Assembly (NCBI GenBank): GCA_003507445.1
Contig: DNVR01000019.1
Span: 76,395-140,394 of the forward strand
DNA: 64,000 bases
Direction: 5' to 3'
Source: Candidatus Moraniibacteriota bacterium
Lineage (GTDB): Bacteria; Patescibacteriota; Minisyncoccia; Moranbacterales; GWC2-37-73
Part shown: positions 1 through 64,000 of the stretch, piece by piece
Numbering within the stretch: position 1 is the stretch's first letter
Layout of the letters: each line of letters opens with the position of its first letter
Notes under the pieces: generated by a model
Databases searched by the model: none
Told to the model about the DNA's origin: nothing
The model's input: the letters and a program-made list of their open reading frames with translations, nothing else
Translations under genes and position numbers: made by a program

Positions 1-2
1 AA

Positions 3-179
3 CGCAGACTTCGCATTGGATATTCCAGAGCAGCTCGACTCATTGATATTTTAGAGGAACGTGGTATTGTCGGCGAAGCAGATGGTGCAAAGCCCAGAGA
101 AATACTTGTCGCTGCTGGTCAGCCAGAATATGAAGACGCAATGACGGATCAAGTAGTAAGAGATAAATGGCAAATGTAG
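3..179 (+). CDS. ftsK: DNA translocase FtsK, C-terminal gamma (winged-helix) domain; 5' end lies outside the window
   Basis: Frame-3 translation reads ...[39 protein letters not shown]..., ending at TAG 177-179. It matches the FtsK gamma-domain motif (IGYxRAARLID.LE..GIVG). Confidence 0.6.
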
Positions 180-185
180 CACGCA

Positions 186-318
186 AAGCGTGAAAGTTAA
201 AAGTCTAAGGTCTAAGTACTGAATCAAATCTAAAGTTTAAAATATAAAGTTGGCGGATACTTTTTACTTTGTAATTTAGAATTGAATTAGTCTTTAAAAT
301 TTAGTCTTTAGAATTTCA
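186..318. repeat. ~120-bp intergenic MITE-like element (copy A; a second copy lies at 5141-5258)
   Basis: Shares a core with 5141-5258 (aaatcaaatctaaa...tttaaa...tactttttt-actttagaattg), roughly 75% identity by eye. The termini are ctaaggtctaag-type inverted repeats. It fills the ftsK-rodZ spacer. Confidence 0.5.
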
Positions 319-324
319 GAAAGT

Positions 325-1329
325 ATGGTTCGATTTACTACCAAAAAAATAGATTCTTTGACGCTTGGTGAGCGAATGAAGAAGCTTAGGGATGAGCGCA
401 GATTGAGCTTAAGCGAAATATCCAAAAGCACCAAGATCCAAACGAAATATTTGGAATATCTTGAAGATGGTGTGTATATGAAACTTCCTGCTGATGTGTA
501 TGTCAAAGGTTTCCTCAGAAGCTATGCTATTTTTATGGGTCTTAATGAATTGGCGTTGATTAAGCAATTTGAAAGAGAAAAAGGAATTCATAAAAACATT
601 AAAAAAGTTGTTGAAAATGACGGGACATCACTACCTTTGGGTTTTTCAAGTCTTGTGATCACACCAAAAATGATAATTGTCAGTGCGATTTTGCTAGTTG
701 TTGTTTCAAGTTTTATTTATCTGTATATGGAGGTAAATAATTTTGTTTCAAAGCCGCGTCTGAATGTCATTAAGCCCGCTGATGGCTCCACAGTAATTGG
801 AAGTTCAACACATGTGACAGGTGTGGCTGAAAAGGGAGCTTTGATTTTTATCAATGAACAACCTGTCTTGGTTAATGAAAAAGGAGAATTTAGCGAGGAC
901 GTGGGCTTGAAACCAGGTTTAAATGTGATCAATGTTAAGGCTAGGAGCAAATTTAACAAAGAAGATGTTAAATCTGTTTCAGTAAATGCTGATTTCCAAA
1001 GTGTCGTTAATGAACAAGTAAATTCTGAAGATGTGAATCAAGTTGATCAAGCAGCACCTATTAATCCAATTGCATTGGAAATATATGTAAGTCCAAATCC
1101 AACTTGGATGTCAATTGAGGCTGATGGTAATTTGGTTTATAGTGGGGTTTTGCTTCCAGAGTCGGTGCAAACTTTCAACGCTAATGAAAAAATCAGTGTA
1201 ACCTCTGGAAAAGGCAATGAGACTTTTGTAAAAATAAATGGAAAAGACCTTGGAATATTGAGCAGTGATAATGGTGTCGTCAGAGACATTGTGTATGATG
1301 CAAATGGAAAAATTGAGGATAAAAAATAA
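325..1329 (+). CDS. rodZ: RodZ-like cytoskeleton protein (N-terminal XRE-type HTH, one TM helix, C-terminal beta domain)
   Basis: ORF track 334 aa. HTH motif [22 protein letters not shown], followed by a TM segment ([18 protein letters not shown]) and a C-terminal DUF4115-like region. Confidence 0.55.
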
Positions 1330-1335
1330 AATTAA

Positions 1336-1415
1336 ATAACAAACAACTTACAACTTACAACTCGCAACTCACAACTCATCGTTTGTTATTAGTTGATTGT
1401 TGTCAGTTGTTAGTT
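1336..1415. repeat. Hairpin-forming simple-repeat module (ACAACTY units followed by inverted AGTTGT units) in the recA leader
   Basis: aataacaaac at 1336-1345 is inverted to gtttgttatt at 1381-1390. These flank ACAACTTACAACTTACAACTCGCAACTCACAACTC, and agttgattgttgtcagttgttagtt is its imperfect inverse. Confidence 0.55.
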
Positions 1416-1424
1416 AAAAATTAT

Positions 1425-2468
1425 ATGGCGTACGCTGCAAAAGAAAAAAAACCAGCCAAGGAGGCGGTTGAAGAAATAAAAAATGCAGGAAAAAAAGAGA
1501 TTGATAAATTGGTGGATGATATGCAGGAAAAGTTTGGAGAGGGGATGCTGATGAAATTGGGAGATGTGAAAAGGGTTGATATCGAAGCTATTCCTACAGG
1601 TTCAATATCTCTGGATATTGCAACTGGAATTGGTGGAATGCCACGAGGAAGAATTGTGGAAATCTATGGGCCAGAATCTTCCGGAAAAACCACTCTGACA
1701 TTGCACGTTGTGGCTAATGCTCAAAAACAAGGTGGAACAGCTGCTTTTGTGGATGCGGAACACGCTCTTGATCCAGAATATGCCAAGAAGATTGGAGTGG
1801 ATATTAAGAACTTGTTGGTTTCGCAGCCAGACAATGGAGAACAAGCCTTAGACATAGTTGAATCTTTGGTGCGCTCAGGCGTGGTGGATGTTGTGGTTGT
1901 TGATTCAGTGGCTGCACTTGTACCAAAAGCTGAAATTGAAGGAGAGATGGGCGACCAGCACGTGGGAAGACAAGCACGTTTGATGTCTCAAGCTCTTAGA
2001 AAATTGACTGCAATTATTGCACGCTCAAACACAACCGTAATCTTCATCAATCAGATTCGTATGAAAATTGGTGTGATGTTTGGCAACCCAGAAACAACAA
2101 CTGGTGGACAAGCACTTAAATTTTATTCTTCAGTGCGCGTGGAAGTTCGTCGTGCTGCTCAGATTAAAAAAGGCGAGGACGTTGTTGGAAATCGCGTGAA
2201 GGTTAAAATTGTAAAAAATAAAGTTGCTCCACCATTCAAGACTGCAGAATTTGATATTATGTATAACGAAGGAATTTCAATGGCGGGAGATTTGCTTGAT
2301 GCTGGTGTGAAATTTGAGGTAGTTAAAAAATCTGGCAACTCACTTTCTTATGGCGACATTAAGCTTGGCGCAGGTCGCGAAAGTGCCAAGGCATTCTTGC
2401 GAGAAGACAAAAAGACTGCTGACAAAATCTTCAAGGAAATCGCTGAGAAAGCTAAAATAGCTGCTTAG
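1425..2468 (+). CDS. recA: Recombinase RecA
   Basis: Contains the [37 protein letters not shown] Walker A/RecA core and ...[21 protein letters not shown]. Start moved to the ATG at 1425 (MAYAAKEKK) because the first 14 codons of the ORF run through the upstream repeat. Confidence 0.93.
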
Positions 2469-2529
2469 GCTTTAGCTTGGGGAATCCCGTTTTCCCTAAA
2501 AAGTTAATGCCTGAGAAGCTGCTTGCTTG

Positions 2530-2558
2530 TTGACAAAAGTCCATTTTGGGTGTATAAT
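2530..2558 (+). promoter_or_regulatory. Consensus sigma70-type promoter (TTGACA-N17-TATAAT)
   Basis: TTGACA at 2530-2535, a 17-nt spacer, then TATAAT at 2553-2558. Lies directly downstream of the recA stop and upstream of the small ORF at 2646. Confidence 0.5.
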
Positions 2559-2566
2559 GGACATAT

Positions 2567-2600
2567 AAGGATAAAAAACGGGTGTCAAAGCCCGTTTTTT
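2567..2600 (+). terminator. Rho-independent terminator after recA
   Basis: aaaaacgggtgtcaaagcccgtttttt: a GC stem (acggg/cccgt) followed by a T-run. Confidence 0.6.
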
Positions 2601-2645
2601 CTTTAATTTAATTAAATTTTGCTCGGGGGAGCAACAAAAACAAAA

Positions 2646-2786
2646 ATGGAAAAAACCCACAAATGCGTACATTGCGCAAAAAGACACAAAGAAGAGTCGC
2701 AAAATGAGGAATTTAACTTCGCAGTGCTAATCGCACTAGTTCCACTTATGGTCTTTACCCTATTTGGACAAATCGGACTTATCTAA
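2646..2786 (+). CDS. Small 46-aa tail-anchored membrane protein (not in the ORF track because it is under 60 aa)
   Basis: ATG 2646 to TAA 2784-2786. Translation MEKTHKCVHCAKRHKEESQNEEFNFAVLIALVPLMVFTLFGQIGLI. GGGGGAG lies 14 nt upstream. Has a C-terminal hydrophobic helix and a CxxC motif, and is bracketed by the consensus promoter at 2530 and the terminator at 2806. Confidence 0.4.
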   Translation: MEKTHKCVHCAKRHKEESQNEEFNFAVLIALVPLMVFTLFGQIGLI

Positions 2787-2805
2787 AAATTGAATAAAAA
2801 TATAT

Positions 2806-2838
2806 ATAAAAAACCATCCTCTCGGATGGTTTTTTATT
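2806..2838 (+). terminator. Rho-independent terminator
   Basis: aaaaaccatcctctcggatggttttttatttttt: stem ccatcc/ggatgg followed by a T-run. Confidence 0.6.
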
Positions 2839-2842
2839 TTTT

Positions 2843-2962
2843 GTCATTCCTGCGGAGGCAGGAATCCAGGATCTTGCAAATCGATAGTAATAATAAAAAT
2901 AAAAGTTATTATTTTGCGAATCGTGTGCTAAATCCTGGATTCCGGACTAAATCCGGAATGAC
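2843..2962. mobile_element. GTCAT...ATGAC palindromic MITE-like element (P1 family), intergenic copy 1
   Basis: Left arm gtcattcctgcggaggcaggaatccaggat, right arm atcctggattccggactaaatccggaatgac. Each arm is itself a hairpin, with an AT-rich core between them. Near-identical arms occur at 15062-15176 and 26871-26985. Confidence 0.6.
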
Positions 2963-2971
2963 ACGGTGTGT

Positions 2972-3529
2972 TTAGGCTCTGGAAACATAGGCTCCTTTTT
3001 CTGTATTGACGATGATTTTGTCTCCTTCGTTAACGAAAAGGGGAGTTGTAACTTTGAGTCCTGTTTCGAGGGTTACAACTTTGTCTCCGCCTGAAGATGT
3101 GTCGCCCTTGGTTCCGGGTGGAGCTTCAGTGACAACGAGAGTAACCTTAATTGGTAGTTCGATGTTCACTGGAATTTCATTGAAGTTAAGCACGCTTACC
3201 TCAGTTCCTTCAAGCAAATATAAATATGCATCGCCAATAACATCTTTGGCCAACGAAAATTGGTCATAGGTATTCATATCCATAAAAACATAGCCATCTT
3301 GCTCAGCGTAAAGATATTGAGCTTTGGATTTTGACATATCAGCTTCGTCAGCTTTGTCTGATCCATTGAAGGTTTTTTCAAGCACGCTTCCATTAAGAAG
3401 GTTTTTCAACTTTGTTCGAAGCACTGCTCCTGCGCGTCCCGTCTTGGAATGCTCGGCAGACAGTACAACATATGGAGAACCTTCCCAGAGAATATTTTTT
3501 CCTGCTTTGATATCACTTATTCCTAACAT
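2972..3529 (-). CDS. efp: Elongation factor P
   Basis: MLGISDIKAGKNILWEGSPYVVLSAEHSKTGRAGAVLRTKLKNLLNGSVLEKTF... matches the EF-P KOW/OB fold. Start moved to the ATG at 3529; the longer ORF N-terminus (MQCSFCMLHVTCYMLHES) reads through the heptamer repeat. Confidence 0.9.
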   Translation of the reverse strand: MLGISDIKAGKNILWEGSPYVVLSAEHSKTGRAGAVLRTKLKNLLNGSVLEKTFNGSDKADEADMSKSKAQYLYAEQDGYVFMDMNTYDQFSLAKDVIGDAYLYLLEGTEVSVLNFNEIPVNIELPIKVTLVVTEAPPGTKGDTSSGGDKVVTLETGLKVTTPLFVNEGDKIIVNTEKGAYVSRA

Positions 3530-3622
3530 GGATTCATGTAGCATGTAGCATGTAACATGTAGCATGCAAAAACTGCATTGCATTTTTGTTATATGTTATA
3601 TGTTTTATGTTATATGATTTGT
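3527..3622. repeat. Composite heptamer-repeat cassette E1: (CATGTAGC)n - spacer - (TATGTTA)n, abutting the efp start
   Basis: catgtagcatgtagcatgtaacatgtagcatgc ... tttgttatatgttatatgttttatgttatatga. Near-identical to 4437-4542 and related to 57332-57406, 58868-58958 and 62256-62356. Confidence 0.7.
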
Positions 3623-3829
3623 TTATTTTACTACGAAAGGTGCTAATGCCATCACGCGAGCGCGCTTAATTGCTTGAGCAAGTGTTCGCTGATGTTTTGT
3701 GCAAATCCCGTGTCTTTTTGGTGGGTAAATTTTTCCTTGTGAGTTCATAAATCTGCGAATTAGATAAGCATCTTTGTAGTCGATCTTATCCATTTTTTCA
3801 TCGCAGAAATAACATTGTTTTCTTTCCAT
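3623..3829 (-). CDS. rpsR: 30S ribosomal protein S18
   Basis: MERKQCYFCDEKMDKIDYKDAYLIRRFMNSQGKIYPPKRHGICTKHQRTLAQAIKRARVMALAPF is a typical S18. Start taken at the internal Met, since the upstream ORF extension is low-complexity. Confidence 0.85.
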   Translation of the reverse strand: MERKQCYFCDEKMDKIDYKDAYLIRRFMNSQGKIYPPKRHGICTKHQRTLAQAIKRARVMALAPFVVK

Positions 3830-3956
3830 ATTGGGAACACGAATATTCACAGATAATAAACTAATTTTCACGAATAACAAATTTTAATTTTAAAAATTCG
3901 TGTTGATTAGTGATTAGTGTGAATTCGTTTTAAATTAGTGCAAATTAGTTGATTTA

Positions 3957-4451
3957 TTAAAATGGCACGTCTTCAAGTCTTACTTCGTCCTGTTCTTCAT
4001 CAAGGTTGATGGTTGGAATTTCTTCAGCCATAGGTGTTTGTTGTTGAGCGGTTGGACGAGGTGTTGCAGCTGCTGCTCCCATTGCCATTGGCGCTGGTCT
4101 TGGTCCTGATGAACCTTGTGCGCGTTGTCCCATTTGCATATTTTCAGCCACGATGTCAGTTGTTTTTCTTTCAACTCCGTCTTTGCCAGTGTAAGAACGT
4201 GTTTCTAATCTTCCCTCAAAATATACTTCTTGCCCTTTGGTTAGATATTGTCCAGCGATTTCAGCTAGACGCCCCCAAATTACAATGTTGTGAAATTCTG
4301 ATTTCTCTTGTTTTTGTCCAGCTTTGTCATTCCAAGTTCGGTTGGTAGCGATACCAACTGTGGTCACGGTTTGACCAGAAGGAGTGGTGCGCAATTCTGG
4401 GTCTCTAGTTAAGCGTCCGATGAGTTGAACTTTGTTAAGATTCATGTTCAT
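3957..4451 (-). CDS. ssb: Single-stranded DNA-binding protein
   Basis: MNMNLNKVQLIGRLTRDPELRTTPSGQTVTTVGIATNRTW...: an OB-fold SSB with a Gly/Pro/Ala-rich linker and an acidic tail ending ...EDVPF. Confidence 0.88.
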   Translation of the reverse strand: MNMNLNKVQLIGRLTRDPELRTTPSGQTVTTVGIATNRTWNDKAGQKQEKSEFHNIVIWGRLAEIAGQYLTKGQEVYFEGRLETRSYTGKDGVERKTTDIVAENMQMGQRAQGSSGPRPAPMAMGAAAATPRPTAQQQTPMAEEIPTINLDEEQDEVRLEDVPF

Positions 4452-4542
4452 GTAGCATGTAGCATGTATCATGTAGCATCAGAAGAAAAAATCTATCTTT
4501 TGCATTTTTGTTACACGTTATATGTTTTATGTTATATGATTT
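4437..4542. repeat. Composite heptamer-repeat cassette E2 (copy of E1), between rpsF and ssb
   Basis: catgtagcatgtagcatgtatcatgtagcatc ... tttgttacacgttatatgttttatgttatatga. The ssb start codon lies inside the CATG-repeat part. Confidence 0.7.
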
Positions 4543-5103
4543 TTAAATGTTTAGCAGTTCATCAAGTTGCTTGTCGATATTTTTTGATTCTTCTTTGGCA
4601 GTTTCAACTTTTTTAACAGGAGCTGCTGGAGCTGGTGTTGTTGGTCGTTGAGTTGGTCGCTGCATTGTTGGACGTTGATTGTTGCCAGGTCTTTCAGTTC
4701 GTTGTTGTGGTCGTTGCGCAGGGCGTCCAGCATTGTTTGCAGCTTCTTTTGCTTTTCTTCGGTCTTTTGCTCCAAGTTCTGGAAGATCCTCGGTTTTTAC
4801 AATCAAGAAACGAAGAACATCATTGTTCAAATTCAATTTGTTAGTGATGGCTTGGATTCCAAATTCTTTTTCTGCGTTTGCTTCATCTGCCCAAAAATCA
4901 ATCTCGGGAAGTTCGAAGCGGCGAGTGATGTAGGTTCCTTTGTTCTGGTGTTTGATTTCATAAGCGAGTTTTCTTTTTTCGCTTAATTCTTCTCCAACCA
5001 TTGTTGCTTGCTCAAGAGCTAGAATTGCATTAACTCCTTCTTTGATCGCAGGCAGGTTTGCTTCTTGTCGTTCACCAACAAGGTAAAACAGTTCGTATTG
5101 CAT
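4543..5103 (-). CDS. rpsF: 30S ribosomal protein S6 with a basic/proline-rich C-terminal extension
   Basis: MQYELFYLVGERQEANLPAIKEGVNAILALEQ...LAYEIKHQNKGTYITRRFELP is an S6 fold. Forms the conserved rpsF-ssb-rpsR order. Confidence 0.85.
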   Translation of the reverse strand: MQYELFYLVGERQEANLPAIKEGVNAILALEQATMVGEELSEKRKLAYEIKHQNKGTYITRRFELPEIDFWADEANAEKEFGIQAITNKLNLNNDVLRFLIVKTEDLPELGAKDRRKAKEAANNAGRPAQRPQQRTERPGNNQRPTMQRPTQRPTTPAPAAPVKKVETAKEESKNIDKQLDELLNI

Positions 5104-5140
5104 ACGCGTTTTTTAAATTAGTTATTAAATGTTAATTAGC

Positions 5141-5258
5141 TTAATAATTCTAAAAGGCTAAGTATTAAAGTTTAAATCAAATCTAAATTTTAAAGTATAA
5201 ACTTTGTACTTTTTTACTTTAGAATTGTTTTAGTATTTAGACCTTAGATTTTAACCTT
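5141..5258. repeat. ~120-bp intergenic MITE-like element (copy B of the element at 186-318)
   Basis: ctaagtattaaagtttaaatcaaatctaaattttaaagtataaactttgtacttttttactttagaattgttttagtatttagaccttag. The terminal ctaaggtctaa-type inverted repeats match copy A. Confidence 0.5.
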
Positions 5259-5260
5259 AT

Positions 5261-5361
5261 AAAAAAAGCCACCAAACAAGAAAATCCTTGCTTTTAGTGG
5301 AGCATTCCAGCCTATCCACTTTTGGCTTAGTGGCGGGCTAGATTCGGACTTTCTTAGTTGT
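5261..5361 (-). ncRNA. Candidate ~100-nt small RNA (unclassified) with a consensus promoter and intrinsic terminator
   Basis: On the minus strand, TTGACC (plus 5391-5396), a 17-nt spacer, then TATAAT (plus 5368-5373). The transcript would end in a hairpin plus UUUUUUU (plus 5261-5300). No ORF is present. Confidence 0.35.
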
Positions 5362-5367
5362 AGATTG

Positions 5368-5396
5368 ATTATAGCAAGGTTTTTGGAATTGGTCAA
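5368..5396 (-). promoter_or_regulatory. Consensus sigma70-type promoter (TTGACC-N17-TATAAT) on the minus strand
   Basis: Plus-strand attata at 5368-5373 and ggtcaa at 5391-5396, with exactly 17 nt between them. Confidence 0.45.
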
Positions 5397-5480
5397 TGGC
5401 AGTGCAAGAACCTGTAGAGATGAGGCATTGCCTCGTCTCTACAAATTTAAATATATAAAAACAAAATATTATCATCCTCA

Positions 5481-5509
5481 TTGACATATGTCACCGCTTC
5501 CGCCATAAT
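5481..5509 (+). promoter_or_regulatory. Sigma70-type promoter (TTGACA-N17-CATAAT) for the M23 peptidase gene, with a 12-bp perfect palindrome TGACATATGTCA (5482-5493) over the -35 box
   Basis: TTGACA at 5481-5486 and CATAAT at 5504-5509. The palindrome tgacatatgtca overlaps the -35 box. Confidence 0.45.
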
Positions 5510-5628
5510 AAAATCCAGGTCTTTGACAAATTGAAAATGAAAGCGAGGTGAAAAAGGGAAATTGTTTTGGCAAGTGGGGAGATGTTTTCTGTTATTTTTG
5601 AAATCCAACAAGGAAAAAGGAACTAGGA

Positions 5629-6834
5629 ATGAGAAAGCTTATTCTGACAATCATGTTTTTGAATTTGTTCAGTTTTGTTTCAAATGTCTTTGCAGATGAA
5701 GATACTATTCCGCCATTTTCGGAAATTAATTGTTCAATTGGCGCATCAATGGTGCAACCGCCAGCAACACACACAGACAACGATACGCAACGGACCTTTA
5801 ATGATCTTGTTGTATGGATTAACACATACAACAATCAAAATGTTCTGAATTTTGCCTATTTCAATGATTCATATTTAACTGACTGGGTCTGTTCTGGTGA
5901 CTGCACCGGAACAGATGAGTATGCAATTATTTACACCAACTCCTGGGCTTTTGCTTATTGTGATACTGAAGGACAAAATTGTTATGGTGGGTACATGGAT
6001 CCATATATACGTGGTTTAATGGTTCGTGAAATTTTGTACTCAACTGCTCCTATACGGACTTTAAGCGGTGCAATTTATCGTCCTTCAGATTTACCTCAAC
6101 TCACTGTTGCACTAAACCCTCAAGCAGGCGGGACGGTAGCGAGTTCGCCGACATCTAACTTCTCTTGTGCAGACGGAACGTGCACGGGAAATTTCTCGGG
6201 GAATGTAACGTTGACTGCGAGTGTAAACAGTGGATATCAGCTCATTAATTGGTATGAAAATGGTACGATTATCACTAACAATTGCCCCACGACCATTTTA
6301 GACTTGACTGTGAATTGCACAAGATCAATATCGGCAGAATTCATACCAGTACTTAAATGGCCATTAACTGGAACAAAAAGTAGTAGGAGTGAGTCTTGGA
6401 ATTTTGGAAGCACATGGACTTATGGCGAATGCCCTACTGGTACATACAAAAAACATTCGGGAATCGATGTGAACGCAACCGCTGAAGAAGCTGTTTATGC
6501 AGCACATGATGGTGTGGTCAAAAAGATATTTACTGGTCAGCATTCCCAATGGGCTGACGCAATTGTTATCGAAAGCACGGATGGTCGATTTACAACAGTA
6601 TATTGGCACGTTATAAAATACGGGAGTCTATCGGAAAATGACACTGTAACAAAAGGTCAGCAGATAGCCACTATTGCAAACTTGGAAAGCAATACGCATT
6701 TTCATTTTGGTGTTCGCTTTTCATTATATAGCGATCCGGAATCATATGCTGGTGCATTGCCAGTCGCTGGTTGTGGTGGATACCTAGCGTACCCAGAAAA
6801 ATTCATTGATCCTGACGTGTTAACATACGAATAA
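5629..6834 (+). CDS. Secreted M23-family metallopeptidase with a Cys-rich N-terminal domain of unknown function
   Basis: Signal peptide MRKLILTIMFLNLFSFVSNVFA. C-terminal HSGIDVNA...AAHDGVV...HFHFGV matches the LytM/M23 motifs HxxxD and HxH. Visibly higher GC than the flanking genes, and preceded by an SD (aaggaaaaagg). Confidence 0.7.
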   Translation: MRKLILTIMFLNLFSFVSNVFADEDTIPPFSEINCSIGASMVQPPATHTDNDTQRTFNDLVVWINTYNNQNVLNFAYFNDSYLTDWVCSGDCTGTDEYAIIYTNSWAFAYCDTEGQNCYGGYMDPYIRGLMVREILYSTAPIRTLSGAIYRPSDLPQLTVALNPQAGGTVASSPTSNFSCADGTCTGNFSGNVTLTASVNSGYQLINWYENGTIITNNCPTTILDLTVNCTRSISAEFIPVLKWPLTGTKSSRSESWNFGSTWTYGECPTGTYKKHSGIDVNATAEEAVYAAHDGVVKKIFTGQHSQWADAIVIESTDGRFTTVYWHVIKYGSLSENDTVTKGQQIATIANLESNTHFHFGVRFSLYSDPESYAGALPVAGCGGYLAYPEKFIDPDVLTYE

Positions 6835-6902
6835 TCAGGTGTATTAAAAAATGGGAGTTCCTCAAAAGAGGACTCCCATTTTTTTCTTACTCGGTAATAT
6901 AG

Positions 6903-7949
6903 CTATTTTAATTTTCCTACAAATGTTGGTTCACCATCAAATCCACCAAGAATAAAAATATTGTTTGTTTTTAGATCAATTTTAAATTGTAATAAAATAT
7001 TTAAAAAATAAACACTATCCTTATAATCTGCATCCGTTGGATTTTGTTTATAAAATTTTACAGGAAGATTTTCTCCTGTTGAATTGGTATTAGTAATTAT
7101 GTTTTCACAAATTCTAAACTTATTATTTTGCGATAAAGCTGCTATTTTTTTAATAACATCTACATCGCTTAAAATAATTCTTTCTGTTTTATAAGTCTTT
7201 CCGCAAAAATTAACATCCTCCATTTTATTCGTAAATTTAAATGATTCTCCAATTTTGTTTAATTGTTCCCTATATTTTAATTGAAATTCTGAACGTAGCT
7301 TTTTCTCAATGGCAGATTGCTGCCCTCCCAAAAGATTTGTTTCATTCGACAAAAATAAGCCATTATAAGAAAGCTTATAAATAAATTTATCTTTAATAAA
7401 AACAATAAGATAGTCCGTATAGGGCATATTATATACAACTATTTTTTTTGCCTCAACACCATCAATATTTGTTTTTTCTTTTGATAAAATGGTTGGGGTA
7501 TTTATTTCAACACCTTCATAGGAATTTATTTGCTTTAGTTTATTTTGATAATCATTAAGCCATTCATCCACATTTTTAAATTTCGATTTTTCAACATAAA
7601 CAGAAAAGAATTCTGTTCCATCTTGTTTCAGTCTAATTCTTATCAATGAATCTTCATCTTCTTTTGGTCCTGCTGTTTTAAAATCAAAATCTGCTGGTAT
7701 ATATATACTATATCCATAGCTGGTATTTTCATAAGAGCTAGAACTCTCGATTGTTTCTTCTGTTTTGTTCTCACCCTGTATCTGTTGCTCCTGACTTTTC
7801 TCAACCAGCTTCGGTTGAACTGCAACACTCTGCGGCCCTTCCGCCACCTCCCGATTTTTAATAACCATCCACGCAAACGCTCCAACTGTGATTGCAATAA
7901 TCACAAGTACGATTGTCCCCAAGCTCGTGCCAACTTTTTGATTTTTCAT
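6903..7949 (-). CDS. Membrane-anchored hypothetical protein (N-terminal TM, large extracytoplasmic domain)
   Basis: ORF track 362 aa. Probable start MKNQKVGTSLGTIVLVIIAITVGAFAWMVI (TM helix). Very AT-rich, with no recognisable domain. Confidence 0.45.
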   Translation of the reverse strand: MKNQKVGTSLGTIVLVIIAITVGAFAWMVIKNREVAEGPQSVAVQPKLVEKSQEQQIQGENKTEETIESSSSYENTSYGYSIYIPADFDFKTAGPKEDEDSLIRIRLKQDGTEFFSVYVEKSKFKNVDEWLNDYQNKLKQINSYEGVEINTPTILSKEKTNIDGVEAKKIVVYNMPYTDYLIVFIKDKFIYKLSYNGLFLSNETNLLGGQQSAIEKKLRSEFQLKYREQLNKIGESFKFTNKMEDVNFCGKTYKTERIILSDVDVIKKIAALSQNNKFRICENIITNTNSTGENLPVKFYKQNPTDADYKDSVYFLNILLQFKIDLKTNNIFILGGFDGEPTFVGKLK

Positions 7950-8170
7950 TATTTTTTTTATTCTAATTTTTAGATGTCTAAATTGTACCATAGGAATTGA
8001 TATTTGGGAAAATTTTTGCGGTGGACATTTTTAGTTTTCAGTTGTAGTATTAATTATTATGAAATTTGAAATAAATTCAAAATGTAAACCAGCTGGTGAC
8101 CCCAGTAGCAGATCCGTCTGCTGACGGCTCGCTACGGGGCAAGCCAACCTCAATTTTATAAAATATTATT

Positions 8171-10129
8171 ATGAAATTTGTAATCGATAGTAAATTTAAG
8201 CCAAGTGGAGATCAACCAAGTGCAATTGAGGCTCTTATATATGGCTTGGAACATCGGGAGAAATTTCAGACGTTGTTGGGTGTGACGGGATCTGGGAAAA
8301 CATTCACGATGGCGAATGTGATTGAGCACGTGCAAAAACCGACTTTAGTGATTGCGCCGAACAAAACTTTGGCGGCACAGTTGGTGCAAGAGTTTCGAAC
8401 TTTTTTTCCAAAAAATGCAGTGGAATATTTTGTGTCGTATTATGATTATTATCAACCGGAAGCGTATATTTCTTCATCGGATACTTATATAGAAAAGGAA
8501 GTGCAGATAAACGAGGAAATTGATCGTTTGCGTCACGCTGCAACCAGTGGTCTTTTGTCGAGGAGAGATGTGATCATTGTGGCATCGGTTTCTTGTATCT
8601 ATGGTTTGGGCAGTCCGGATTATTATCGCGAAGGAACGGCTGAGGTTATTGTGGGCGAAAAGAAAAATCGTGAGGAATTGATGAAGGGAATGATCGATAT
8701 GCAATATCATCGAACGGATGTGTTGGCACGCGGAAAGTTTCGAGTAACAGGCGACACGATTGAGGTGATGACGCCGAGTCGAGAAATTGTGACTCGCATT
8801 GAATTGAAAAATGGCAAGGTTGCTCGCATTTACGAATATGATTTCTTGACCGGAGAAAAATTGGGCGAGCTTGAAAAAACTCTGATATATCCAGCCAAAC
8901 ATTTTGTGGTGCCGGAACCAGTGATGAAAGAGGCATTGGGCGAAATCGAAAAGGAAGCAAAAGAGCGCGTGAAATATTTCAGAGATAATAATAAATTATT
9001 GGAGGCTGAAAGAATTGAGAGGCGAACCAAACAGGATTTGGAAATGATGCGCGAAGTTGGATATTGTAATGGAATTGAAAATTATTCTCGCTATTTGACT
9101 GAGAGGGAAGCTGGCGAGCCGCCGTATACTTTGGTGGATTATTTCCCAAAAGATTTTTTGATGATTATTGATGAATCACACGTAACGATTCCGCAATTAA
9201 ATGCAATGTATGCTGGCGATCGTTCTCGAAAAAACGCACTTATTGAGAATGGTTTTCGTTTGCCAAGTGCATATGACAATAGACCGCTTAAGTTTGATGA
9301 ATTTGAAGAGCGCATCAATCAACTTATTTTTACCACAGCTACACCAGCTGCTTATGAAAAAGAGCATTCCAGTTCAACAGCGCAGCAGATAATCAGACCA
9401 ACTGGACTCCTTGATCCGGAAATTATTATTAAATCTGCCAAGGGACAAGTGAAAGATGTGCTGGCTGAAATTGAAAAAGTTGTTGCAAAAAAAGAAAGAG
9501 TCTTAATTACCGCACTTACAAAAAAGATGGCAGAAGATCTTTCAGAATTTTTGAAAGAAAATGGAGTGCGCTGCGAATATTTGCATTCGGATGTGGACAC
9601 GCTGGATCGCGTGCTTATTTTGCAGGGACTTCGCAAGGGAGATTTTGATGTTTTGGTTGGCGTTAATCTTTTGCGCGAAGGCTTGGATCTTCCTGAAGTT
9701 TCTTTGGTAGCAATTTTGGATGCTGACAAAGAGGGCTTTTTGCGCAGTGAAACATCGCTTATTCAAACAATCGGACGAGCTGCCAGAAATATTAATGGCC
9801 GCGTTATTTTGTATGCTGACAATATCACTGGCTCAATGAAGCGCGCTATTGATGAGACAAATCGTAGACGCACTTTGCAGACAGCATACAATAAAAAACA
9901 TCATATTACTCCAAAAACTATCGAAAAAAATATTAAATCAATTGTGGATCATGAAATTAATCCTGAAGTACCACTTGATTTTTCTAAGCTGGAATCACTC
10001 GAAGACATTGCAGGTTATATCAAGCAAAAAGAAAAAGAAATGAAAAACGCTGCTCGCTCAATGGAATTTGAAAAAGCCGCCCTTATCCGCGATGAGATTT
10101 CCACCCTGCGAAAACTGCAGTTGAAATAG
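8171..10129 (+). CDS. uvrB: Excinuclease ABC subunit B
   Basis: GVTGSGKTF Walker A, helicase motifs, and a C-terminal UVR domain (MEFEKAALIRDEISTLRKLQ). 652 aa. Confidence 0.95.
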   Translation: MKFVIDSKFKPSGDQPSAIEALIYGLEHREKFQTLLGVTGSGKTFTMANVIEHVQKPTLVIAPNKTLAAQLVQEFRTFFPKNAVEYFVSYYDYYQPEAYISSSDTYIEKEVQINEEIDRLRHAATSGLLSRRDVIIVASVSCIYGLGSPDYYREGTAEVIVGEKKNREELMKGMIDMQYHRTDVLARGKFRVTGDTIEVMTPSREIVTRIELKNGKVARIYEYDFLTGEKLGELEKTLIYPAKHFVVPEPVMKEALGEIEKEAKERVKYFRDNNKLLEAERIERRTKQDLEMMREVGYCNGIENYSRYLTEREAGEPPYTLVDYFPKDFLMIIDESHVTIPQLNAMYAGDRSRKNALIENGFRLPSAYDNRPLKFDEFEERINQLIFTTATPAAYEKEHSSSTAQQIIRPTGLLDPEIIIKSAKGQVKDVLAEIEKVVAKKERVLITALTKKMAEDLSEFLKENGVRCEYLHSDVDTLDRVLILQGLRKGDFDVLVGVNLLREGLDLPEVSLVAILDADKEGFLRSETSLIQTIGRAARNINGRVILYADNITGSMKRAIDETNRRRTLQTAYNKKHHITPKTIEKNIKSIVDHEINPEVPLDFSKLESLEDIAGYIKQKEKEMKNAARSMEFEKAALIRDEISTLRKLQLK

Positions 10130-10157
10130 TTTCAATTTTACATCTTTGACAAATGGT

Positions 10158-10177
10158 CTGTAATTGATATATTACAG
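10158..10177 (+). promoter_or_regulatory. Inverted repeat CTGTAAT-N6-ATTACAG inside a TTGACA-N17 promoter upstream of the orphan gene at 10252
   Basis: ctgtaattgatatattacag, with TTGACA at 10146-10151. A candidate operator site. Confidence 0.35.
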
Positions 10178-10251
10178 TTGTTATGGTTATTTTAAAAAGC
10201 AGCTTCATATGAACGTGCGAATAGGGAGTATCTAACCGAGAGGAGGAGGAC

Positions 10252-10686
10252 ATGACTGAGAATAAGAATGCGATAAATTGTGCTGGTGTTCCGCTTGTTC
10301 CTGGAGGTATGACGCTTAAAGAGCATGTTGAAGGTGGTATTTTGGTTTGGAATCCAGCCATAATAAAGCCATTTCTTTTCGAGGAACAAAAAAGGCCTGG
10401 AGGAATTCTTGGCAGAAACTTGCTTGAATTGCATCCACTGTACTCAATCCCAGTTGCCTATGGCAACATTCTCGATTTTCTACTGGAAAACCCCGCACAT
10501 ATTCGCGTGGAATGGGATGGATTGGTTTTTTTAGATCCCGTTTTTAAAGCATATGACAAGAGTCTTCATGTGCGGCAGTTAATTCGGGAGATAAATGGAC
10601 AATATCATGCCAGCTCGCTATGGTTGGATGTTAGTATGTGCGAGATTCATCCAATAGCACTTTTGAATGGGAATGTTCCAATGTAG
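10252..10686 (+). CDS. Hypothetical protein (orphan, GC-richer)
   Basis: 144-aa ORF with a strong SD (gagaggaggaggac ATG), its own promoter-like region and a strong downstream terminator. No recognisable motif. Confidence 0.45.
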   Translation: MTENKNAINCAGVPLVPGGMTLKEHVEGGILVWNPAIIKPFLFEEQKRPGGILGRNLLELHPLYSIPVAYGNILDFLLENPAHIRVEWDGLVFLDPVFKAYDKSLHVRQLIREINGQYHASSLWLDVSMCEIHPIALLNGNVPM

Positions 10687-10692
10687 AGGCCT

Positions 10693-10761
10693 GTTGAACC
10701 ACCTTCAGCGTTCAACAAAAAGCGACCCTGAGCTATAGAAATAGTAAGGGGTCTTTTTTTT
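10693..10761 (+). terminator. Tandem hairpins ending in T8 (rho-independent terminator)
   Basis: gttgaaccaccttcagcgttcaac and gaccctgagctatagaaatagtaaggggtc, followed by tttttttt. Confidence 0.6.
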
Positions 10762-10854
10762 GTTGTCTTGTGTTATTTTGAATAGCCTTGTAAAATGGAT
10801 TAAGTGTAAAAATGTATTGTTTTTAATAAAAATTAAGTATTAATATAAATATCT

Positions 10855-11961
10855 ATGGAGGGAGAAAACAAAGTAGAAGACAAAATATTGGAAGCGTCAG
10901 AAACAAAAGTTGATTCATCTGTCGGGGAGGCAGGAAAAAAGGTTTCTTTTGTTGAAAAAATGAAAAAGGTGTGTTGTAATGATGGATCTTGCAAAATTAA
11001 TTGCAAAAACAAAGGCCTTATAGTTGCTGCTGTTATTTTGTTGCTGTTGGTTGCGGGTAGTTATGGATATAAACAATATCGACAGAAGATAGATCTTGGT
11101 TCAGATGCTGTGAAAACTAAGGTAGAGAAATTCTTGAGTGAAAATGTTCCAGCAACAGCAAAGACTGGAATTAAAGATATAACCAAGGATGGAGATTTGT
11201 ATAAAATTACAGTTACTGTTGATAAGCAAGAAATTCCAATATTTGTGACTCGTGATGGGAAAAAGCTTATCCAAGCACAAGGTGTTATCGATTTGGACCA
11301 AAAACCAGCCGATCCAAATGCTCAAGCGCAAGCTCCTGAAAAAACAGAAGCTGAAAACAAAACCGATGTGCCAGTTGTTGATTTGTTTGTGATGAGTTAC
11401 TGCCCATATGGACTTCAAATGGAAAGAGGTGTTTTGCCAGCAGTTGAAGCGCTTGGAGCAAAAATAAAATTCAATGTAAAATTTGTTGATTATACTTTGC
11501 ACGGACAAAAAGAAGTTACTGAAAATGTTAATCAATATTGCATTGGAAAAACACAGCCAACTAAGTTGAATAATTATCTAAAATGTTTTTGGAAAGACAG
11601 CAAAGGTACAGCGGCTGCTTGTATGAAAACTGCAGGGGTTAATGCTGCTAGTGTCGCAACTTGTGTTGCTGATACCAACAAGGAATTTAATCCAACAGAA
11701 AAAGCGATGGGATTGAACAAGGAAGAAACTGTGAAATTTGGAGTGCAAGGATCTCCAACACTTGTGATTAATGGAACAACTGTTTCATCTAGCCGCGATA
11801 GCGCAAGTGTTTTGAAAGCTATTTGCTCAGGATTCACAACTCAGCCTAAGGAATGTGAGGCGAAATTGTCTACCACAGCTCCTGCAGCTGGATTTGATGA
11901 TGAAGCTGCTGCAGCAGGAGGAGCAGCATCTGCTGCATCTTGCGCAACACCAACAAACTAA
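10855..11961 (+). CDS. Membrane-anchored thioredoxin-fold thiol:disulfide oxidoreductase (DsbA-like)
   Basis: N-terminal TM (LIVAAVILLLLVAGSYGY), a CxxC active site (SYCPYG), and an Ala-rich C-terminal tail. Confidence 0.6.
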   Translation: MEGENKVEDKILEASETKVDSSVGEAGKKVSFVEKMKKVCCNDGSCKINCKNKGLIVAAVILLLLVAGSYGYKQYRQKIDLGSDAVKTKVEKFLSENVPATAKTGIKDITKDGDLYKITVTVDKQEIPIFVTRDGKKLIQAQGVIDLDQKPADPNAQAQAPEKTEAENKTDVPVVDLFVMSYCPYGLQMERGVLPAVEALGAKIKFNVKFVDYTLHGQKEVTENVNQYCIGKTQPTKLNNYLKCFWKDSKGTAAACMKTAGVNAASVATCVADTNKEFNPTEKAMGLNKEETVKFGVQGSPTLVINGTTVSSSRDSASVLKAICSGFTTQPKECEAKLSTTAPAAGFDDEAAAAGGAASAASCATPTN

Positions 11962-12041
11962 TAACATCCTACAAAATTGATTTCTTCTTAAAAGCGTAGT
12001 ACTATGTATTACGCTTTTAAATTTATGATTTAATTTTAAAT

Positions 12042-14936
12042 ATGCAGGAAGACAAGATAATTATAAAGGGTGCGCGCGAGCACAATTTAAAAAATATTGA
12101 TCTGGAATTGCCTCGGAACAAGTTCATTGTTTTTACGGGTCTTTCGGGCAGTGGAAAATCAACTTTGGCATTTGATACTATTTTTGCTGAAGGGCAAAGA
12201 CGATATCTGGAAAGTTTGTCGAGTTATGCGCGTCAATTTTTGGGACAGATGGATAAGCCAGATGTTGATTATATCCAAGGTCTTTCGCCTGCAATTTCTA
12301 TTGATCAAAAATCAACCTCACACAATCCTCGTTCAACAGTGGGAACGGTAACTGAAATCAATGATTACCTGAGGCTTCTTTTTGCTAAAATTGGCGTTCC
12401 TCATTGCAGTGTTTGTGGGCGTGAAATTTCAAAACTTTCCACCGATGAAATTGTGGATAGAATTTTGGATATGGGCGGAAAAAAGAAATCACAAACAATT
12501 GAAATTTCTTCGCCAATTGTGCGCGAGCGAAAAGGCGAATATTTGGCAATGTTGGATGATATGTGGAAGCGTGGTTATTCAGAGGCGATTGTGGATGGAA
12601 AACTGGAAAGATTGGAAAATTTTAAAGATATAAAATTAGGAAGATATAACAAGCATAGTATCGATATTATTGTTGATACGGTTGTTATTAATGAAGAAAA
12701 TCTTAGTAGGATTTTTGAAGGAGTTGAAAAAGCGCTCAGGCTTTCGCACGGAATTGTAAAAGTGAAATGCGTAAAAGAGTTGAAAGTTGAAAGTAGCAAG
12801 TCGAAAGAAATTGGATGTGTTGAACAGATTTTTAATCAGAATTTGTCTTGTCCGATTCACGATATTGAATTTCCAGAAATGGAGCCGCGCCTTTTTTCTT
12901 TTAATTCTCCTTATGGTGCCTGCGAGGGTTGCGAAGGTCTGGGTATGAAAAAAGAAATTGATCCTGCGCGAGTGATGCCAGATATGAATAAAACTATTGG
13001 CGAAGGAGGGATTATGCCTTGGAGTTTTAAACCTAATAATTATCAAGGAACGGTGCTAAAAGCAGTAGCTCAATATTATAGTATTCCTGACAATAAACGC
13101 TTGCGGGATTTGCCAAAAGATAAGATTGATATTTTGATGTATGGAACTGAGGACGAAGATTTGATAAAAGTTAAATATCATTTTAAAAGTGGCAGCGGTC
13201 ATTATAATGTGCGTTGGAAAGGTGTGGTGGCGTGGCTGCAGGAAAGATATCGCACGACAACCTCAGATGCAGTGCGCACAGACATTGAAAAATATATGTC
13301 GCAAAAACCTTGTTCGACTTGCGGAGGAAGCAGATATAAAAGTGACGTGCTTCTCGTTAGTGTTGGGGGTAAAAATATTTATGAAATTTCGGCGCTTAGT
13401 ATTTGGCAGTGTATCGAATTTTTTAAAAATTTAAAATTAACTGCCCGAGAGGAATTGATTGCTGGCAGAATTTTAAAAGAAATTGTTGCGCGCTTGGTTT
13501 TTCTTAATAACGTTGGTCTGGATTATTTGACTCTTGGGCGAGCAGCGTATTCTCTTTCTGGTGGAGAATCACAGCGCATACGTTTGGCTTCTCAGATTGG
13601 TTCACAACTGGTTGGAGTTTTGTATATTTTAGATGAGCCATCTATTGGTCTTCATGCTCGCGATAATGCAAAACTCATTGAAACATTAAGGCAGTTGCAA
13701 CAAATCGGCAACACATTAATTGTGATTGAACACGATGAAGAAATGATGCGCTCTGCTGACTGGCTGGTTGATATTGGTCCGGGAGCAGGAAAGCACGGCG
13801 GCGAAATTGTGGCGCAAGGATTGCCCGAAGATGTTATTAATAATCCAAAGTCACTTACTGGAAAATACCTTCGAAATGAGCTTGAAATTGAAATTCCAAA
13901 ATTCAGAAGACAAATGAAAAGAAAGAAGAGTATCACAGTGCGAGGAGCTTCTGAGCATAATTTGAAAAATGTGACAGTGGAATTTCCACTTAAAGTTTTC
14001 ACTTGCGTGACTGGAGTTTCTGGATCTGGAAAATCAACATTGGTAGAAGAAACTTTATACAAGGCGTTGGCTAATAAATTGCATCGCGCGCTTGATGTGC
14101 CTGCAAAGCATAATGAAATTATTGGCATTGAAAATATCAACAAGGTTATTATGATTGATCAATCTCCAATTGGGAGAACGCCGCGCTCAAACCCTGCCAC
14201 TTATACTGGTCTTTTTACGCATATTCGCGAGCTGTTTGCGCAAACAAAAGACGCCAAGCTTAGGGGATATGGTCCTGGCAGATTCTCATTTAACGTGGCT
14301 GGCGGGCGCTGCGACAATTGCTCTGGCGAGGGATATCTTAAAATCGAAATGCAGTTTATGCCCGATGTGTATTTGCCGTGCGATGTTTGTAATAGTAAAA
14401 GATATAACAGTGAAACTTTGCAAGTTAAATATAAGGGTAAAAATATTTCAGAGGTGCTGGCGATGACAGTTTCTGAAGGCGTTGAATTTTTTGGCGCACT
14501 TTCAAAAATATACGAACCACTTAAAGTTTTGGAGGAAGTTGGTTTGGGGTATATTGAACTTGGTCAAAGCGCCACCACACTTTCTGGTGGAGAAGCGCAG
14601 CGTATAAAACTTGCCAGCGAACTTTCGCGTCGCGCGACTGGAAATACTTTATATATTTTGGATGAGCCAACCACAGGTCTTCATTTTGATGACATCAAAA
14701 AACTTTTAACAGTGCTCAATCGTCTTGTGGATGCGGGAAACACCGTTGTTGTTATTGAACACAATATGGACGTGATTAAAACTGCAGATTGGATCATCGA
14801 TATGGGACCGGAGGGTGGCGACGGCGGCGGAAAAGTTGTTGTCACTGGTCCACCAGAAGAAGTTATCAAATATCACAAAGAAAGTTATACCGCTAAATAT
14901 TTGCGACAAGTCCTGAAGCCGAAAAGCATACAATAA
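12042..14936 (+). CDS. uvrA: Excinuclease ABC subunit A (copy 1)
   Basis: Two ABC ATPase modules ([10 protein letters not shown] and [10 protein letters not shown]), Zn-finger Cys pairs, LSGGE signatures. 964 aa. Confidence 0.95.
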   Translation: MQEDKIIIKGAREHNLKNIDLELPRNKFIVFTGLSGSGKSTLAFDTIFAEGQRRYLESLSSYARQFLGQMDKPDVDYIQGLSPAISIDQKSTSHNPRSTVGTVTEINDYLRLLFAKIGVPHCSVCGREISKLSTDEIVDRILDMGGKKKSQTIEISSPIVRERKGEYLAMLDDMWKRGYSEAIVDGKLERLENFKDIKLGRYNKHSIDIIVDTVVINEENLSRIFEGVEKALRLSHGIVKVKCVKELKVESSKSKEIGCVEQIFNQNLSCPIHDIEFPEMEPRLFSFNSPYGACEGCEGLGMKKEIDPARVMPDMNKTIGEGGIMPWSFKPNNYQGTVLKAVAQYYSIPDNKRLRDLPKDKIDILMYGTEDEDLIKVKYHFKSGSGHYNVRWKGVVAWLQERYRTTTSDAVRTDIEKYMSQKPCSTCGGSRYKSDVLLVSVGGKNIYEISALSIWQCIEFFKNLKLTAREELIAGRILKEIVARLVFLNNVGLDYLTLGRAAYSLSGGESQRIRLASQIGSQLVGVLYILDEPSIGLHARDNAKLIETLRQLQQIGNTLIVIEHDEEMMRSADWLVDIGPGAGKHGGEIVAQGLPEDVINNPKSLTGKYLRNELEIEIPKFRRQMKRKKSITVRGASEHNLKNVTVEFPLKVFTCVTGVSGSGKSTLVEETLYKALANKLHRALDVPAKHNEIIGIENINKVIMIDQSPIGRTPRSNPATYTGLFTHIRELFAQTKDAKLRGYGPGRFSFNVAGGRCDNCSGEGYLKIEMQFMPDVYLPCDVCNSKRYNSETLQVKYKGKNISEVLAMTVSEGVEFFGALSKIYEPLKVLEEVGLGYIELGQSATTLSGGEAQRIKLASELSRRATGNTLYILDEPTTGLHFDDIKKLLTVLNRLVDAGNTVVVIEHNMDVIKTADWIIDMGPEGGDGGGKVVVTGPPEEVIKYHKESYTAKYLRQVLKPKSIQ

Positions 14937-15061
14937 CTTTCTTCCTTATCTTTCTCTCCTCAGATGAGGAGAGATGTCATGTACTCGTGACAGAGAGGTT
15001 TGAGCATTGCATGACCCACAAATCTACAAATCTGCTACGAATCTACAAATACATCAATCTT

Positions 15062-15176
15062 GTTATTCCGGGCTTGACCCGGAATCTAGGTTTAGCACAT
15101 CATGCTCTATGTTGTAGTTGATTATAATTGGCTAATTAAGTGCTAGATCCTAGATTCCCACCTACGCGGGAATGAC
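15062..15176. mobile_element. GTCAT...ATGAC palindromic MITE-like element (P1 family), intergenic copy 2
   Basis: gttattccgggcttgacccggaatctaggtttagcac ... gtgctagatcctagattcccacctacgcgggaatgac. Upstream is an (ATCTACAA)3 repeat at 15010-15050. Confidence 0.55.
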
Positions 15177-15217
15177 ATAATAAAAAATATAGTTTTTTGG
15201 TGTTGATATTTTGAGAT

Positions 15218-15267
15218 AAAAAAAGAGGACGGAAGTTTTTCTAGCGATGCTAGTAAACTTCCGTCCT
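15218..15267 (-). terminator. Rho-independent terminator for the minus-strand gene 15287-15616
   Basis: 12-bp stem aggacggaagttt...aaacttccgtcct, with a U-run on the minus strand (plus-strand aaaaaaa at 15218-15224). Confidence 0.65.
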
Positions 15268-15286
15268 TGGTACAGTCTGGCAGTGG

Positions 15287-15616
15287 TTATTTTTTTCTGG
15301 GTTCGTGATCAATCCAGAGAAACATGAAACTGCCACGATCGTATGTTTCATGCCATCCAGTTATTTTTAATTCCGGATGTTTTTCCATGAAGGCATTTTT
15401 TATTTCCAGAATTGTTTTTGCAATTTTGAGGTCATCTTGATTGGATAATCCAACTCTTACGCTGTGATCATTATAAAGTGGAATGCTCGTTGTGTTTCCA
15501 ACTGTTATGGCATTCGCCAAGTTTCTTGTTACTGTTGTCCCATACCTTTCAGCGCGGACATCTAATGAAGCAAAAAATATGCTTGCCATTATCAATGTCA
15601 CCAATATTTTTTTCAT
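15287..15616 (-). CDS. Small secreted hypothetical protein
   Basis: 109 aa with signal peptide MKKILVTLIMASIFFASLDVRA. No known domain. Confidence 0.45.
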   Translation of the reverse strand: MKKILVTLIMASIFFASLDVRAERYGTTVTRNLANAITVGNTTSIPLYNDHSVRVGLSNQDDLKIAKTILEIKNAFMEKHPELKITGWHETYDRGSFMFLWIDHEPRKK

Positions 15617-15724
15617 TGTTGTCTCCCAGCCTCTTTTTTGAGGTCTTTGTTTTATTGCCTAAAATAGGCGTTTGATTGTAATATATAATTGTTCAGGTAC
15701 AATAGTATATTATATTCCTAAATT

Positions 15725-17212
15725 ATGAAAAAGTCAAGATTACAGCGGAAAGTAGCTGAGCTGCCTCAAAATCCGGGGGTGTATTTTTTTCGTGATCAAG
15801 AGGGTAAGATTTTATATATTGGCAAGGCGACAAACCTTCGTTCCAGAGTTCAGTCGTATTTTCGCAATGTCATCCCGAACTCGTTTCAGGATCTAGATGA
15901 GCCTAGCGAGATGCTGAAACAAGTTCAGCATGACACAAAGGGATTCTTGAGCGTTCCTGGGCGGAGTGAATGGATTGGGTTGATGGTGGCTCAAGTTGTG
16001 GATATTGATTTTGAGCAGACGGATTCAGTTTTGGAAGCGCTGATTTTGGAAAGCAATTTAATTAAAAAATATCAGCCAAAATATAATACTCTGGAGAAAG
16101 ATGATAAATCATTTTCGTATTTTGTTGTCACTAAAGAAGAATTTCCAAAAGTTTTGATTGTGAGAAAAACAGATTTAGTTTGTCATCCCGCACTTGATGC
16201 GGGTTCCAGTCACACGCACAAATCTGGCTCAGCTCTGGATTCCCGCCTACGCGGGAATGACAAGGCCTCAAAGCCTTGTAAAAAAATACAAAATACCAAA
16301 TACCAGATACCATATACCAAGACCTTCGGTCCTTATACGAGCAAGCAACAAATGCAGACCGCGCTGAAAATTATCCGTCGCATTTTCCCGTTTCATGCTG
16401 GGAAACAAAAAACTGAAAAAGGCTGTTTGGATTTTCAAATCGGTCTTTGTCCTGGGCCGTACGCTGATGCAATTTCAAAAACTGATTATAAAAAAAATAT
16501 TCGAGGGATTGAAATGATTTTGCAGGGGAAGAAAAAAAGCTTGATTTCAAAAATGGAAAAAGAAATGCAAGTTTTTTCCAAAAAAAATGAATTTGAAAAA
16601 GCGGCAGTTCTCCGAAATAAAATTTTTGCATTGCAGCACATTCGCGATGTGGCACTGATGACAAGGGAGATGGAACATGGAGCATGGAACATGGAGCATG
16701 AAATACAAGATACAAAATACCAAATACCAAATACCAGAATCGAGGCTTATGATATCTCCAACATCTCTGGACAATATGCTGTTGGTTCAATGGTGGTTTT
16801 TGAAAATGGTATGCCGAATAAATCGCAGTATCGCAAGTTTAAAATAAAAACTGTTGATGGCAGTAATGATGTGGCGATGATGAAAGAAGTTTTGTCGCGA
16901 AGATTTAATAATGATTGGTCAATGCCAGATTTGATTTTGCTGGATGGCGGACAGGGACACGTTAATATGGCAGGGGATTTGGTGCGCGAATTAGGACTAG
17001 ATTTGTTGATTGTCGGTGTGGCTAAAGGTAAGACGCGTAAAAATCTCAATTTCCAATTTCCAATTTCCAATAAAATCCCAATGTCTCAATTTCCAAAAGA
17101 AATGCAAGAGTTTTTAAATGATAAGAATCTGGTTAAATCTATTATGGATGAGGCTCACCGCTTTGCAATTGCTTATCATCGAAAATTACGCAGTAAAAAC
17201 GCCTTAAAATAA
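15725..17212 (+). CDS. uvrC: Excinuclease ABC subunit C (GIY-YIG, UVR and RNase H-like endonuclease domains, no C-terminal HhH), carrying several in-frame repeat/MITE insertions
   Basis: GVYFFRDQEGKILYIGKATNLRSRVQSYFR (GIY-YIG), EFEKAAVLRNKIFALQ (UVR), and a DISNISGQ...LLDGGQGH endonuclease core. Inserted peptides: SFQDLDEPSEMLKQVQHD, CHPALDAGSS...DSRLRGNDK, NTKYQIPYTK, MEHGAWNMEHEIQDTKYQIPNT and NFQFPISN. Confidence 0.85.
   Translation: MKKSRLQRKVAELPQNPGVYFFRDQEGKILYIGKATNLRSRVQSYFRNVIPNSFQDLDEPSEMLKQVQHDTKGFLSVPGRSEWIGLMVAQVVDIDFEQTDSVLEALILESNLIKKYQPKYNTLEKDDKSFSYFVVTKEEFPKVLIVRKTDLVCHPALDAGSSHTHKSGSALDSRLRGNDKASKPCKKIQNTKYQIPYTKTFGPYTSKQQMQTALKIIRRIFPFHAGKQKTEKGCLDFQIGLCPGPYADAISKTDYKKNIRGIEMILQGKKKSLISKMEKEMQVFSKKNEFEKAAVLRNKIFALQHIRDVALMTREMEHGAWNMEHEIQDTKYQIPNTRIEAYDISNISGQYAVGSMVVFENGMPNKSQYRKFKIKTVDGSNDVAMMKEVLSRRFNNDWSMPDLILLDGGQGHVNMAGDLVRELGLDLLIVGVAKGKTRKNLNFQFPISNKIPMSQFPKEMQEFLNDKNLVKSIMDEAHRFAIAYHRKLRSKNALK
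15869..15934. mobile_element. P2-family palindromic MITE inserted in-frame in uvrC (66 bp)
   Basis: gtcatcccgaactcgtttcaggatctag atgagc ctagcgagatgctgaaacaagttcagcatgac. The same GCTGAAAC/GTTCAGC arms occur twice in the elp3-like gene. Confidence 0.6.
16182..16262. mobile_element. P1-family palindromic MITE inserted in-frame in uvrC (~81 bp)
   Basis: gtcatcccgcacttgatgcgggttccag ... ctggattcccgcctacgcgggaatgaca. Same termini and arms as the intergenic P1 copies. Confidence 0.6.
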
Positions 17213-17311
17213 TTGAAAGACAGTTTGAGTTGTTGCGTATGAATATATACAAATCAAGACTGAGTTTCGAAATGATAGGCGAACTCAGTTTTGTGCAATG
17301 GGAATGGAAAT

Positions 17312-17683
17312 ATGATGAAAAAAATAACACGAAAAACTTTATCAAGCTTTCTTTTGATAGTTGCAATTCTTTTGATTGCAGGTGGTTTTTCTGATGGTAT
17401 GATTGCTTCAGCTGATATGAATTCAATGGAGGATTCATCAATAGTTTTACACCAGAGTGTGCCAGTCAATGATAATGCATTAAAGCCTTGCTGTGAGGAT
17501 AAACAAGGTGGTGCGTCGGCAATTCAGTTTTCAGTTTTTACTCAAAACATAAAATTTTTACCACTTGGCTTTGCTGAAAATATTTCTGGCAGCAATTCAA
17601 TTTTTGAACATAAAATTATAGAATTATCTTCTGCTTCGCCACCGAAGCCGGATATCATTTCTTCCGTTTTCCTGAAGGAATAA
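17312..17683 (+). CDS. Small secreted/membrane hypothetical protein upstream of the copper genes
   Basis: MMKKITRKTLSSFLLIVAILLIAGG signal/TM region. Contains a CC pair and Met-rich stretches. Followed by the hairpin ccctttttaaataaggg with a T-run at 17701-17727. Confidence 0.4.
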   Translation: MMKKITRKTLSSFLLIVAILLIAGGFSDGMIASADMNSMEDSSIVLHQSVPVNDNALKPCCEDKQGGASAIQFSVFTQNIKFLPLGFAENISGSNSIFEHKIIELSSASPPKPDIISSVFLKE

Positions 17684-17746
17684 ATCTTTTCTCTTGTTTG
17701 CCCTTTTTAAATAAGGGTGGTTTTTGGTATACTTAAAAAATAAAAA

Positions 17747-17880
17747 TTAGGACTTACGCATTTTCTCAACTATTTCTTATTTGGCACGCTTTTGGATGAA
17801 TACTCAATATCCAAAAGCTCAAAGAGTTGCTGTCGCCAACTATTGGCCAAAAAAGAAATGTTTCGAAATGTGTAACTTCT
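17747..17880 (+). promoter_or_regulatory. ~135-bp leader/operator region, copy 1 (upstream of the HMA-domain permease), containing an 11-bp perfect inverted repeat GCTTTTGGATA/TATCCAAAAGC
   Basis: About 93% identical by eye to 19428-19555. Also contains the GTTTCGAAAC and TTGGCCAA palindromes. Confidence 0.55.
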
Positions 17881-17892
17881 TACTTATATAAT

Positions 17893-19413
17893 ATGCAAAA
17901 AATAACAGTTCCAATCATTGGAATGCATTGCAAATCTTGTGAAATTCTTGTTGAAAATAAGCTTTCTGAAATCAGCAAGATCAAAAAAATAGACGTCAAT
18001 TGTAAGAAAGGAACAGCTGATATTTATTACGAATCTCAAAAACCCAATATGGTGGAAATAGAAAAAGCCATCAGGGAAGCGGGTTATGCGGTTGGAGTGG
18101 CAGAAAAAAAACCGTTGTTCAGTCGGAATATAAATGAATATAAAGATTTGGGGATCGCCTTTTTGTTTCTGTTTGGTATTTATTTGATTGCAAAAAATTT
18201 AGGGCTAGCTGACATTGGAGTAAGTTCCGCATCAAATCCATCGAGCTTGGGCGTGGTTTTCTTGGTGGGGATTACGGCTGGGATTTCAACTTGTATGGCG
18301 TTGGTGGGAGGTTTAATTTTGGGAATTTCTGCTCGTCATTCTGAGAAACATCCTGAGGCTACTGCCGCGCAAAAGTTTCGTCCGCATTTATTTTTCAATG
18401 CCGGCAGGATTGTGATTTACGCCTTGTTGGGTGGACTGCTTGGTTTGATCGGTTCTTCATTTCAATTGTCGGGAGTGACTTTGGGAATTCTGACAATTGC
18501 AGTAGGAGTTGTGATGTTGTCACTTGGACTAAAATTGATTGGAATTTTTCCTCGTTTGGAAAATGGTGGAATAGCTTTGCCGAAAAGCATCAGCAGTGCG
18601 TTGGGCATTCACCCTGTTAAATCCTGCGAAGCAGGTGCTCGCAGTAGCGAGCAATTTAACAGGGTAAAAAATAATACCAAAGAATATAGTCATAAAAATT
18701 CATTCGTTATGGGTGGACTGACATTTTTCTTGCCCTGTGGCTTCACGCAAGCGATGCAACTTTATGCTGTGAGCAGTGGAAGTTTCACTCAGGGTGCAAT
18801 GATTATGGGTATTTTTGCACTTGGAACAGCTCCTGGACTCTTGGGTATTGGCGGTCTGGCTAGTGTGGTGCGCGGAATTTTTGCTCAAAGATTTTTTAAG
18901 TTCGCTGGAATCCTCGTGATATTTTTGGCGATGTTTAATATTGCCAATGGATATAATCTGACTGGCTGGCAAGTGTCGAAAGTTGAAAGTCGAAAGTTGA
19001 AAGTTGAAAGTGTGATTGATCCTAATGTGACAATGGAAAACGGCGTGCAGGTTGTTAGAATGAAGGAAATTGCCAGTGGATATTCTCCGAACAAATTCAC
19101 AATCAAAAAAGACGTGCCAGTGAAATGGATTATTGATGCTCAGGCTCCGTATTCTTGTGCCAGCAGTCTTGTGGTTTCAAGTTTGAAAATTCAAAAAACT
19201 TTAAAGGCAGGCGAAAACATTATTGAATTTACACCAACAAAAACAGGTAAAATCCCATTTTCTTGTTCTATGGGTATGTATACTGGCGCATTCACAGTTA
19301 TTGATGAAAATAGTGATGAGGTGGTGGTTGAAGACGACCTGGTTGAAAAGCAGGCTTCTGGTGGAATATGCAATAAGCAAGGATGTAATATAAATAAAGA
19401 TCGAATTAAATAA
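17893..19413 (+). CDS. HMA-domain membrane protein (N-terminal MxCxxC metal-binding domain, multi-TM permease-like domain with conserved Cys, C-terminal cupredoxin-like domain)
   Basis: GMHCKSCE heavy-metal-associated motif, several TM helices (FLVGITAGISTCMALVGG and FFLPCGFTQAM), and a C-terminal beta domain with conserved Cys. An in-frame (GAAAGTT)n repeat lies at 18975-19012. Confidence 0.6.
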   Translation: MQKITVPIIGMHCKSCEILVENKLSEISKIKKIDVNCKKGTADIYYESQKPNMVEIEKAIREAGYAVGVAEKKPLFSRNINEYKDLGIAFLFLFGIYLIAKNLGLADIGVSSASNPSSLGVVFLVGITAGISTCMALVGGLILGISARHSEKHPEATAAQKFRPHLFFNAGRIVIYALLGGLLGLIGSSFQLSGVTLGILTIAVGVVMLSLGLKLIGIFPRLENGGIALPKSISSALGIHPVKSCEAGARSSEQFNRVKNNTKEYSHKNSFVMGGLTFFLPCGFTQAMQLYAVSSGSFTQGAMIMGIFALGTAPGLLGIGGLASVVRGIFAQRFFKFAGILVIFLAMFNIANGYNLTGWQVSKVESRKLKVESVIDPNVTMENGVQVVRMKEIASGYSPNKFTIKKDVPVKWIIDAQAPYSCASSLVVSSLKIQKTLKAGENIIEFTPTKTGKIPFSCSMGMYTGAFTVIDENSDEVVVEDDLVEKQASGGICNKQGCNINKDRIK

Positions 19414-19427
19414 TTTATAGGACTTAC

Positions 19428-19555
19428 GCATTTTCTCAACAATTTCTTATTTGGCACGCTTTTGGATAAATATTCAATATCCAAAAGCTCAAAGAGTCGC
19501 TGTCGCCGACTATTGGCCAAAAAAGAAATGTTTCGAAACGCGTAATTTGTGAATT
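19428..19555 (+). promoter_or_regulatory. ~130-bp leader/operator region, copy 2 (upstream of copA)
   Basis: A direct repeat of 17747-17880 that includes the same GCTTTTGGATA-N9-TATCCAAAAGC palindrome. Confidence 0.55.
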
Positions 19556-19564
19556 AAAAAATAT

Positions 19565-22351
19565 ATGAAAAGAATAAACCTGTCTCTTTCTGGAATGCAC
19601 TGTGCTTCCTGTGCAATGTTGATTGAAAAAGTGCTTGCAAAAACTCCTGGTGTACAAAAAGCCAGTGTGAATTTTTCTGCAGAAAAAGTTTTGATTGATT
19701 TTGATGAAAATATAACCGATCCGCAAAAACTTATTGCTGCAATAGTTAAAGGTGGATATGGTGCTGAAGAAATTGATGCTAAAGATAGTGAATTTGAAAA
19801 GAAAAAAAGGGATCATGAGATCTCAGAATATTTTTCAAAATTTATGTTTAGCGCTTTGCTTAGTGTGCCGATGTTGTATTTTATGCTTTTGGATTTTTTT
19901 AAATGGCTTCCAGGGGAAAAAACTTTTGCGCCATACATTGGTGTGTTTTCATTGCTTTTGACAATTCCTGTGCAGTTTGTGATTGGTTCAGGCTTTTACA
20001 AGGGAATGTGGTCATCGCTAAGGATGAAGACGTTTAATATGGACAGCTTGATTGCAATTGGAACTTCGACTGCTTTTTTCTTCAGTTTGTATAACTATGT
20101 GACATATGTCATTGCTAATAATTCCTTGATCGGAGTTGGTGGTATGAAAATTCCTGATCTGTATTTTGAAACAGCAGCTTATTTGATCACATTTGTGATT
20201 CTTGGAAAATGGTTGGAAATTAGAACAAAGGGAAAGACATCTGATGCGATCAAAAAATTGATGGGGCTGCAAGCGAAAACAGCCCGCGTGATTCGTGGTG
20301 GCGAGACGCTTGATATTGCAATTGATGACGTGATTCATGGTGATATCATTATTGTTCGCCCTGGAGAAAAAGTTCCTGTTGATGGAAAAATTACCAAGGG
20401 AACATCTGCCGTGGATGAATCTATGATTACAGGAGAAAGCTTGCCAGTAGAAAAAAATATCGGAAGTATGGTTGTTGGTGGAACTATTAATAAGACAGGA
20501 AGCTTTGAGTTTGAAGCTACAAAAATTGGTTCAGAAACAACATTAGCTCAAATCATTCGCTTGATTGAAGAAGCGCAAGGATCAAAAGCACCGATTCAAA
20601 ATTTTGCCGACAGTATTTCTGCTTGGTTTGTTCCAGCTGTGATTGGAGTTGCAATTTTGACTTTCATTGTCTGGTATTTTTTCTTGGGAGCAACTTTAGC
20701 TTTTGCTTTGTTGGCATTTACTTCGGTAATTGTGATTGCATGCCCATGTGCACTTGGTTTGGCAACCCCGACATCATTAATGGTTGGAACAGGTAAGGGC
20801 GCTGAATATGGCGTGCTTGTAAAAGGTGGAGAAGCGCTTGAAGCTGCAAGCAATATTTCAGCTGTAGTCTTTGACAAGACTGGAACGCTTACCAAAGGAA
20901 AGCCTGAGGTGGTAAAAATAATTTCAAATCCTGCTTTTGATTTTGATGAGGATAAGATTTTAAAAATATCATCAAGCATTGCAAAACATTCCAATCATCC
21001 CTTGTCTCAAGCTGTTGTAAGATATGGCGAAAAACAAAATATTCAACTAGCTGATTTTGGAGATTTTCAAGAAGTCCCTGGAAAAGGAATAATTGCAAAA
21101 TGCTTAACACATAATAAGGAAATAGTTTTGGGTAATATTAGAATTCTAGAGCAAGTAGGAGTCCAAACTTCTTGGGCAAAAAATCTTCTGGAAAATGAAT
21201 CTGTAAGCGCTGGGACATTACTTTTTGTGGTGCATAATGGCGATGTTGTGGGGGCAATTTCAATTGCTGATGAAGTAAAAGAAGAATCAAAAAAAGTGGT
21301 GGCAAAACTTCAAAAAATGGGTATTGAGGTTTGGATGATTACTGGAGACAATGCGCGCACAGCAAAAGCTATTGGCTTGCAGGTTGGAATCACAAATATT
21401 TTGGCAGAAGTTTTACCAGAAGATAAAGCTAACGAAGTTAAGAAACTTCAAGCTCAAAAAATAAAAAAACATTTCCATTTGTTTGGAAATTGGAAATTAG
21501 AAATTGGAAATTCCACCCGCAGGGTGGCTATGGTTGGAGATGGAATTAATGACGCTCCTGCACTAGCTCAAGCTAATGTAGGAATCGCAATGGGATCAGG
21601 AACTGATGTGGCAATGGAGGCAGGCGACATTGTTATAATGAAAAGTGATCTGAATGATGTGGTAACTTCATTTGAACTTTCAAAAGAAACGATGGGTAAA
21701 ATAAGACAAAATATGTTTTTTGCTTTATTTTACAATGTGATTGGAATTCCAATTGCTGCTCGTGTTTTCTTTGGAATCGGCTTGGTGTTAAAACCAGAAC
21801 TAGCAGGACTTGCTATGGCGATGAGTTCTATTTCAGTAGTTGGAAATTCATTGCTTCTTAAATTATTCAAGCCTGGCAAGAGAAACTATATTTCTTTGGT
21901 TGCGCCAATTATTATGATGGTAGTTTTCACGTTCGGATTTTATGAATTTGCAAAATTCAGCAGTGGAATGGAGAATACAGTTATTAATGAGGAGCAAATA
22001 AGGGTTGAATTTAATAAATTGAATTTGAATGCCCAAATAGAAATCATAAGTGAAGAGGCTGGAGTAAAGGCATTTTATTTTACTGATGAAAATAATGTTC
22101 CAAAAGAATTGCGGGAAGAAATAAACAGCAAAAGTTTCACGCCTGAAATAATCAATGGAAAAAAATATCAGAAAGTTTATATTGGTTGGGTAGAGGCGCA
22201 GATGATGATTGAAAAAGAACTTATCCAAAAATCAGGGGACAGAGCGGATGATTTTTTTGGAAACAGTGTCATCATTGAAATCTTGCCCAAAACCAAAACC
22301 ATTCTCGACAATTTCCATTTTGTCGGAGCTGATTTTCAGATCAAGAAATAG
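19565..22351 (+). CDS. copA: Copper-translocating P-type ATPase (CopA-like) with an N-terminal HMA domain, a ~170-aa C-terminal extension, and an in-frame heptamer-repeat insertion
   Basis: [11 protein letters not shown] ([12 protein letters not shown]), DKTGTLT, and [17 protein letters not shown]. The insertion [18 protein letters not shown] (21470-21514) falls just before the GDGINDAP hinge. Confidence 0.88.
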
Positions 22352-22536
22352 TTTTAAAAAATACACTAAGGCGGGTTCATATTTGATGGGTCTGCTTTTT
22401 TGTATCTGTTAATATTGAGTGACGATCAGAAGGGTTTTGACAATTATCCTGTTTGTGATAATGTGTAATATCCAATAAATTATTTTTTTGGAGCAGTTAT
22501 TTGTCAATAAAATCAACGAACAAAAGGAGAGATACA

Positions 22537-23829
22537 ATGAAAAAGGCGAATGTGAAGTTAGATGCTATCGAAGGTCATATTGGTGATCAGCTTGAAATTG
22601 AAGAATTACTCAGTAAGGGTGGAACAATCTATGAACATATGCTGGAAGCTTTGCCTGATTGTCCGCAAAGAGTCCAATATGCCCGTCTTTCTTATGAGAA
22701 TGCTATGAAATCAGGCATGTATTTTACTGGTGTTTATACGGTAAAATTTTTGCCAGAGGATGAGATGATTGCATGTCTCGAGGAAGTTATCCAGAAAAGT
22801 ATAAAAGCTGGTCGTGAAAACTGGGCAGATAATGCTATTAAAGCTTTTCCTCGAACAGGAAAATGGAATAACAGAAGGATTGAGTTACTGGAAGCGGTTA
22901 TAAAAAGGCACCTTGATGAAGGAATTGCAAATTGGGCAAAAGATGCCGCAATGGAAATTCCGAGAGATCTTACTTCGGCCGAGTTGGAAAGAATAATTTC
23001 TCAGCAACTGGAAAATGATTTTCCTCGAGCAGAAACGGCGGCTGGTATTCTGCGTAGATCGTTTACACTTGATGAGCTTAGAATTGCCGCCAACGGTGCA
23101 AAGAAGAAACAGTGGTGGGAATTGCTCATCAAAATCGCGCAGATGTTTCCAAAAGAAAATCAGAAAGAATGCGAATTGCTCATCAGTGAGGCGCATAAGG
23201 CTGTTGTCAAAAAAGGTGATGCAAGCGGCATAGATAAAATTTGCAAAGCTCAAGGGAATCGGAAAAAAACAACTGATGAGCTGAAAATTGTTTTTGAAAA
23301 GGCGTGCAAAGATTCAGGCGTGTTTCATAATAATGTTTCGTATTATGCTGAGGAGCTTGCAAAAGATCCTGCAAACATCGCTTATCTTGAAGATAAAGCA
23401 AAAATGCTTGTGGATGAATTTGCAGAAAATGCGCTTGATATTGCTCTGAAATTGCCAGGTACAAGTGTTGAAAGATGCAACATTATCGAAGTCATTGCCC
23501 TTAAAGCTCTTAAGCAAAAGCGGCAGAATCTTATCAAAAAATGCGCGCCTGCTTTGCCTGAAGGAAATGAGGCGCGTACAAAGTTGGCACAATATCTCGT
23601 AACTGAAGTGCGAAAAAAAGTGGGAAAATTCGATTCCATTAAAAGAGGAGAGGATGTTGAATTTGCAGTTGAGGCGGTAAAGCTTCTTCCTAAAGTTGCC
23701 GAGAAAACAAATCACTTATTGGATCTTTACAAATCTGCAAAGAGGATAGAGGATAGTCTCGATCGTCGAGATGATCGGAGCCCATCAGGATTTTACGAGG
23801 TCAAGATGGAGCTTAATCGCTGCGGGTAA
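22537..23829 (+). CDS. Hypothetical alpha-helical protein with internal ~30-aa repeats (orphan, GC-richer)
   Basis: Strong SD (aaaaggagag). Repeated motifs: NWADNAIKAFPRTGKW, ANWAKDAAMEIPRDL and DFPRAETAAGILRRS. Has its own terminator. Confidence 0.45.
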   Translation: MKKANVKLDAIEGHIGDQLEIEELLSKGGTIYEHMLEALPDCPQRVQYARLSYENAMKSGMYFTGVYTVKFLPEDEMIACLEEVIQKSIKAGRENWADNAIKAFPRTGKWNNRRIELLEAVIKRHLDEGIANWAKDAAMEIPRDLTSAELERIISQQLENDFPRAETAAGILRRSFTLDELRIAANGAKKKQWWELLIKIAQMFPKENQKECELLISEAHKAVVKKGDASGIDKICKAQGNRKKTTDELKIVFEKACKDSGVFHNNVSYYAEELAKDPANIAYLEDKAKMLVDEFAENALDIALKLPGTSVERCNIIEVIALKALKQKRQNLIKKCAPALPEGNEARTKLAQYLVTEVRKKVGKFDSIKRGEDVEFAVEAVKLLPKVAEKTNHLLDLYKSAKRIEDSLDRRDDRSPSGFYEVKMELNRCG

Positions 23830-23853
23830 ACTATGGAAAAATATTAAATAATA

Positions 23854-23884
23854 GGGCGACACTGAAACAGTGTCGCCCTTTTTT
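23854..23884 (+). terminator. Rho-independent terminator
   Basis: gggcgacactgaaacagtgtcgccc followed by tttttt. Confidence 0.7.
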
Positions 23885-23906
23885 GTTACGTAACAGGTTA
23901 CGTAAC
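23885..23906 (+). promoter_or_regulatory. Two tandem perfect 10-bp palindromes GTTACGTAAC (candidate operator upstream of uvrA2)
   Basis: gttacgtaac at 23885-23894 and again at 23897-23906. Confidence 0.35.
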
Positions 23907-24067
23907 ACTCAAATATTGATAGGCTTTACATTTCGGGTTTTTGCTGATACAATTATCTCCAGTATAAATTTGAAATCTGGACTTGAAACAAAGAAAAATA
24001 TGATTTAGAGAAAGACCTGTTTTAATGCCTAAAACCTAATACCTAATACCTAATATCTTCTTAAACT

Positions 24068-26860
24068 ATGGCTTCCAAAAAAGAAACTTCGAAACAAACA
24101 AATGAGATTGTAATCAAGGGTGCGCGAGTTAATAATCTCAAAAACATCGACGTTAACATCCCGAGGGATAAGTTCGTGGTGATTACGGGACTTTCTGGCT
24201 CGGGTAAATCATCGCTGGCTTTTGACACGATTTATGCCGAAGGTAATCGTCGATATATGGAAGGCCTTTCTTCGTATGCGCGAAATTTTTTGGATCCATC
24301 AGATAAGCCTGACGTGGATAAAATTGAAAATCTTTCCCCTCCAATTTCTATTGATCAAAAAAGCATTTCTCGTTCTCCGCGATCAACTGTTGGAACACTG
24401 ACTGAGGTTTATGATTATTTGCGTATTATGTATGCAAAAATCGGAGTGCTGCATTGCCCGGAGTGTGGGACATCAATGCAAAAAAGAAGCAATCAGGAAA
24501 TTTTGGATGAAATTTTAACATTTTCTCATCACACTCAGATTGCTATTTTGGCAAAGCCGAAGGATATTGCTGTTGGAAAAGAATTATTAAAACACATTGC
24601 GCAAATGGGCTATGCTCGTGTGCGTTTTAATGGAAAAATGTTTACGGTAGCGGAAGCTATGATGCTCAGCGAAAGTGAAATTGAAACTGATATTGAAATG
24701 GTTATTGATAGAATTGTGCTCGACAAGAAAAAACCTGATGTGGAAAGAATGTTAGACTCTATTGAAACAGCGATGAAAAACGGTGGCAATTCAATGAAGA
24801 TCTTGTTTGATAATGTTGAAGAACGTAATTATAACCAAGATTTCTTTTGCAGCGAATGCGGTGTGAAAATCAAAGAAGTGACGCCGCGTCATTTTTCTTT
24901 TAATAGTCCAGAGGGTGCTTGCGACCTGTGCTCCGGTTTAGGTTACACCTTAAAAGTAAATGAAGAACTTATTATTCCCAATAAAAATCTTTCTTTAATG
25001 GAAGGTGCAATTCAGCCCTGGAGCAAATCTGGTGGAAAAATAAGTGGACAGAGTGTGCAACTTTTGACGCTTAAAGATGTTGCAAAAAAATATAAGTTTT
25101 CAATGAACGTTCCGGTTAAAAAATTAACAGCTGATCAACTCAAAATTGTTTTACATGGTAATGATGGATTTGAAGGTGTAATTCCGGCATTAGAAAAAAA
25201 ATATCAAGAAACAAAATCTGATTATGTGCGCAGTGAAATTGAAAAATATATGACCGCACACACTTGTCCATCTTGCGATGGCAAGCGTCTTAAAAAAGAA
25301 TTTTTGGCGGTGGAAGTTCAAGGAAAAACAATAGATGTGATGGTCTCAATGAGTATAACTCATCTGAGAGAATTTTTTGAGAATGTTGAAAATTGGACAC
25401 AAACAACACAAGAGAAAAGCATAGGCAAACCTATTGTGCGAGAAATTTTGCAGCGTCTTAGTGCACTTGAAAACGTGGGATTGGAATATTTAAATTTGGG
25501 ACGATCAGCTCAAACAATTTCTGGTGGGGAAGCTCAACGTATCAGACTGGCTGCGCAACTCAATTCTCAATTGATGGGAATTGTATATGTTTTGGATGAA
25601 CCTTCCATCGGACTTCATTCTCGCGACACAGAAAAACTTATTAATACTATTAAAGCCTTGCAAAACGTTGGAAATTCATTGATTGTGGTTGAACACGATG
25701 AAAGCATCATTAAAGCTGCTGACTGGATTGTTGATATGGGTCCAGGGGCAGGAGAAGAAGGCGGAATCGTCGTTTTTGAAGGTGATTATAATCAACTTAT
25801 TAAATCTAAAAATCTTACTGCACAATATATATCTAAAAAGAAAAAGGTTTCAGAAAAGAAAAAAAATAGAGCTGGAAACGGTAAATTTATTGAAATTATC
25901 GGAGCTGAAGAAAATAATTTAAAAAATGTTGATATAAAAATACCATTGGAAAAATTTGTGGTTATTTGTGGAGTTTCAGGCAGTGGAAAATCAACTTTGG
26001 TAAAAAATATTTTAGCCAAAGCATTGTCGCGACATTTTTATAACACACGAGATCTTCCTGGTAAACACAAAAAAATCAAAGGATTTGAGCATATTAAAAA
26101 GGTTATTAGTATAAATCAAAATCCAATCGGACGCACTCCACGCTCAAATGCAGCAACGTATACTGGAGTGTTCTCACACATTCGCGACCTGTTTGCTGGA
26201 GTGGAGGAAGCAAAGAACAGAAATTATACTGCTAGTCGCTTTAGTTTTAATATGAAAGGTGGGCGCTGTGAAGTGTGCCAAGGGGAAGGCTCAAAGAAAA
26301 TAGAAATGCATCTGCTTCCTGATATGTATGTGAAATGCGAAGCTTGCGGAGGAACGAGGTTTAGCAAAAAAACCTTAGAGATTGAATATAAAGGCTTTAA
26401 TGTTGCACAGATTTTGGATATGGATGTGCGCTTGGCTCTGCGTTTTTTTGCAAGGCATCCGCTTATTGCTGAAAAACTTAAAACCATGGAAGATGTTGGT
26501 CTTGGATATTTGAAGCTCGGACAAAGTGCAACAAATCTTTCTGGTGGAGAAGCTCAGCGTATTAAACTTGCCACGGAGCTTGCACGAAAATCAACAGGCA
26601 GCACTTTGTATATTTTGGATGAGCCAACTGCAGGACTTCATTTTGATGATATCAGAAAATTGTTAAGCGTTCTTAATGCCTTGGTTGATAAAGGTAATAC
26701 AGTGATTGTGGTTGAACATAATCTTGATGTTGTTCGTGATGCTGATTGGGTGATTGAACTTGGACCGGATGGTGGCGACCTTGGTGGTTATCTCACTTTT
26801 GCTGGCACACCAGATCAACTTAAAAAAGACAAGAAAAGTTGGACCGCGAAATATTTGTAG
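24068..26860 (+). CDS. uvrA: Excinuclease ABC subunit A paralog (copy 2, full length)
   Basis: [34 protein letters not shown]... Has two ABC modules and Zn-finger Cys pairs. 930 aa; the domain order matches copy 1. Confidence 0.9.
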
Positions 26861-26870
26861 AGATGTCTGT

Positions 26871-26985
26871 GTCATTCCGGACTTGATCCGGAATCCAGGA
26901 TTTAACGCACTATTTTTTCTATTATAATATTCGTAATTTAATACTTGAGATATTAATCCTGGATTCCTGCCTACGCAGGAATGAC
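26871..26985. mobile_element. GTCAT...ATGAC palindromic MITE-like element (P1 family), intergenic copy 3
   Basis: gtcattccggacttgatccggaatccaggatttaacgcac ... atcctggattcctgcctacgcaggaatgac. Confidence 0.6.
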
Positions 26986-27001
26986 AAAGAAAAAAGTAAA
27001 G

Positions 27002-27460
27002 TTATAATGATAGCAAAATAATTGCTATCACTGAAAAAATAATATCGTTCGCTGCATTTCGGAGTGTCCAGAGTCTTTCTTTTGAGTCATCTGGAAATTT
27101 GTGAACTCGTTGGTGGAATTTATATATTTTTTCTAAAAATTTGAAATTAAGTTTCCAATAGAGTACTGTTAACAAATCAGGAAACATTGAGATGAGCGCA
27201 CCTGTTATTATTGAGATGGAAATTACTGACGGTATGTTTTTGGCATAAATTGCAAAAAGAATAATCACACCGCCGACAAGAAGATCAAGAATCACTTTCC
27301 AAGTTGTATTTTTGAAAGTTGATTTTTTTCCTAAATATTCTCCGTGGCGAAAAGTATCTAAAATGTAATGAAGGGGGATCAGGACTGCTGTTAATGCTAT
27401 TGGATTGTGAATGTACTTTCCAATGGCAGCGCCGACAAGGGCGTGAGTGGTAAGGATCAT
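27002..27460 (-). CDS. Small polytopic membrane protein, possibly of the DUF457 (YdjM-like membrane-bound metal-dependent hydrolase) family
   Basis: MILTTHALVGAAIGKYIH start, three to four TM helices. Weak family assignment. Confidence 0.35.
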   Translation of the reverse strand: MILTTHALVGAAIGKYIHNPIALTAVLIPLHYILDTFRHGEYLGKKSTFKNTTWKVILDLLVGGVIILFAIYAKNIPSVISISIITGALISMFPDLLTVLYWKLNFKFLEKIYKFHQRVHKFPDDSKERLWTLRNAANDIIFSVIAIILLSL

Positions 27461-27464
27461 AGGG

Positions 27465-27600
27465 GTAAGAATTTCTAATGTCTAATTTCTAATATCTAAT
27501 AAAAAATTTAATGACAAAATGTCCAAAAGTTTCGTGCATTAGGAATTGGAAATTGATTAGAAATTGGTAATTAGGAATTAGAAATTAAAGATAAATTTAG
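27465..27600. repeat. Hairpin-forming (TTAGAAAT / AATTTCC)n repeat module in the divergent promoter region
   Basis: aatttctaatgtctaatttctaatatctaat ... attaggaattggaaattgattagaaattggtaattaggaattagaaatt (inverted halves). Confidence 0.55.
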
Positions 27601-27637
27601 ATTCAAAAATTTTTATATTAAAAACAGGTTTAACTTT

Positions 27638-28342
27638 ATGGAGAAAATCGGAAAATTATATATCGTTGCTACCCCAATTGGTAATCTCGAGGACATTACT
27701 CTTCGCGCACTGCGTGTTTTGAAAGAGGTTGATATGGTGGCGTGCGAAGACACTAGGGTTACTCGAAAACTTCTAAATCATTATAACATAGAGACACAAG
27801 CAATTGTGTATCATCAACATACAAAAGACGATAAAATTAAGAAAATTATTGATGAAATTTTGGTTGGCAAAAATGTCGCTGTGGTAACTGATGCTGGCAC
27901 CCCAGGAGTTTCTGATCCTGGAAATATCTTGGTAGCTGAAGCTATTGCTAACAATATTGTTGTCTTGCCAATTCCAGGGGCTTCAGCTTTGGCTTCAATT
28001 ATCAGTGTGGCTGGGATTGATATGCAGCAATTTACATTTTTGGGTTTTCCTCCGCACAAGAAAGGACGGGAGACATATTTTAAAAAAGTATCAGTTAGTG
28101 AGATTCCTTTTATTTACTATGAATCACCACATCGCGTGATCAAAAATCTGGAATTATTGAAAACAATCGTAGAGACGCAAAATTTTGCGTCTCTACCGCA
28201 AGGGGAGAAAAAAATCATTCTCGGTCGCGAACTGACCAAAATGTTTGAAGAAGTGGTGCGCGGCAATATTAATGAGGTCTTGGAATATTTTGCAGAAAAT
28301 CCTTCAAAAATAAAAGGAGAATTTGTGATTGTTGTGTATTGA
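27638..28342 (+). CDS. rsmI: 16S rRNA 2'-O-methyltransferase RsmI
   Basis: LYIVATPIGNLEDITLRALRVLKEVDMVACEDTRVTRKLL is the tetrapyrrole-methylase-like RsmI signature. Confidence 0.85.
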   Translation: MEKIGKLYIVATPIGNLEDITLRALRVLKEVDMVACEDTRVTRKLLNHYNIETQAIVYHQHTKDDKIKKIIDEILVGKNVAVVTDAGTPGVSDPGNILVAEAIANNIVVLPIPGASALASIISVAGIDMQQFTFLGFPPHKKGRETYFKKVSVSEIPFIYYESPHRVIKNLELLKTIVETQNFASLPQGEKKIILGRELTKMFEEVVRGNINEVLEYFAENPSKIKGEFVIVVY

Positions 28343-28429
28343 TAAATAGATTGTCATAATATTTGAAAAATCCCGCAAAAGCGGGTTTTTCTATTGCTCA
28401 AATCTATTTTATGGGGGTATAATAAAGGT

Positions 28430-30154
28430 ATGAAAAATGAAATTCAAAAATTAATAGAAAGTGCCTTAAATGAGGCAAAAAGGGCTAATGATTGGGTTGA
28501 TTTTGAGATGCCTGAAATTCTCGTTGAATATCCAAAAAGTGAACAATTTGGGGATTATACAACAAATGTTGCTATGATTTTAGCAAAAAAAGTTGGGAAA
28601 AATCCGATGGAAATAGCTGAGATTATTAACTTACAACTTACAACTTACAACTTACAACAATTTGAAAAAATAGAGGTGGCTCAGCCGGGATATATTAACT
28701 TTTATCTTTCCAAAAAGTATTTGCAAGAAATCGTTGAAAAAATAAATACTGAAAAAGAAAAATTTGGAAATTCTGATAAAAAAAATGAGAAAGTATTGGT
28801 AGAATTTTCACAACCAAATACTCATAAAGAATTTCATATCGGCCATTTAAGGAATGTGTTTATTGGAGATGCGCTTGTTAAAACGATAAAGAAATCCGGC
28901 AGCGAGGTAGTTGCTGCAAATTATATCGGGGACACCGGGACACATATTGCAAAGTGTTTATGGGGAATTGTTAAATTTCATAATGGGGAAGATTTGGATA
29001 AGATATCAAACAAGGCTGAATTTCTAGGAAAGGTTTACAGTGAAGCTGCACAGGCTATTGAGAATAATCCTGAATTCGAAGAAGAATTTAAAAATGTCCA
29101 AAAAGAATTTGAAAATGGTGATCAGGAATTGGTTCAATTGTGGAGCAAGACAAAAAAATGGTCGTTGGATGAATTTCAAAAGATTTATGAAAAACTCGGA
29201 GTATCTTTTGACGTTTACTTTTGGGAAAGCGAGGAAGAACTGAAAGGCAAGGAAATGCTAAAAGAATTGATGGGGGTATCCTGTATTAAGGAAAGTCAGG
29301 GAGCTATCGTGGCAGATCTTGAAAAATATGACTTAGGAGTTCTAGTGCTGGTCAGAAAGGACGGTAGCGCCTTGTATGGATTGAAAGATATACCTCTGGC
29401 TGTGAAAAAATTCAAAGAATTTTCCATAGATCGTAGCATAGTGGTTGTTGATTTGCGTCAGAGTCTATATTTCAAACAGATATTCAAAATTCTTGAATGC
29501 ATGGGATTTCACAAAGATATGAAACACGTGGGCTACGAGTTTGTATCCCTGAAGGGAAGTGAGACGATGTCGTCCAGGAAAGGAAACATCATACCAGCAA
29601 CATATTTGATTGATGAAACCGTAAAGCGTGTAAAGGAAAAATTTCCCAATACCGATGTTGCTGAAGAAATTGGCATAGGTGCGTTGAAATTTTATATGCT
29701 GAAATATTCCTCACAGTCAAAAATAGAATACGATATTGAAGAGTCTGTAAGATTAGATGGCGCAACCGGACCGTATGTACAATATGCGCATGCGCGTATT
29801 TGCAATATCTTGGAAAAGGCAAAGGGAATAAAAGGATTAATGGGAGAAAAGGGAAAAATGGGCAATGTGGATTTGCAATTATTAATCCATGAGAAGGAAG
29901 TAAGTTTGATAAAAGAGCTTAATAAATTTCCGGAATTGGTTGCTGTGGTTGCTGAGGATTATGAAGTTCACAAGTTTGCCCATTATGCCATCAAATTGGC
30001 TGACAAATTTCACAGTTTTTATGATGCTTGTAAGGTGATTGATGAGGGCAATGAAGAACTGACAATCGCTAGACTTTCTCTGATAAATGCTGTTAGAATA
30101 GTATTAGCAGAAACCCTGGATTTGATAGGGGTGGATGCACCTGAAAAAATGTAG
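28430..30154 (+). CDS. argS: Arginine--tRNA ligase with an in-frame (ACAACTT)n insertion
   Basis: HIGH-like region (FSQPNTHKEFHIGHLRNVFIGD), with KMSSRKG in the KMSKS position. The insertion NLQLTTYNLQQ is encoded by aacttacaacttacaacttacaacttacaa at 28626-28660. Start uncertain (28394 or 28430). Confidence 0.88.
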   Translation: MKNEIQKLIESALNEAKRANDWVDFEMPEILVEYPKSEQFGDYTTNVAMILAKKVGKNPMEIAEIINLQLTTYNLQQFEKIEVAQPGYINFYLSKKYLQEIVEKINTEKEKFGNSDKKNEKVLVEFSQPNTHKEFHIGHLRNVFIGDALVKTIKKSGSEVVAANYIGDTGTHIAKCLWGIVKFHNGEDLDKISNKAEFLGKVYSEAAQAIENNPEFEEEFKNVQKEFENGDQELVQLWSKTKKWSLDEFQKIYEKLGVSFDVYFWESEEELKGKEMLKELMGVSCIKESQGAIVADLEKYDLGVLVLVRKDGSALYGLKDIPLAVKKFKEFSIDRSIVVVDLRQSLYFKQIFKILECMGFHKDMKHVGYEFVSLKGSETMSSRKGNIIPATYLIDETVKRVKEKFPNTDVAEEIGIGALKFYMLKYSSQSKIEYDIEESVRLDGATGPYVQYAHARICNILEKAKGIKGLMGEKGKMGNVDLQLLIHEKEVSLIKELNKFPELVAVVAEDYEVHKFAHYAIKLADKFHSFYDACKVIDEGNEELTIARLSLINAVRIVLAETLDLIGVDAPEKM

Positions 30155-30156
30155 AA

Positions 30157-30245
30157 ATAACTAATAACAAACAACTAACTACTAACAACAAGGGCTTAAC
30201 AAAGCATTTCTGTTATAAGTTGTAAGTAGTAAGTTGTCAGTTAAT
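30157..30245. repeat. Long imperfect hairpin built from ACAACTA / TAGTTGT repeat units (argS-glycosyltransferase spacer)
   Basis: caactaactactaacaac at 30167-30184 is inverted as gttgtaagtagtaagttg at 30225-30242. Confidence 0.55.
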
Positions 30246-30248
30246 TAT

Positions 30249-31412
30249 ATGAAAATTGGAATTGACGCTCGCTCGATTTTGAACCCCGAAAAAGGAGATG
30301 CAATTGGTGTTGGTCATTATACTTATCAATTGATTCGTCATCTGCTTAAAATAGACAAAGAAAATGAGTATGTTATTTTCTTTGATTTTCGTGTGCGCGA
30401 AAAAGATGTCAAAAAATTTGCTGGGCCGAATGTGAAAATAAAATTTTATCCCTATTCTGATTATAAAAAATATCTTCCGGGGGCTTATAGTGAAATTTTA
30501 GGAACAGCAACACTGCAAAAAGAAAAACTTGATGTGCTTCATTCCACTTCCGCTCTTAATCGTATTCCTATGGGATATAATGGAAAGACAGTGGTAACTT
30601 TTCATGATATGTCGATGTATAGTATTCCTCAATATTTGTCAGCTGTTAAAAGAACTCGCAACAAAACCATAGCTCGTTTGATGGGTCGCAAAGTAGACAA
30701 GATAATAGCTGTTTCATCTTCAATAAAAAATGATGTTGAAAAATTCATTGGTGTGCCAACAGAAAAAACACAGGTTGTTTATAGCGGTTTGGATCAACGT
30801 TTTTTTGAAGAATCAGAAATATCAGTAGCAAAAGTTTTGGGCAAATATGATATTACAAAAAAATACATTTTATTTTTGGGAACACTTGAACCATCCAAGA
30901 ATATAACACGCTTGCTGGAAGCTTTTGCAAAATTTAAAACACAGCAGAAACAGAAAAATTCTGGCAAGTTTGAATATCAATTAGTGCTAGCTGGAAAACG
31001 TGGTTGGCTTTCTCAAGAATATTTGCAAATCATTAAAGATTTAAGTTTAACAAAAGACGTTGTTTTCACTGGATATGTAATTGGGGATGAATTGGTACCA
31101 CTTTTTCGCAGTGCAGAATTCTTTGTGATGCCGTCATTGTATGAAGGATTTGGAATGACGGTGCTTGAGGCGTTTGCAACCAAAACACCTGCGATTTTGG
31201 CTAATGTTTCTTCTCTTCCTGAAATTGCCGGCGAAGCTGCATATTTTATAAATCCTCTTGATACTGCTGAGTTAGCTGAGGCTATTGGAAAATTTGCAAC
31301 AGATGAAAATTTGCGAGCAAGCTATATTGCAAAAGGACTGGAACAGGCCAAGAAATTTGATTGGGACAAAACTGCTCGCGAAACATTGGAGATTTACAAA
31401 AGTTTAAAATAG
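30249..31412 (+). CDS. Glycosyltransferase family 1 (GT4-like)
   Basis: MKIGIDARSI... and a C-terminal EGFGMTVLEAFA motif (E-x7-E region). Confidence 0.75.
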   Translation: MKIGIDARSILNPEKGDAIGVGHYTYQLIRHLLKIDKENEYVIFFDFRVREKDVKKFAGPNVKIKFYPYSDYKKYLPGAYSEILGTATLQKEKLDVLHSTSALNRIPMGYNGKTVVTFHDMSMYSIPQYLSAVKRTRNKTIARLMGRKVDKIIAVSSSIKNDVEKFIGVPTEKTQVVYSGLDQRFFEESEISVAKVLGKYDITKKYILFLGTLEPSKNITRLLEAFAKFKTQQKQKNSGKFEYQLVLAGKRGWLSQEYLQIIKDLSLTKDVVFTGYVIGDELVPLFRSAEFFVMPSLYEGFGMTVLEAFATKTPAILANVSSLPEIAGEAAYFINPLDTAELAEAIGKFATDENLRASYIAKGLEQAKKFDWDKTARETLEIYKSLK

Positions 31413-31439
31413 GCATATCATAGAAATATAAAAGCAATG

Positions 31440-31690
31440 GGGAGGTTATCACCTCGTCGCCCTGGTGAAATATTTACTTTGTAAATTTCACAGGGCAAGC
31501 TGCGAAAAGAAATCCTTTGGGAAAGTAGAATTCGTCGGGTAAGCCCGTTATAGCTGTAAAGAGAGCTTATTAGGCAGTAGCTTCTTAGCTTTTTAGGAAA
31601 TGCATTTTTCTAAGAAGCTAAGAAGCTAAAAAGCTAAGAAGCTAAATTAAGGTGGTACCACGTTGGAAGACGTCCTTATGCATTTATTTG
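31440..31690 (+). promoter_or_regulatory. T-box riboswitch leader (probably Ile-specific) upstream of ileS
   Basis: T-box sequence aaattaaGGTGGTACCACGttgg, a terminator-like hairpin plus U-run directly before ileS, and an AUC in the gaggttATCacctc hairpin. Contains an (AAGCTAAG)4 tandem/inverted repeat. Confidence 0.6.
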
Positions 31691-31724
31691 CATGGGGATT
31701 TTTATTATTTATTTTAAAAAATAT

Positions 31725-34676
31725 ATGGCATTCAAAAAAGTTGATCCGAAACAATCATTTCCAGAGATGGAAAAAGAAATTTTGAAATTTTGGGCTCAGG
31801 AGAAAATATTTGAAAAATCTTTGGAAATCCGAAAAGATTCACAGGAATATACTTTTTATGATGGGCCGCCTTTTGCAACAGGCACGCCACACTATGGTCA
31901 TTTGGTTGGATCCACAATGAAAGATGTGGTGCCGCGTTATTGGACGATGCGTGGATTTCACGTGGAAAGAAAATGGGGATGGGATTGTCATGGGCTGCCG
32001 ATTGAAAATATCGTGGAAAAAGAATTAGGTTCAAAAGCTAAAAGTGAAATTGAAAAATTGGGCGTGGAAAAATTTAACGAACTTTGTCGTAGTAAAGTTC
32101 TGGAATATGTTGACGTCTGGAAAGTTGTCATCAATCGTTTGGGACGCTGGGCTGATATGGAAAATGCTTACAAGACGATGGATTTGCCGTATATGGAATC
32201 TGTCTGGTGGGTCTTTAAGGAGCTTTGGAATAAGGGTCTTATTTATGAAGGTTATCGTTCGATGCACGTTTGTCCTCGCTGCGAGACTACACTTTCTCAG
32301 CAAGAGGTTAGTGAAGGATATATTGATGTGAAAGATTTATCAGTTATTGCGAAATTCGAACTTATTGACCCCGTAAAATCCTCGCAAGACTCGGATCACG
32401 GGGCAGGTGAACCGAAGACTTTCATTTTGGCCTGGACAACAACTCCTTGGACTTTGATTGGTAATGTGGCGCTAGCTGTTAATCCAGAAATGGAATATGT
32501 CTATGTGGAAACAATAAACTCGGAAAAAGATGGAACATTTTCGGAAGAAGTTTTTATTGTGGCTAAAGATAGAGTGGGTGATTTATTTAAAGATAAAAAA
32601 ATTGAAATCGTGCGTGAAGTTTTAGGTTCACAATTGGTTGGCAAAAAATATAAACCAGTTTTTGATTATTACGCTACGTTTGATATTGAAAATTTTGAGA
32701 ATGGTTGGAAAGTTGTGGGCGCAGATTTTGTGGGAGCTGAAGACGGAACAGGCGTTGTGCATATTGCTCCGGCCTTCGGAGAGGACGATTTAAATTTGGG
32801 CAAAGAAAAGAATTTGCCGTTTGTGCAGCACGTTGGAATGGATGGAATCATAAAAAGCCAAGCTGGCGAATTTGCTGGACTGCATATAAAACCAACTGAT
32901 GATCGCACTGCAACTGACGTGGAAATTATAAAATATCTGGCTAAAAGCGGAACTCTTTTTGCCAAAGAAAAATATGAGCATAGTTATCCTCATTGTTGGA
33001 GATGTGACACTCCACTAATGAATTATGCAACCAGCTCTTGGTTTGTGAAAGTTGCTGATATAAAATCAGATGCAATTGATTTGGCCAAAGAAATTCGTTG
33101 GTCTCCTGAACATATTAAGGAGGGACGTTTTGGAAAGTGGCTGGAAGGTGCACGCGATTGGTCAATTTCACGTCAGCGTTTTTGGGCTTCTGTTATACCA
33201 ATTTGGAAATGTGAGTGCGGAGAAATGAAGGTGTTTGGATCCGTGATGGAGCTCGAGGCTGCTAGTGGAGAAAAAATAACAGACCTGCATAAACACATTG
33301 TCGATAAAATTGTGCTTAAATGTGATTCTTGCGGCAAGGATATGCATCGAGTGCCAGATGTCTTGGACACTTGGTTCGATTCTGGTTCAATGCCATATGC
33401 GCAACAACATTATCCTTTTGAAAATGCTGAGCAATTTGAAAAGAATTTTCCAGCTGAATTCATTGCGGAAGGTGTGGATCAAACACGCGCTTGGTTTTAT
33501 TATTTGCATATTATTGCAAGTGCAATTAAAAAAGCTCCTGCTTATAAAAATGTAATTGTGAACGGAACAGTTTTGGCAGAGGATGGAAAGAAAATGAGTA
33601 AGCGTCTTTCGAATTATCCTGATCCAATGGAAATGTTTGAAAAATATGGTGCAGATTCAGTTAGATTTTATTTGATGAGCTCACCAGTGGTGGCTGCACA
33701 AAATTTGAATTTTTCAGAAAAAGATGTGGCAGAAATTGTGCGTGGAATGATGCGAATGTTTTGGAATTCGTATTCCTTTTTTGTGCTGTATGCAAATATT
33801 GATAAATGGGAACATAAAGACCAATTCACACATTCAACTGCAACGAATTTATTGGATCGTTGGATTCTTTCTGAGCTTAACACTTTGGTAATTTCAGTGC
33901 ATAGCGGAATGGAAAACTATGAATTGCATCGAGCTGCTCGAGCATTTCCAAAATTTATTGATGATATGTCCAACTGGTATGTTCGAAGATCGCGCAAGCG
34001 TTTTTGGAAAAGTGAAAATGATGGCGACAAAAGCCAGGCATATGCAACACTTCATCACGTGCTTGTGACACTGACTAAAATGATGGCACCGTTTTCACCT
34101 TTTATCGCTGAAGAAATTTATAAAAATCTTACTGGCAAGGAGTCTGTGCATTTGGCTGATTTGCCGACAGGGGATTATCATCACGTCGATGAGCTTTTGA
34201 ATGATCAAATGCACAAAGTTCGTGAGATTGTGACTCAAGGTTTGCAACTTCGCTCTCAAGCTAAAATCAAAGTTCGTCAACCGCTGGCTAAATTTTCAAT
34301 TTTCGATTTTCAATTTCCGAATGAATTGGTTGAGATAATCAAGGATGAATTGAATGTGAGAGAAATTATTATGGATCGGGAAGATAAAAATGAAATGATT
34401 TTGGATACAGAAATCACAGAAGATCTTGCGCAAGAAGGTGTGGCACGTGAGATTGTGCGGCACATTCAAGAGATGCGTAAAGAAGCAGGCTATGATGTTG
34501 ACAATCGCATTAAAGTGTGCTATAATGGAAAATCAGAGGAATTTGAGAAGTTTAATGCTCTGATTGCCAAAGAAACCCTTGCTGACGCCATTACTGAAGG
34601 TGTTTGCCAAGACGCTGATTTGACCAAGGAACTTAAATTAGACGAAAAAGTGCTAGTAATTTCTATTAAAAGATGA
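31725..34676 (+). CDS. ileS: Isoleucine--tRNA ligase
   Basis: PPFATGTPHYGHL (HIGH), KMSKRL (KMSKS), and a CP1 editing domain. A possible in-frame repeat-derived segment KFSIFDFQFPNE lies at 34290-34319. Confidence 0.93.
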   Translation: MAFKKVDPKQSFPEMEKEILKFWAQEKIFEKSLEIRKDSQEYTFYDGPPFATGTPHYGHLVGSTMKDVVPRYWTMRGFHVERKWGWDCHGLPIENIVEKELGSKAKSEIEKLGVEKFNELCRSKVLEYVDVWKVVINRLGRWADMENAYKTMDLPYMESVWWVFKELWNKGLIYEGYRSMHVCPRCETTLSQQEVSEGYIDVKDLSVIAKFELIDPVKSSQDSDHGAGEPKTFILAWTTTPWTLIGNVALAVNPEMEYVYVETINSEKDGTFSEEVFIVAKDRVGDLFKDKKIEIVREVLGSQLVGKKYKPVFDYYATFDIENFENGWKVVGADFVGAEDGTGVVHIAPAFGEDDLNLGKEKNLPFVQHVGMDGIIKSQAGEFAGLHIKPTDDRTATDVEIIKYLAKSGTLFAKEKYEHSYPHCWRCDTPLMNYATSSWFVKVADIKSDAIDLAKEIRWSPEHIKEGRFGKWLEGARDWSISRQRFWASVIPIWKCECGEMKVFGSVMELEAASGEKITDLHKHIVDKIVLKCDSCGKDMHRVPDVLDTWFDSGSMPYAQQHYPFENAEQFEKNFPAEFIAEGVDQTRAWFYYLHIIASAIKKAPAYKNVIVNGTVLAEDGKKMSKRLSNYPDPMEMFEKYGADSVRFYLMSSPVVAAQNLNFSEKDVAEIVRGMMRMFWNSYSFFVLYANIDKWEHKDQFTHSTATNLLDRWILSELNTLVISVHSGMENYELHRAARAFPKFIDDMSNWYVRRSRKRFWKSENDGDKSQAYATLHHVLVTLTKMMAPFSPFIAEEIYKNLTGKESVHLADLPTGDYHHVDELLNDQMHKVREIVTQGLQLRSQAKIKVRQPLAKFSIFDFQFPNELVEIIKDELNVREIIMDREDKNEMILDTEITEDLAQEGVAREIVRHIQEMRKEAGYDVDNRIKVCYNGKSEEFEKFNALIAKETLADAITEGVCQDADLTKELKLDEKVLVISIKR

Positions 34677-34709
34677 TATAATTTTTCTATAGAGTTAGTT
34701 CTTTTTATA

Positions 34710-35015
34710 GTGGTTTTGTTAATGGTGACTGTTTTTTTTCAAACCAATCCTGAGGAAATCAGGAGAAAGGAGATTGTCGTGGAGAGCGCACCGTACACAC
34801 CATATTATGATGCAGGGGATGAGCCGATAAATATTTTCCTCAACGCTGAGGGTAAAGAAGAAATTCAGCCCGAAAACGTTGAGAGATCATATGCTCTAAG
34901 TCAAGAATTCGAAAATCCAACCCCTTGGTTTGAAGGAAAAGAAAGACGAGGTATAGCTATTGTGCTTTTTTTAGTAGTTGTATTTTTAATTGTCTTTTTT
35001 TCTTTTCGAGTTTAA
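34710..35015 (+). CDS. Small hypothetical protein with a C-terminal TM anchor
   Basis: 101 aa ending in the hydrophobic stretch IAIVLFLVVVFLIVFFSF. Confidence 0.4.
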   Translation: MVLLMVTVFFQTNPEEIRRKEIVVESAPYTPYYDAGDEPINIFLNAEGKEEIQPENVERSYALSQEFENPTPWFEGKERRGIAIVLFLVVVFLIVFFSFRV

Positions 35016-35020
35016 ATTTA

Positions 35021-35058
35021 GGTCACACAGGCAATTGCTTGTGTGACCTTTTATTTTC
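35021..35058 (+). terminator. Rho-independent terminator
   Basis: ggtcacacaggcaattgcttgtgtgacc followed by ttttatttt. Confidence 0.7.
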
Positions 35059-35082
35059 TTTAAAACTCCGTATAATTCATAT

Positions 35083-35802
35083 ATGGAATACAAATATACC
35101 GGGATTATCTTGAATAAGAGGAATGTGGGAGAAACGGATAGGATTTATACAATCTATACTCTTGAAGGTGGAAAAGTTCGTTCGCTTGCCAAGGGTGTGC
35201 GCAAATCGCATGCTAAATTGGCGGCTTCACTTGAAAACATTACTTTGGCTGACATTACGATTGTTAGAACTCGTGGACTTGGAAAAATTACCGGTTCGAT
35301 TGTTGAAAATAATTTCAGTTCACTTAAGCGAGATTGCGATGCACTTTTGGAAACTTTTGCCGGACTGAGTATTTTTGAGAAGCTGGTTGATTTTGAAAGT
35401 CCTGACAAAAAAGTTTTCTTATTGCTTAAGGAATATTTGGAAGCAGTTAATGAATGTTCATTAAATGAAAACATAGAAAAACATATCATAATAAGATTGG
35501 GGTTTATTGTAAAACTTTTGGATGCGCTGGGGTATACTATTGAAGTGGACAACTGTGTTTCTTGCGGAAAAAAATTAGCGCAAGATTTTCTTTGTTTCAG
35601 TTCTCAGCAAGGTGGCGCAATATGTCAGCATTGCGCCAGTGGCAATGACAGTTGTGTTTTGTCTGTGCGTACAAACACCATAAAAATGCTCAGATTATTT
35701 TTGAAAAACAAAATTCAATCTTTAACCAAAATTAAAGCTACGCAAGATGATTGTGACGGTGTGCGTTTGGTTGTCGATGATTTTTTAAGATGGACACTTT
35801 AG
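35083..35802 (+). CDS. recO: DNA repair protein RecO
   Basis: N-terminal OB fold (TGIILNKRNVGETDRIYTIYTLEGGKVRSLAKGVRK) and a C-terminal Zn finger (CVSCGKK...CQHC). Confidence 0.8.
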   Translation: MEYKYTGIILNKRNVGETDRIYTIYTLEGGKVRSLAKGVRKSHAKLAASLENITLADITIVRTRGLGKITGSIVENNFSSLKRDCDALLETFAGLSIFEKLVDFESPDKKVFLLLKEYLEAVNECSLNENIEKHIIIRLGFIVKLLDALGYTIEVDNCVSCGKKLAQDFLCFSSQQGGAICQHCASGNDSCVLSVRTNTIKMLRLFLKNKIQSLTKIKATQDDCDGVRLVVDDFLRWTL

Positions 35803-35874
35803 GATTGCAAAGTATTTTTTTGAATAAATAATAGCTATATGTAAATATTGAATTTTGTAATGTTTATTAAGTTA

Positions 35875-36000
35875 TCAAATTTCCAATTTCAAATTTCCAA
35901 TTTCCAATAAAATCATAATGACTAAATTTTAAATGACCAAACTTGAGTTCATAATTGAAAATTTAATGAGAATTGAGAACTGAAAATTGAAAATTATGGA
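35875..36000. repeat. Hairpin-forming (AATTTCC)n / (GAAAATT)n repeat module
   Basis: aaatttccaatttcaaatttccaatttccaat ... ttgaaaatttaatgagaattgagaactgaaaattgaaaatt. Confidence 0.55.
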
Positions 36001-36073
36001 CACTATCATTTCAGCAATGTTCCATTTTGTGGTACAATAGTATTAAATATAAAACTAATATAGAAACAAAAGT

Positions 36074-37984
36074 ATGCCGCTTAATGATCTTAATAGGGAG
36101 TTGTATAATCCAAATTCCGAGGATTTGGTTAATAGAAATCATGAACAAAGTGGTTATGACCCAAGTGCGAGCGTTGGTCAGCGCTTGAGTCCTTTTGAGC
36201 AGGAGCAGCAATGGAGCCAGCCGCAAAAGGGTCTTTCTCCTTCGCAAAAAAAGAAACTCTGGATAGGGGCGTCTATTTTTGCATTGATTTTACTTATAAT
36301 CGGAGGCATCTTTTTTTATCGATGGTGGACCAAAAATGCTTTTCATCAAGATCGCGTGAGTATTTCTTTTGAAGGTCCGACGGAAACTGACAGCACTCAA
36401 ATAACAAAATATATCATTCACTACACCAACAATAATCGCGCTACACTTAAGAACGCTGAAATTCAGCTTAGTTATCCTGAAAATTTTCAACCCACTGATA
36501 ATCTCAATTTGAAATATGTGAGTCCTTCTGCTAGCAAGATATTTATTGGCGACATCAAACCAAATGTTAGTGGGCAAGTTGAATTGAAGGGAATTTTTTA
36601 TGCACCCAAGGATTTTCCGGTGTATTTGCGCGGCGAGATTCATTTTGTTCCTTCAAATGGAACTGCTGAACTTTCAATGAGCAATCAAATAGGTGTGAAT
36701 ATTACTGCGGCACCAGTGTTTCTGGGTGTTGCTGCACCTCAGCAGGCAGTCGATGGAGATGGTTTGGAATATGTTATCGATTATAAAAATCTTGATGTTA
36801 GAAGAATCGGCGATGTGCAAATTCGTGTTACATTCCCACAAGGTTTTGAAATGGGCAGTTCTCAGCCAGCATCATCTGAAAAAAATTCTTATTGGTATAT
36901 TGGAAATTTGGAACCAAATCAAGGAGGAAAGATAACTATTCAAGGAAAAATCAAAGGAAACACCAACGAGGCAAAAGGTATCATTGTTTCACTTGGGCAT
37001 ATGGGTAATGAGAATGAGTTCATTGTTTATAATAAACAGGAATTAACAACTCGTATTGTTTCCCCGGTTTTGTCTTTGGTGCAAACATTGGATGGAAAAA
37101 GTGGCAATGTTGTTGTGGCAGGGGAACTTCTTAAATATGTAGTAACATATCAAAACACTGGCGACATTGGCTTGAGAGATGCAATTGTGACTGCAGAAAT
37201 AAAGGGAAGTGCGCTGGATTTTTCCAAAATAAATATAGAGAAAGGATCGTATGATAGTGCAAAAAATCTTATAATCTGGAAAGCTTCGGACGTGCCTGAA
37301 TTGGCAAACATTAATCCAAAAGCCAAGGGATCTGTGTATTTCACAATACCAGTAAAAGCGGTTATCCCAGTTGAAAATAAATTGGATAAAAACTTTGTCA
37401 TTTCTTCGCTTGCGAAAATTGATAGTCCTGACATTCCAACACCTATAGACTCAAATAAAATCATCGGAAGCAATAAGCTTGAATTGAAAGTTGCTTCAAA
37501 AGTAATTTTTGAAACTAATGGCTATTATTCTGATGCTAAAATAAAAAACTCCGGACCAATTCCGCTTGAAACCGGAAAAGAAACAACTTTCACAATTCAT
37601 TGGCAAATCATCAATGTTTCTAATGATATTTCTGATGCTAAAGTTGTTTCTGCTTTGCCATCTGGTGTGCGCTGGGTGGAGCAAGTTTTTCCTCCGAATG
37701 AAAAAATTTCGTATAATGCTAGAACCAATCAGCTTGTTTGGGAGGCTGGAAAAATCTTGGCAGGAACTGGAGTTCTTGGTTTGCCGCGAGAAGTTGCATT
37801 TCAGGTTGGCGTGACACCTCAGACCAGTCAAATTGGCAATGCGCTAGACTTGCTTAAGGAATCTGTTTTCACTGCGAAAGATGACTTTGTCGAACAGGAA
37901 GTAACACTTAAAGGCAATATGAAAAATACAATATTGCCAGAAGACAAAACTGTAGGTTTTATGAATGGGAAAGTGATTAAGTAA
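36074..37984 (+). CDS. Membrane-anchored surface protein with repeated DUF11/CARDB-like beta domains
   Basis: N-terminal cytoplasmic region, TM helix (IGASIFALILLIIGGIFFY), then ~550 aa of repetitive beta-rich sequence. Confidence 0.5.
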   Translation: MPLNDLNRELYNPNSEDLVNRNHEQSGYDPSASVGQRLSPFEQEQQWSQPQKGLSPSQKKKLWIGASIFALILLIIGGIFFYRWWTKNAFHQDRVSISFEGPTETDSTQITKYIIHYTNNNRATLKNAEIQLSYPENFQPTDNLNLKYVSPSASKIFIGDIKPNVSGQVELKGIFYAPKDFPVYLRGEIHFVPSNGTAELSMSNQIGVNITAAPVFLGVAAPQQAVDGDGLEYVIDYKNLDVRRIGDVQIRVTFPQGFEMGSSQPASSEKNSYWYIGNLEPNQGGKITIQGKIKGNTNEAKGIIVSLGHMGNENEFIVYNKQELTTRIVSPVLSLVQTLDGKSGNVVVAGELLKYVVTYQNTGDIGLRDAIVTAEIKGSALDFSKINIEKGSYDSAKNLIIWKASDVPELANINPKAKGSVYFTIPVKAVIPVENKLDKNFVISSLAKIDSPDIPTPIDSNKIIGSNKLELKVASKVIFETNGYYSDAKIKNSGPIPLETGKETTFTIHWQIINVSNDISDAKVVSALPSGVRWVEQVFPPNEKISYNARTNQLVWEAGKILAGTGVLGLPREVAFQVGVTPQTSQIGNALDLLKESVFTAKDDFVEQEVTLKGNMKNTILPEDKTVGFMNGKVIK

Positions 37985-38064
37985 TATACAACATATAAAA
38001 TACAAAATGCAACAAAAAAGAGAAGGTATGTCTTTACATTACTTCTCTTTTTTGATAGAGTGAT

Positions 38065-39261
38065 GTGATGTTTGAATTATTATCACAAAAAAATAATAGA
38101 CGTATTGGAAAACTGCACACTAAAAGCGGAGTTATTGAAACACCGTTTTTTATGCCGATTGCAACCAAAGGTGCAGTAAAAAATGTTTCGCCCGAGGATT
38201 TGATTGCTATTGGGGCGCAGATTGTGCTTGGAAACACTTATCATCTTTGGCTTAGGCCGGGAGATGAGCTTATTGCTAAGGCTGGTGGACTTCATAGATT
38301 TATGAATTGGGATGGCCCTATTTTGACAGACTCGGGAGGATATCAAGTTTTTTCTTTGGGTGCGCGCGCCAAGGAAAAATATGGATCAAGTGGAGTTTCA
38401 CTTGATGAAAAAGGCGTTAGTTTTGTTGATCCAACCAATGGTAGTAAACACTTTATGTCGCCAGAAAAATCCATTGATATTCAACTTAATCTTGGTAGTG
38501 ATATTGTTATGGTGCTGGATGAATGCCCACCCTTTCCTTGTTCTCACGAGGATGCAAAAAAATCTTTGGAGCTTACAACAAGGTGGGCAGCTCGTTGTTT
38601 CAAGCATTTTCATAAAAAGGTCGCTGAAAATTCGGAAAAATATGCAAAGGGCAGACCGCTTTTGTTCTGTATAGTGCAGGGAAGTATATATGAAGACTTG
38701 AGGAAAGAGAGCGTGCATCAATTGATGAATATTGAATTTTCCGCTTTGGGCGGACCAGTCTCAGGTTGGGATGGATATGCCATCGGGGGTGTGGCAGTAG
38801 GAGAGCCTAGAAAACATCTTTATGATATTTTGCAGTGGGTGGTTCCATTTTTGCCAACTGACAAACCTCGCTATTTGATGGGCCTGGGTAAACCAGAAGA
38901 ATTGGTGGCTGCAGTAGAAGCGGGAATGGATATGTTTGATTGCGTTATTCCTACACGCGAAGGAAGACATGGGCGCCTCTTCCAGTGGAAGAGAATTTCC
39001 AATTTCCAATTTCCAATTTCCAATGACAAGGAATGCGTTGATTTGCAAGGTGATTTTTATGAAACTATAAACATCAATAATGAACAATTCAAGGAAGATT
39101 TTACCCCTATAGATTCGCAGTGTGATTGTTATGCTTGTAAAAACTTCACTAAGGCTTATCTTAATCACTTGCTTAGGACTGATGAGCCATTCTTTTTGAA
39201 ACTTGCTTCGGTGCATAACCTGAGATTTTATCATAGACTAATGGAACTTCTTCGTAAATAA
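38065..39261 (+). CDS. tgt: Queuine tRNA-ribosyltransferase with an in-frame (AATTTCC)4 insertion
   Basis: TPFFMPIATKGAV, LGNTYHLWLRPG, DSGGYQVFSLG, and a C-terminal Zn site (CDCYACKNF). The inserted peptide NFQFPISN is encoded at 38994-39023. Confidence 0.9.
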   Translation: MMFELLSQKNNRRIGKLHTKSGVIETPFFMPIATKGAVKNVSPEDLIAIGAQIVLGNTYHLWLRPGDELIAKAGGLHRFMNWDGPILTDSGGYQVFSLGARAKEKYGSSGVSLDEKGVSFVDPTNGSKHFMSPEKSIDIQLNLGSDIVMVLDECPPFPCSHEDAKKSLELTTRWAARCFKHFHKKVAENSEKYAKGRPLLFCIVQGSIYEDLRKESVHQLMNIEFSALGGPVSGWDGYAIGGVAVGEPRKHLYDILQWVVPFLPTDKPRYLMGLGKPEELVAAVEAGMDMFDCVIPTREGRHGRLFQWKRISNFQFPISNDKECVDLQGDFYETININNEQFKEDFTPIDSQCDCYACKNFTKAYLNHLLRTDEPFFLKLASVHNLRFYHRLMELLRK

Positions 39262-39376
39262 TAACAATGAGTATTGTATATGTTAAATTGTGAAATATTT
39301 TCAATTGATGTTGCGTATAAGTGATAGAAGTGCCTCTAATTAACAAAAATAACAAAAAATAATTATTAAAAGCAGG

Positions 39377-39474
39377 CATTTTAACAATTTTACTACCTTT
39401 TAATTGGTAGGAGCGAATTAATTTAAAAAGCCATTTTGGCAATTTTACTACCTTTTAATTGGTAGGAGCGAATT
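39377..39474 (+). promoter_or_regulatory. Two tandem ~44-bp direct repeats, each with a TACC-N8-GGTA hairpin (candidate ArsR-family operators)
   Basis: cattttaacaattttactaccttttaattggtaggagcgaatt and ccattttggcaattttactaccttttaattggtaggagcgaatt, immediately upstream of the ArsR-family gene. Confidence 0.5.
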
Positions 39475-39498
39475 GACAGGGTCGGTTAATAAAAAAGT

Positions 39499-39810
39499 AT
39501 GAAAAAAGCAGTTAAAAAAAATGGTAAGCAGCCAGACAAGCAGTTTTTGGAGGTTAACAAATTTTTAAAAATAGTTTCTGATGAAAATAGGTTGAGAATT
39601 TTGGTGTTACTTGAAAAAGGTTCTTTGAATGTAACTGATATTCATAGTAAATTAAAACTTCCTCAGAATTTAACATCTCATCATATTTCTAAGTTGAAAA
39701 GTGTTGATCTTTTGGTGGAAAAAAGAGAGGGAACATTCAGACACTATAGCGTTAATGCAAAGAAAATCAAGGAATACAATCAAATGTTTTTGAAACTTAT
39801 GAATGTGTAA
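39499..39810 (+). CDS. ArsR/SmtB-family transcriptional regulator
   Basis: LKIVSDENRLRILVLLEKGSLNVTDIHSKLKLPQNLTSHHISKLKSVDLL is a winged HTH of the ArsR family. Confidence 0.8.
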   Translation: MKKAVKKNGKQPDKQFLEVNKFLKIVSDENRLRILVLLEKGSLNVTDIHSKLKLPQNLTSHHISKLKSVDLLVEKREGTFRHYSVNAKKIKEYNQMFLKLMNV

Positions 39811-40034
39811 TATTTGATTCTTTCGCATTTCAAATTAAACGAACTACTTATCCACAGTAGTTCGTTTTTTTGTGAATAATTTGTGTACTGTTTTGGTTTT
39901 TTATGTTAATATTATATTAATTAAATGCGCTGAAATTGTGCAAGCTGTTTTGTGGATTTAAAAGAAACATAAAAATAAAATAACCCCAGTGAAATAGTAT
40001 TTTGAGTACAAAATAATTTCACGGGGCAAGAAAA

Positions 40035-41345
40035 ATGATCGAGCCATGCATAAAGGTTGACCAGCTCAGGGTTATATACAACAAAGGAAAGTCTAATGAA
40101 GTTCGTTCATTGGATGGTGTTAGCGTTGAAATTTATCCCGAAGAATATATTATCATTTATGGACCTTCCGGTTGTGGGAAGTCGACTTTGCTGTATGGGA
40201 TTTCGGGACTTCAAGCTCCGACATATGGCGATGTGATTGTGCAGGGAAAAAATCTTGCACAAATGACAAAACGTGAAACAGTGGAGTTTCATCAAACGCA
40301 AGTAGGAATGGTTTTTCAAGCCTTTTATCTTATTGAAACGCTGACTGTTTTGGACAACGTTTGTTTGCCTAAGGTTTTTCGTGGTGAAGGTTTGAAAGAA
40401 AGGCGTGAAAAAGCAATGGAGCTTTTGAGACGTTTTAGTATTTCTGAGCAGGCTGACAAATTTCCAGCGCAACTTTCCGGTGGTCAAAAACAACGCGTTT
40501 CTATTGCTCGAGCCCTGGTAAACAATCCAGAGATCATTTTGGCTGATGAGCCGGTGGGAAATTTGGACTCTGAATCTGCGCAAAATGTGTTGGATATTTT
40601 CAAAGAAATCAATGAAATTGACAAGAAAACTTTGATTATGGTTACTCATAATCCAGAGCACCTTATTTATGCCGATCGCATCATTCATATGAAGGACGGA
40701 AAGAAAGTTAGTGAGGAAGTGAATCACGACAAGCGTCCTAAGGAAGCATTGATCAAGGATGTGGCTGCGACGCCAGATGAAATTTCTAGTGAGCTTAAGC
40801 TTTTGATGCGCACATTTAAAAATTTGTCATTACAACAAGTTGGAGTTTTGCTTATTCCTTTTAAGGCAAAGCAATTGCTTACTCATATTATTTCGGAACT
40901 TAATGAGGAACAGGTTGGTGCTGCTGAAAATTTGTTGAAAGAATTTTTGTTTAAAAATATCGATAGCACGGGACTTTCAGAAAAATTGGATTTGGATTTT
41001 GACAAAGGTGGCGCTGGCTGGAACAAAATAAGGGCAATGTCATTTACTGATCGCACGAAAAAAATCTTGTCGCAAGCCGAAATTTTAAACAGCGATCAAG
41101 AAACAAACATCGTTACATTTTCAGATTATTTGGCAGACTTGTATCATTTGAAACTTGATGATGAGATAATGCTTCGATTCAGGTCATTTATAAAATTGCG
41201 AGTGGAAAACAGGATTGATCGATTTGGACTTCAGCAACGACTTGATACATCAAAGAAACTGGGTGGTGCAGGATTATACAAGGGCAGTGCTGAAAAAGTT
41301 GTTCGCGAGGTTGAGCTTATAATGCTTTTGAAATATTCAGCGTAA
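40035..41345 (+). CDS. ABC transporter ATP-binding protein (MacB/FtsE-like) with a ~200-aa C-terminal extension of unknown function
   Basis: GPSGCGKSTL Walker A, LSGGQKQRVSIARAL signature, and ILADEP Walker B. Residues ~230-436 have no recognisable domain. Confidence 0.85.
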   Translation: MIEPCIKVDQLRVIYNKGKSNEVRSLDGVSVEIYPEEYIIIYGPSGCGKSTLLYGISGLQAPTYGDVIVQGKNLAQMTKRETVEFHQTQVGMVFQAFYLIETLTVLDNVCLPKVFRGEGLKERREKAMELLRRFSISEQADKFPAQLSGGQKQRVSIARALVNNPEIILADEPVGNLDSESAQNVLDIFKEINEIDKKTLIMVTHNPEHLIYADRIIHMKDGKKVSEEVNHDKRPKEALIKDVAATPDEISSELKLLMRTFKNLSLQQVGVLLIPFKAKQLLTHIISELNEEQVGAAENLLKEFLFKNIDSTGLSEKLDLDFDKGGAGWNKIRAMSFTDRTKKILSQAEILNSDQETNIVTFSDYLADLYHLKLDDEIMLRFRSFIKLRVENRIDRFGLQQRLDTSKKLGGAGLYKGSAEKVVREVELIMLLKYSA

Positions 41346-41397
41346 GTCTGCAAATATAAAAAATTTACAAAAGTACGAAATTACAAAAAAATAAAAT

Positions 41398-42627
41398 ATG
41401 AGATTTATAGATTTGTTCAAATTATCAACCAGAATGTTTAAAGCGAGAACCTCTCGAACGCTTTTGACTGTTTTGGGTATGAGTATTGGTATCGGTGCTA
41501 TTTTGTTTTTGGTTTCATTGGGTTATGGACTTCAAAAAACTTTGTTGGAAAGAATCACAACATCAGACTCTCTTTTGACTCTGGATATTTCTGAAGCAAA
41601 ATCAGGAATCGTTTCTTTGGATAATGAGATGATCAAAAAAATTGAAGCTATGCCAGGAGTTGAAGATGTAAGTCCTGCCTTTCAAATTACTACACAAGGA
41701 CATTTGGATGATCTTTCTGCTGATTTGGTTACTATTGGTTCCAAACCTTCATTTTTGAAATTAGGCGGATACAAGCCAAGCAAGGGAGTGCTGCTTAGCG
41801 ACGATAATCAAAACGGAATTGTTATAAGCAGCGCAGTAGGACAAGTTTTTGGTAAAACCGTTGATGAAATGCTTGGAAAGGATATGACATTTTCGTTTTT
41901 TGTGCCAAGAGCTGCTGCTACTGTTGATGACGCGGGCAACACTTCTGATGCTCAATCGCAAAGTGATTTTGAAAAGGTTGACAGTGAAATACGATACAAA
42001 ATTATTGGAGTTATTGAGGGCGAGGACAATGTTGTATACGTCAATAAAGCATCTCTTAATGATTTGAAAATTGATAAATATGGACAAGTTAAGGTTAAGA
42101 CAAAATCAAACGGGGAAATGGGTATTATCCGAGATGCAATTTTGGAATATGGTCTATTGGTTTCATCTCTTTCTGATACTGTTGATCAAGCAAATCAAAT
42201 TTTCAAAGTTGTGCAGATAATCTTGATGCTTTTTGGAATCATTGCTTTGGTTGTTTCCGCTATTGGTATGTTTAACACAATGACAATAACATTGCTTGAA
42301 AGAACGGAAGAAATTGGGATTATGAAGTCAATCGGAGCTTCTGATATGGGTATCTCCGTTATGTTTTTTATGGAATCTGCAATTATGGGATTCTTGGGTG
42401 GTTGCGCCGGAGTTGCGATTGGTTGGCTTGGAGGACAAGGATTCAACATTATTATCAATATGGTTGCTGTCAGGTTTGGTGGACAATCAGTAAGTCTTTT
42501 TTATAGTCCTACTTGGTTTATTCTTGCAATCCTAGCCTTTTCTGGAATTGTCGGATTCTTCACTGGGCTTGTCCCAGCGCGTCGTGCCAGCAAAATCGAT
42601 CCACTGGACGCACTTCGTTATAAATAA
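41398..42627 (+). CDS. ABC transporter permease, FtsX/MacB-type, with a large extracytoplasmic domain
   Basis: TM1 (LLTVLGMSIGIGAILFLVSLGYGL), a ~230-aa extracytoplasmic domain, then three C-terminal TM helices of the FtsX fold. Confidence 0.8.
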   Translation: MRFIDLFKLSTRMFKARTSRTLLTVLGMSIGIGAILFLVSLGYGLQKTLLERITTSDSLLTLDISEAKSGIVSLDNEMIKKIEAMPGVEDVSPAFQITTQGHLDDLSADLVTIGSKPSFLKLGGYKPSKGVLLSDDNQNGIVISSAVGQVFGKTVDEMLGKDMTFSFFVPRAAATVDDAGNTSDAQSQSDFEKVDSEIRYKIIGVIEGEDNVVYVNKASLNDLKIDKYGQVKVKTKSNGEMGIIRDAILEYGLLVSSLSDTVDQANQIFKVVQIILMLFGIIALVVSAIGMFNTMTITLLERTEEIGIMKSIGASDMGISVMFFMESAIMGFLGGCAGVAIGWLGGQGFNIIINMVAVRFGGQSVSLFYSPTWFILAILAFSGIVGFFTGLVPARRASKIDPLDALRYK

Positions 42628-42769
42628 GTATCCATTTTTGCAGTTTGTTTTTTTTGAGATGACTCTTGAATATGACAACGTTTGATTGTGTGGTACAATG
42701 AATATATTAATCTGTACTAATTTATAGTTTCAGATTGATTAAATATTTTCGCATAACTTTCCTGCTAAT

Positions 42770-45700
42770 ATGAAAAAATATATAATACTTTTTTCTCTCA
42801 ATAAATCTTTTAAATTTAAAAATAATTTAAATTCATTAACATTTGTTTTTCTTTTTGCAATTCTGTCTGCAGAATTGTTTTTTGGTTTTAGTGATAATGC
42901 TCGCGCTGCAACAATAACAACAGCACAAACAGGTGACTATTCGGCAACTTCAACATGGGTTGGTGGCGTTTTGCCAGATCCAGCTTTAGACACAGTGGTT
43001 GTTGCTGTTGGGCACACACTTACACTTGATGACACTCGTTCTATTCCGGCGACCACCATTGAAGGATCATTAACTCAGGGGACCGGTGTAGTAACAACAC
43101 TTGCTGGTGTGCTTACTATTGGTAACGGCACAGGTAAAAATGGTACGTTTACCTTCGGTGCTGGCTCCACATTAGCGATGGAAACATTTAATGTGGCATT
43201 AAATAATTGTAATTTACGATCAAATTCTGTTAGCGACAATTGGGCAGTTGTTACAGGGACTGGAGCATGGCTGACGGGTGCAATTACTGGGCCAACCCAA
43301 GATGTTCAATTATCTTACGTGTCATTTCAACATACTGGAGTATTCACGTTATCATTACGTACAACAACTGGATCACTGACAAATCTAGTAGATTTGTCTC
43401 ACGCTGCATTTATTGGCACTGGGGCTATAACAATAGGCACGGCAGGGTGGACATCACCGACTGTGCCTGTAACTATTGAATACTCAGATTTTCGCAACAC
43501 CAGTACGATCATTTTTTATAATACAAGTACTGATCCAGTTACATCCAGAGTTTCGATAGAATATAACACGTTCTCTGTAACATCTAGCATAGCATTTCCA
43601 CGAAAAGCCACTGTTCAATATAATGTATTTGATCAGTCTGCTGTTATTAATGCAAATGCTGGTATTAATATGTTAGTACGAGATAATCTTTTTATTCAGA
43701 GAAATGTAGCATCTGGGTCTTCTGCTTATACAATAACATCAACGACTCTTGCGAGTGATAATTATTTTTATAGTCCATCATCCCAATTGAATTCACATGC
43801 AATTCAAACATCTACTGGTACAGCTACAGCATCCAATAACATTTTTGAATTTTGGGGCACAGAACCTAATATAATAAATTATCAACCTAATTCTAATTTG
43901 ACAGTGAATAACAATATTGCATTTGGTGCTGGTAACATTTCCCTTGTAACTGTTGGCAGTAATAGCACGAGCGGGTTTTTGACGATAACTAATAATACTC
44001 AAAAATGCAATAATGCTGCTGCGTCTGGTTTGTTATTGGTTGAAAACACGAGCCATACTGGAAGTATCACAACTGTAAAAAATAATTTAGTCATTCCTGT
44101 CACTTCTAATCCTTATCTGATAGTCGCAAATGTTCCTACAAATACTATTAATATTGCATCTAGTGATTATAATGCAATGCCAGGAACACAATTAAGCTCG
44201 TATAAAGAAATTGATAGTGTGGGCGACAGAACTCATGAAATTTATGATTTTATTCCAACATTGTTAGATTCAACTAGATCTTTTGCTACTTGGGGTTCTG
44301 CGATTGCAGGTACTGATGGCACAGATATTGCTTTGATTGATAAATTTCTCGCCATTAATGGTTATAATTCCACAACAAAAATCCAAAGCAATCAGCCCTC
44401 TGGCCTAAGCATTATTGGCACACCAACATCACTGATTGATTGGGTGCGTTATGGATTTACCCCTACTAGCACAGAACTCAAAGCCGCAGGTGAGGGTGGT
44501 GTTGATATCGGTGCAGTCTCAGTAGCTGACACTGCTGCGCCAACTGACACGACAATCTCAATTAATTCAAACGCAACTGCAACCAATTCTGCAACAGTAA
44601 CACTTACTCTTTCAGCAACAGACTCTTTCGGTGTTACTCAAATGAAATTTAGCAACGATAATATTACATATGCTGATCCAGTTGCATATGCAACCGAAGC
44701 AAGTCACACTTTATCAGCAGGAAATGGAACAAAAACTGTATACGTGAAATATGGCGATGCAGCAAACAATTGGTCAAACGCAGTTTCTGATGAAATAATA
44801 TTAGACACAATTTCCCCAACCACATCTGCCAATATTTCAACTGGAACATTTAACGTAGCTCAAGATGTCACACTGACTTGCGATGATGGCACTGGCAGCG
44901 GTTGCGACAAAATATATTATACAACTGACAATTCTGACCCAACCACATCCTCAACTCAATATACAGCCCCAATTAATATTCCAACTACCACCACTTTAAA
45001 ATATTTTTCGCAAGATTTGGCAACAAATTCGGAAACAATTAATTCTCAAACATATACCATTGATACTGCAGCTCCAAACACAACAATAACCGACGGTCCT
45101 GAAGCATTAACAAATGCTGTGGCCGCAACATTTCAATTTGATGCAACTGAAACCGCTACTTTCCAATGTAAAATAGATGGCGAGACTTTTGCCTCTTGCG
45201 AAAGTCCCAAAGAATACACAAGTCTTGCTGAGGGAGAACACACCTTTTATGTCAAAGCAATTGACAGTGCAACTAACGAAGATCTGACCCCTGCTAGTTT
45301 TACTTGGAATATTGATATTACAGCTCCAACAACCACTCCAAGTATAGAAGGTGGTACATTTGATTTGGCTCAAAGTCTGACACTTTCTTGCGCTGACAAT
45401 TTAGCAGATTGCGACAAAATATATTATACAACTGATGGCTCGATCCCAACTACCAGCTCGCAAGTTTTTTCTGGCACACTTGTCATAAATGCAACCACCA
45501 CACTTAAATTTTTCTCGCAGGATCTTTTGGGAAATTCTGAGACTCCAAAAACGCAGATATATACCATAAACACCCAGCAAACAGATGATAATCAAACAAT
45601 TTTAATTCCAACTCCCAAGCTTTTCAGTAATGATAATAGAAAATCTTTTTCTACCATACTTAAATCAAACAAGGTAAAACTTTCCAGCACAATTGTTGAT

Positions 45701-46132
45701 TTGAGAGGAGGAAACATCAAAATTACTAACGGTTCAAAAACAATAAAAGAAGTTTCCATCGATGAATTTGGCAAATGGAATGCTAATTTTAAGGCTAAGA
45801 AATTTAGAATTCATTATCTAAACGCCAGTGGAGAGGAAGTTTCAATTTCAAAACAATACAAACTTAAGATAGATGATGAAAAACCAGAAATTAAACCATT
45901 AGCTCCTCTTTACATTAAACATCGAGGCTCAATCATTTCTTGGCAAGCTTCTGATAACAGAGGAGTTCATCATTTCAGCATTGCTTTTGGTAATAAGAAA
46001 ATCAAAACCAAAAAATCTCAAGTTACCGTGCCTTCTTCTGTCAAAAAAGGACTTCAAACTTTTACCATCACAGCCTATGACAAAGCAGGGAACAAGACCA
46101 GTCAGAAAGGAAATTTGGTTGTGACTTGGTAG
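42770..46132 (+). CDS. Large secreted surface protein: right-handed beta-helix region plus repeated chitobiase/hexosaminidase-C-like (CHB_HEX_C) domains
   Basis: 1120 aa with an N-terminal signal/anchor. Long T/S/N-rich beta-helix-like region, then repeats such as CDKIYYTTDNSDPTTSSTQYTAPINIPTTTTLKYFSQDLATNSE. Confidence 0.6.
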   Translation: MKKYIILFSLNKSFKFKNNLNSLTFVFLFAILSAELFFGFSDNARAATITTAQTGDYSATSTWVGGVLPDPALDTVVVAVGHTLTLDDTRSIPATTIEGSLTQGTGVVTTLAGVLTIGNGTGKNGTFTFGAGSTLAMETFNVALNNCNLRSNSVSDNWAVVTGTGAWLTGAITGPTQDVQLSYVSFQHTGVFTLSLRTTTGSLTNLVDLSHAAFIGTGAITIGTAGWTSPTVPVTIEYSDFRNTSTIIFYNTSTDPVTSRVSIEYNTFSVTSSIAFPRKATVQYNVFDQSAVINANAGINMLVRDNLFIQRNVASGSSAYTITSTTLASDNYFYSPSSQLNSHAIQTSTGTATASNNIFEFWGTEPNIINYQPNSNLTVNNNIAFGAGNISLVTVGSNSTSGFLTITNNTQKCNNAAASGLLLVENTSHTGSITTVKNNLVIPVTSNPYLIVANVPTNTINIASSDYNAMPGTQLSSYKEIDSVGDRTHEIYDFIPTLLDSTRSFATWGSAIAGTDGTDIALIDKFLAINGYNSTTKIQSNQPSGLSIIGTPTSLIDWVRYGFTPTSTELKAAGEGGVDIGAVSVADTAAPTDTTISINSNATATNSATVTLTLSATDSFGVTQMKFSNDNITYADPVAYATEASHTLSAGNGTKTVYVKYGDAANNWSNAVSDEIILDTISPTTSANISTGTFNVAQDVTLTCDDGTGSGCDKIYYTTDNSDPTTSSTQYTAPINIPTTTTLKYFSQDLATNSETINSQTYTIDTAAPNTTITDGPEALTNAVAATFQFDATETATFQCKIDGETFASCESPKEYTSLAEGEHTFYVKAIDSATNEDLTPASFTWNIDITAPTTTPSIEGGTFDLAQSLTLSCADNLADCDKIYYTTDGSIPTTSSQVFSGTLVINATTTLKFFSQDLLGNSETPKTQIYTINTQQTDDNQTILIPTPKLFSNDNRKSFSTILKSNKVKLSSTIVDLRGGNIKITNGSKTIKEVSIDEFGKWNANFKAKKFRIHYLNASGEEVSISKQYKLKIDDEKPEIKPLAPLYIKHRGSIISWQASDNRGVHHFSIAFGNKKIKTKKSQVTVPSSVKKGLQTFTITAYDKAGNKTSQKGNLVVTW

Positions 46133-46187
46133 GAAAAAATAATATATACGCTTGCGAATAGCCCAAAATTGGGCTATTGTTATATTT

Positions 46188-47030
46188 ATGAAACTTTTAT
46201 ATGGAAAACTGGTGGCGCAAATATTATTAAGTCGTTTGAAAAACGATATTTTAATGCTGGATAAAAAACCAGGGTTGGCAGTTGTCTTGGTGGGAAATGA
46301 CTCCGCATCGAAGTTGTATGTTGATCTTAAAGAAAAAAAAGCTGAGGAAATTGGAATAAATTTTTCCCGCTATGATTTTCCTGAAAATGTTTCCCAAGAT
46401 GAAATTTTATCTCAAATTGAAAAACTTAATGCTGATGAAAAAATCAATGGGATTATTGTGCAACTTCCTTTGCCGAAAAATTTTGATACGCAAAAAATCA
46501 TATCAAGTATTGATCCAAAAAAAGATGTTGATGGATTTCATCCTGAAAATACCCAGCTTTTTTTAAAAGGAGAAGCTGGAATGTCTCCAGTTTTTCCGCG
46601 TGCTATTGCGCAGTTGATCAAAAGTGTTGGAGAAAATTTGAATGGCAAAACTGGCATTGTGATTGCAAATTCAGACGAATTTGGGCAAATAATGAGCACA
46701 ATGCTGTCGCGTGAAAACGTGATCGCACAATATGTTTTGACTGAGAACATACCCTCGAAACTCGGGGAAATTAAGGTCTCAGACATCGTGGTAAGCGCTG
46801 TGGGCTCGCCAGGGCTTCTTGGGGGTCAAATGTTTAAAGATGGCTCTATTATTATTGATGGTGGTATTGAAAAAGTGGGCGACAGTGTTCTGGGAGATGT
46901 TGATTTTGCCTCAACAGAGGCTCTTTCTGGCTGGATCACGCCTGTTCCGGGTGGAGTTGGACCACTCACAATCGCTTGTCTCTTGGAAAACACATTTTTG
47001 GCCTTTGAGGCTCAACAAAAGGAAAAATAG
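46188..47030 (+). CDS. folD: Bifunctional methylenetetrahydrofolate dehydrogenase/cyclohydrolase
   Basis: PGLAVVLVGNDSASKLYV, GIIVQLPLP, DVDGFHPEN, and TPVPGGVGPLTIA motifs. Confidence 0.88.
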   Translation: MKLLYGKLVAQILLSRLKNDILMLDKKPGLAVVLVGNDSASKLYVDLKEKKAEEIGINFSRYDFPENVSQDEILSQIEKLNADEKINGIIVQLPLPKNFDTQKIISSIDPKKDVDGFHPENTQLFLKGEAGMSPVFPRAIAQLIKSVGENLNGKTGIVIANSDEFGQIMSTMLSRENVIAQYVLTENIPSKLGEIKVSDIVVSAVGSPGLLGGQMFKDGSIIIDGGIEKVGDSVLGDVDFASTEALSGWITPVPGGVGPLTIACLLENTFLAFEAQQKEK

Positions 47031-47062
47031 TATTGATCTTGCATATATTGTGTGATATTATA

Positions 47063-47095
47063 AAAACAACTTAAGAAGGGTTGTTTTTATTTTTG
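47063..47095 (+). terminator. Rho-independent terminator after folD
   Basis: aaaaacaacttaagaagggttgttttt followed by atttttg. Confidence 0.6.
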
Positions 47096-47119
47096 TATAA
47101 ATTTGTAACTTTTAGATAT

Positions 47120-49615
47120 ATGAAATACGAACCAAAAGAAATTGAACCAAAATGGCAAAATAGATGGGAAAAATCTGGTTCTTTCAAGATTGACAAGGAT
47201 GATGAGTCTAAAGAAAAATTTTATATTCTTGATATGTTTCCATATCCCTCTGGAACAGGACTTCATATGGGGCATACGGAAAGCTATACTGCTAGCGATG
47301 TTTTTTATCGTTTCAAAAAAATCCAAGGTTACAATGTTTTGCATCCACAAGGCTTTGATTCATTTGGTCTTCCAGCAGAAAATTATGCCATTAAAACAGG
47401 GGTAAAGCCAGCTGAAACAACTCAAAAAAATATTGCTACCTATATTGAACAAATGAAGTCTTTGGGTTTTGATTATGATTTTAATGAAAAGGTAATAACT
47501 TCTGATCCTTCGTATTATAAATGGACACAATGGATCTTTGGAAAATTTTTTGAAAATGGTTTGGTTTATAAAAAAACACAAAAAACCAATTGGTGCTCAT
47601 CTTGTCAAACTGTTATTGCTAATGAACAAGTGGTGGATGGTAAGTGTGAGAGATGTGGAACTGAAATAATACAAAAAGAGGTTCCAGGATGGTTTTTCAA
47701 AATCACGGATTTTTCCGACGAGCTGATTGCTGGGTTGGGAAAAGTTGATTGGCCAGAATATACCAAAAAAAATCAAATAAATTGGATTGGAAAATCGCAG
47801 GGTGCTCTTTTGAAATTTGAAATTAAAAATTCGGAAAAATATATTGAAGTGTTCACAACGCGACCCGACACTTTGTTTGGAGCGACTTATATGGTGTTGG
47901 CGCCTGAACATAAATTAGTAAATGAATTGAAAGATGAAATTTCTAACTGGAATGATGTTGAAAAATATATAATTCAAACTCAAAATAAAACAGAGTTGGA
48001 CAGAATGGAAGCCAAGGAAAAGACGGGGGAAAAATTGGAAGGTGTGATGGCTATAAATCCAGCAACAGGCGGTGAAATTCCAATTTTTATTGCTGATTAT
48101 GTTTTGGCTGGATATGGAACTGGAGCTATTATGGCAGTGCCGGCTCACGATGAGCGCGACTTTGAATTTGCAAAAAAATATAACATTCCAATTGTGGAAG
48201 TTATCTCTGGAGGGAATATTGAAGAAAAAGCTTACACTGAAAATGGGGAGCTGGTTAATTCTGGAAAATTTAATGGAATGTCAGTTGAGGATGCTAAAAG
48301 GGGAATCACTGAATTTGTTGGTGGAAAAATGACAGCAACATATCGTTTGCGTGACTGGTCTTTTTCTAGGCAGCGTTATTGGGGTTGTCCGATTCCGATT
48401 GTGTATTCTCCAGAAGGCGAAGCTAAAATGGTTCCCGAAAAATATTTGCCATGGAAACTTCCTGAAGATGTTGATTTTGTTCCAACCGGAGTGGCTCCAC
48501 TTTCCAAATCAGAAGAATTAAAAAAACGTGTTGAAGATATTTTTGGTCAGGGATGGACGGCTGAATATGACACAATGGACACATTCGTGGATTCTTCTTG
48601 GTATTTCTTGCGCTATCCTGATTCGCATAATGAAAAGGAATTTTGTTCAAAAGAAAGGCTTGCGAAATGGATGCCGGTAGATTTGTACATTGGAGGAGCA
48701 GAGCATACCTATATGCATCTTTTGTATGCCAGATTTTTTACAAAAGCGATGCATAAGATTGGTTTGATCAATTTTGATGAACCTTTTCTTAAGCTTCGCC
48801 ATCAAGGAATGGTGCTGGACAAGGAGGGTAAAAAAATGTCCAAGTCTAAAGGCAATGTTATTAATCCTGATAGTATGGTGGAAAAATTCGGCGCTGACAG
48901 CGTTCGAACATATATGCTTTTTGCAGCACCATTGGAAGATGAGGTGATGTGGAATGAAGACAATATTGTTGGTGTTCGAAGATTTTTGGACAGAATTTGG
49001 GAATTTATAGTTAAAGACAAGGAGCGAGATCCGGAATGGTTTAAGTTGTGGCTCAATATAGATGAATGGAACAAATCTAAAGGACCTACGCCCACTTCAT
49101 TAAAGATATTATTAAACAAAACAATAAAAAAAGTTACTGAGGATATGGAAAATTTTAGGTTTAATACTGCTATAAGTCAGTTAATGATTTTTAGAAATGC
49201 TTTTTATAAAATAGATCAGGGAGATGCTAATGATATTTATAAAACAGGCATGGAATCTAAATTATCAACATTGATAACGGTGGATGATTTTGAAAAATTT
49301 TTAATTTTGCTAGCTCCTTTTGCTCCACACATTGCTGAAGAGATCTGGCAGGAAATATTAGAACATAAAGAATCCATATTTTTACAAGATTGGCCAGAAG
49401 TTGATGAAAAATATTTGCAGGATGAAGAAGTTGAAATGGTGGTGCAGGTGAATGGAAAAGTTCGCGATCGTTTGATGGTGGCGCATGATGTCACTGAAGA
49501 CGAGGTAAAAGAAACAGTTCTTGAAAGTGGAAAAGTTAAGGTTTTTACTGATGGAAAAGAAATAAAGAAAATTATTTTTGTTCCAGGGAAACTTATTAAT
49601 ATCGTTGCTGTTTAA
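47120..49615 (+). CDS. leuS: Leucine--tRNA ligase
   Basis: FPYPSGTGLHMGH (HIGH), KMSKSKGN (KMSKS), and a CP1 editing domain. Confidence 0.93.
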   Translation: MKYEPKEIEPKWQNRWEKSGSFKIDKDDESKEKFYILDMFPYPSGTGLHMGHTESYTASDVFYRFKKIQGYNVLHPQGFDSFGLPAENYAIKTGVKPAETTQKNIATYIEQMKSLGFDYDFNEKVITSDPSYYKWTQWIFGKFFENGLVYKKTQKTNWCSSCQTVIANEQVVDGKCERCGTEIIQKEVPGWFFKITDFSDELIAGLGKVDWPEYTKKNQINWIGKSQGALLKFEIKNSEKYIEVFTTRPDTLFGATYMVLAPEHKLVNELKDEISNWNDVEKYIIQTQNKTELDRMEAKEKTGEKLEGVMAINPATGGEIPIFIADYVLAGYGTGAIMAVPAHDERDFEFAKKYNIPIVEVISGGNIEEKAYTENGELVNSGKFNGMSVEDAKRGITEFVGGKMTATYRLRDWSFSRQRYWGCPIPIVYSPEGEAKMVPEKYLPWKLPEDVDFVPTGVAPLSKSEELKKRVEDIFGQGWTAEYDTMDTFVDSSWYFLRYPDSHNEKEFCSKERLAKWMPVDLYIGGAEHTYMHLLYARFFTKAMHKIGLINFDEPFLKLRHQGMVLDKEGKKMSKSKGNVINPDSMVEKFGADSVRTYMLFAAPLEDEVMWNEDNIVGVRRFLDRIWEFIVKDKERDPEWFKLWLNIDEWNKSKGPTPTSLKILLNKTIKKVTEDMENFRFNTAISQLMIFRNAFYKIDQGDANDIYKTGMESKLSTLITVDDFEKFLILLAPFAPHIAEEIWQEILEHKESIFLQDWPEVDEKYLQDEEVEMVVQVNGKVRDRLMVAHDVTEDEVKETVLESGKVKVFTDGKEIKKIIFVPGKLINIVAV

Positions 49616-49623
49616 TAATCTTT

Positions 49624-50304
49624 ATGCAAATAGTAATTTTGGCTGCTGGTCGCGGAACAAGAATGAATGAACTTGCTGATGAAGTTCCTAAACCAATGTT
49701 GGAAATAAACGGTAAACCAATTCTGGCTTATAAACTTGAAGCGCTTCCTGCTGAAACTAAGGAGGTTATTTTTGTTATTGGATATCTGGGAAATCAAATC
49801 CAGCAATATTTTGGAGATTCGTATGCTGGTAAAAAAATTTCTTATGTCGTGCAAGAGCAACTGAATGGCACTGGTGGCGCGGTGCAACTTGTGAAAGATT
49901 TAATAGAGAATGATTTTTTGGTAATGATGGGCGATGATTTGTATGTGAAAGAGGACATTAAGAATTGTATAAAAAACGACTTAGCTGTTCTGGGGGTGGA
50001 GGTTGATAATCCAAACAAATTTGGAATTATAGTATCAGACGAAAATAAAAAACTTTTGGAAATAATAGAAAAACCTGAAATTGCGGGTCCAGCATTGGCC
50101 AATATCGGTCTTTATAAATTAAACAAAAAATTTTTTGATTACCCATTGGTTTTTATTGGAAATGGGGAGTATGGCTTGCCTCAAACATTAGCAATGATGG
50201 CAAAAGATTATCCTGTGAAAGTGATAAAAGCAACAGATTGGTTTCCGATCGGGAATCCTGACGACTTGGAAAAGGCACAAGAGGAGATTTATAAATTTAT
50301 TTAA
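49624..50304 (+). CDS. Sugar-phosphate nucleotidyltransferase
   Basis: MQIVILAAGRGTRMNELADEVPKPML is the G-x-G-T-R nucleotidyltransferase fold (GlmU/RmlA N-terminal-like). Confidence 0.75.
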   Translation: MQIVILAAGRGTRMNELADEVPKPMLEINGKPILAYKLEALPAETKEVIFVIGYLGNQIQQYFGDSYAGKKISYVVQEQLNGTGGAVQLVKDLIENDFLVMMGDDLYVKEDIKNCIKNDLAVLGVEVDNPNKFGIIVSDENKKLLEIIEKPEIAGPALANIGLYKLNKKFFDYPLVFIGNGEYGLPQTLAMMAKDYPVKVIKATDWFPIGNPDDLEKAQEEIYKFI

Positions 50305-50311
50305 TATCATA

Positions 50312-51346
50312 TTGTATATGCAAAGAAAAAAAGTTGTTACAATTGGTGGTGGAACTGGAAGTTTTATGCTTCTTAGTGGACTGAAAAAATATCCAGTGGA
50401 TATTTCAGCGATTGTTTCAATGGCAGACGACGGTGGTTCAACCGGAGTTTTGCGAGACGAGTTGGGAGTTCTTCCTCCAGGAGATGTGCGGCAATGCTTG
50501 GTAGCACTTAGTGATTCATCTGAGGCATTGCGGGAATTGATGAATTATCGTTTTGAAGAAGGTGGGCTCAAAGGTCATAGTTTTGGAAACCTATTTTTAT
50601 CTGCTTTGGAAAAAACAAGTGGAAATTTCAGTAAAGGAGTTGAAGAGGCTATAAAAATTTTAAACGTGAAGGGGCAAGTTATTCCTGTAACAAATCAAGA
50701 TACCAATTTATTTGTGGAGCTGAAAAATGGAGAACTGCTTAAGGGGGAAAATGAAATTAATCATAATCATAAAATTGAAACAATTGGTATTGAAAAAAAT
50801 TTTTTAATGCCAACGGCTCAGGCAAATAAAAAAGCAATTAAGAGTATCTTGGAAGCAGATTTAATCGTTATTGGTCCAGGGAATCATTATTGTAGTATCA
50901 TCCCTAATTTGTTGGTGAAAGGAATCTCTCAGGCAATTTGCAAATCAAAAGCAACTGTTGTATATAATTGCAACTTGGTTAATAAACATGGTCATACAGA
51001 GATGTTTTCTTTGGATGAATATGTTGATTCAATAAATCATTATTTAGGCAAAAAAAGAGTTGATTTTGTTACATATAATTCCAAAAAACCAAACGCTAAT
51101 TTGATTAAGCGATATGAGAACCAAAAAGAATTATTGATTCCATTTGATGTTAATTTGCGATCAAAAAGAGCATATCGTATTTTGCGTAGCGATATTTTAA
51201 ATAGCAAAAAAATCAGTTTCAGTCCTAGCGATATTTTAGCAAAACAGCGTGCCTTCATTCGTCATGATAGTGACAAGTTGGCTAAAGTGCTTATGATGAT
51301 TTTGGAGCTTGGAGAATATGAAAATATAATAAAAGAAATAATCTAG
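50312..51346 (+). CDS. yvcK: YvcK/CofD-family protein (gluconeogenesis factor, UPF0052)
   Basis: VVTIGGGTGSFMLLSGLKKYPVDISAIVSMADDGGSTGVLRDELGVLPPGDVRQCLVAL. Confidence 0.8.
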   Translation: MYMQRKKVVTIGGGTGSFMLLSGLKKYPVDISAIVSMADDGGSTGVLRDELGVLPPGDVRQCLVALSDSSEALRELMNYRFEEGGLKGHSFGNLFLSALEKTSGNFSKGVEEAIKILNVKGQVIPVTNQDTNLFVELKNGELLKGENEINHNHKIETIGIEKNFLMPTAQANKKAIKSILEADLIVIGPGNHYCSIIPNLLVKGISQAICKSKATVVYNCNLVNKHGHTEMFSLDEYVDSINHYLGKKRVDFVTYNSKKPNANLIKRYENQKELLIPFDVNLRSKRAYRILRSDILNSKKISFSPSDILAKQRAFIRHDSDKLAKVLMMILELGEYENIIKEII

Positions 51347-51370
51347 TTTTTAAAATATAAATTAAAAATT

Positions 51371-52837
51371 GTGGATGAGCTAAAGCAAGAAACAAAAATA
51401 ACTTCGCGGCAAAATTTGCCAGAAAAAATGTTGACTCTTTCTGAGTTTCGAAGAGAGCTTGGCATTCCTTTGGTTTTGGCGAAAAAATTGATTATCTGGG
51501 GCGAGATTGAGGCAGTGAAAGCAATTGATGGAACACTTCGCATTGCAGCTCCAGAAGTTGCGGTTGCGAAAATACTTATTGGAACGCCGATTAAAAAAGC
51601 GTATTTGTTTGTGAGGGCATTGGGTCCGGGATTGATTACGGGAGCATCCGATGATGATCCAGGTGGAATTGGAACGTATAGTGCAGTTGGTGCAAAATTT
51701 GGTCTGAGCATTTTGTGGATGGCTGCTTGGCTTTTGCCGATGATGTTGGCCATTCAAGAAACTTGTGCGCGAATTGGTATTGTTACAAACAAGGGTTTGG
51801 CTGCAGTGCTTAAAAAATATTTCAGAAGAAGAACAGTTATGTCTGCAGTTCTTCTTTTGATGATTGCAAATGTTGTGAACATTGGAGCTGATCTTGGTGC
51901 AATGGCAGCATCTCTTGAAATGGTAACGAATATCAATTATGCCGTTGGCGCAATATTTTTTGCTGCTGTGATAATATTGCTGGAAGTTTTTGTGAAATAT
52001 CACACCTATGTGAAAGTTTTGAAATGGCTGACACTTTCTGTTTTCGCATACATCGTTGCAGGTTTTATGACTCATCCGAATTGGTCTATTATTTTTAAAA
52101 ACTCTCTTATACCACAAATATCTTTTTCCAAAGAATATATTTTTGCTATGATTGCAGTTTTCGGAACCACTATTACCCCGTATCTTTTTTTCTGGCAAGC
52201 CTCAGAAGAAGTCGAAGATGGAAAAATGAATCATAATGGGTACAAGAAAAAATTTGTTCATTCAAGGGTTTCTAATATGCGCACCGATGTTAATGCTGGA
52301 ATGATTTTGGCTAATATTGTTTTTTTCTTTATTGTCCTTACAACGGCAAATGTTCTTTTTGCAAATGGCATAACCAATATTGATTCAGCGCAAGATGCAG
52401 CACTAGCACTTCGTCCATTGGCAGGGGATTGGGCGTTTTTGCTTTTTGCAATCGGCATTATTGGCACGGGATTGCTGGCAGTTCCAATTTTGGCAGGAAG
52501 TGGAGCATATGCTCTCAGTGAGCTTATGAGTTGGAATAGTGGTTTGGAAGAAAAATTTTCCAAGGCTAGAGGTTTTTATTTAGTTATTATTATTTCAATT
52601 TTTGTTGGTCTTGCAATGAATTTCTTGGGCATTAATCCTATTTCTGCCTTGTATTGGTCGGCATTTTTAAATGGGGTTATTGCGTTGCCACTTCTTGCAA
52701 TCATAATGAAAATAGGAGGCGACAAGAAAATAATGGGAAGTGAGACAAATCCATTTTGGGTAAAAATATTTGGATGGTTGGCGATAATAGCTATGGCTCT
52801 GGCTCTTGTCGGGATGATAATTGTAAATGTGATTTAA
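51371..52837 (+). CDS. NRAMP-family divalent metal cation transporter (MntH-like); start uncertain
   Basis: GPGLITGASDDDPGGIGTYSAVGAKFGLSILW is a DPGN-type NRAMP motif, with 10-11 predicted TM helices. Confidence 0.7.
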   Translation: MDELKQETKITSRQNLPEKMLTLSEFRRELGIPLVLAKKLIIWGEIEAVKAIDGTLRIAAPEVAVAKILIGTPIKKAYLFVRALGPGLITGASDDDPGGIGTYSAVGAKFGLSILWMAAWLLPMMLAIQETCARIGIVTNKGLAAVLKKYFRRRTVMSAVLLLMIANVVNIGADLGAMAASLEMVTNINYAVGAIFFAAVIILLEVFVKYHTYVKVLKWLTLSVFAYIVAGFMTHPNWSIIFKNSLIPQISFSKEYIFAMIAVFGTTITPYLFFWQASEEVEDGKMNHNGYKKKFVHSRVSNMRTDVNAGMILANIVFFFIVLTTANVLFANGITNIDSAQDAALALRPLAGDWAFLLFAIGIIGTGLLAVPILAGSGAYALSELMSWNSGLEEKFSKARGFYLVIIISIFVGLAMNFLGINPISALYWSAFLNGVIALPLLAIIMKIGGDKKIMGSETNPFWVKIFGWLAIIAMALALVGMIIVNVI

Positions 52838-52841
52838 AATT

Positions 52842-53372
52842 ATGTTTGAAATAAAAATCGTACAATATTTCAACAGGATTGGCTCAAGGAAGTTTGATAA
52901 TTTTTTGGCACTGATAAATTCCATAAGATTTCTTGCGATTTTTTGGGTCGCAATTATTATAATTGCGATAATTAAACATCCTGAAATAACAAATTCTTTT
53001 CTTGTAGCTGTTGGAATTGTTACAATTTTGCATTTTGGAATTACAGAGGGAATTATAAAGCACCTGCTTTTATATATTATTCCTAAGAGAAAGCGTCCGT
53101 ATGTTGCATATCCGGATTTGATAAAATCAATTGGAAAAAAATTTAGCGACTCTTCATTTCCATCAAGCCATATGGCAAGCACCGTGGCGATGCTTTTTGT
53201 TGTCATTGCTTTTTATCCATCCTTGCTTTTGTTGTCTGTTATCTTTGTTTTGATTATGGCATTTTCGCGCTTGCACAGTGGAATGCATTATCCAACTGAT
53301 ATCATTGCAGGAATTTTATTGGGGCTAGTATATGGCCGGACAGCATTATATGCGCTGAGATTTTTATTTTAA
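52842..53372 (+). CDS. PAP2-family phosphatase (BcrC/PgpB-like)
   Basis: KRKRPY, PSSH and SRLHSGMHYPTDI are PAP2 motifs C1-C3. Confidence 0.75.
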   Translation: MFEIKIVQYFNRIGSRKFDNFLALINSIRFLAIFWVAIIIIAIIKHPEITNSFLVAVGIVTILHFGITEGIIKHLLLYIIPKRKRPYVAYPDLIKSIGKKFSDSSFPSSHMASTVAMLFVVIAFYPSLLLLSVIFVLIMAFSRLHSGMHYPTDIIAGILLGLVYGRTALYALRFLF

Positions 53373-53378
53373 AATTAT

Positions 53379-54029
53379 ATGAAAGTATTTATTGATTTTG
53401 ATGATGTCATTTTTAATACAAAAAAATTCAGAGAAGATTTGGAGGCGCTTTTTGATTCAAATGGCGTATCGAAAGAAATTTTTCAAAAATATTACACTGA
53501 TCCGAAAGACCAGAGAGCTATTAAGACATTCAATCCATGGTTGCAGGCAGAGCGCATAAGCAGGGTTATGGATTTTGATGTAAATAAATTAACGGAGGCA
53601 ATTAATGAATTTATTTTTGATATTTCTAGATATGTGTTCGTGGATGTTTTAGATTTTGTAAATATGCTTGGATCCAAAAATATATACGTTGTTTCCTATG
53701 GAGATTTGGAATTTCAACATAAAAAAATTAATGGTTCTATGGTGGATAAATATTTGGATAATATTATTGTTACTGAAAATCTTAAATCTGAAATTATAAG
53801 CAAGATAATTGCAGAAGATGATATGGAAAAGAATGAAAAGATTTTTTTTCTGGATGATCGCATTGAGCAAATTCGGGATGTAAAAGAAAAATTTCCTAAT
53901 ATTGTCACTATCTTAGTAAAACGTCCGGAAGGTCGTTATCAGGAAATGCAGAAAGAAGATTGCTGTGATTATGAAGTGCATAATTTGAAAGAAGCTGAAA
54001 AGATAATTAAAAATATTGAGAAAAATTAA
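53379..54029 (+). CDS. HAD-superfamily hydrolase-like protein
   Basis: N-terminal FIDFDDVIF (DxD motif I). Confidence 0.45.
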   Translation: MKVFIDFDDVIFNTKKFREDLEALFDSNGVSKEIFQKYYTDPKDQRAIKTFNPWLQAERISRVMDFDVNKLTEAINEFIFDISRYVFVDVLDFVNMLGSKNIYVVSYGDLEFQHKKINGSMVDKYLDNIIVTENLKSEIISKIIAEDDMEKNEKIFFLDDRIEQIRDVKEKFPNIVTILVKRPEGRYQEMQKEDCCDYEVHNLKEAEKIIKNIEKN

Positions 54030-54035
54030 TTTTGT

Positions 54036-55094
54036 ATGGATATTAAGAAACTGCAGCAATTTTTGCAAGAAAATAATTTGCCTAAGTTTCGTTTGGGGCA
54101 AATTCAAAAAGCCATCTTTACTGATGGCGTTTCTTCGTTTGGGGAAATAACAACACTTTCCAAGGATTTGCGAGAAAAAATGGAAAAGGAAATGCGGTTG
54201 CTTTCTTTTGATGTTGAAAAAGTTTTAGTGGCTAAGGATGGACAATCAATAAAAGCTTTGTTAAAACTTTCTGATGGAGAGTTGATTGAAACTGTTTTGA
54301 TTTCGCCTAAGCCAGAAATTTGGTCAGCTTGCATTTCTTGCCAAGTCGGCTGTGCGATGGGTTGCAGGTTTTGCGCGACTGGCAAGATGGGGTTCAAGCG
54401 TGACCTTACCGCTGAAGAAATTACTGATCAAATTTTATTTTGGAAACAATATCTTAAAAAAAATTCTTCTGCTTTGTTTGGAAATTGGAAATTGGAAATT
54501 GGAAATTGCGATGTTGATAACATCGTCTATATGGGTATGGGAGAGCCATTTAATAATTGGAAAAATGTTGCTGAGAGTATAAAAGTTTTGACTGATGAAA
54601 AGTTATTTGGATTTGGCTCACGTTCTTTGTCTGTTTCCACTTCGGGCATCGCCGACGGCATTGAAAGAATGGCTAATGAATTTCCGCAAGTTAATTTGGC
54701 AATTTCCCTTCATTTTGCGAGCGACGAAAAACGCGACCGATTTATGCCAGTCAATAAAAAAGATAATCTGGAAAATTTGCGACAAGCGCTGAAAAAATAT
54801 TTTCAAATTACAACGCGTAAAGTTTTTTTGGAGTATATTATGTTGGATGGAATAAACGACACTGCCCTTGATGCAAAGTTGCTGGCTGATTTTATATATT
54901 CAATTGGTAACACCCATCTTCTTCATATGAATCTCATTCGATACAATATGACAAGCGAGGACCTAAAGCCATCTTCAAAAACTCGCACGCAACTTTTCAA
55001 ACAAGAACTTGAAAAACACAACATTAACGCTACCATAAGAAAAAGTCTCGGCGAAGAAATCGAAGCCGCCTGCGGACAACTTGCTGGTAAGTAG
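54036..55094 (+). CDS. rlmN: 23S rRNA (adenine2503-C2)-methyltransferase RlmN (radical SAM) with an in-frame (GGAAATT)3 insertion
   Basis: CISCQVGCAMGCRFCATG (CxxxCxxC), MGMGEP, and a conserved C-terminal Cys. The inserted peptide GNWKLEIGN is encoded at 54477-54502. Confidence 0.9.
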   Translation: MDIKKLQQFLQENNLPKFRLGQIQKAIFTDGVSSFGEITTLSKDLREKMEKEMRLLSFDVEKVLVAKDGQSIKALLKLSDGELIETVLISPKPEIWSACISCQVGCAMGCRFCATGKMGFKRDLTAEEITDQILFWKQYLKKNSSALFGNWKLEIGNCDVDNIVYMGMGEPFNNWKNVAESIKVLTDEKLFGFGSRSLSVSTSGIADGIERMANEFPQVNLAISLHFASDEKRDRFMPVNKKDNLENLRQALKKYFQITTRKVFLEYIMLDGINDTALDAKLLADFIYSIGNTHLLHMNLIRYNMTSEDLKPSSKTRTQLFKQELEKHNINATIRKSLGEEIEAACGQLAGK

Positions 55095-55235
55095 TAGAAA
55101 GTATTTTGTAAAACGTATAATGTATAAAAATAAAAAAGCCTTCTTGTGAAGGCTTTTCATGATTATACCAAAACAATGCGGTCGTCTAGTTTTGGTATAA
55201 TTGGTTTGTTGTGGTTGCTGTTTGTAAGATAATCT

Positions 55236-55625
55236 TTAGATAACCTTAAAGTGTTTTAGGGTTGGGATGATGTTGGGTGCAAGATTTTCTGGAAGGTTAT
55301 TGAGATCTAGCCATGCGTATTCATGGACTTGTTCGTGTGGAATTATTTTTCCTGTAAAGTTAGCAAGGAAATGCACAAGGACGACATCGAAAATTTCGCC
55401 ATCCTTTTCTTTTGTTGTGTGAAACAAAAAAGGTTCAGTATTTGTGATTTTTATATTAATTCCCATTTCTTCATATGCTTCTCGAGTCGCAGTTTCAATA
55501 AGATTTTCATTTTCTTCAACTATGCCGCCACAGAATTTCCAAAAGGTATCTTTACCTGAAATGTTTAGAAGTACTTTATTATTTTCGACAATAACTGGTC
55601 CTGATGCGATAATTATTTTGTTCAT
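55236..55625 (-). CDS. NUDIX hydrolase
   Basis: GGIVEENENLIETATREAYEEMGI is a Nudix box. Confidence 0.8.
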   Translation of the reverse strand: MNKIIIASGPVIVENNKVLLNISGKDTFWKFCGGIVEENENLIETATREAYEEMGINIKITNTEPFLFHTTKEKDGEIFDVVLVHFLANFTGKIIPHEQVHEYAWLDLNNLPENLAPNIIPTLKHFKVI

Positions 55626-57331
55626 ATTTTTTTAACTAAATAAGTTTGACTTAGTTTGTATCCTTGTTTTCTGTAGTATCCTCTCACTCCCACTCCTGAA
55701 ATTACTACAATTTTTTTGAGGTCGTATTCTTCTTTGGCAATTCTTTCAGCTTCTAATAATAATTTTTTGCCAAGGCCGATGTGTTGTGGGGAAGTTGAAT
55801 CTAGCGTGTCTATTTTTGTTAGTTTTCCGTAAGTGTGAACTTCTCTAATGATGGCTGCATTTTTTAGAACTGGAAGCATATCATGAAGTTTGTCATGCTG
55901 AACTTGTTTCAGCATCTCGTTTGGCATATTGACTTTGCTGGATCCTGAAACAAGTTCAGCATGACACGTTGAACTTGGGATGCGTAGACGCAATAATGCA
56001 AACAATTTTTTCTTGTCCGGTGAAACATATTGCAGAAATATTTCCTTGCCGTCTGAGGCAGCATAATCAATGCGATCTAAAACAATTTTTTCTTTTACAA
56101 TATATCCTGCACCAACTTCACGACAACGAATGCAAGGACAATTGGACTTAGGAATAATAATTTGTCTAAGATTGGAAACTGTCGGACCGGCCACAATGGA
56201 TGGAGTAGGAACATCGCGAATAAGGCGAGCAATGCGCACATATGGCGTGATTGCTTCGTTTTTTATCTTCACTACAAGCCTCTCAAACGCTTGATTTGTC
56301 AGTGGGACATACTTTTTCTTCTTCCAGATGTCATACAGCTCACTGTTTTTTAAAACGACTGTAGGGTATATCTTGAGCATATCAGGTTGAAATCTGGGAC
56401 CTTCAAAAAGGGCCTTAAACATCTCAAAATCGCGTTTTGGGGTGCTTCCCGGAAGTCCCGGCATCATATGATAGTTTATCTTAAAACCACTATCCTTGAG
56501 CATTTTGGTAGCATCTATGGTGCTTTGGATGAGGTGTCCACGCTTGTTTAATTCGAGTACATCATCATAAAGACTTTGCACACCAAGTTCAACTCTCGTG
56601 CAACCAAGTTGACGAAAGTTCAAAATTTCTTTTTCATCAATATAATCCGGCCGCGTCTCCAAAGTGAGCCCAATAATTCTATGTTTCGCTTTTTCGTTTC
56701 TCTTTTGCTCGCGCAGTAGTTTGTCATGCTGAACTTGTTTCAGCATCTCGCCAAGCTGTTTGGCACTTCTGGATCCTGAAATGAATTCAGGATGACAACG
56801 CGGATAATCGTTGGCAGCCTTAAAGCACCCGTAAATAAATTTTTTCTGATACGCCTTTGGCAGAAAAGAAAATGTTCCACCCATCACAATTAATTCAATT
56901 TTATCTGTGCGATGACCGTTGAGCTCCAATGAGCGCAAGCGGTTTTGAACTTGTCTATATGGATCAAACTGAGAATCAATTGCGCGCATCACAGCTGGTT
57001 CATTGGAGAGATAACTCTTAGGCATATCTTTCTCACTAGGACAATAAATGCATTTACCGGGGCAGGGATATGACTTGGTAAGCACTGCCACCACAGCCAC
57101 ACCGGATTGGGTGCGAATCAAGCGACTCATCAAGGCTTCTTCAAATTTTTCACTGCGTTTGATTTTCTTTTGCTCAACTAATTTATTATATCTATCTCGC
57201 AAATCAGCATTGGTAGGCATTGCAACTCCGAATTTTTTACAAAGACTTTTTTTGAGTTTGCCAAAATCTCCCTGATTTTCAGAAAGTTCGTTTATTGCGG
57301 AGATTATATAATTGTCGTAAGATTGGCTCAT
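55622..57331 (-). CDS. Elp3-like radical SAM/GNAT protein (tRNA wobble-uridine modification family) carrying two in-frame P2-MITE insertions
   Basis: CPGKCIYCP radical-SAM cluster and C-terminal GNAT motifs (HIGLGKKLLLEAERIA). Insertion peptides ...EMLKQVQHDKLL... and ...TCHAELVSGSS...EMLKQVQHDKLHDM... Start moved to 57331 out of the repeat. Confidence 0.75.
   Translation of the reverse strand: MSQSYDNYIISAINELSENQGDFGKLKKSLCKKFGVAMPTNADLRDRYNKLVEQKKIKRSEKFEEALMSRLIRTQSGVAVVAVLTKSYPCPGKCIYCPSEKDMPKSYLSNEPAVMRAIDSQFDPYRQVQNRLRSLELNGHRTDKIELIVMGGTFSFLPKAYQKKFIYGCFKAANDYPRCHPEFISGSRSAKQLGEMLKQVQHDKLLREQKRNEKAKHRIIGLTLETRPDYIDEKEILNFRQLGCTRVELGVQSLYDDVLELNKRGHLIQSTIDATKMLKDSGFKINYHMMPGLPGSTPKRDFEMFKALFEGPRFQPDMLKIYPTVVLKNSELYDIWKKKKYVPLTNQAFERLVVKIKNEAITPYVRIARLIRDVPTPSIVAGPTVSNLRQIIIPKSNCPCIRCREVGAGYIVKEKIVLDRIDYAASDGKEIFLQYVSPDKKKLFALLRLRIPSSTCHAELVSGSSKVNMPNEMLKQVQHDKLHDMLPVLKNAAIIREVHTYGKLTKIDTLDSTSPQHIGLGKKLLLEAERIAKEEYDLKKIVVISGVGVRGYYRKQGYKLSQTYLVKKI
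55892..55966. mobile_element. P2-family palindromic MITE inserted in-frame in the elp3-like gene (copy 1)
   Basis: gtcatgctgaacttgtttcagcatctcg ... gatcctgaaacaagttcagcatgac. Confidence 0.6.
56723..56797. mobile_element. P2-family palindromic MITE inserted in-frame in the elp3-like gene (copy 2)
   Basis: gtcatgctgaacttgtttcagcatctcg ... gatcctgaaatgaattcaggatgac. Confidence 0.6.
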
Positions 57332-57406
57332 GAAACATGAAACATGTAGCATGTAACAAAAAAGCTTTTTAATTCAGATTTGTTATATGTTGTATGTTAT
57401 ATGATA
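57332..57406. repeat. Composite heptamer-repeat cassette E3 in the divergent elp3/methyltransferase promoter region
   Basis: catgaaacatgaaacatgtagcatgtaac ... tttgttatatgttgtatgttatatgatatatg. Confidence 0.65.
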
Positions 57407-57407
57407 T

Positions 57408-58106
57408 ATGAAAATTGAAACTGCTAATAAAATTTTACAGGAGACTGAGCTGGGTTACGATCTGATTTCTAAGAAATTTTCCGAGACCCGGAAGCATTTT
57501 TGGCGTGGGCTGGAGTTCATAAAGGATTATACGCACAGCGGCGATAATGTTTTGGATTATGGCTGTGGCAATGGCCGCCTTTTGGAATTGTTGGCTGATA
57601 AAAATATAAATTATCAGGGAGTTGATGTTTCCCAGAAGCTCGTTGACCTTGCCAAAAGCAAATATACTGGAGAAAATATTGAGTTTTCCAAAATAAGCTC
57701 CAGTCAAATTAGCTTAGCATTTGAGACGGGATTTTTCAATACCGTTTATAGCATTGCGGTTTTTCATCATTTTCCTTCAAAAAAATATCGCGAGGATGTG
57801 GCAAGAGAACTTTATGAAAAAACAAAAGACGGTGGGTATATTGTGGTAACGGTTTGGTTTCTTTGGCAAAAAAAATATTTGAAAAATATTTTACAAAATT
57901 GGATTAATAAAATAAAAGGGAATAGCGCATTGGATTGGAATGATTGTTCAATTTCTTTTACGGATAACTCTGGAGCGCGGGTTGAAAGATTTCACCATGC
58001 CTTCACAAAGAGAGAACTGAAAAAACTTTTTGAACTAGTGGGGTTTAAAACAGAAAAATGTGAAGTTGTTGATGGAAGAAATATTTTGTACATAGGAAAA
58101 AAATAG
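57408..58106 (+). CDS. Class I SAM-dependent methyltransferase
   Basis: VLDYGCGNGRL is methyltransferase motif I. Confidence 0.75.
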   Translation: MKIETANKILQETELGYDLISKKFSETRKHFWRGLEFIKDYTHSGDNVLDYGCGNGRLLELLADKNINYQGVDVSQKLVDLAKSKYTGENIEFSKISSSQISLAFETGFFNTVYSIAVFHHFPSKKYREDVARELYEKTKDGGYIVVTVWFLWQKKYLKNILQNWINKIKGNSALDWNDCSISFTDNSGARVERFHHAFTKRELKKLFELVGFKTEKCEVVDGRNILYIGKK

Positions 58107-58211
58107 CCTAAAAATTTTGGTCTTGACGAGTTTTTTATTCTAGTGTAATATACCCCTAGAGGGTATTTACCATATAAGGTAGAATTTTTAATTTTTAATT
58201 CTTAATTTTCA

Positions 58212-58490
58212 ATGAAAAAAGAAGAAAAAGTTGCATCCGAAAAAGATGCGGCTGAAAAAATTGTGAATCGTATTTCTCGCATCGAAGGGCAACTTAGAGG
58301 TGTGCGAAAAATGGTTGAGGACAAAAAGCAATGCTTGGATGTGATCACTCAAATCACTGCCATTCGTGAGGCGGTTTCGATGTTGGGAATAGAACTTCTT
58401 AAAAACGATTTTGTTTGCAAATTTGATGGAAAGAAAAAAATAGATGAGAAATATCTTAAATCATTGTTTAAGATGTCAGCCAAAGGCTGA
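58212..58490 (+). CDS. CsoR/RcnR/FrmR-family metal-sensing transcriptional repressor
   Basis: 92 aa. RIEGQLRGVRKMVEDKKQCLDVITQITAIREAV is a DUF156 fold with Cys/His ligand positions. Confidence 0.7.
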   Translation: MKKEEKVASEKDAAEKIVNRISRIEGQLRGVRKMVEDKKQCLDVITQITAIREAVSMLGIELLKNDFVCKFDGKKKIDEKYLKSLFKMSAKG

Positions 58491-58537
58491 TCAGCCTTTG
58501 GCTGAAAATAATAATTAATAAATAATATTAAAAATTT

Positions 58538-58867
58538 ATGTCAAAAGTAATAGAACTTACAGACAAAACATTCAAAGAGGAAGTGCTTGAATCAAAAGAA
58601 ATTGTGTTGGTTGATTTTTGGGCACCTTGGTGTGGACCGTGTCGTATGATGGCTCCAATTTTGGATGAACTCGCAGTTGAGCTTGATGGAAAAGTAAAAA
58701 TTACAAAGCTTGATGTTGAGAATCCTGCTCATCAAGCATTGGCAATGGAATTTCAAATTCAAAGCATTCCTAATATGAAAGTTTTTAAGGATGGAAAAGT
58801 TATCAGGGAAATAATTGGTTTTAACGCCAAGGAAAAATTGAGAGAAGAAATAGAAATACTACTTTAA
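58538..58867 (+). CDS. trxA: Thioredoxin
   Basis: WAPWCGPC active site, 109 aa. Confidence 0.92.
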   Translation: MSKVIELTDKTFKEEVLESKEIVLVDFWAPWCGPCRMMAPILDELAVELDGKVKITKLDVENPAHQALAMEFQIQSIPNMKVFKDGKVIREIIGFNAKEKLREEIEILL

Positions 58868-58958
58868 CAGACGTATAACATAAAATATAAAACATGGAGC
58901 ATGGAACATGGAGCAAGAATTTTTGATCCAATGATCTATGCTGTATGATCCATGATTC
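58868..58958. repeat. Composite heptamer-repeat cassette E4 upstream of trxB
   Basis: gtataacataaaatataaaacatggagcatggaacatggagc ... atgatctatgctgtatgatccatgattcatg, abutting the trxB ATG. Confidence 0.65.
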
Positions 58959-59876
58959 ATGATTTACGATTTAGCGATAATTGGCAGTGGACCTGCGGGG
59001 CTTTCGGCTTCGGTGTATGCTTCACGTTATGGAATTTCCAATGTGGTGATTGGTGGAATTTCAGGGGGGCTCACAACGCAAACTCATGAGATTGGAAACT
59101 GGCTTGGAACTGAAAAGATTAGTGGTTTTGATTTTGCACAAAAAGCTGAAGCGCATTGCAAAAGTTATGACAAAGCCGAAGTCGTTAATACTTTGGTTGA
59201 TGAAATTACTGAAAATGAAAACGGATACATTTTGTTTTTGAGTAATGGAAGTAAAGTTGAAGCAAAAACAATTTTGTTAGCGATGGGAACCAAGCATCGA
59301 CACTTGGGCGTGCCTGGGGAAAAAGAATTTGCTGGCAAAGGTGTTTCATATTGCGCAACTTGTGATGGATTTTTTTATCGCGGAAAAACCGTGGCAGTGG
59401 TTGGCGGAAATGATAGTGCTGCAGGCGCCGCTGTGTATTTGGGAGATATTGCTGAAAAAGTTTATTTGATTTATCGCGGGGAAAAACTTAGATGCGAAAC
59501 TTTTTGGGGAGAGTCAATCGGGAAAAATCCAAAAATAGAAAGTATTTTTATGACAAACATCAAAGAAATTAAGGGCGAGCAGAAAGTGGAAGAATTAATT
59601 TTGGACAGTCCATATAAAAATAGTGAAACATTGAAAGTTGATGGTGTATTTGCTGAAATTGGTAGTGATCCAAATACTGAATTGATAAAAAATTTGGAAG
59701 TCGAGTTGGATGAGCAAGGTTATGTGAAGATAGATACTTCTGGTAGAACCAGTAAGAAAGGTGTTTGGGCAGCAGGGGACATCACAACTGGCTCCGATAA
59801 GTTTAAACAAATTATTACTGCCGCCGCCGAAGGCGCAGTCGCTGCACATAGTATTCAAGAATTTTTGAAAAAATAA
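58959..59876 (+). CDS. trxB: Thioredoxin-disulfide reductase
   Basis: DLAIIGSGPAG (FAD-binding), CATCDG redox-active disulfide, and GGGNSA (NADPH-binding). Confidence 0.92.
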   Translation: MIYDLAIIGSGPAGLSASVYASRYGISNVVIGGISGGLTTQTHEIGNWLGTEKISGFDFAQKAEAHCKSYDKAEVVNTLVDEITENENGYILFLSNGSKVEAKTILLAMGTKHRHLGVPGEKEFAGKGVSYCATCDGFFYRGKTVAVVGGNDSAAGAAVYLGDIAEKVYLIYRGEKLRCETFWGESIGKNPKIESIFMTNIKEIKGEQKVEELILDSPYKNSETLKVDGVFAEIGSDPNTELIKNLEVELDEQGYVKIDTSGRTSKKGVWAAGDITTGSDKFKQIITAAAEGAVAAHSIQEFLKK

Positions 59877-59897
59877 AAAACAAAAAAATATATTATC

Positions 59898-59927
59898 AGA
59901 GCCCGACGAATGTTTCCGTCGGGCTCT
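59898..59927. terminator. Bidirectional rho-independent terminator between trxB and the minus-strand gene
   Basis: agagcccgacgaatgtttccgtcgggctct, an 11-bp stem flanked by an A-run and a T-run. Confidence 0.65.
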
Positions 59928-59931
59928 AGTT

Positions 59932-60256
59932 TTACGTTTCCACTATACCGGGATAGGCAAATTCTGGATGTGGCGTTGCCCTGTGTCCGTTGTGTATCCA
60001 ACTTCGCACCTCTTCCTGACTAAGAGTCTTTTCTCCGTGCTTCTTCCTTATGAGATCGCTGAGTCCAGGTGTGGGACTCATATTACTTTCATCTTCCCTA
60101 AGGATGATTTTTGATCCTATGGCTGCAGGTTTTGCGCGAGCTTTTCTGGTTTCATCCGAGATGTTGTTTTTTAGGTCGCCTTCCTTGTCGTTATCTCTTT
60201 GAAGCGCCCTTTTTGCTCCGCGTAAAGCTTTTAGTCGTTTTCCATTTCTGCTCATG
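59932..60256 (-). CDS. Small basic hypothetical protein (GC-richer)
   Basis: MSRNGKRLKALRGAKRALQRDNDKEGDLKNNISDETRKARAKPAAIG... No known domain. Confidence 0.4.
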
Positions 60257-60467
60257 TTTCCTCCTGGTTTTGGAAAGAGTATTAGCACTAGAACGAGGAT
60301 TTTTTGATTTCACCTCCTTTATTTTTGGTTCTAGCGCATCAATTTGTAAGCTACTTCTAGCTTAATACTTTAACAATTAATGTCAAATGCAGTATATTTA
60401 ATGTTTGGATTCTCAGCTATGGACAAATATTTTCTTTTTGGTATAATTGTTTTTGTAGCTCAAATAT

Positions 60468-60543
60468 GGGCCGGTAGCTCACCTGGTAGAGCGCCTCACT
60501 TGCACTGAGGAGGTAGCGGGTTCAAGTCCTGTCCGGTCCACCA
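60468..60543 (+). tRNA. tRNA-Ala (anticodon TGC), CCA encoded
   Basis: GGGCCGGTAGCTCACCTGGTAGAGCGCCTCACTTGCACTGAGGAGGTAGCGGGTTCAAGTCCTGTCCGGTCCACCA. Cloverleaf folds with the G3:U70 alanine identity pair. Confidence 0.9.
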
Positions 60544-60620
60544 AACTAACTAACAACTCACAACTAGCAACTAACAACGTTCATTTGTTGATAGTTGTAT
60601 GTTATCAGTTATAAGTTATT
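60544..60620. repeat. Hairpin-forming ACAACT / AGTTGT repeat module between the two tRNAs
   Basis: caactcacaactagcaactaacaacg ... gttgatagttgtatgttatcagttataagtt (inverted halves). Confidence 0.5.
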
Positions 60621-60622
60621 TT

Positions 60623-60696
60623 GGGCTTATAGCTCAGCTGGTTAGAGCGCGTCACTGATAATGACGAGGTCTCAAGTTCGAATCTTGATAAGCCCA
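60623..60696 (+). tRNA. tRNA-Ile (anticodon GAT)
   Basis: GGGCTTATAGCTCAGCTGGTTAGAGCGCGTCACTGATAATGACGAGGTCTCAAGTTCGAATCTTGATAAGCCCA. Good cloverleaf; no encoded CCA. Confidence 0.9.
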
Positions 60697-60738
60697 CAGT
60701 TTTTTTATAAAATATTTTGCAGTAAAAAGGAGGCAGAA

Positions 60739-61143
60739 ATGATTTTCTTGGGCGTAGGAAGAGAATTATTGGAAGAGATAGGTATTGATGATAACTTCAG
60801 CTTGTTATTTTTAAAGGCCGGCATTGAGCTTGATTATTTCAGACTTAAAAAAAGTACTGACTTTCAAAATCGTGATAAGGTCTTGAGATTTATCTCTGCT
60901 GTTGTTCATAAAGATGCTCCCGAACTCGTAGATCCTTTCGTGGTTGTTTTCTTCAAGAAATCTTTACAGGTAGCCGGATATCTATCGAAGAGGGCTAGAT
61001 ACGTCATTGATTTATGTAATGATGTTGATGTTGTAAAAAAACAACTGGAAAAAATTGGCGAGTTGGATGATGAAAGCCTGAGAAAATTGATCAGGCTCAT
61101 GGCTATATTTTCAATGAATGCTGCAAATATTGAAAGAGGATAA
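60739..61143 (+). CDS. Hypothetical protein
   Basis: Perfect SD (aaaaggaggcagaa ATG). 135 aa: MIFLGVGRELLEEIGIDDNFSLLFLKAG... The ORF-track start at 60661 would overlap tRNA-Ile, so the start was moved. Confidence 0.5.
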   Translation: MIFLGVGRELLEEIGIDDNFSLLFLKAGIELDYFRLKKSTDFQNRDKVLRFISAVVHKDAPELVDPFVVVFFKKSLQVAGYLSKRARYVIDLCNDVDVVKKQLEKIGELDDESLRKLIRLMAIFSMNAANIERG

Positions 61144-61357
61144 TCTTTGTTGTTTCAATGTATTTTGACCCGTCGATGGTGGCGGGTCTTTAATTTGACA
61201 AAAAACCGCAGATAATGTACACTTTAAATAAAGAAAGCCCCAGGGGCTTTTTAAAAAACCTTAAAATCATATAGCATATAGCATATAGCATATAGCAAAA
61301 ATACCAATAAAGTTGCTGTTTGCCTAAAATTGTTACATGTTACATGTTACATGTTAA

Positions 61358-61543
61358 ATGAATAGTATTATACAGTTTTTCCTTGAAGCTAAGGCAGAAA
61401 TGCTGAAAGTGAATTGGCCAACAAAGAAGCAAACAGTGAATTATACATTGCTTGTGGTCGCAGTTAGTTTGGTTGTTGCAGGATTTCTTGGAGGATTGGA
61501 CTGGATTTTTAGTTACATCTTGAAGACATTTATCATAAAGTAA
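61358..61543 (+). CDS. secE: Preprotein translocase subunit SecE
   Basis: 61 aa. KVNWPTKKQTVNYTLLVVAVSLVVAGFLGGLDWIF. Located upstream of nusG. Confidence 0.8.
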   Translation: MNSIIQFFLEAKAEMLKVNWPTKKQTVNYTLLVVAVSLVVAGFLGGLDWIFSYILKTFIIK

Positions 61544-61707
61544 AAATATTGAGTGGCATCCCAGTCACGATTCCAAAGATAGTTTTCTGAAATTTGTAGT
61601 TATGCTCACGGAATCGCCTATGGCTTTGTCACATGTAGTTTAAGGATTAATTAAAGAATCGAGACGGGACGCTCATTTTTGTAGCTGCTCGTACCTCGCA
61701 GACAAAA

Positions 61708-62253
61708 ATGGCGAAACAGACACAACATCATGGGCGAGCTTGGTATGTGATTCACACATACTCTGGCTATGAAGACAATGTTACTCGAAATTTGAAGCAG
61801 CGTATTGAATCAATGGATATGCAAGACTTGATCTTCGATGTAATGGTGCCAAAGGAAAACAAGATTAAAATTAAGAATGGAAAAAGAACTGTTATTGAAG
61901 AACGAATTTACCCAGGATACGTATTGGTAAATATGGTGGTGACTGATGCATCTTGGTATGTTGTTCGAAACACGCCGAACGTGACTGGATTTATTGGGCT
62001 TGGAACAACACCAACGCCAGTTGATCCAAAGGAAATAGAAATGCTTAAAAAGAGAATGGGTGTTTCTGAACCAAAATACAAGATTGATCTTAAAAATGGT
62101 GATGCAGTTAAAATCAACGAAGGACCATTTAAAGATTTTGATGGAAAGGTTCAAGAATTTGATGAAGAGAAAGGTAAAGTTAAAGTGTTGGTTACAATTT
62201 TCGGACGTGAAACACCAGTTGAATTGGATTTCTTGCAGATTACTAAAATATAA
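61708..62253 (+). CDS. nusG: Transcription termination/antitermination factor NusG
   Basis: WYVIHTYSGYEDNV (NGN domain) and a C-terminal KOW (GDAVKINEGPFKDFDGKVQEFD). Confidence 0.9.
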   Translation: MAKQTQHHGRAWYVIHTYSGYEDNVTRNLKQRIESMDMQDLIFDVMVPKENKIKIKNGKRTVIEERIYPGYVLVNMVVTDASWYVVRNTPNVTGFIGLGTTPTPVDPKEIEMLKKRMGVSEPKYKIDLKNGDAVKINEGPFKDFDGKVQEFDEEKGKVKVLVTIFGRETPVELDFLQITKI

Positions 62254-62255
62254 AT

Positions 62256-62356
62256 TCATATAACATACAACATAGAACATAGAACAAGGGAATTCAGTAC
62301 TGCACGCTTCTGGCATATCTGCTCCATGTTCCATGCTCCATGTTCCATGAAGCATT
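62256..62356. repeat. Composite heptamer-repeat cassette E5 upstream of rplK
   Basis: catataacatacaacatagaacatagaaca ... ctccatgttccatgctccatgttccatgaagcatt, directly before the rplK ATG. Confidence 0.65.
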
Positions 62357-62785
62357 ATGGCGAAGAAAATTAAAACAGTTATTAAATTGCAAATAGTTGG
62401 TGGAAAAGCAAATCCAGCTCCTCCAGTCGGTCCAGTTTTGGGTCAACACGGCGTTGCTATTCAAGAATTTTGCGTGCGTTTCAATGACGCAACTCGCGAC
62501 AAAATGGGAGAAGTTGTGCCAGTTGAAATTACAGTTTTTGAAGATAGAACTTTTGATTTTATTATGAAGACTGCTCCAGCAGCAGAACTTTTGAAGAAAG
62601 CTGCAGGTGCTGAAAAAGGTGCTGGAAATCCTTTGAAAGATAAAGTTGGAAAACCTGTTACCAAGGCTCAATTGGAAGAAATTGCAAAAACTAAAATGGT
62701 TGATCTTAATGCAAATGATGTTGAGGGTGCAATGAAAATTGTGGCAGGAACTGCAAGATCAATGGGAATAAAGATAGAAAACTAG
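62357..62785 (+). CDS. rplK: 50S ribosomal protein L11
   Basis: [34 protein letters not shown] is canonical L11. Confidence 0.93.
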
Positions 62786-62789
62786 AACC

Positions 62790-62895
62790 CACAAATATAC
62801 AAATAGGCTACAAATCTACAAATAAAATACAAAACAAAAAAAGAGTCCATTTGTAGATTTGTAAGAGATTTGTAGATTCGTGGGGTATAAATAAT
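62790..62895. repeat. Long hairpin built from (ACAAATCT) / (AGATTTGT) repeat units in the rplA leader
   Basis: cccacaaatatacaaataggctacaaatctacaaat ... atttgtagatttgtaagagatttgtagattcgtgggg. Confidence 0.55.
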
Positions 62896-62951
62896 AATAT
62901 GTGGGAGAAGTAGGCGGTTATCGCAAACTTTGTTTGTACCACAATAAAAAG

Positions 62952-63629
62952 ATGAAAAGAGGAAAAAAGTACAAGGCTGTTGCCGAGAAAGTAGAAAAAA
63001 ACAAACTTTACACTGCCGAGGAAGCTTTGGCTCTTGTGAGAGAAACAAAGACTGCAAAGTTTGATGAAGCTGTTGAGGTTCATATCAGATTGGCTGTTGA
63101 TCCAAAAAAAGGTGACCAGCAAGTTCGTGGAGCTGTTGTTCTTCCACACGGAATCGGCAAAGCTGCCAGAATTGCAGTAATCACTTCAACCAAAGCAACT
63201 GAGGCAAAAGAAGCTGGTGCTGATTTTGTTGGAGCTGAAGATTTGATTGAAAAAATCAAACTTGGAAAAATGGAAGAAGTTGATGTGATCGTTGCTTCTC
63301 CTGAAATGATGCCAAAACTTGCAGCAGTAGCTAAGATACTTGGACCCCGTGGGCTTATGCCATCACCTAAGACTGAAACAGTAACAGACAAAATCAAAGA
63401 AGCTGTTGAAATGCTTAAAAAAGGAAAATTGAGTTTCAAAAACGACAATACTGGAAATGTTCACCAAGTTATTGGAAAAGTTTCTTTTGATGCTAAAAAG
63501 TTGGAAGAAAATTATGCAATGTTTGTTGATGCAATCCAAAAGGCTCGTCCATCTGGAATCAAGGGAAAATATGTGATGACAATCTCCATTTGCTCAACCA
63601 TGGGACCGGGAATCAAAATAGCTTTATAG
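62952..63629 (+). CDS. rplA: 50S ribosomal protein L1
   Basis: MKRGKKYKAVAEKVEKNKLYTAEEALALVRETKTAKFDEAVEVHIRL is canonical L1. Confidence 0.9.
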   Translation: MKRGKKYKAVAEKVEKNKLYTAEEALALVRETKTAKFDEAVEVHIRLAVDPKKGDQQVRGAVVLPHGIGKAARIAVITSTKATEAKEAGADFVGAEDLIEKIKLGKMEEVDVIVASPEMMPKLAAVAKILGPRGLMPSPKTETVTDKIKEAVEMLKKGKLSFKNDNTGNVHQVIGKVSFDAKKLEENYAMFVDAIQKARPSGIKGKYVMTISICSTMGPGIKIAL

Positions 63630-63802
63630 GCTTTAGCTTCTTAGAAGATACACACAAAAAAGACATTCACAGGAATGTCTTTTTTGTGTTGTAATATTTA
63701 TCCTGTTAAATTGCTTTAGGCAGTATTTAACGGGGAGGTATTTACTGGATTTGATTAAGTGTATATAATGAAAGAACCTAAGTAATTCCTTCATATAAAT
63801 TT

Positions 63803-64000
63803 ATGTCCAAATTAATTCTGGGTATTGTTGGGGAAATGGGAAGTGGTAAGGGTTCTGTGGCAAAACATATTGAACAAAATTATAATGCCGGCACGCACAA
63901 GTTTTCACAGATACTTCGAGATATTTTGGATCGTATTTATATCGAACAAAGTAGGGAAAGTATCACAACGTTGTCTCTTATTTTGAGAAAAAATTTCGGC
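63803..64000 (+). CDS. P-loop NTPase/kinase-like protein; 3' end lies outside the window
   Basis: MSKLILGIVGEMGSGKGSVAKHIE... is Walker A-like. Truncated by the window edge. Confidence 0.4.
   Translation, partial: MSKLILGIVGEMGSGKGSVAKHIEQNYNAGTHKFSQILRDILDRIYIEQSRESITTLSLILRKNFG

Follow-up and report, generated by a model that had tools for sequence, protein, structure and literature searches.

Introduction

SRM (Ssn-related motif) repeats are abundant in host-associated bacteria, and Ssn, a small GIY-YIG single-stranded DNA nuclease, binds and cuts them (they are the 'NTS' or dRS3 hairpin repeats of Neisseria) (PMC11893778). Ssn has been shown to act as a nuclease, not as a transposase, and an IS-like behavior was raised as a hypothesis only; Rickettsia is listed among the SRM-rich genomes, and the main text of that report does not mention Patescibacteria (PMC11893778). 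We analyzed a 64-kb window (the whole stretch of DNA under study) from an uncultured Candidatus Moranbacteria, a member of the CPR. Its palindromes resemble this system in having a 28-nt oriented hairpin, (C/T)GTCAT-stem-loop-stem-ATCYRG, with one window terminus matching NTS at 26 of 28 positions, and in that relatives have a ~95-aa GIY-YIG gene lying between inverted copies, comparable to the published NTS-ssnA-NTS (PMC11893778). They differ in their CPR host, in being compact, gene-less inverted pairs of 66–120 bp, in the location of four of the seven window copies within ORFs, in frame, and in the termini of the E1 type, which share the end grammar only.

Rickettsia palindromic elements (RPE) are dispersed palindromic repeats of ~100–150 bp that are found in frame in unrelated housekeeping genes (Ogata et al. 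2000, via the review PMC10969869). The window palindromes are alike in being in frame (four genic copies), with added peptides that are compatible with the fold and with uvrC inserts in loops of low pLDDT. However, the genic palindromes are only 66–81 bp long and belong to a different phylum, and they are likened to RPE by architecture, not by sequence. RPE and SRM may be linked, as Rickettsia is among the SRM-rich genomes.

Heptameric dispersed repeats are known from Xanthomonas, (GGGAATC)n, and Nostoc, (GGGGAYT)n (PMC4692102). The arrays in our window share with both the 7-nt unit, a modal number of ~4 units, frequent convergent inverted pairs and a mostly intergenic location. Unlike both, they are built from dozens of AT-rich units instead of one G-rich unit and have no G-quadruplex potential, ~30% of them lie in frame inside housekeeping genes, and their hairpins are G.U-based and strand-asymmetric; Xanthomonas arrays reach 26 units, in contrast to a hard cap near 33 nt here. 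The STRR repeats of cyanobacteria are presumably also comparable to the CPR heptamer arrays. The SDR repeats of Nostoc are reportedly 21–27-nt palindromes nested in heptamer arrays and in genes, with the frame unbroken. A 21-nt palindrome, CCTGCCTRCCGGYAGGCAGG, nested inside arrays of two orthologs (L168 and L169), behaves alike, although the window holds no copy of it and the likeness is one of behavior, not of sequence. Phase-variable contingency repeats are long arrays of strain-variable copy number that switch genes on and off, typically surface or virulence genes. In contrast, the arrays described here have at most about 5 units, lie in essential housekeeping genes, and are identical in one near-identical strain (L001) through all arrays up to position 17077.

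In the literature on CPR and MITE or heptamer repeats, we found no report of in-frame repeat invasion in CPR. We consider it likely that small repeats of two unrelated classes, both common in this CPR genome, have colonized a working uvrC gene at four structurally tolerant sites, and that the copies within the gene are filtered by selection and translated.

Results and discussion

The open ORF at 15725–17212 (+) encodes a 495-aa UvrC (TIGR00194, 331.8 bits; cutoff 285), for which Pfam identified GIY-YIG (residues 17–50), UVR (271–305) and UvrC_RNaseH (335–482) domains. The gene is intact, with GIY-YIG, UvrC_M, UVR and RNase H-like regions and without the C-terminal (HhH)2 domain. The first-pass annotation of this DNA had claimed five in-frame insertions in uvrC, at 15869–15934, 16182–16262, 16283–16325, 16666–16738 and 17041–17096. 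All five stretches are present at these coordinates and each is in frame within the 495 open codons; the number of elements is nevertheless six, as 16666–16736 consists of two adjacent arrays. Judged from the sequence, uvrC is a working gene, and the six small repeat elements, of two kinds, are placed in frame at four tolerant sites. It is very improbable that the gene is a pseudogene in decay or a product of misassembly, with the inserts as mere damage, a reading to which one could adduce the truncation inside segment 5 of the UvrC encoded by the near-identical contig L001, as well as the lack of the (HhH)2 domain of classical UvrC. Against it, 495 codons remain open through six repeat elements, and the catalytic-type residues Y20, Y31, R41, E104, D343, D407 and H478 are invariant across 117 UvrC orthologs. 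In addition, the C-terminal motif DEAHRFA...HRK is retained and can be aligned to solved structures, all CPR orthologs seen likewise lack (HhH)2 and have the same C-terminal end point, and over 100 orthologs stay in frame across inserts of a comparable kind. Frameshifts of a pseudogene, which the first-pass annotation had named as possible counter-evidence, are not seen in this ORF. The working gene is longer than its emptiest orthologs, which have 411–424 aa (shortest, 411 aa) vs. 495 aa here.

Segment 1 (15869–15934), a GTCAT...ATGAC palindrome, is a 66-nt miniature element of the E1 type (TGTCAT-hairpin...hairpin-ATGACA), which encodes VIPNSFQDLDEPSEMLKQVQHD at residues 49–70, in the loop that follows the first helix of the GIY-YIG domain, where pLDDT in the AF2 model is 53–56. 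The site is empty in 69 of 117 ortholog proteins, including the closest ones, which have 4–6 aa there, and in four of the five codon-aligned orthologs; empty orthologs also lack 12 nt more beyond the segment, up to 15946. Segment 2 (16182–16262) is an 81-nt miniature palindrome of the E2 type that encodes CHPALDAGSS...DSRLRGNDK at residues 153–180, and its right terminus (16235–16262, minus strand), TGTCATTCCCGCGTAGGCGGGAATCCAG, is an NTS/SRM hairpin. Segment 3 (16281–16320, +) is a heptamer array, (AAATACC) x5.3 over 16284–16320, encoding KKIQNTKYQIPYTK at residues 186–199. Segments 2 and 3 share one loop, which has 10–17 aa in 'empty' orthologs; AF2 gives pLDDT below 50 for residues 154–183 in the region of segment 2, and segments 1–4 as a whole are of low confidence or disordered (pLDDT 35–56). 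Segment 3 is absent from L004–L006, which are a net 10 codons (30 nt) shorter there, while its site is occupied by (AAATTGG)n in L002 and by a degenerate array in L007, at the same position and phase. The comparison with orthologs supports that segments 1–3 are insertions.

The linker between the UVR and RNase H domains holds two arrays. Segment 4a (16666–16700, +) is (GGAGCAT/GGAACAT) x5.1, equivalent to (ATGGAAC/ATGGAGC)n, with pLDDT below 50 (residues 311–330); its family also supplies the 5' arms of hairpins located between genes at 58893 and 62320–62349. Segment 4a is adjoined by segment 4b (16701–16736, +), a second (AAATACC) array (x5.1) with 96% identity to segment 3 over 27 nt. 'Empty' orthologs have 14–19 aa at this site. 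Of five close orthologs that were compared, four (L002, L005, L006 and L007) carry a ~30-nt heptamer array with differing units, including (GAATTAG)n or (TCATCAG)n. Segment 4 is best described, from these alignments, as turnover in an array-derived linker rather than a simple insertion.

Segment 5 (17047–17096, +) consists of a perfect (CAATTTC) x3.6 array (17047–17071) with the tail AATAAAATC, then CCAATGTCT and a further CAATTTCC (17086–17096); the array element of ~30 nt ends at 17077 and the whole segment encodes LNFQFPISNKIPMSQFP. Of the 117 orthologs, 38 have a peptide of this class and 44 have the same length; the site has 26–31 aa in 'empty' orthologs, and the net gain over some orthologs is just 3–6 aa. 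Segment 5 is common to L002, L005 and L007, its alignment partner in solved UvrC is native structure, and its pLDDT is 73–84. We regard it as still an array indel, only an old, shared and partly structured one, because L004 lacks exactly 10 codons there. The earlier expectation that ortholog alignment would place each segment as an insertion at a loop was thus borne out for segments 1–3, with their empty orthologs and low pLDDT, but segment 4 represents linker turnover and segment 5 is shared and structured. Conserved native UvrC sequence, which would speak against insertion, was found in part for segment 5 (the 38 orthologs and the alignment to solved UvrC) and not for segments 1–3.

One uvrC site holds different elements in different orthologs, and one family holds different sites; E1, for example, occupies site 1 in the window uvrC and site 2 in L004. 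When element traits were mapped by Fitch parsimony on a neighbor-joining tree of 117 UvrC cores, the observed/permuted ratios were 0.60–1.02, with held-out ordinary residues already at 0.72, and on this poorly resolved tree the traits carry no greater phylogenetic signal than ordinary residues. Predicted peptides of UvrC that would span inserts include SFQDLDEPSEMLK, NTKYQIPYTK, EMEHGAWNMEHEIQDTK and NLNFQFPISNK.

The first-pass annotation had also placed copies of the same families at 2843, 15062 and 26871 and inside an elp3-like gene, and these were recovered. Full-length, gene-less pairs of SRM hairpins are located between genes at 2843–2962 (120 bp) and 26871–26985 (115 bp), and in the uvrA–uvrC spacer at 15062–15176 (115 bp). 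Two E1-type palindromes of 74 nt each (55892–55965 and 56723–56796) lie inside the radical-SAM (ELP3-like) ORF 55622–57352(-), which has Radical_SAM and Radical_SAM_C domains; together with site 2 of L004, they are the family members of segment 1. Thus, four of the seven window palindromes lie within ORFs, all in frame, and the genic copies are shorter (66–81 nt) than the intergenic ones (115–120 nt). All seven have TGTCAT...ATGACA termini, with the end grammar of an oriented hairpin, TGTCAT-stem-loop-stem-ATC(C/T)AG, and the terminus pattern of the palindromes gave 2 matches vs. 0.06 expected. None of the seven shows a target-site duplication, and all are flanked by T and A, which merely extend the palindrome; the 64-kb window encodes no transposase, integrase or reverse transcriptase.

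A strict screen for identity of terminal inverted repeats missed most palindromes, since the hairpins at the two ends of an element are not identical, and a loose 'GTYAT + hairpin' grammar was non-specific (45 matches in shuffles); it was replaced by the degenerate SRM search pattern which, like the NTS consensus, was taken from PMC11893778. The terminus at 16235–16262(-) agrees with the 28-nt NTS consensus, CGTCATTCCCGCGMAVGCGGGAATCYRG, in all but two positions (26 of 28). Of the 14 termini, it alone fits the strict form of the published SRM pattern (1 match vs. 0.07 in 100 dinucleotide shuffles). Three further termini, at 15150–15177, 2842–2869 and 26959–26986, have 3–4 mismatches to NTS, and the E1-type termini (segment 1 and the radical-SAM copies) fall outside the strict pattern and have the grammar alone in common with it.

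In three of three relatives (L096, L170 and L171), a 97-aa single-domain GIY-YIG ORF lies between inverted TGTCAT hairpins, and in L096 this SRM-ssn-SRM unit is situated in the uvrA–uvrC spacer, the same spacer that holds the 15062–15176 element in our window. The 97-aa protein is covered over its full length by Pfam GIY-YIG (3e-16), and its Y9, Y20 and E67 have the spacing of the published SsnA catalytic residues Y6, Y17 and E64; the nearest solved structures are UPF0213 proteins (E = 5e-5). Members of this protein family were found in Moranbacteria and other CPR lineages, and no ssn gene or GIY-YIG ORF of the 97-aa type is present in the 64-kb window. Because the same inverted termini bracket the 97-aa gene in relatives, we read the window palindromes as probable gene-less (MITE-like) derivatives of SRM-ssn-SRM units. 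They have the terminal inverted repeats and the longer gene-carrying relatives (L096, L170 and L171) of a MITE, the gene product being a putative Ssn-like nuclease. The comparison with Rickettsia palindromic elements that had been drawn for the whole set of inserts is apt for the outcome; the palindromes, however, appear to be SRM hairpin pairs, and palindromes and heptamer arrays are two unrelated classes of repeat.

A stringent scan of the window identified 18 period-7 arrays vs. 0 in 20 shuffles, and periods 5, 6 and 8–11 gave 0–1; this specificity for period 7 holds also across CPR loci. The units are AT-rich (AATTTCC, AAATACC, CATGTAG, TGTTATA and others) and without G-tracts. Perfect array runs have a bimodal length distribution, with a mode at 30–33 nt and none longer, and the uvrC copies measure 31–40 nt. 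The arrays belong to dispersed families, of which (AATTTCC)4 with its tail is an example. Arrays are 15 times rarer in genes than between them (0.20 vs. 2.98 per kb). Intergenic arrays form complementary inverted pairs that give long G.U-rich hairpins, with folding z-scores down to -9.5 and strand-asymmetric stability, in contrast to genic arrays, which are solo arms. After (AATTTCC)n, a tail, AAACAAA(TC)/AATAAAATC, recurs across loci, orientations and distant genomes. Terminators or mRNA elements were considered as a general role for the intergenic heptamer hairpins and rejected, as the stable strand does not follow the direction of the genes; the strong hairpins at 3535 and 4449 are on the plus strand, in contrast to efp, ssb and rpsF, which are encoded on the minus strand. 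Rfam, at the gathering threshold, identified two tRNAs only in the window and no RNA family covering either element class.

These properties bear on the possibility that the heptamer segments are native low-complexity linkers, in which period 7 arises from polymerase slippage in place, with nothing mobile and with similar units by convergence (AT-rich, stop-free). Heptameric simple sequence repeats are over-represented in many bacteria, for which slippage has been proposed (PMC4692102). The arrays at site 3 of the window gene, L002 and L007 have the same position and phase with different units, the ~30-nt arrays at site 4 of L002, L005, L006 and L007 differ in their units as well, and, as AATTTCC has no stop on either strand, its enrichment in genes would follow from selection alone. 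Nevertheless, we regard this explanation as unlikely, since perfect arrays peak at 30–33 nt with none longer, unlike the products of open-ended slippage, the non-repeat tail of (AATTTCC)n is common to copies at different loci, in different orientations and in distant genomes, array indels between orthologs amount to whole units of 10 codons (30 nt), and intergenic arrays are complementary inverted pairs. It is also inapplicable to the palindromes.

Arrays or palindromes are also found in frame in UvrA, an HMA/DsbD protein, a P-type ATPase, ArgRS, IleRS, TGT, RlmN and the radical-SAM protein. Within genes, GTCGAAAG stands in place of GTTGAAAG, and GAATTCG in place of GAATTAG, exactly at would-be in-frame stops. 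This avoidance of stop codons points to inserts that are translated and filtered by selection, and we infer that translation proceeds through them. Removal of the elements after transcription or translation, in the manner of introns or inteins and leaving the mature UvrC unaltered, seems improbable in the extreme. The palindromes would give strong mRNA hairpins (predicted dG of -31 to -42 over sites 1 and 2/3), but lengths in multiples of three, stop-free units and stop-avoiding variants, all of which are observed, would be needless if the elements were removed; moreover, Rfam revealed no intron or ribozyme, intein motifs are lacking, and the inserts are only 10–27 aa long.

In segment 5, the fraction of identical codons is 89–95% (17–18 of 19 codons) vs. 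~55% in the core (P ~2e-4 to 2e-3). Such synonymous conservation, together with the break of the same-population contig L001 exactly at the segment 5 array and the fact that gain or loss of one 7-nt unit would shift the frame, might suggest that the inserts are functional adaptations kept in repair genes, for example as recombination or phase-variation switches or as signals at the DNA or RNA level. We consider this quite improbable, given that arrays also occur in the essential ArgRS, IleRS, TGT and RlmN, where switching off would be lethal. The arrays have at most about 5 units, their units and occupancy vary freely among orthologs, and they are strongly depleted in genes; synonymous conservation can also arise by gene conversion with other copies of the family.

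Under the colonization that we favor, palindromes would spread or be processed in trans via single-stranded hairpin intermediates, arrays would be copied or converted between loci as ~30-nt units, and slippage would homogenize the units within them. The genic elements would be those copies that purifying selection lets through, translated as additional peptides in loops, because the inserts lie in loops and linkers, have net lengths in multiples of three, are, as arrays, stop-free or provided with stop-avoiding variants, and, again as arrays, are 15 times rarer in genes. The different units seen at the same position and phase in orthologs fit in-situ turnover equally well as replacement of arrays.

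More tentatively, and with clearly less confidence, the ~30-nt arrays could be distinct, very small propagating elements of CPR, written or copied at a fixed length by dedicated machinery that acts on single strands, and kept homogeneous at the DNA level even in genes. Such machinery would explain the G.U-asymmetric hairpins, and the homogeneity within genes is proposed because of the conservation of synonymous sites in segment 5. Much of the variation in length, and many of the extra loops, of CPR housekeeping proteins would then stem from these arrays together with the Ssn-hairpin elements and the nested 21-nt palindromes.

The locus offers a concrete source for some of the odd insertions and length variation known in proteins of CPR/Patescibacteria. 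Two tiny kinds of repeat, selfish hairpin DNA and 7-base arrays, have come again and again to occupy the same permissive loops in essential genes (UvrA, UvrC, aminoacyl-tRNA synthetases, TGT, RlmN), and would thereby lengthen and reshape essential proteins in the Moranbacteria lineage. The results extend the Ssn/SRM hairpin system to CPR, and the RPE-like behavior of the miniature gene-less SRM pairs suggests, by analogy, a possible common basis for in-frame selfish DNA in small-genome host-associated bacteria. The heptamer arrays, with their fixed length of ~30 nt, shared tails and synonymous conservation, are a tractable entry to the question of why bacteria have an excess of 7-nt repeats.

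On the practical side, such repeats cause breaks or wrong joins in metagenome assemblies, of which L001 is a case, and seed spurious homology searches. Our search of contigs with a single protein was seeded on insert-derived words and, among the matches listed, returned distant UvrCs only, with the best at 41% identity; a metagenome search with the UvrC alignment worked better.

Repeat-derived segments in uvrC

The uvrC ORF (15725-17212, plus strand) has 495 codons and is open throughout; its product matches TIGR00194 (331.8 bits, cutoff 285) and contains GIY-YIG (residues 17-50), UVR (271-305) and UvrC RNase H (335-482) Pfam domains. Homolog names place this UvrC in Candidatus Moranbacteria, CPR/Patescibacteria. 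The window (37% GC) encodes housekeeping genes only, including recA, efp, ssb, rpsF, uvrB, uvrA, uvrC, a second uvrA paralog, ArgRS, IleRS, LeuRS, recO, TGT, RlmN and nusG, and no transposase, integrase or RT was detected in its 64 kb. uvrA (12042-14936) is followed, 9 kb further downstream, by the second UvrA paralog (930 aa, 24068-26860), and the two copies share ~65% nucleotide identity across 1.4 kb; L006, a locus fetched from a relative, likewise has a second paralog, directly after uvrC. In the ortholog alignment, the catalytic-type residues Y20, Y31, R41, E104, D343, D407 and H478 are invariant. From structure alignment and established knowledge of the enzyme, we take these to match the residues of T. 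maritima UvrC. The (HhH)2 DNA-binding domain is absent from the window protein and all CPR orthologs, which terminate directly after the RNase H-like domain; other fetched CPR UvrCs are similarly short (~390-450 aa).

The first-pass annotation described five in-frame insertions in uvrC, and all five stretches were found where it had placed them (segments 1-5, delimited here as 15869-15934, 16182-16262, 16281-16320, 16666-16736 and 17047-17096). The in-frame repeat elements are real and their interpretation was largely right, with three refinements: the elements fall into two distinct classes, one segment is old and shared, and they number six rather than five, since 16666-16738 consists of two adjacent arrays. 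Protein alignments with 16 and then 116 orthologs, and alignments by codon with first 5 and later 19 orthologs whose DNA was fetched (the shortest being 411 aa), revealed that length variation in the UvrC family is restricted to four sites: S1, after helix 1 of GIY-YIG (4-86 aa; 'empty' 4-6 aa); S2/3, before GPYTSK (10-80 aa; 'empty' 10-17 aa); S4, the UVR-to-RNase H linker (14-83 aa; 'empty' 14-19 aa); and S5, after VAKG (29-92 aa; 'empty' 26-31 aa). Control segments were of constant length in 104 of 117 orthologs. Segment 1 is missing from 69 of 117 orthologs, and those closest to the window protein (78-80% identity) are among them; segment 3 adds a net 10 codons (30 nt) relative to L004-L006. 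Moreover, a single site holds different elements in different orthologs and one element family occupies different sites: the palindrome type of segment 1 (E1) fills S1 in the window, L004 has it at S2, an ortholog (P0083) carries a peptide of the segment 2 type (E2) at S5, and 'NTKYQIP' arrays were found at S3, S4 and S5. In an AF2 model built on 117 sequences, pLDDT was 53-56 for segment 1 and <50 for residues 154-183 and 311-330.

Segment 5 is an old array that has since been absorbed into the UvrC fold. The model gives it a beta strand and pLDDT values of 73-84, and it can be aligned with native structure of solved UvrC. Peptides of its class are present in 38 of 117 orthologs, and L004 lacks exactly 10 codons there. 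Codon identity within the segment among the window, L002 and L007 is 89-95%, versus ~55% for same-residue codons elsewhere in uvrC; what maintains its DNA sequence is either a constraint on the nucleotides themselves or conversion involving further family copies. L001 (ena:ERZ27254744:k141_291110), a contig of the same population, matches window 12725-17077 with 100% identity; directly past (CAATTTC)3CAATAAAATC (L001 4316-4400, window 17040-17100) its sequence becomes that of an unrelated locus (CCA-adding enzyme, FBPase), cutting UvrC to 453 aa. The break at the segment 5 array reflects either a rearrangement in the population or a chimeric assembly.

Palindromes and the SRM/NTS-Ssn system

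All seven window palindromes have TGTCAT...ATGACA ends with a small stem-loop in each arm; the three intergenic ones measure 115-120 bp and the four genic ones 66-81 bp. In Neisseria, SsnA, a 94-aa GIY-YIG nuclease, cuts the Ssn-related motif (SRM) as ssDNA; the NTS is CGTCATTCCCGCGMAVGCGGGAATCYRG, a degenerate SRM has also been defined, and ssn-family genes typically have SRMs on both flanks (PMC11893778). At 16235-16262 (minus strand), the right end of segment 2 equals the NTS at 26 of 28 positions and fits the strict SRM pattern (1 match, versus 0.07 in shuffles), while three other window termini have 3-4 mismatches. A complete SRM-ssn-SRM unit was found in L096 (1954-2402), a relative with 60% identical UvrC, where a 97-aa single-domain GIY-YIG ORF lies between inverted TGTCAT hairpins in the uvrA-uvrC spacer; its Y9, Y20 and E67 have the same spacing as SsnA Y6, Y17 and E64. 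The Moranbacteria-type homologs in L170 and L171 are flanked by inverted termini in the same way, and the protein family occurs widely, both within CPR and outside it. Since the equivalent spacer of the window holds a 115-bp gene-less element (15062-15176), we read the palindromes, together with the SRM evidence, as putative miniature derivatives of SRM-ssn-SRM units, and infer that Ssn would have mobilised them. No target-site duplication was seen at the window palindromes, and no ssn gene is present in the 64-kb window. The uvrC inserts resemble Rickettsia palindromic elements in outcome (PMC10969869); by sequence and architecture, the palindromes appear to belong with the SRM/NTS-Ssn system (PMC11893778), although Patescibacteria go unmentioned in the main text of that paper.

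Seventeen IMG/VR viral contigs (39-63% GC) carry an exact copy of the 25-nt SRM terminus from the uvrC element; on two of them, L175 (11721-12039) and L187 (6123-6441), an inverted SRM pair surrounds a small non-GIY-YIG ORF of ~85 aa. The motif can flank cargo, and very distant hosts share it in conserved form.

Further small palindromes were noted. An HMA/DsbD_2/cupredoxin protein (ORF 17827-19413) contains an in-frame palindrome of 57 nt from a different family (18610-18666; CCCTGTTAAAT...ATTTAACAGGG, peptide HPVKSCEAGARSSEQFNRV), which its L002 ortholog lacks; a related peptide occurs at S5 of the UvrC ortholog P0046. The L002 UvrA contains a 45-nt in-frame palindrome (PASTRGNDRSSTRGR) that is absent from the window.

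Heptamer arrays

Stringent period-7 arrays numbered 18 in the window versus 0 in shuffles, with 0-1 at other periods. The fetched loci (885 kb) contained 40, versus 0-2 at other periods; CPR (Patescibacteria-type) UvrC loci accounted for all 40, and the distant loci L038-L087, Bacteroidota ones among them, had none. The length of perfect runs peaks at 30-33 nt, with none longer. A non-repeat tail is common to the (AATTTCC)n copies across loci, orientations and distant genomes, which argues against independent slippage and for dispersed families.

Per kb, array density is 15 times lower in genes. The arrays that do lie in genes either contain no stop or have a point variant precisely at the would-be stop, and are therefore best read as translated and filtered by selection. 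Other genes with arrays or palindromes include UvrA, the HMA/DsbD protein, P-type ATPase, ArgRS, IleRS, TGT, RlmN and a radical-SAM protein.

Intergenic arrays form complementary pairs, giving hairpins with ~30-bp arms (1334-1409, 3535-3616, 4449-4538, 27470-27587, 30159-30242, 35875-35995, 57329-57410, 58893-58963, 60548-60619, 61264-61360 and 62257-62349). Because of G.U pairs, the hairpin of one strand can be up to three times as stable as that of the other (3535-3616: -36.5 versus -13.3 kcal/mol), and the stable strand is independent of gene direction. The arms form three superfamilies: CATGNAR/YGTTATA, CAACTNA/TNAGTTG and AATTTCY/RGAAATT. Two tRNA genes, 60468-60540 and 60623-60696, have nothing between them but the pair at 60548-60619.

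The window arrays are similar to the heptameric repeats described in Xanthomonas and Nostoc (PMC4692102), of which 89-93% are intergenic and which show convergent pairs and a modal length of four units; the CPR arrays differ in unit diversity, AT-richness, length cap and share of in-frame genic copies. A literature search returned no report tying CPR to MITEs or heptamer repeats. In the NTS hairpin (GCGGGAATC; PMC11893778), the 3' stem and tail together have the same sequence as the Xanthomonas unit GGGAATC (PMC4692102), which might point to a connection between heptamer arrays and motifs of the Ssn type; the CPR units found here have no such GGGAATC-like identity to the NTS.

A 21-nt palindrome, CCTGCCTRCCGGYAGGCAGG, is nested within heptamer arrays of UvrC orthologs (L168 1867-1887, L169 606-626 and also L132 1755-1774), with no copy in the window. 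It occupies differing sites in opposite orientations, adds 7 aa (LPAGRQG / LPTGRQV) and recalls the small dispersed repeats of Nostoc.

Follow-up and report, generated by a model that had tools for sequence, protein, structure and literature searches.

What are the long imperfect hairpins, assembled from runs of seven-nucleotide units followed by their inverse, that recur in this 64-kb stretch of DNA (the window), and what process placed them there? The initial annotation had singled out an AATTTCC hairpin at 27465-27600, grouped it with a handful of similar elements from three unit families, and regarded the whole as a non-random, genome-specific repeat pattern of intergenic spacers. Here we describe the elements of the window and compare them with ~1.2 Mb (1.23 Mb) of syntenic neighbourhoods from Candidatus Moranbacteria relatives, in order to weigh the explanations of their origin.

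Hairpin modules in the spacers of the window

Thirteen pairs of arrays in the window give predicted hairpins of ~30 bp, in which two arrays of complementary units face each other across a loop of 5-50 nt. The predicted stem is A/U-rich and carries a mismatch or a G:U pair at every seventh position. Significance was determined as the RNA folding energy against that of shuffled sequences, with z given per strand (+/-), and amounts to about -3 to -10, M7 being weak. The modules, and two lone arrays of the non-coding DNA, are as follows (energies are given against shuffles).

M1, 1343-1415: arms (ACAACTY)5 at 1343-1378 and inverse at 1383-1415, z -4.2 (+) and -3.9 (-); spacer between a rodZ-like gene (stop 1329) and recA (ATG 1426).
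M2, 3534-3617, + strand: CATG class, (CATGTAG)4.6, loop, (TGTTATA)4.3, -39.2 against -13.9 kcal/mol; rpsR/efp spacer, the two genes being on the - strand; folds on the + strand only, via 7 G:U pairs.
M3, 4448-4539, + strand: units as in M2 (CATGTAG/TGTTATA), -31.6 against -14.3; rpsF/ssb spacer of a - strand operon; folds on the + strand only.
M4 (the focal module), 27470-27586: arms 27470-27503 (AATTTCT/AATGTCT/AATATCT units) and 27553-27586 (inverse); divergent spacer between the ORF 27002-27460 (-) and an rsmI-like gene 27638-28342 (+).
M5, 30159-30243: (AACTAAC)4.4 and (GTTGTAA)4.4, z -3.1 (+) and -4.4 (-) for the region 30150-30250; begins 5 nt past the argS stop and finishes 6 nt ahead of the ATG of the next gene.
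M6, 31564-31643, + strand: period 8, TAGCTTCT / CTAAGAAG; T-box Stem III upstream of an IleRS-like gene.
M7, 35878-35995: degenerate (AATTTCC)4AAT, loop, (TGAAAAT)n; downstream of recO.
M8, 57327-57412, + strand: CATG class, -23.9 against -12.1; divergent spacer between a radical-SAM gene (-) and a methyltransferase gene (+), both start codons lying in or beside the arms.
M9, 58888-58966, + strand: (CATGGAG)3.3 and (TGATCCA)5.6, z -4.9/-3.1; spacer between thioredoxin and thioredoxin-reductase genes.
M10, 60544-60622: (AACTAAC)4.4 and inverse, z -3.6 (+) and -5.6 (-); the entire tRNA-Ala(UGC)/tRNA-Ile(GAU) spacer, filled exactly.
M11, 61267-61361: (CATATAG)4.3, loop, (TGTTACA)4; secE leader, its last ATG being the secE start codon.
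M12, 62255-62351, - strand: CATG class, -39.5 against -21.4; nusG/rplK spacer; folds on the - strand only, antisense to nusG and rplK.
M13, 62788-62884: period 8 (ACAAATMT), GC-clamped by CCCAC/GTGGG, z -7.5 (+) and -9.9 (-) for the region 62783-62889; spacer from the rplK stop to an L1-leader-like element.
Lone array, 15010-15046, + strand: ACAAATCT-type, between convergent genes; matches the left arm of the M13 type only.
Lone array, 24023-24055, + strand: (TAATACC)4.7, with the second uvrA 13 nt downstream; no inverse partner.

The arms of the focal module are 82% complementary and its loop includes AAAAATTTAATGACAAAATGT. It folds as RNA at -27.3 kcal/mol compared with -15.7 +/- 2.6 for shuffles (z -4.4), none of 200 shuffles being as good, and the hairpin annotated at 27465-27600 is herewith upheld. 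Those of the ACAACTT family, placed at 1336-1415, 30157-30245 and 60544-60620, were likewise recovered at z -3.1 to -5.6 on each strand, as was the one at 62790-62895 (M13), and the settings named for the modules, i.e. the recA leader, the region before rplA and the spacer between the two tRNAs, are correct. At 35875-36000 (M7) the pairing of the arms stands, with 32 of 48 arm positions Watson-Crick, but the fold does not, z being +0.6 (+) and -1.5 (-) for the region 35870-36000. The example between convergent genes at 15010-15050 forms no hairpin (z -1.1 and -1.9) and is a lone array. M2, M3, M6, M8, M9, M11 and M12 come in addition to the modules originally listed. Many modules adjoin or include the downstream start codon.

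A tie to transcript 3' ends, which the initial annotation had implied, is unlikely: a scan of the window for intrinsic terminators called none of the 13 modules, and canonical GC-rich, U-tailed terminators lie elsewhere (2573-2600, 2806-2837, 61167-61188, 61234-61250 and 63652-63689). The hairpins are not the organism's terminators. Rfam at gathering thresholds identified only the two tRNAs in the window. A sliding-window MFE scan of both strands was uninformative, given A/U-rich stems and a G+T-rich + strand that has the better fold throughout. A candidate conserved loop core, AAAATCCAAATGAC, was found 47 times against 4.8 in shuffles, yet was discarded as degenerate, heptamer-like low-complexity sequence.

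Folding shows a strand preference. Within the window, M2, M3, M7 and M12 clearly prefer the non-coding strand and M1 does so only slightly, and according to the predicted folds M2, M3 and M12 have no stem in the mRNA of their own operons. A rule by which the hairpin always folds antisense to genes nevertheless fails at two related loci (L002 and L024), where the sense strand has the G:U pairs, and in 13 of 13 T-box stems. Replication strand was rejected as the cause of the asymmetry since the folding strand flips with a - strand operon. In our view the orientation of the CATG-class element is intrinsic and is then subject to filtering by the host.

Array census and turnover among relatives

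The window contains 18 period-7 tandem arrays of at least three copies, compared with 0.0 in 100 first-order Markov resamples, and periods 5, 6, 8, 9 and 10 yield 0-1 arrays each. In the related loci (1.23 Mb) 83 period-7 arrays were counted against at most 6 for any other period from 4 to 12. Together with the hairpins that beat their shuffles, this confirms the non-random character claimed for the pattern; equally stable shuffled sequences and a lack of recurrence were both looked for, and neither was found. The assignment to intergenic spacers holds for the 13 paired modules but not for arrays in general, as 55 of 100 arrays in the 1.23 Mb reside in coding sequences, single and in-frame, and 45 are intergenic.

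A typical array has ~4.4 units of 7 nt, occasionally of 8-9 nt. The length mode is 30-31 nt (39 of 100 arrays in the 1.23 Mb); among 51 perfect arrays 18 have this length and the remainder are mostly shorter, 19-27 nt. Lengths follow a 7k+3 series (~24-25, 31 and 38 nt) and units are homogenised inside single arrays. The phase is constant as well: at no fewer than ten unrelated sites AATTTCC-type arrays read (AATTTCC)4AA(T/A), followed by ACAAAT or AAAATCC, and the variant arrays of AATTTTC and AATTTTG have the same architecture. A fixed phase at unrelated sites argues against local slippage, for which random phases are expected.

Three unit families proved to be an undercount, since at least 40 canonical units occur, the CATGNNN/TNNNATG class among them. 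The AATTTCC family accounts for 20 of 100 arrays, at ten or more independent sites in many species, and a few units reappear at many loci and in many species. Most intergenic arrays have an inverse partner, much more frequently than by chance, and most coding arrays have none; units that are free of stop codons on both strands make up 29 of 55 coding arrays compared with 7 of 45 intergenic ones. A phage origin was rejected, as an exact search for (AATTTCC)4 in 2.9 million viral contigs gave a single match.

In three independent assemblies of the source genome, obtained from different samples, the arrays are 100% identical, and they are also identical within the contig pairs L008/L076, L037/L040 and L052/L053. 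Copy number is kept in near-identical contigs and in orthologues, no unit-number polymorphism being found among them; the arrays are neither hypermutable microsatellites nor the SSRs of contingency loci. Between genomes that are 85-95% identical arrays are absent, present or wholly replaced. L095 has M11 and L093 lacks it, and M12, which is missing from L095, has in L093 and L094 its arms and loop replaced together between flanks of 91-95% identity. M10 is retained with few substitutions in a relative that is 91-95% identical. Among the orthologues of the focal spacer (o27002/rsmI) 4 of 21 are empty, measuring 14-29 nt. Most species keep hairpins at the same spacers, both arms changing together, and at the ATPase site orthologous arrays have 29-30 of 30 positions conserved compared with 16-25 of 30 in the flanks. 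Orthologous spacers across the clade bear repeat-built hairpins made of differing units, so the pattern is not genome-specific: the array phenomenon is clade-wide in Candidatus Moranbacteria.

Arrays in a T-box leader and in protein genes

The M6 hairpin corresponds to Stem III in a T-box leader at 31428-31680, which matches RF00230 over its full length (1-219) with 47.2 bits and an E-value of 1.7e-9, below the gathering score of 93. The conserved T-box sequence AAGGTGGTACCACG is found at 31649-31662 and conserved in 13 loci, and the gene downstream encodes a class I Ile/Val/Leu-type synthetase (IleRS-like). Stem III was assessed by per-sequence folds of 13 leaders. It has 26-32 predicted pairs in 11 of the 13 orthologous leaders and is built of tandem units in 10 of these 11, that of the window having period 8; all 13 fold better on the sense strand, which is also the strand with the G:U pairs. 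Alignment covariation was abandoned: MAFFT is unable to align arms of differing units, and RNAalifold gave 12 pairs only.

Single in-frame arrays occupy variable loops of housekeeping proteins. Some 11 single in-frame arrays, which the initial annotation did not include, lie inside genes of the window, namely those of UvrC, DsbD/HMA/cupredoxin, Cu-ATPase, ArgRS, the IleRS-like protein, Tgt and RlmN:

16283-16319, + strand: uvrC, in-frame (AAATACC)5, preceded by the hairpin ACAAGGC-CTCAAA-GCCTTGT.
16666-16736, + strand: uvrC, adjacent in-frame pair (GGAGCAT)5 then (AAATACC)5.
17047-17071, + strand: uvrC, in-frame (CAATTTC)3.6.
18978-19011, + strand: DsbD/HMA/cupredoxin gene, in-frame (GAAAGTT)4.9.
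21455-21523, + strand: Cu-ATPase gene, in-frame insert of 57 nt net, with (TTGGAAA)4.3 at 21483-21512 and the hairpin CCACCC-GCA-GGGTGG.
28628-28658, + strand: ArgRS gene, perfect in-frame (AACTTAC)4.4 in a loop of the N-terminal domain.
34291-34316, + strand: IleRS-like gene, in-frame (AATTTTC)3.7.
38977-39024, + strand: tgt, hairpin CTCTTCC-AGT-GGAAGAG followed directly by perfect in-frame (AATTTCC)4AAT.
54478-54525, + strand: rlmN, perfect in-frame (TTGGAAA)4.4, with the hairpin CGATGTT-GAT-AACATCG immediately after it.

Several of these repeats stand in conserved genes whose homologues are without them (Cu-ATPase, Tgt loop, ArgRS loop). The 57-nt Cu-ATPase insert is missing from L013 and L011, L013 has (ACAACAA)n in place of (GAAAGTT)4.9 at the DsbD site, and the ArgRS loop position harbours other arrays or other inserts in other species. 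The third uvrC array (17047-17071) matches at 24-25 of 25 positions in four orthologues (L008, L018, L023 and L029) and is identical in contig L076. Across 114 close homologues, 27 of them basal and 87 expanded, the loop of Tgt measures between 9 and 53 aa.

In some coding copies, at 3 or 4 of ~11 independent AATTTCC sites, a hairpin of 6-7 bp with a 3-4-nt loop directly abuts the array. Its sequence is site-specific and covaries between orthologues, with the variants CCACCC/GGGTGG, CTCGCC/GGCGAG and CCACTC/GAGTGG at the ATPase site and CTCTTCC/GGAAGAG, TTTTCC/GGAAAA and TTTTGC/GCAAAA at Tgt. In Tgt the abutting hairpin appears to impose an amino-acid change at residue x of LFxWK: of 27 alleles without an insert 24 have V or I there, and of 87 with an insert 45 have R, C, Q, K or L.

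Origin of the arrays and what it would mean

The reading we prefer, at a probability of roughly 0.55, is that the arrays are very small dispersed repeat cassettes, selfish or neutral and of the cyanobacterial STRR/SDR kind, that spread by copy-and-replace and are filtered by the host. In its favour are the excess of period-7 arrays, their constant size and phase, the invariant copy number, the turnover between relatives, the signs of a host filter, the terminator-free scan of the modules and the like behaviour of known analogues (the trnL P6b stems and TTTTGAA/TTCAAAA repeats of Nostoc, and TAACTGA repeats). Cassettes of ~31 nt would be copied whole and overwrite each other at permissive sites in a DNA-level process. 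Candidates for it are gene conversion and template switching from one array to another, in which small hairpins may act as guides. They would persist only where the host tolerates them, in spacers, variable stems of structured RNA such as T-box Stem III, and surface loops of proteins. Orientation and mismatch pattern would be shaped by the tolerance of the local transcript, the stem folding in T-box sense RNA and not in the mRNA of tight ribosomal-protein operons. Should the hairpins take any part in processing or stabilising RNA, it would be a secondary one. Several observations count against the cassettes: no mobilising enzyme was found among the 50 genes of the window, and no consistent target-site duplication; arrays are better conserved than their flanks, which could mean purifying selection and hence function; hairpins are kept at the same spacers with both arms changing together, as fits selection for structure; and the systematic one-strand G:U pairs of the CATG class suggest that a single-stranded form, of RNA or of DNA, is important.

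Comparison with known systems places these cassettes nearest to cyanobacterial repeats. Heterocystous cyanobacteria host STRRs, with the units STRR1-3, and small dispersed repeats (SDR) of Nostoc were reportedly described, along with STRR heptamers in cyanobacteria, by Elhai and colleagues in 2008. These are said to be dispersed tandem heptamers with a limited unit vocabulary, very small, coming and going between close relatives, with no known transposase, and to have small palindromic elements nested in the arrays, as found here in a Tgt homologue (P0133). Likewise the arrays described here are tandem 7-nt units in few copies, with the same families at many dispersed loci. Unlike STRRs they are hosted by Candidatus Moranbacteria, and their in-frame copies are frequent in core housekeeping genes; the STRR1-3 units are absent from the 40 commonest canonical units and from the window arrays. 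We know of no description of a strict modal length of ~31 nt or a fixed phase for STRRs. One unit, TTTTGAA/TTCAAAA, is common to heptamer repeats of Nostoc PCC 7120 (bioRxiv 10.1101/2022.06.06.494920) and to two of the related loci (L008 and L001). In Nostoc and Calothrix heptanucleotide repeats, of degenerate sequence, make up the P6b stem of the tRNA-Leu(UAA) group I intron (Costa et al. 2002, via PMC4476775 and PMC3488679). Both strands of that hairpin are runs of mutually pairing 7-nt units, and the stem is a variable one within a functional RNA, the counterpart of T-box Stem III; unit classes swap with the structure unchanged, length changes by whole units and other small elements are nested. 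The host (cyanobacteria there, CPR here) and the host RNA differ, and the Moranbacteria repeats also fill ordinary spacers and occur singly in protein genes.

The TAACTGA direct repeats found in marine Beggiatoaceae and in some Cyanobacteria and Bacteroidetes are also heptamer arrays, with 2-6 copies each. Most lie between genes, in many cases immediately ahead of a start codon, and a few in ORF ends, with a patchy phylogenetic spread and no known mechanism; they differ in having one dominant unit instead of dozens, and one indirect repeat in 170 sets where inverse pairing is the rule in Moranbacteria spacers (PMC4679880). REP, BIME and REPIN elements of proteobacteria share the abundance as extragenic palindromes of intercistronic and 3' regions, the single-strand hairpin and families evolving within the genome, but in REPs the sequence is conserved, a tetranucleotide marks the 5' end and there is a cognate RAYT (PMC3116915, PMC8266576, PMC2817692). 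The arms described here are tandem repeats of many units with no shared terminal motif and also occur within genes, and neither a Y1 nor a RAYT domain was found in the window. Rickettsia palindromic elements, reportedly described by Ogata and colleagues in 2000 as selfish DNA in-frame in protein genes, are similar in being small in-frame repeats that a reduced genome tolerates in its essential proteins, where these are exposed at the surface; they are said to be palindromic, ~100-150 bp and of few families, in contrast with the ~31-nt single arrays of Moranbacteria genes. No report of such repeats in Moranbacteria or Parcubacteria was found in the literature, and the arrays recorded here, which resemble cyanobacterial heptamer repeats, belong to a CPR group for which no earlier report was found.

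Positions that are conserved while sequences turn over in both arms at once could also result if the long stem-loops were functional RNA, that is RNase III-type processing sites, 3'-end protectors or translation controls, with the repeat build as the lineage's way of making and repairing long stems. This is possible but doubtful. The sense-strand folding and G:U pairs of all 13 T-box stems fit it, as do the modules at classic processing places (tRNA-tRNA and r-protein operon spacers) or at start codons, and deletion of heptamer repeats alters reporter expression in Nostoc (bioRxiv 10.1101/2022.06.06.494920). Against this, several orthologous spacers are empty and their genes presumably still expressed, M2, M3 and M12 cannot fold in their own operon mRNA, arrays occur singly in coding sequences where there is no hairpin, and an RNase III cut in a T-box leader would be hard to square with riboswitch function. 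Binding sites for a protein that reads the 7-nt periodicity, whether a DNA-binding ribbon-helix-helix or omega-type repressor or an RNA-binding S1, CSP or CsrA-type protein as for TAACTGA repeats, would explain the fixed size and phase, the conservation above flanks and the arrays near start codons, and have been proposed in Beggiatoaceae and Nostoc (PMC4679880; bioRxiv 10.1101/2022.06.06.494920). We consider them very improbable here, with at least 40 units that are interchangeable at one orthologous site, many arrays deep in coding sequences and no candidate binder found.

Replication slippage at ordinary SSRs or contingency loci, with hairpins as chance juxtapositions, could account for the 7k+3 series and for homogenised units, and PMC4679880, summarising Mrazek 2007, gives heptamers as the commonest class of long SSRs in many bacteria. 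It is largely refuted, however, by copy numbers that are invariant between samples, near-identical contigs and orthologues, by the same phase and length at unrelated sites, by the recurrence of few units across many loci and species, and by inverse partners far above chance frequency. Distinctly unlikely, if less so, are non-autonomous transposons, MITE or REP/REPIN-like, mobilised by a transposase encoded elsewhere, e.g. a Y1 enzyme (IS200/IS605 or RAYT) acting on single-stranded hairpins. Inverted-repeat elements of 70-120 nt have the size and terminal inverted repeats of MITEs (the latter trivial for any hairpin), copies are many and polymorphic for presence, and the one-strand G:U(T) pairing of the CATG class, being independent of host gene orientation, fits a single-stranded intermediate. 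But neither the 64 kb of the window nor the neighbourhoods that were read contain a transposase, and there is no transposase, reverse transcriptase or RAYT among the window's 50 genes; no terminal motif is conserved across the dozens of unit families, and the commonest form in genes is a single 31-nt array without inverted repeat. Target-site duplications were not consistently found at M2, M3, M8, M11 or in comparisons of empty and filled sites, where A/T-rich flanks could mask short ones. Unlikely, too, is a dedicated DNA transaction that writes a ~31-nt cassette, (unit)4 + 3 nt, beside or into small hairpins, the full hairpin modules and the Stem III expansions then arising from one hairpin-guided process; the covarying small hairpins that abut some coding arrays would be in keeping with it.

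Dispersed cassettes, to return to the preferred reading, have practical consequences. The arrays create in-frame ATG and stop ladders that mislead gene callers, affecting the start calls of efp, recA, ssb and secE and giving an L11 of 153-156 aa instead of 140-142; they add low-complexity peptides to core enzymes and push a genuine T-box leader under the Rfam threshold. They also constitute a natural tolerance experiment on which protein loops and RNA stems accept additions of 10 aa or 30 bp. Since modules are present, absent or replaced between genomes 85-95% identical, they are sensitive strain markers for groundwater CPR populations. To our knowledge the origin and spread of bacterial heptamer arrays have been unexplained since the cyanobacterial STRRs, a puzzle from 1990. 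Lineages of the Moranbacteria type have genomes of ~1 Mb and hundreds of sequenced relatives, and in this second, very distant lineage the genes that track array load can be sought. If a dedicated DNA transaction were true, an enzyme shared across Nostocales, Beggiatoaceae, some Bacteroidetes and Moranbacteria could explain this long-standing puzzle.

Hairpin modules and their neighbourhood

The hairpin of the initial annotation at 27465-27600 is borne out: in the o27002/rsmI spacer an arm of AATTTCT, AATGTCT and AATATCT units (27470-27503) is followed, across a loop of 49 nt, by an arm of inverse units (27553-27586). Its RNA fold is significant (z -4.4): dinucleotide shuffles average -15.7 ± 2.6 kcal/mol and the native sequence reaches -27.3. 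The same control separates four further proposed sites, 1336-1415, 30150-30250, 60544-60622 and 62783-62889, from their shuffles (z -3.1 to -9.9). Two others failed the check, 35870-36000 as a degenerate copy (z +0.6 and -1.5) and 15010-15050 as a lone array without partner. The proposed unit families are present, but a class with the architecture (CATGNNN)4, loop, (TNNNATG)4 had been overlooked; the window contains thirteen hairpin modules in total. None of them matches the terminator pattern of a G+C-rich stem plus U tract, ordinary examples of which are listed below.

Repeat-built modules, terminators and G+C-rich palindromes of the window
3534-3617, 4448-4539, 57327-57412, 58888-58966, 61267-61361 and 62255-62351: CATG-class modules
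2573-2600, 2806-2837, 61167-61188, 61234-61250 and 63652-63689: ordinary terminators
2843-2965, 15064-15090, 15155-15175, 16229-16262 (inside uvrC) and 26868-26990: G+C-rich palindrome family

The modules do lie in spacers, as had been stated, but arrays similar to those of the hairpin arms also occur singly and in frame within real genes, namely uvrC (three places), the DsbD/HMA gene, Cu-ATPase, argS, the IleRS-like gene, tgt and rlmN. Perfect arrays measure 30 or 31 nt, which corresponds to four units and three extra bases. With three copies or more required, the window has 18 arrays at period 7 and 0-1 at periods 5, 6, 8, 9 and 10; 100 Markov resamples of the window give an expectation of 0.0 for period 7, hence the signal is far above chance.

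ATG and TTG codons in arrays lengthen ORFs at the 5' end, and both ORF lists and public calls begin within repeats (efp 3529/3583, recA 1383/1426, ssb 4472, secE 61359; also P0016 and similar proteins). L11 homologues are called at 153-156 rather than 140-142 aa, and secE at 62 or 69 aa in the syntenic contigs L096/L095. A conserved GUGGGAG...(U/G)ACCAC element at 62909-62950, between the rplK/rplA module and rplA and with equivalents in L093 and L095, is probably an L1 autoregulatory leader; rplA probably starts at ATG 62953, the listed GTG 62901 being too early.

Several other features were noted. A perfect sigma-70 consensus (TTGACA, 17 nt, TATAAT; 2530-2558) lies between two bidirectional terminators and precedes a hydrophobic-looking ORF of ~46 codons (2647-2787). 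Adjacent tRNA-Ala(UGC) and tRNA-Ile(GAU) genes, in the order Ala-Ile (60468-60697), have a strong promoter-like site at 60420-60447 and no rRNA gene nearby; in L093 (1311-1543) this two-gene block is flipped with respect to secE. Genes for two UvrA paralogues (12042-14936 and 24068-26860), separated by 9 kb, share their neighbourhood with uvrB (8171-10129) and uvrC (15725-17212). The G+C-rich palindromes form a second small-element family with common GGAATGAC / GTCATTCC ends, e.g. TTCCCGCCTACGCGGGAATGAC; members lie in spacers, make up a long composite palindrome behind uvrA and sit in frame in uvrC. A radical-SAM coding sequence (55622-57352, minus strand) contains an inverted repeat of 26 nt with 96% complementarity (TGTCATGCTGAACTTGTTTCAGCATC ... 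GATCCTGAAACAAGTTCAGCATGACA, 55891-55966); copies of this 'MLKQVQHD'-type element are also inserted in some Tgt homologues and, in L008/L076, in the ArgRS loop.

Arrays among relatives

Window proteins match those of Candidatus Moranbacteria MAGs at 100% identity, and over 2.3-7.6 kb three independent assemblies reproduce the window without a difference. The repeats had been called genome-specific, which does not hold: 1.23 Mb of syntenic loci gathered from relatives is also rich in them, with 83 arrays at period 7 and at most 6 at each of the remaining periods in the range 4-12. A slightly looser threshold yields a set of 100 arrays, 39 of which are 30-31 nt long and 20 of which belong to the AATTTCC/GGAAATT family. 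Coding arrays (55) mostly lack an inverse partner and intergenic ones (45, in DNA that makes up roughly 12% of the set) mostly have one. Units are stop-free on both strands in 29/55 coding against 7/45 intergenic arrays, a bias that a survivorship filter would yield.

Arrays behave as cassettes, not microsatellites. At ten or more unrelated sites AATTTCC arrays all read (AATTTCC)4AA[T/A], then ACAAAT or AAAATCC, and the AATTTTC and AATTTTG variants share this architecture. Copy number is constant, both between near-identical contigs and among orthologues. At the ATPase site 29-30/30 array positions are conserved against 16-25/30 in the flanks, and at the uvrC site 24-25/25 match in every comparison among five species (the window, L008, L018, L023 and L029). 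The 57-nt ATPase insert is missing from L013 and L011 and, where present, may carry TTGGAAA or TTCAAAA units; at the DsbD site GAAAGTT units of the window correspond to ACAACAA units of L013, and in the ArgRS loop one of three arrays, or another small insert, is present depending on species. The nusG/rplK module is missing in L095, and in L093/L094 its arms and loop are swapped together between flanks 91-95% identical; L093 also lacks the secE leader module and has a lone 9-mer array in place of the rplK/rplA module. Most of 21 loci carry a repeat-built hairpin of different unit in the o27002/rsmI spacer, which is empty (14-29 nt) in four.

In L013, the closest sampled relative, the orthologous spacer (13434-13694) holds an unlike palindrome of ~260 nt (-71 kcal/mol) and no heptamer module. 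In 114 close homologues the Tgt loop is 9-53 aa long, and in one allele a GC-rich palindromic element breaks the AATTTCC array. The argS core (28776-29879) is not alignable with L013 at the DNA level, with flanks 85% identical, and the L008 ArgRS (10001-11685) is 36% identical over residues 9-505 and 85% over 521-586; this synthetase gene appears to be mosaic or to have been replaced.

Folding strand and the T-box leader

31428-31680: T-box leader (Rfam T-box match), upstream of the IleRS-like gene 31692-34676

Stem III of this leader is formed by the period-8 hairpin at 31564-31643. The T-box sequence AAGGTGGTACCACG lies at 31649-31662, and the gene downstream encodes a class I Ile/Val/Leu-type synthetase. 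The Rfam match is full length (E 1.7e-9), but its 47 bits fall short of the gathering score (93). Repeat expansion of Stem III to ~30 bp probably accounts for the low score; the default Rfam scan missed the leader. Of 13 orthologous leaders, 11 have a Stem III of 26-32 predicted pairs, and in ten of these it consists of tandem units, about five unit pairs; the long hairpin of L047 is not repeat-built, and L021 has an ordinary 8-bp stem. The repeat-built stems resemble P6b in the Nostoc tRNA-Leu intron, a stem of heptanucleotide repeats (PMC4476775, PMC3488679).

In all 13 leaders the sense strand of Stem III folds better and carries the G:U pairs, which indicates that the modules are transcribed and form RNA structures where folding is required. 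CATG-class modules also have G:U pairing on one strand only (3530-3620 folds at -39.2 kcal/mol on the plus and -13.9 on the minus strand). Within the rpsF-ssb-rpsR-efp and nusG-rplK operons it is the strand antisense to the genes that folds, and the replaced nusG/rplK module of L093 retains this orientation. A general antisense rule was rejected because other loci, T-box stems included, fold on the sense strand. When transitions are homogenised throughout an array, A.C on one strand automatically means G.U on the opposite one, and pairing on the antisense strand therefore need not itself be under selection; we infer that each site retains the orientation or mismatch pattern tolerated by its transcript.

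Origin of the arrays

The arrays are of fixed size, inversely paired in spacers and single and in frame in genes; they are spread clade-wide, filtered by context, and gained, lost and replaced in cassette fashion. With a probability of about 55%, the cassettes would be selfish or neutral small dispersed repeats akin to cyanobacterial STRR/SDR elements. They may be copied as whole units, one overwriting another through template switching or gene conversion. At some sites a role at the RNA level is possible; that the modules are functional processing or stability stems is unlikely, given the lone coding arrays and empty spacers. Transposase-driven MITE/REP-like elements are improbable; the 64-kb window encodes neither a transposase nor a reverse transcriptase or RAYT. 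Protein-binding heptad arrays would fit the fixed size and phase and are very improbable in view of the exchange of units at orthologous sites, and plain slippage is still harder to credit with copy number constant.

Short perfect hairpins with 3-4-nt loops directly abut the array at three or four of ~11 independent AATTTCC sites, all coding copies, on the AATTTCC-5' side.

38977-38993, 54509-54525, 21513-21527 and 16260-16279: site-specific abutting hairpins of the window

They read CTCTTCC-AGT-GGAAGAG in Tgt, CGATGTT-GAT-AACATCG in RlmN and CCACCC-GCA-GGGTGG in the ATPase. Stems of at least 6 bp abut 11/100 arrays and 2% of random positions; among the 11 are four ATPase-site orthologues and several intergenic stems rich in A/T. 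Compensatory changes keep the hairpin in ATPase (CTCGCC/GGCGAG, CCACTC/GAGTGG) and Tgt orthologues (TTTTCC/GGAAAA, TTTTGC/GCAAAA), and an array-less Tgt allele is without it. Residue x of the Tgt LFxWK motif is V or I in 24/27 uninserted alleles, and R, C, Q, K or L in 45/87 inserted ones (Fisher's exact p = 1.3e-4, not corrected for phylogeny); presence of the abutting hairpin correlates with the changed amino acid. These hairpins hint at a hairpin-guided step, and are the basis for reading the arrays as written by such a process, which we consider doubtful.

Heptamer arrays are known in Cyanobacteria as STRRs. Heptanucleotide repeats build Nostoc trnL P6b stems (PMC4476775, PMC3488679), TTTTGAA/TTCAAAA repeats lie near Nostoc start codons (bioRxiv 10.1101/2022.06.06.494920), TAACTGA repeats occur in Beggiatoaceae (PMC4679880), and a general heptamer excess among long SSRs is described by Mrazek 2007, as cited in PMC4679880. 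The literature searched contained no report of heptamer arrays in CPR bacteria. Four features exceed what was found described there: a strict mode of 31 nt at constant phase, regular pairing of inverse arrays, expansion of T-box Stem III, and hairpins directly next to arrays.

Follow-up and report, generated by a model that had tools for sequence, protein, structure and literature searches.

Heptanucleotide repeats have been described in several groups of bacteria. [quoted passage not shown] The STRR repeats of cyanobacteria are also heptanucleotide simple-sequence repeats, as cited in a later paper (Mrazek 2007, cited in PMC4679880). Direct repeats of TAACTGA occur in marine Beggiatoaceae, some cyanobacteria and Bacteroidetes, where 2-6 copies are found, mostly in intergenic regions; the stop-containing orientation is excluded from open reading frames (ORFs) and the stop-free orientation is occasionally translated, as LSVISYQ (PMC4679880). 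Three further kinds of small repeat are comparable. Rickettsia palindromic elements (RPEs) are summarised as having 105-146 nt and a conserved consensus (Ogata et al. 2000, summarised in PMC3184786). The tandem repeats of Borgs are described as perfect, lying inside ORFs, adding disordered peptide, rapidly evolving and recently formed (PMC9879509). REP/BIME sequences are imperfect palindromes of ~35 nt whose head, GTAG or CGTC, is conserved, and they are associated with a RAYT transposase (PMC3733652, PMC3116915).

The stretch analysed here, called the window, comprises 64,000 nt from the genome of a groundwater Candidatus Moranbacteria (Patescibacteria, CPR). It contained 32 period-7 arrays of at least 24 nt, whereas first-order Markov simulations of its sequence led one to expect 0.1, and periods 4-6 and 8-12 gave 0-1 arrays each, at background. 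The excess of head-to-tail 7-nt units is far above chance. In the initial annotation of this DNA, six in-frame arrays of 7-nt units had been listed within conserved genes. All six were found in their places with every host ORF reading through, and five more in-gene arrays (four in uvrC and one in uvrA) had been overlooked (Table 1). The six arrays are members of a genome-wide heptanucleotide array class with diverse units. A typical array has ~4.4 units (30-31 nt), both within and between genes. Array lengths in the window were bimodal with a mode at 30-34 nt; of 119 (AATTTCC)n arrays, 52% measured 30-31 nt, 77% measured 30-33 nt and only 9% reached at least 35 nt. The preference for about four units was thus found both in the window and in the 119 AATTTCC arrays. 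When all units were counted, array density was ~3/kb in the non-coding 11.5% of the window vs ~0.2/kb in coding DNA, i.e., a ~15-fold difference. For the stop-free unit AATTTCC, which was found at many loci in many Patescibacteria, 96 of the 119 arrays (81%) in other Patescibacteria lay within open frames, close to the coding fraction, and (AATTTCC)x4 was read in frame in MnmA, an RluA-family synthase, LepA, TopA, LeuRS and LigA. A flank motif, AATGAC, follows several arrays and was rejected as a general feature, as TTYCNAATGAC occurs once in the window vs 0.67 expected. The literature searches made for CPR and Patescibacteria revealed no paper on heptamer repeats in these bacteria.

Table 1 Heptanucleotide arrays and hairpins of the window (positions are those of the window)
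Feature	Position	Strand	Unit or arms	Translation or setting
tgt array	38994..39024	+	AATTTCC x4.4, perfect	(R)ISNFQFPISN, aa 311-320
rlmN array	54478..54508	+	TTGGAAA x4.4, perfect	Translated in frame
copA 20-aa insertion	21464..21523	+	TTGGAAA x4.3 at 21483-21512, one variant unit
argS array	28628..28658	+	AACTTAC x4.4, perfect	NLQLTTYNLQ, N-terminal domain
ileS array	34289..34316	+	AATTTTC x3.7, imperfect	KFSIFDFQFP
HMA/DsbD/cupredoxin protein array	18975..19011	+	GAAAGTT x4.9
uvrA array	12778..12807	+	GAAAGTT-type	ELKVESSKSKE, between UvrA_inter and UvrA DNA-binding domains
uvrC array 1	16281..16319	+	AAATACC x5	KKIQNTKYQIPYT
uvrC arrays 2 and 3, abutting	16663..16736	+	ATGGAAC/ATGGAGC x5, then AAATACC x5
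uvrC array 4	17044..17071	+	AATTTCC x3.6	NLNFQFPISN, variable loop of endonuclease domain
Hairpin	1334..1409	.	ACAACTC-type and complement	Between rodZ-like gene and recA
Hairpin	3535..3616	.	CATGTAG / TGTTATA, G:U-paired	Between ssb and efp
Hairpin	4449..4538	.	CATGTAG / TGTTATA	Between rpsF and ssb
Hairpin	27470..27587	.	AATTTCT / ATTAGAA	Between divergent genes
Hairpin	30153..30242	.	AACTAAC / GTTGTAA	Fills spacer after argS stop codon
Hairpin	35873..35995	.	AATTTCC / TGAAAAT	Downstream of recO
Hairpin	57329..57411	.	CATGAAA / TGTTATA	Between divergent genes
Hairpin	58891..58973	.	CATGGAG / TGATCCA	Upstream of thioredoxin-reductase-like gene
Hairpin	60545..60619	.	AACTAAC / AGTTATA	Fills tRNA-Ala/tRNA-Ile spacer
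Hairpin	61264..61356	.	CATATAG / TGTTACA	Just downstream of terminator-like sequence
Hairpin	62257..62349	.	CATAGAA / TCCATGT	Fills nusG-rplK spacer

The in-gene arrays were translated into short, disordered loops and linkers whose sequence is unconstrained. In Tgt, the array lies within a variable loop after GRHGRLF, where this protein has 27 aa and PDB Tgt has 4; residues 312-322 had pLDDT <50 in an AlphaFold2 model and formed a coil between two strands. Some close Tgt orthologs lack the array and have an 11-aa loop instead. RlmN has an insertion of ~17 aa relative to Cfr (9p0p), and some close orthologs have a KIEGSFS loop without the array. The in-frame array reported for rlmN is present, although with 4.4 units and not the three first counted. 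The array matches the right arm of a hairpin element, and some orthologs have this element complete and in frame (L135-L153 compared); full hairpins are likewise translated in some Tgt orthologs. The CopA insertion, directly ahead of the GDGINDAP hinge, measures exactly 20 aa against the A. fulgidus CopA, and its array is preceded by a short complementary stub, CATTTCCATTT. Among 89 CopA homologs, 69 have a 5-aa linker of the DAGKK type and 20 have an insertion.

The remaining arrays are more varied in their relation to the host protein. At the argS site, the relative L007 has (GTCATCA)x3 and L008 has a palindromic element of ~90 nt. The array of the HMA protein falls in the linker that joins the DsbD_2 membrane domain to the cupredoxin domain; this linker is variable and is 8 aa longer than in the ortholog L220. 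The ileS array replaces residues of near-equal length (+1 codon) without net insertion, and at its position the sister species L007 has a non-repeat segment that is 3 nt shorter. In uvrC, arrays 2 and 3 lie between the UVR motif and the RNase H-like domain, and array 4 also replaces near-equal length (net +2 aa), with no real net insertion. The earlier view that the repeats are insertions therefore stands for tgt, rlmN and copA by comparison with solved homologs; the argS and HMA arrays sit at sites variable among relatives, and the ileS array is not an insertion. Other palindromic small repeats are inserted in frame in the window (55891-55966 and 18608-18668), and also at the same hot spots in relatives.

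Between genes, most arrays are paired in inverted orientation, and 11 such pairs form long, imperfect stems (folding energies, -19 to -39 kcal/mol). This agrees with the initial annotation, in which the array units had been said to form intergenic hairpins as well. Examples are the AATTTCC/TGAAAAT pair at 35873-35995 and the ACAACT-type pair at 30153-30242. The hairpin downstream of argS is kept in L007 with a difference of exactly one 7-nt unit. A sequence resembling a canonical terminator, with a G+C-rich stem and a T-run as judged by eye, is located at ~61233-61256. A possible strand bias of hairpin stability, by which the co-directional hairpins of the window fold better antisense to their flanking genes via G:U pairs, was absent in 40 hairpins from other loci (5:5 and 3:3) and was rejected as a small-sample effect.

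Since a 7-nt period is not divisible by three, the total lengths had been supposed to be selected to preserve the frame. This is true only trivially, in that frame-breaking insertions do not survive. A perfect-run length divisible by three was no commoner inside ORFs (38:36:22 for length modulo 3) than outside (9:9:5), so a tuning of array length to multiples of three inside ORFs was rejected; the array and its flanks together maintain the frame. Of the 11 in-gene arrays, 10 had a unit without stop codons on the coding strand, compared with 8-9 of 21 per strand for intergenic units and 52% of random heptamers. Where a GAAAGTT-type unit would place a TGA in frame, it is substituted, at both positions in the HMA protein (AGT CGA and AGT GTG) and by AGC in uvrA. 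Hence the in-gene arrays represent the translated survivors of selection. Among the 265 A+T-rich heptamer classes, only 39 are free of stop codons on both strands, including the AATTTCC and AAATACC classes, which would account for the dominance of AATTTCC/GGAAATT inside genes.

Taken together, the arrays are probably tolerated or selfish small repeats and not genetic switches, although considerable doubt attaches to this reading. In the mechanism proposed, out-of-register (7-nt) slippage or conversion during DNA synthesis would make the arrays and keep them periodic. Arrays of many different units would be formed, as a rule in inverted pairs giving long hairpins in intergenic spacers, and an array, a full hairpin or one arm may then land in or overwrite coding DNA. 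Selection would retain only the events that keep the frame, those that fall in surface loops or inter-domain linkers, and those whose units are without a stop in each of the three phases read. Comparison of orthologs showed that the unit can change in all copies together over time with length and periodicity unchanged. In orthologous copA and rlmN arrays, 24-52% of positions differ and the period-7 match is still 0.81-0.85 (background 0.27, 99th percentile 0.62); for example, GGAAATT has become GGGATTT in all four units in L216. When a genome-specific preferred unit was looked for, as a sign of a trans-acting factor, only three arrays were found in 23 kb of L220, a genome with a GGGATTT copA array. 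The encoded peptides diverge at orthologous array sites and the length is retained. On this reading, homogenisation of the units would be ongoing. Several observations count against this explanation. The sharp mode at 30-31 nt is against simple slippage, which predicts a decaying length distribution, and a slip of one unit within a gene would shift the frame, which is hard to reconcile with homogenisation in ORFs. Furthermore, the imperfect copA unit (TTA) is common to three lineages, with a non-G at the same position in two more, and frequent homogenisation should have erased it.

The arrays may instead be functional nucleic-acid elements, i.e., periodic binding sites or structures that a factor specific for single-stranded RNA or DNA would read in steps of 7 nt, or hairpins for RNA processing or stability, but we regard this as unlikely. 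Under this reading, selection would act on the nucleotide sequence even over coding sequence, as a dual use. Among orthologs in which synonymous sites have become largely randomised, the codons of the array are still identical in nucleotide sequence, as seen for tgt (six orthologs) and copA (L217 and L219, TTA variant unit included). The probability of identical codons given the same peptide was P = 0.018 to 8.5e-5 per pair for tgt, and 0.015 and 6e-4 for copA. Such identity beyond synonymous expectation is not predicted for a neutral by-product. The identity does not extend past the edges of the array; in copA, where moreover the left flanks show no relationship, recent recombination is therefore an unlikely source of the identical arrays. 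The shared imperfect copA unit, the retention of periodicity and length while the peptide changes, the array size fixed at ~31 nt, and the hairpins that fill the whole tRNA-Ala/tRNA-Ile and nusG/rplK spacers point in the same direction, as does the four-unit preference of the GGGAATC (Xanthomonas) and GGGGAYT (Nostoc) heptamers (PMC4692102). The A+T-rich unit AATTTCC was also found in unrelated MAGs with a G+C content of 63-65% (Nitrospirae, Gemmatimonadota), and is intergenic in L048, the sole case checked. This occurrence counts against the by-product explanation, and the position of the unit upstream of genes in the Nitrospirae counts for a functional element. On the other hand, many close orthologs do without the array (the 11-aa Tgt loop, the DAGKK CopA linker and the KIEGSFS RlmN loop), three different elements occupy one site in three relatives, and the units are very diverse in a single genome. 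An Rfam search of the window returned two tRNAs only and no match to the arrays, and no candidate binding factor emerged. A related and equally unlikely proposal is that the ~31-nt arrays are fixed-size nucleic-acid elements that are actively maintained, even inside essential genes, either by a dedicated process of copying or repair in which ~30 nt are rewritten from a 7-nt template, or by selection for a factor reading DNA or RNA in steps of 7 nt. If such maintenance were true, the housekeeping ORFs of Patescibacteria would hold a further layer of information besides the protein, and the peptide would be incidental.

It is rather improbable that the arrays derive from a non-autonomous mobile element, namely a MITE-, REP- or RPE-like hairpin inserted by a transposase and sometimes in frame, as are the Rickettsia palindromic elements. 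The phylogeny of Tgt is consistent with such movement: the carriers of the tgt array were monophyletic in 0 of 100 bootstrap trees, and the array-carrying ortholog P0003 grouped with the array-less P0011 in 67 of 100. The presence of AATTTCC at many loci in many Patescibacteria, the inverted pairs, the full hairpins translated in some RlmN and Tgt orthologs, the in-frame insertion into conserved genes at permissive sites, and the other palindromic repeats in frame at the same hot spots and at the two window positions given above would also fit. However, inspection of the 119 AATTTCC loci by eye revealed no conserved left-flank sequence, target duplication or shared loop, and none of the 36 window ORFs scanned with Pfam/NCBIfam matched a transposase family. 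Hairpin arms change by single 7-nt units, orthologous sites have different units with the length retained, and two arrays (ileS and uvrC array 4) replace sequence without net insertion. A phage origin was rejected, as (AATTTCC)x4 gave 1 match among 2.9 million viral contigs (IMG/VR), which also counts against a mobile element.

Copy number was fixed inside genes. Six independent assemblies of the same species from different samples (L001-L006) each reproduce whichever arrays they span, which rules out the assembly artefact considered in the initial annotation; over 21 kb, L001 has 46 SNPs relative to the window but not a single indel, and no array indel was found among the seven consensus sequences. 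The in-gene copy number is also invariant in species that are 15-30% diverged, and one intergenic arm varies by one unit. The suggestion that the arrays are contingency loci with repeat-number polymorphism, in which slippage of a unit not divisible by three would switch genes on and off or vary proteins, is therefore very hard to sustain: gain or loss of one unit in an ORF would indeed cause a frameshift and two species do have one unit more or less in an intergenic arm, but there is no array indel in the six assemblies, tgt and copA orthologs with 69-85% nucleotide identity have equal copy numbers, the hosts are housekeeping enzymes (the tRNA synthetases ArgS and IleS, Tgt, RlmN, CopA, UvrA and UvrC) and not surface or restriction genes, and arrays have only ~4 units with no 1.4- or 7.4-unit alleles seen.

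Tandem repeats in ORFs whose unit would shift the frame are usually read as phase-variation switches. The arrays described here indicate that a repeat with a unit not divisible by three can live stably inside essential enzymes, and that the switch reading of such repeats should not be automatic. They account for part of the length variation and of the odd low-complexity peptides in CPR proteins, which matters when proteins of this large uncultured radiation are annotated and aligned and when their structures are predicted. Furthermore, the fixed size, the change of unit in all copies and the nucleotide conservation beyond synonymous expectation give a testable handle on the old question of why heptanucleotide repeats, frequently with about four units, are favoured in groups as far apart as cyanobacteria, Xanthomonas, Beggiatoaceae and now Patescibacteria.

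Compared with the known systems, the arrays are like the Xanthomonas, Nostoc and STRR repeats in having a 7-nt unit, with period 7 over-represented among long repeats, and in varying in length or sequence between close relatives (a one-unit intergenic indel and differing units at orthologous sites). Those repeats lie mostly between co-oriented ORFs; some of them form inverted pairs, as do arrays here. The preference for about four units is shared with Xanthomonas and Nostoc, and their units (GGRRATY) resemble GGAAATT here. In contrast to all these repeats, the units here are A+T-rich and diverse, 81% of the (AATTTCC)x4 arrays are in open frames, several of them in confirmed conserved enzymes, and the nucleotides are conserved across orthologs. 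The TAACTGA repeats are likewise heptamer direct repeats with a stop-dependent exclusion from ORFs and a patchy phylogenetic distribution. They differ in having a single favoured unit, usually placed just upstream of start codons, in having their in-ORF copies at protein termini or in hypothetical proteins and not in the cores of housekeeping enzymes, and in lacking reported hairpin pairing. Like the Rickettsia palindromic elements as summarised, the arrays are found in frame in conserved genes at permissive places as well as in intergenic regions; unlike the elements of that summary, they are tandem arrays of ~31 nt with many units, one-unit turnover and no conserved consensus. With the Borg repeats, in-ORF tandem repeats, disordered segments and independent origin at many sites are shared, whereas the size here is fixed at ~4.4 units of 7 nt and the copy number is stable. 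Unlike REP/BIME sequences, the hairpin arms here have a 7-nt period and many different sequences, and they share no conserved head.

The six in-frame 7-nt segments listed in the initial annotation were all found at in-frame positions, and their host genes were confirmed by NCBIfam and Pfam; the rlmN array, described as three units, has 4.4 (see table). Four further arrays were found in uvrC and one in uvrA. Two UvrA paralogs (12042-14936 and 24068-26860), the first of which alone has a heptamer array, lie in one 15-kb stretch together with uvrB, uvrC, recA, ssb and recO. The window has a G+C content of 35-40%, is ~88% coding and 11.5% non-coding, and carries most genes on the + strand with a strongly positive G+C skew; its Tgt protein matches one annotated from a Candidatus Moranbacteria MAG at 100% identity, and the relatives of this protein are Parcubacteria/Patescibacteria.

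Intragenic heptamer arrays at the six reported sites, as delimited by Tandem Repeats Finder
Array	Window position	Unit and copy number	Remark
tgt	38994-39024	AATTTCC x4.4	
rlmN	54478-54508	TTGGAAA x4.4	
copA	21483-21512		
argS	28628-28658		
ileS	34291-34316		imperfect
HMA/DsbD/cupredoxin protein	18978-19011		

When one scoring rule was used across periods 4-12, period 7 yielded 32 arrays with a length of 24 nt or more, versus 0.1 when the window sequence was simulated with a first-order Markov model, and every other period gave 0-1 arrays. At a threshold of at least 21 nt there were 37 arrays, about two-thirds of them intergenic. Their units were diverse (AATTTCC, ACAACTT/AACTAAC, CATGTAG, TGTTATA, AAATACC, GAAAGTT and others), and their lengths were non-geometric, with a mode of 30-34 nt that the window shares with unrelated loci. 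Two inverted array pairs had 8-nt units, TAGCTTCT/CTAAGAAG upstream of ileS (31578-31644) and a ACAAATCT-type pair between rplK and rplA (62783-62889), so the tandem-repeat hairpin architecture is not strictly confined to period 7.

Six independently assembled conspecific contigs from other samples aligned over 28-49 kb of the window with 99.6-100% identity, which rules out an assembly artefact; given also the 32 observed arrays, chance can be rejected as well. One of these contigs, L001, differed from the window by 46 clustered SNPs and aligned gaplessly through two intergenic hairpins and the arrays in argS, ileS and tgt. All 46 SNPs fell in three short clusters (31274-31492, 39153-39282 and 39513-39678), the pattern typically left by imported recombination tracts and not by scattered mutation. 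Repeat-number polymorphism had been proposed as a sign of contingency loci, but no array length differences existed among the conspecific assemblies at consensus level, and the sister species, ~82-85% identical in nucleotides, matched the window exactly over a 45-nt stretch comprising the tgt array and the sequence immediately flanking it; on this evidence the arrays are not contingency loci. One intergenic arm has exactly one unit more in one of the two species than in the other. Therefore, whole-unit slippage occurs, yet none was seen inside genes.

The hairpins that the same units had been said to form between genes were borne out. Intergenic arrays were mostly inverted pairs, 16-56 nt apart, that fold as long, periodically mismatched hairpins (-19 to -39 kcal/mol) and often occupy whole spacers, such as those 3' of the argS stop codon and in tRNA-Ala/tRNA-Ile, nusG/rplK and rpsF/ssb/efp. 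The adjacent tRNA-Ala(TGC) and tRNA-Ile(GAT) genes (60468-60697), of which Ala comes first, are separated by a heptamer hairpin alone, and no rRNA gene occurs anywhere within the 64-kb window. Because of G:U pairs, several hairpins (3535-3616, 4449-4538 and 62257-62349) are far more stable on one strand, for example -36.5 versus -13.3 kcal/mol. The more stable strand in the window was usually antisense to the neighbouring genes, a bias not upheld in 40 hairpins from other genomes.

The claim that the intragenic arrays are insertions held for tgt, rlmN and copA but not for ileS. Tgt has 27 residues where the PDB Tgt has 4, and RlmN and CopA have ~17 and exactly 20 extra residues, respectively, relative to solved homologs, those of CopA lying just ahead of the GDGINDAP hinge region. 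The length of the Tgt loop, with a baseline of 11 residues, ranged from 10 to 54 in 120 homologs of Moranbacteria type, and the CopA linker was of the 5-residue DAGKK type in 69 of 89 homologs, with an insertion in 20. In an AlphaFold2 model (mean pLDDT 81.9), Tgt residues 312-322 are predicted as coil between two strands, with pLDDT <50. The arrays of the HMA protein and uvrA lie in inter-domain linkers. The IleS array and the fourth uvrC array take the place of near-equal-length residues in homologs (in the sister species, ileS has a non-repeat segment 3 nt shorter), and therefore arrays are able to overwrite sequence besides adding to it. Other small repeats were also translated in frame. 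A palindromic element in the HMA/DsbD ORF (18608-18668; CACCCTGTTAAAT, 31 nt, ATTTAACAGGGT) adds 18 aa, PVKSCEAGARSSEQFNRV, that are missing in the ortholog at L220; a similar peptide is present in Tgt homolog P0089. In the radical-SAM ORF 55622-57352 (- strand), a repeat at 55891-55966 has two 26-nt arms, TGTCATGCTGAACTTGTTTCAGCATC and GATCCTGAAACAAGTTCAGCATGACA, and yields the peptide CHAELVSGS..MLKQVQHDK; its element family is also inserted in argS of the further relative L008 and shows up in several Tgt homologs as an 'SGLDPES..LNQVQDD' peptide.

The contents of these sites turned over among relatives. The argS site held (ACAACTT)x4, (GTCATCA)x3 and a ~90-nt palindromic element in three relatives. 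ArgS itself is mosaic: its N- and C-terminal parts are 82-92% DNA-identical to the sister species, and the core (28776-29888) is not alignable at the DNA level (HIGH region HIGHLRN versus HLGNGRG), which suggests that the catalytic core was replaced by recombination. The RlmN loop showed a 7-residue baseline in some relatives, arrays of other units in others and full in-frame hairpins in three; the window rlmN retains the right arm alone. Carriers of SNFQFPISN in Tgt were never monophyletic in 100 bootstrap NJ trees, and carrier P0003 paired with a non-carrier in 67 of them. In Tgt homolog P0013 (L133:3001-4236), the tgt array is interrupted in frame by a 21-nt quasi-palindrome rich in G+C, CCTTGCCTACCGGCAGGCAGG, which is translated as PCLPAGR. 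Related peptides of the types CLPxGR and LPDRQAG are found repeatedly in further CPR proteins, including rlmN in L137 and L151 and LigA in L069. This quasi-palindrome resembles the small dispersed repeats that have been reported within the heptamer arrays of Nostoc.

Unexpectedly, conservation was found at the nucleotide level. The tgt codons AAT TTC CAA TTT CCA ATT TCC AAT were identical in six orthologs at 72-85% nucleotide identity, and the 33-nt copA tract, variant unit included, was identical or one base off in three lineages at 69-72% identity, with unrelated left flanks. With same-codon frequencies estimated for each amino acid from the remainder of the gene pair concerned, the probability of identical codons given the same peptide was 0.018 to 8.5e-5 in tgt; in copA it was 0.015 and 6e-4. 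The pairs are phylogenetically non-independent. In two copA orthologs the unit was changed in every copy, GGAAATT to GGGATTT in L216 (4/4 units) and to GAAAATT in L218, with length unaltered and the third unit imperfect at the same base as before. Orthologous arrays 24-52% divergent kept a period-7 match of 0.81-0.85 versus a background of 0.27 and encode unrelated peptides, so what is preserved is the periodicity of the DNA and not the sequence of the protein.

Over 21 nt, translation passes through a 7-nt unit in each of the three phases, so none of them may contain a stop codon. Units were stop-free on the coding strand in 10 of the 11 arrays called intragenic (one of the 11, 3535-3566, is actually upstream of efp), versus 8-9 of 21 per strand for intergenic arrays and 52% of random heptamers. 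The exception, GAAAGTT, is substituted in the HMA protein and UvrA exactly at the in-frame TGA positions. Both strands are free of stops in only 39 of 265 A+T-rich heptamer classes, among them AATTTCC/GGAAATT and AAATACC, the commonest intragenic units in the window. This is evidence that intragenic arrays are translated and filtered by selection. Total lengths had been thought to be selected for frame; perfect-run length modulo 3 showed no enrichment of 0 in ORFs, and the frame is kept by the whole event, not by array tuning.

Exact matches to (AATTTCC)x4 were sought in a single genome for each species, which gave at least 119 loci. The matches listed were mostly Patescibacteria of many classes, with a few unrelated MAGs. 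A search of viral contigs gave one match. Among the 119 listed, 52% were 30-31 nt long, 77% 30-33 nt and 9% at least 35 nt; 96 had an open frame of at least 40 codons on both sides, 72 reading NFQFPIS and 24 GNWKLEI. The six hosts tested were MnmA, a RluA-family synthase, LepA, TopA, LeuRS and LigA. High-G+C MAGs with (AATTTCC)n were Nitrospirae (L036, L048 and L087; 63-65% G+C), Gemmatimonadota (L028) and Verrucomicrobiota (L018); the L036 array has ~17 units, and the L048 array, the one case checked, is intergenic between divergent genes. Horizontal spread, shared function or mis-binned contigs are possible explanations.

The arrays are most economically read as one class of heptanucleotide repeats, often hairpin-paired, that would be tolerated or selfish DNA translated as loops. 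Slippage or conversion in a 7-nt register would generate and homogenise the arrays, and selection would filter those inside genes. This reading is incomplete, as the sharp 31-nt size, the shared imperfect copA unit and homogenisation free of frameshifts are unaccounted for; because of these three facts, it is still considered that the arrays may function as nucleic acids or that a dedicated mechanism may rewrite the tracts, though we think this rather unlikely. Given that neither conserved ends nor conserved flanks were seen, an element moved by a transposase is less likely.

The literature searched did not yield any account of heptamer arrays from CPR. New here are the host lineage, the fact that the arrays routinely reside in frame within core enzymes, and the nucleotide-level upkeep of periodicity. 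In many prokaryotes, heptanucleotide repeats are reported to outnumber all other long simple-sequence repeats (Mrazek 2007, cited in PMC4679880). TAACTGA repeats are mostly intergenic and intragenic only peripherally (PMC4679880), and the classic case of in-frame inserted repeats is that of the Rickettsia palindromic elements (PMC3184786).
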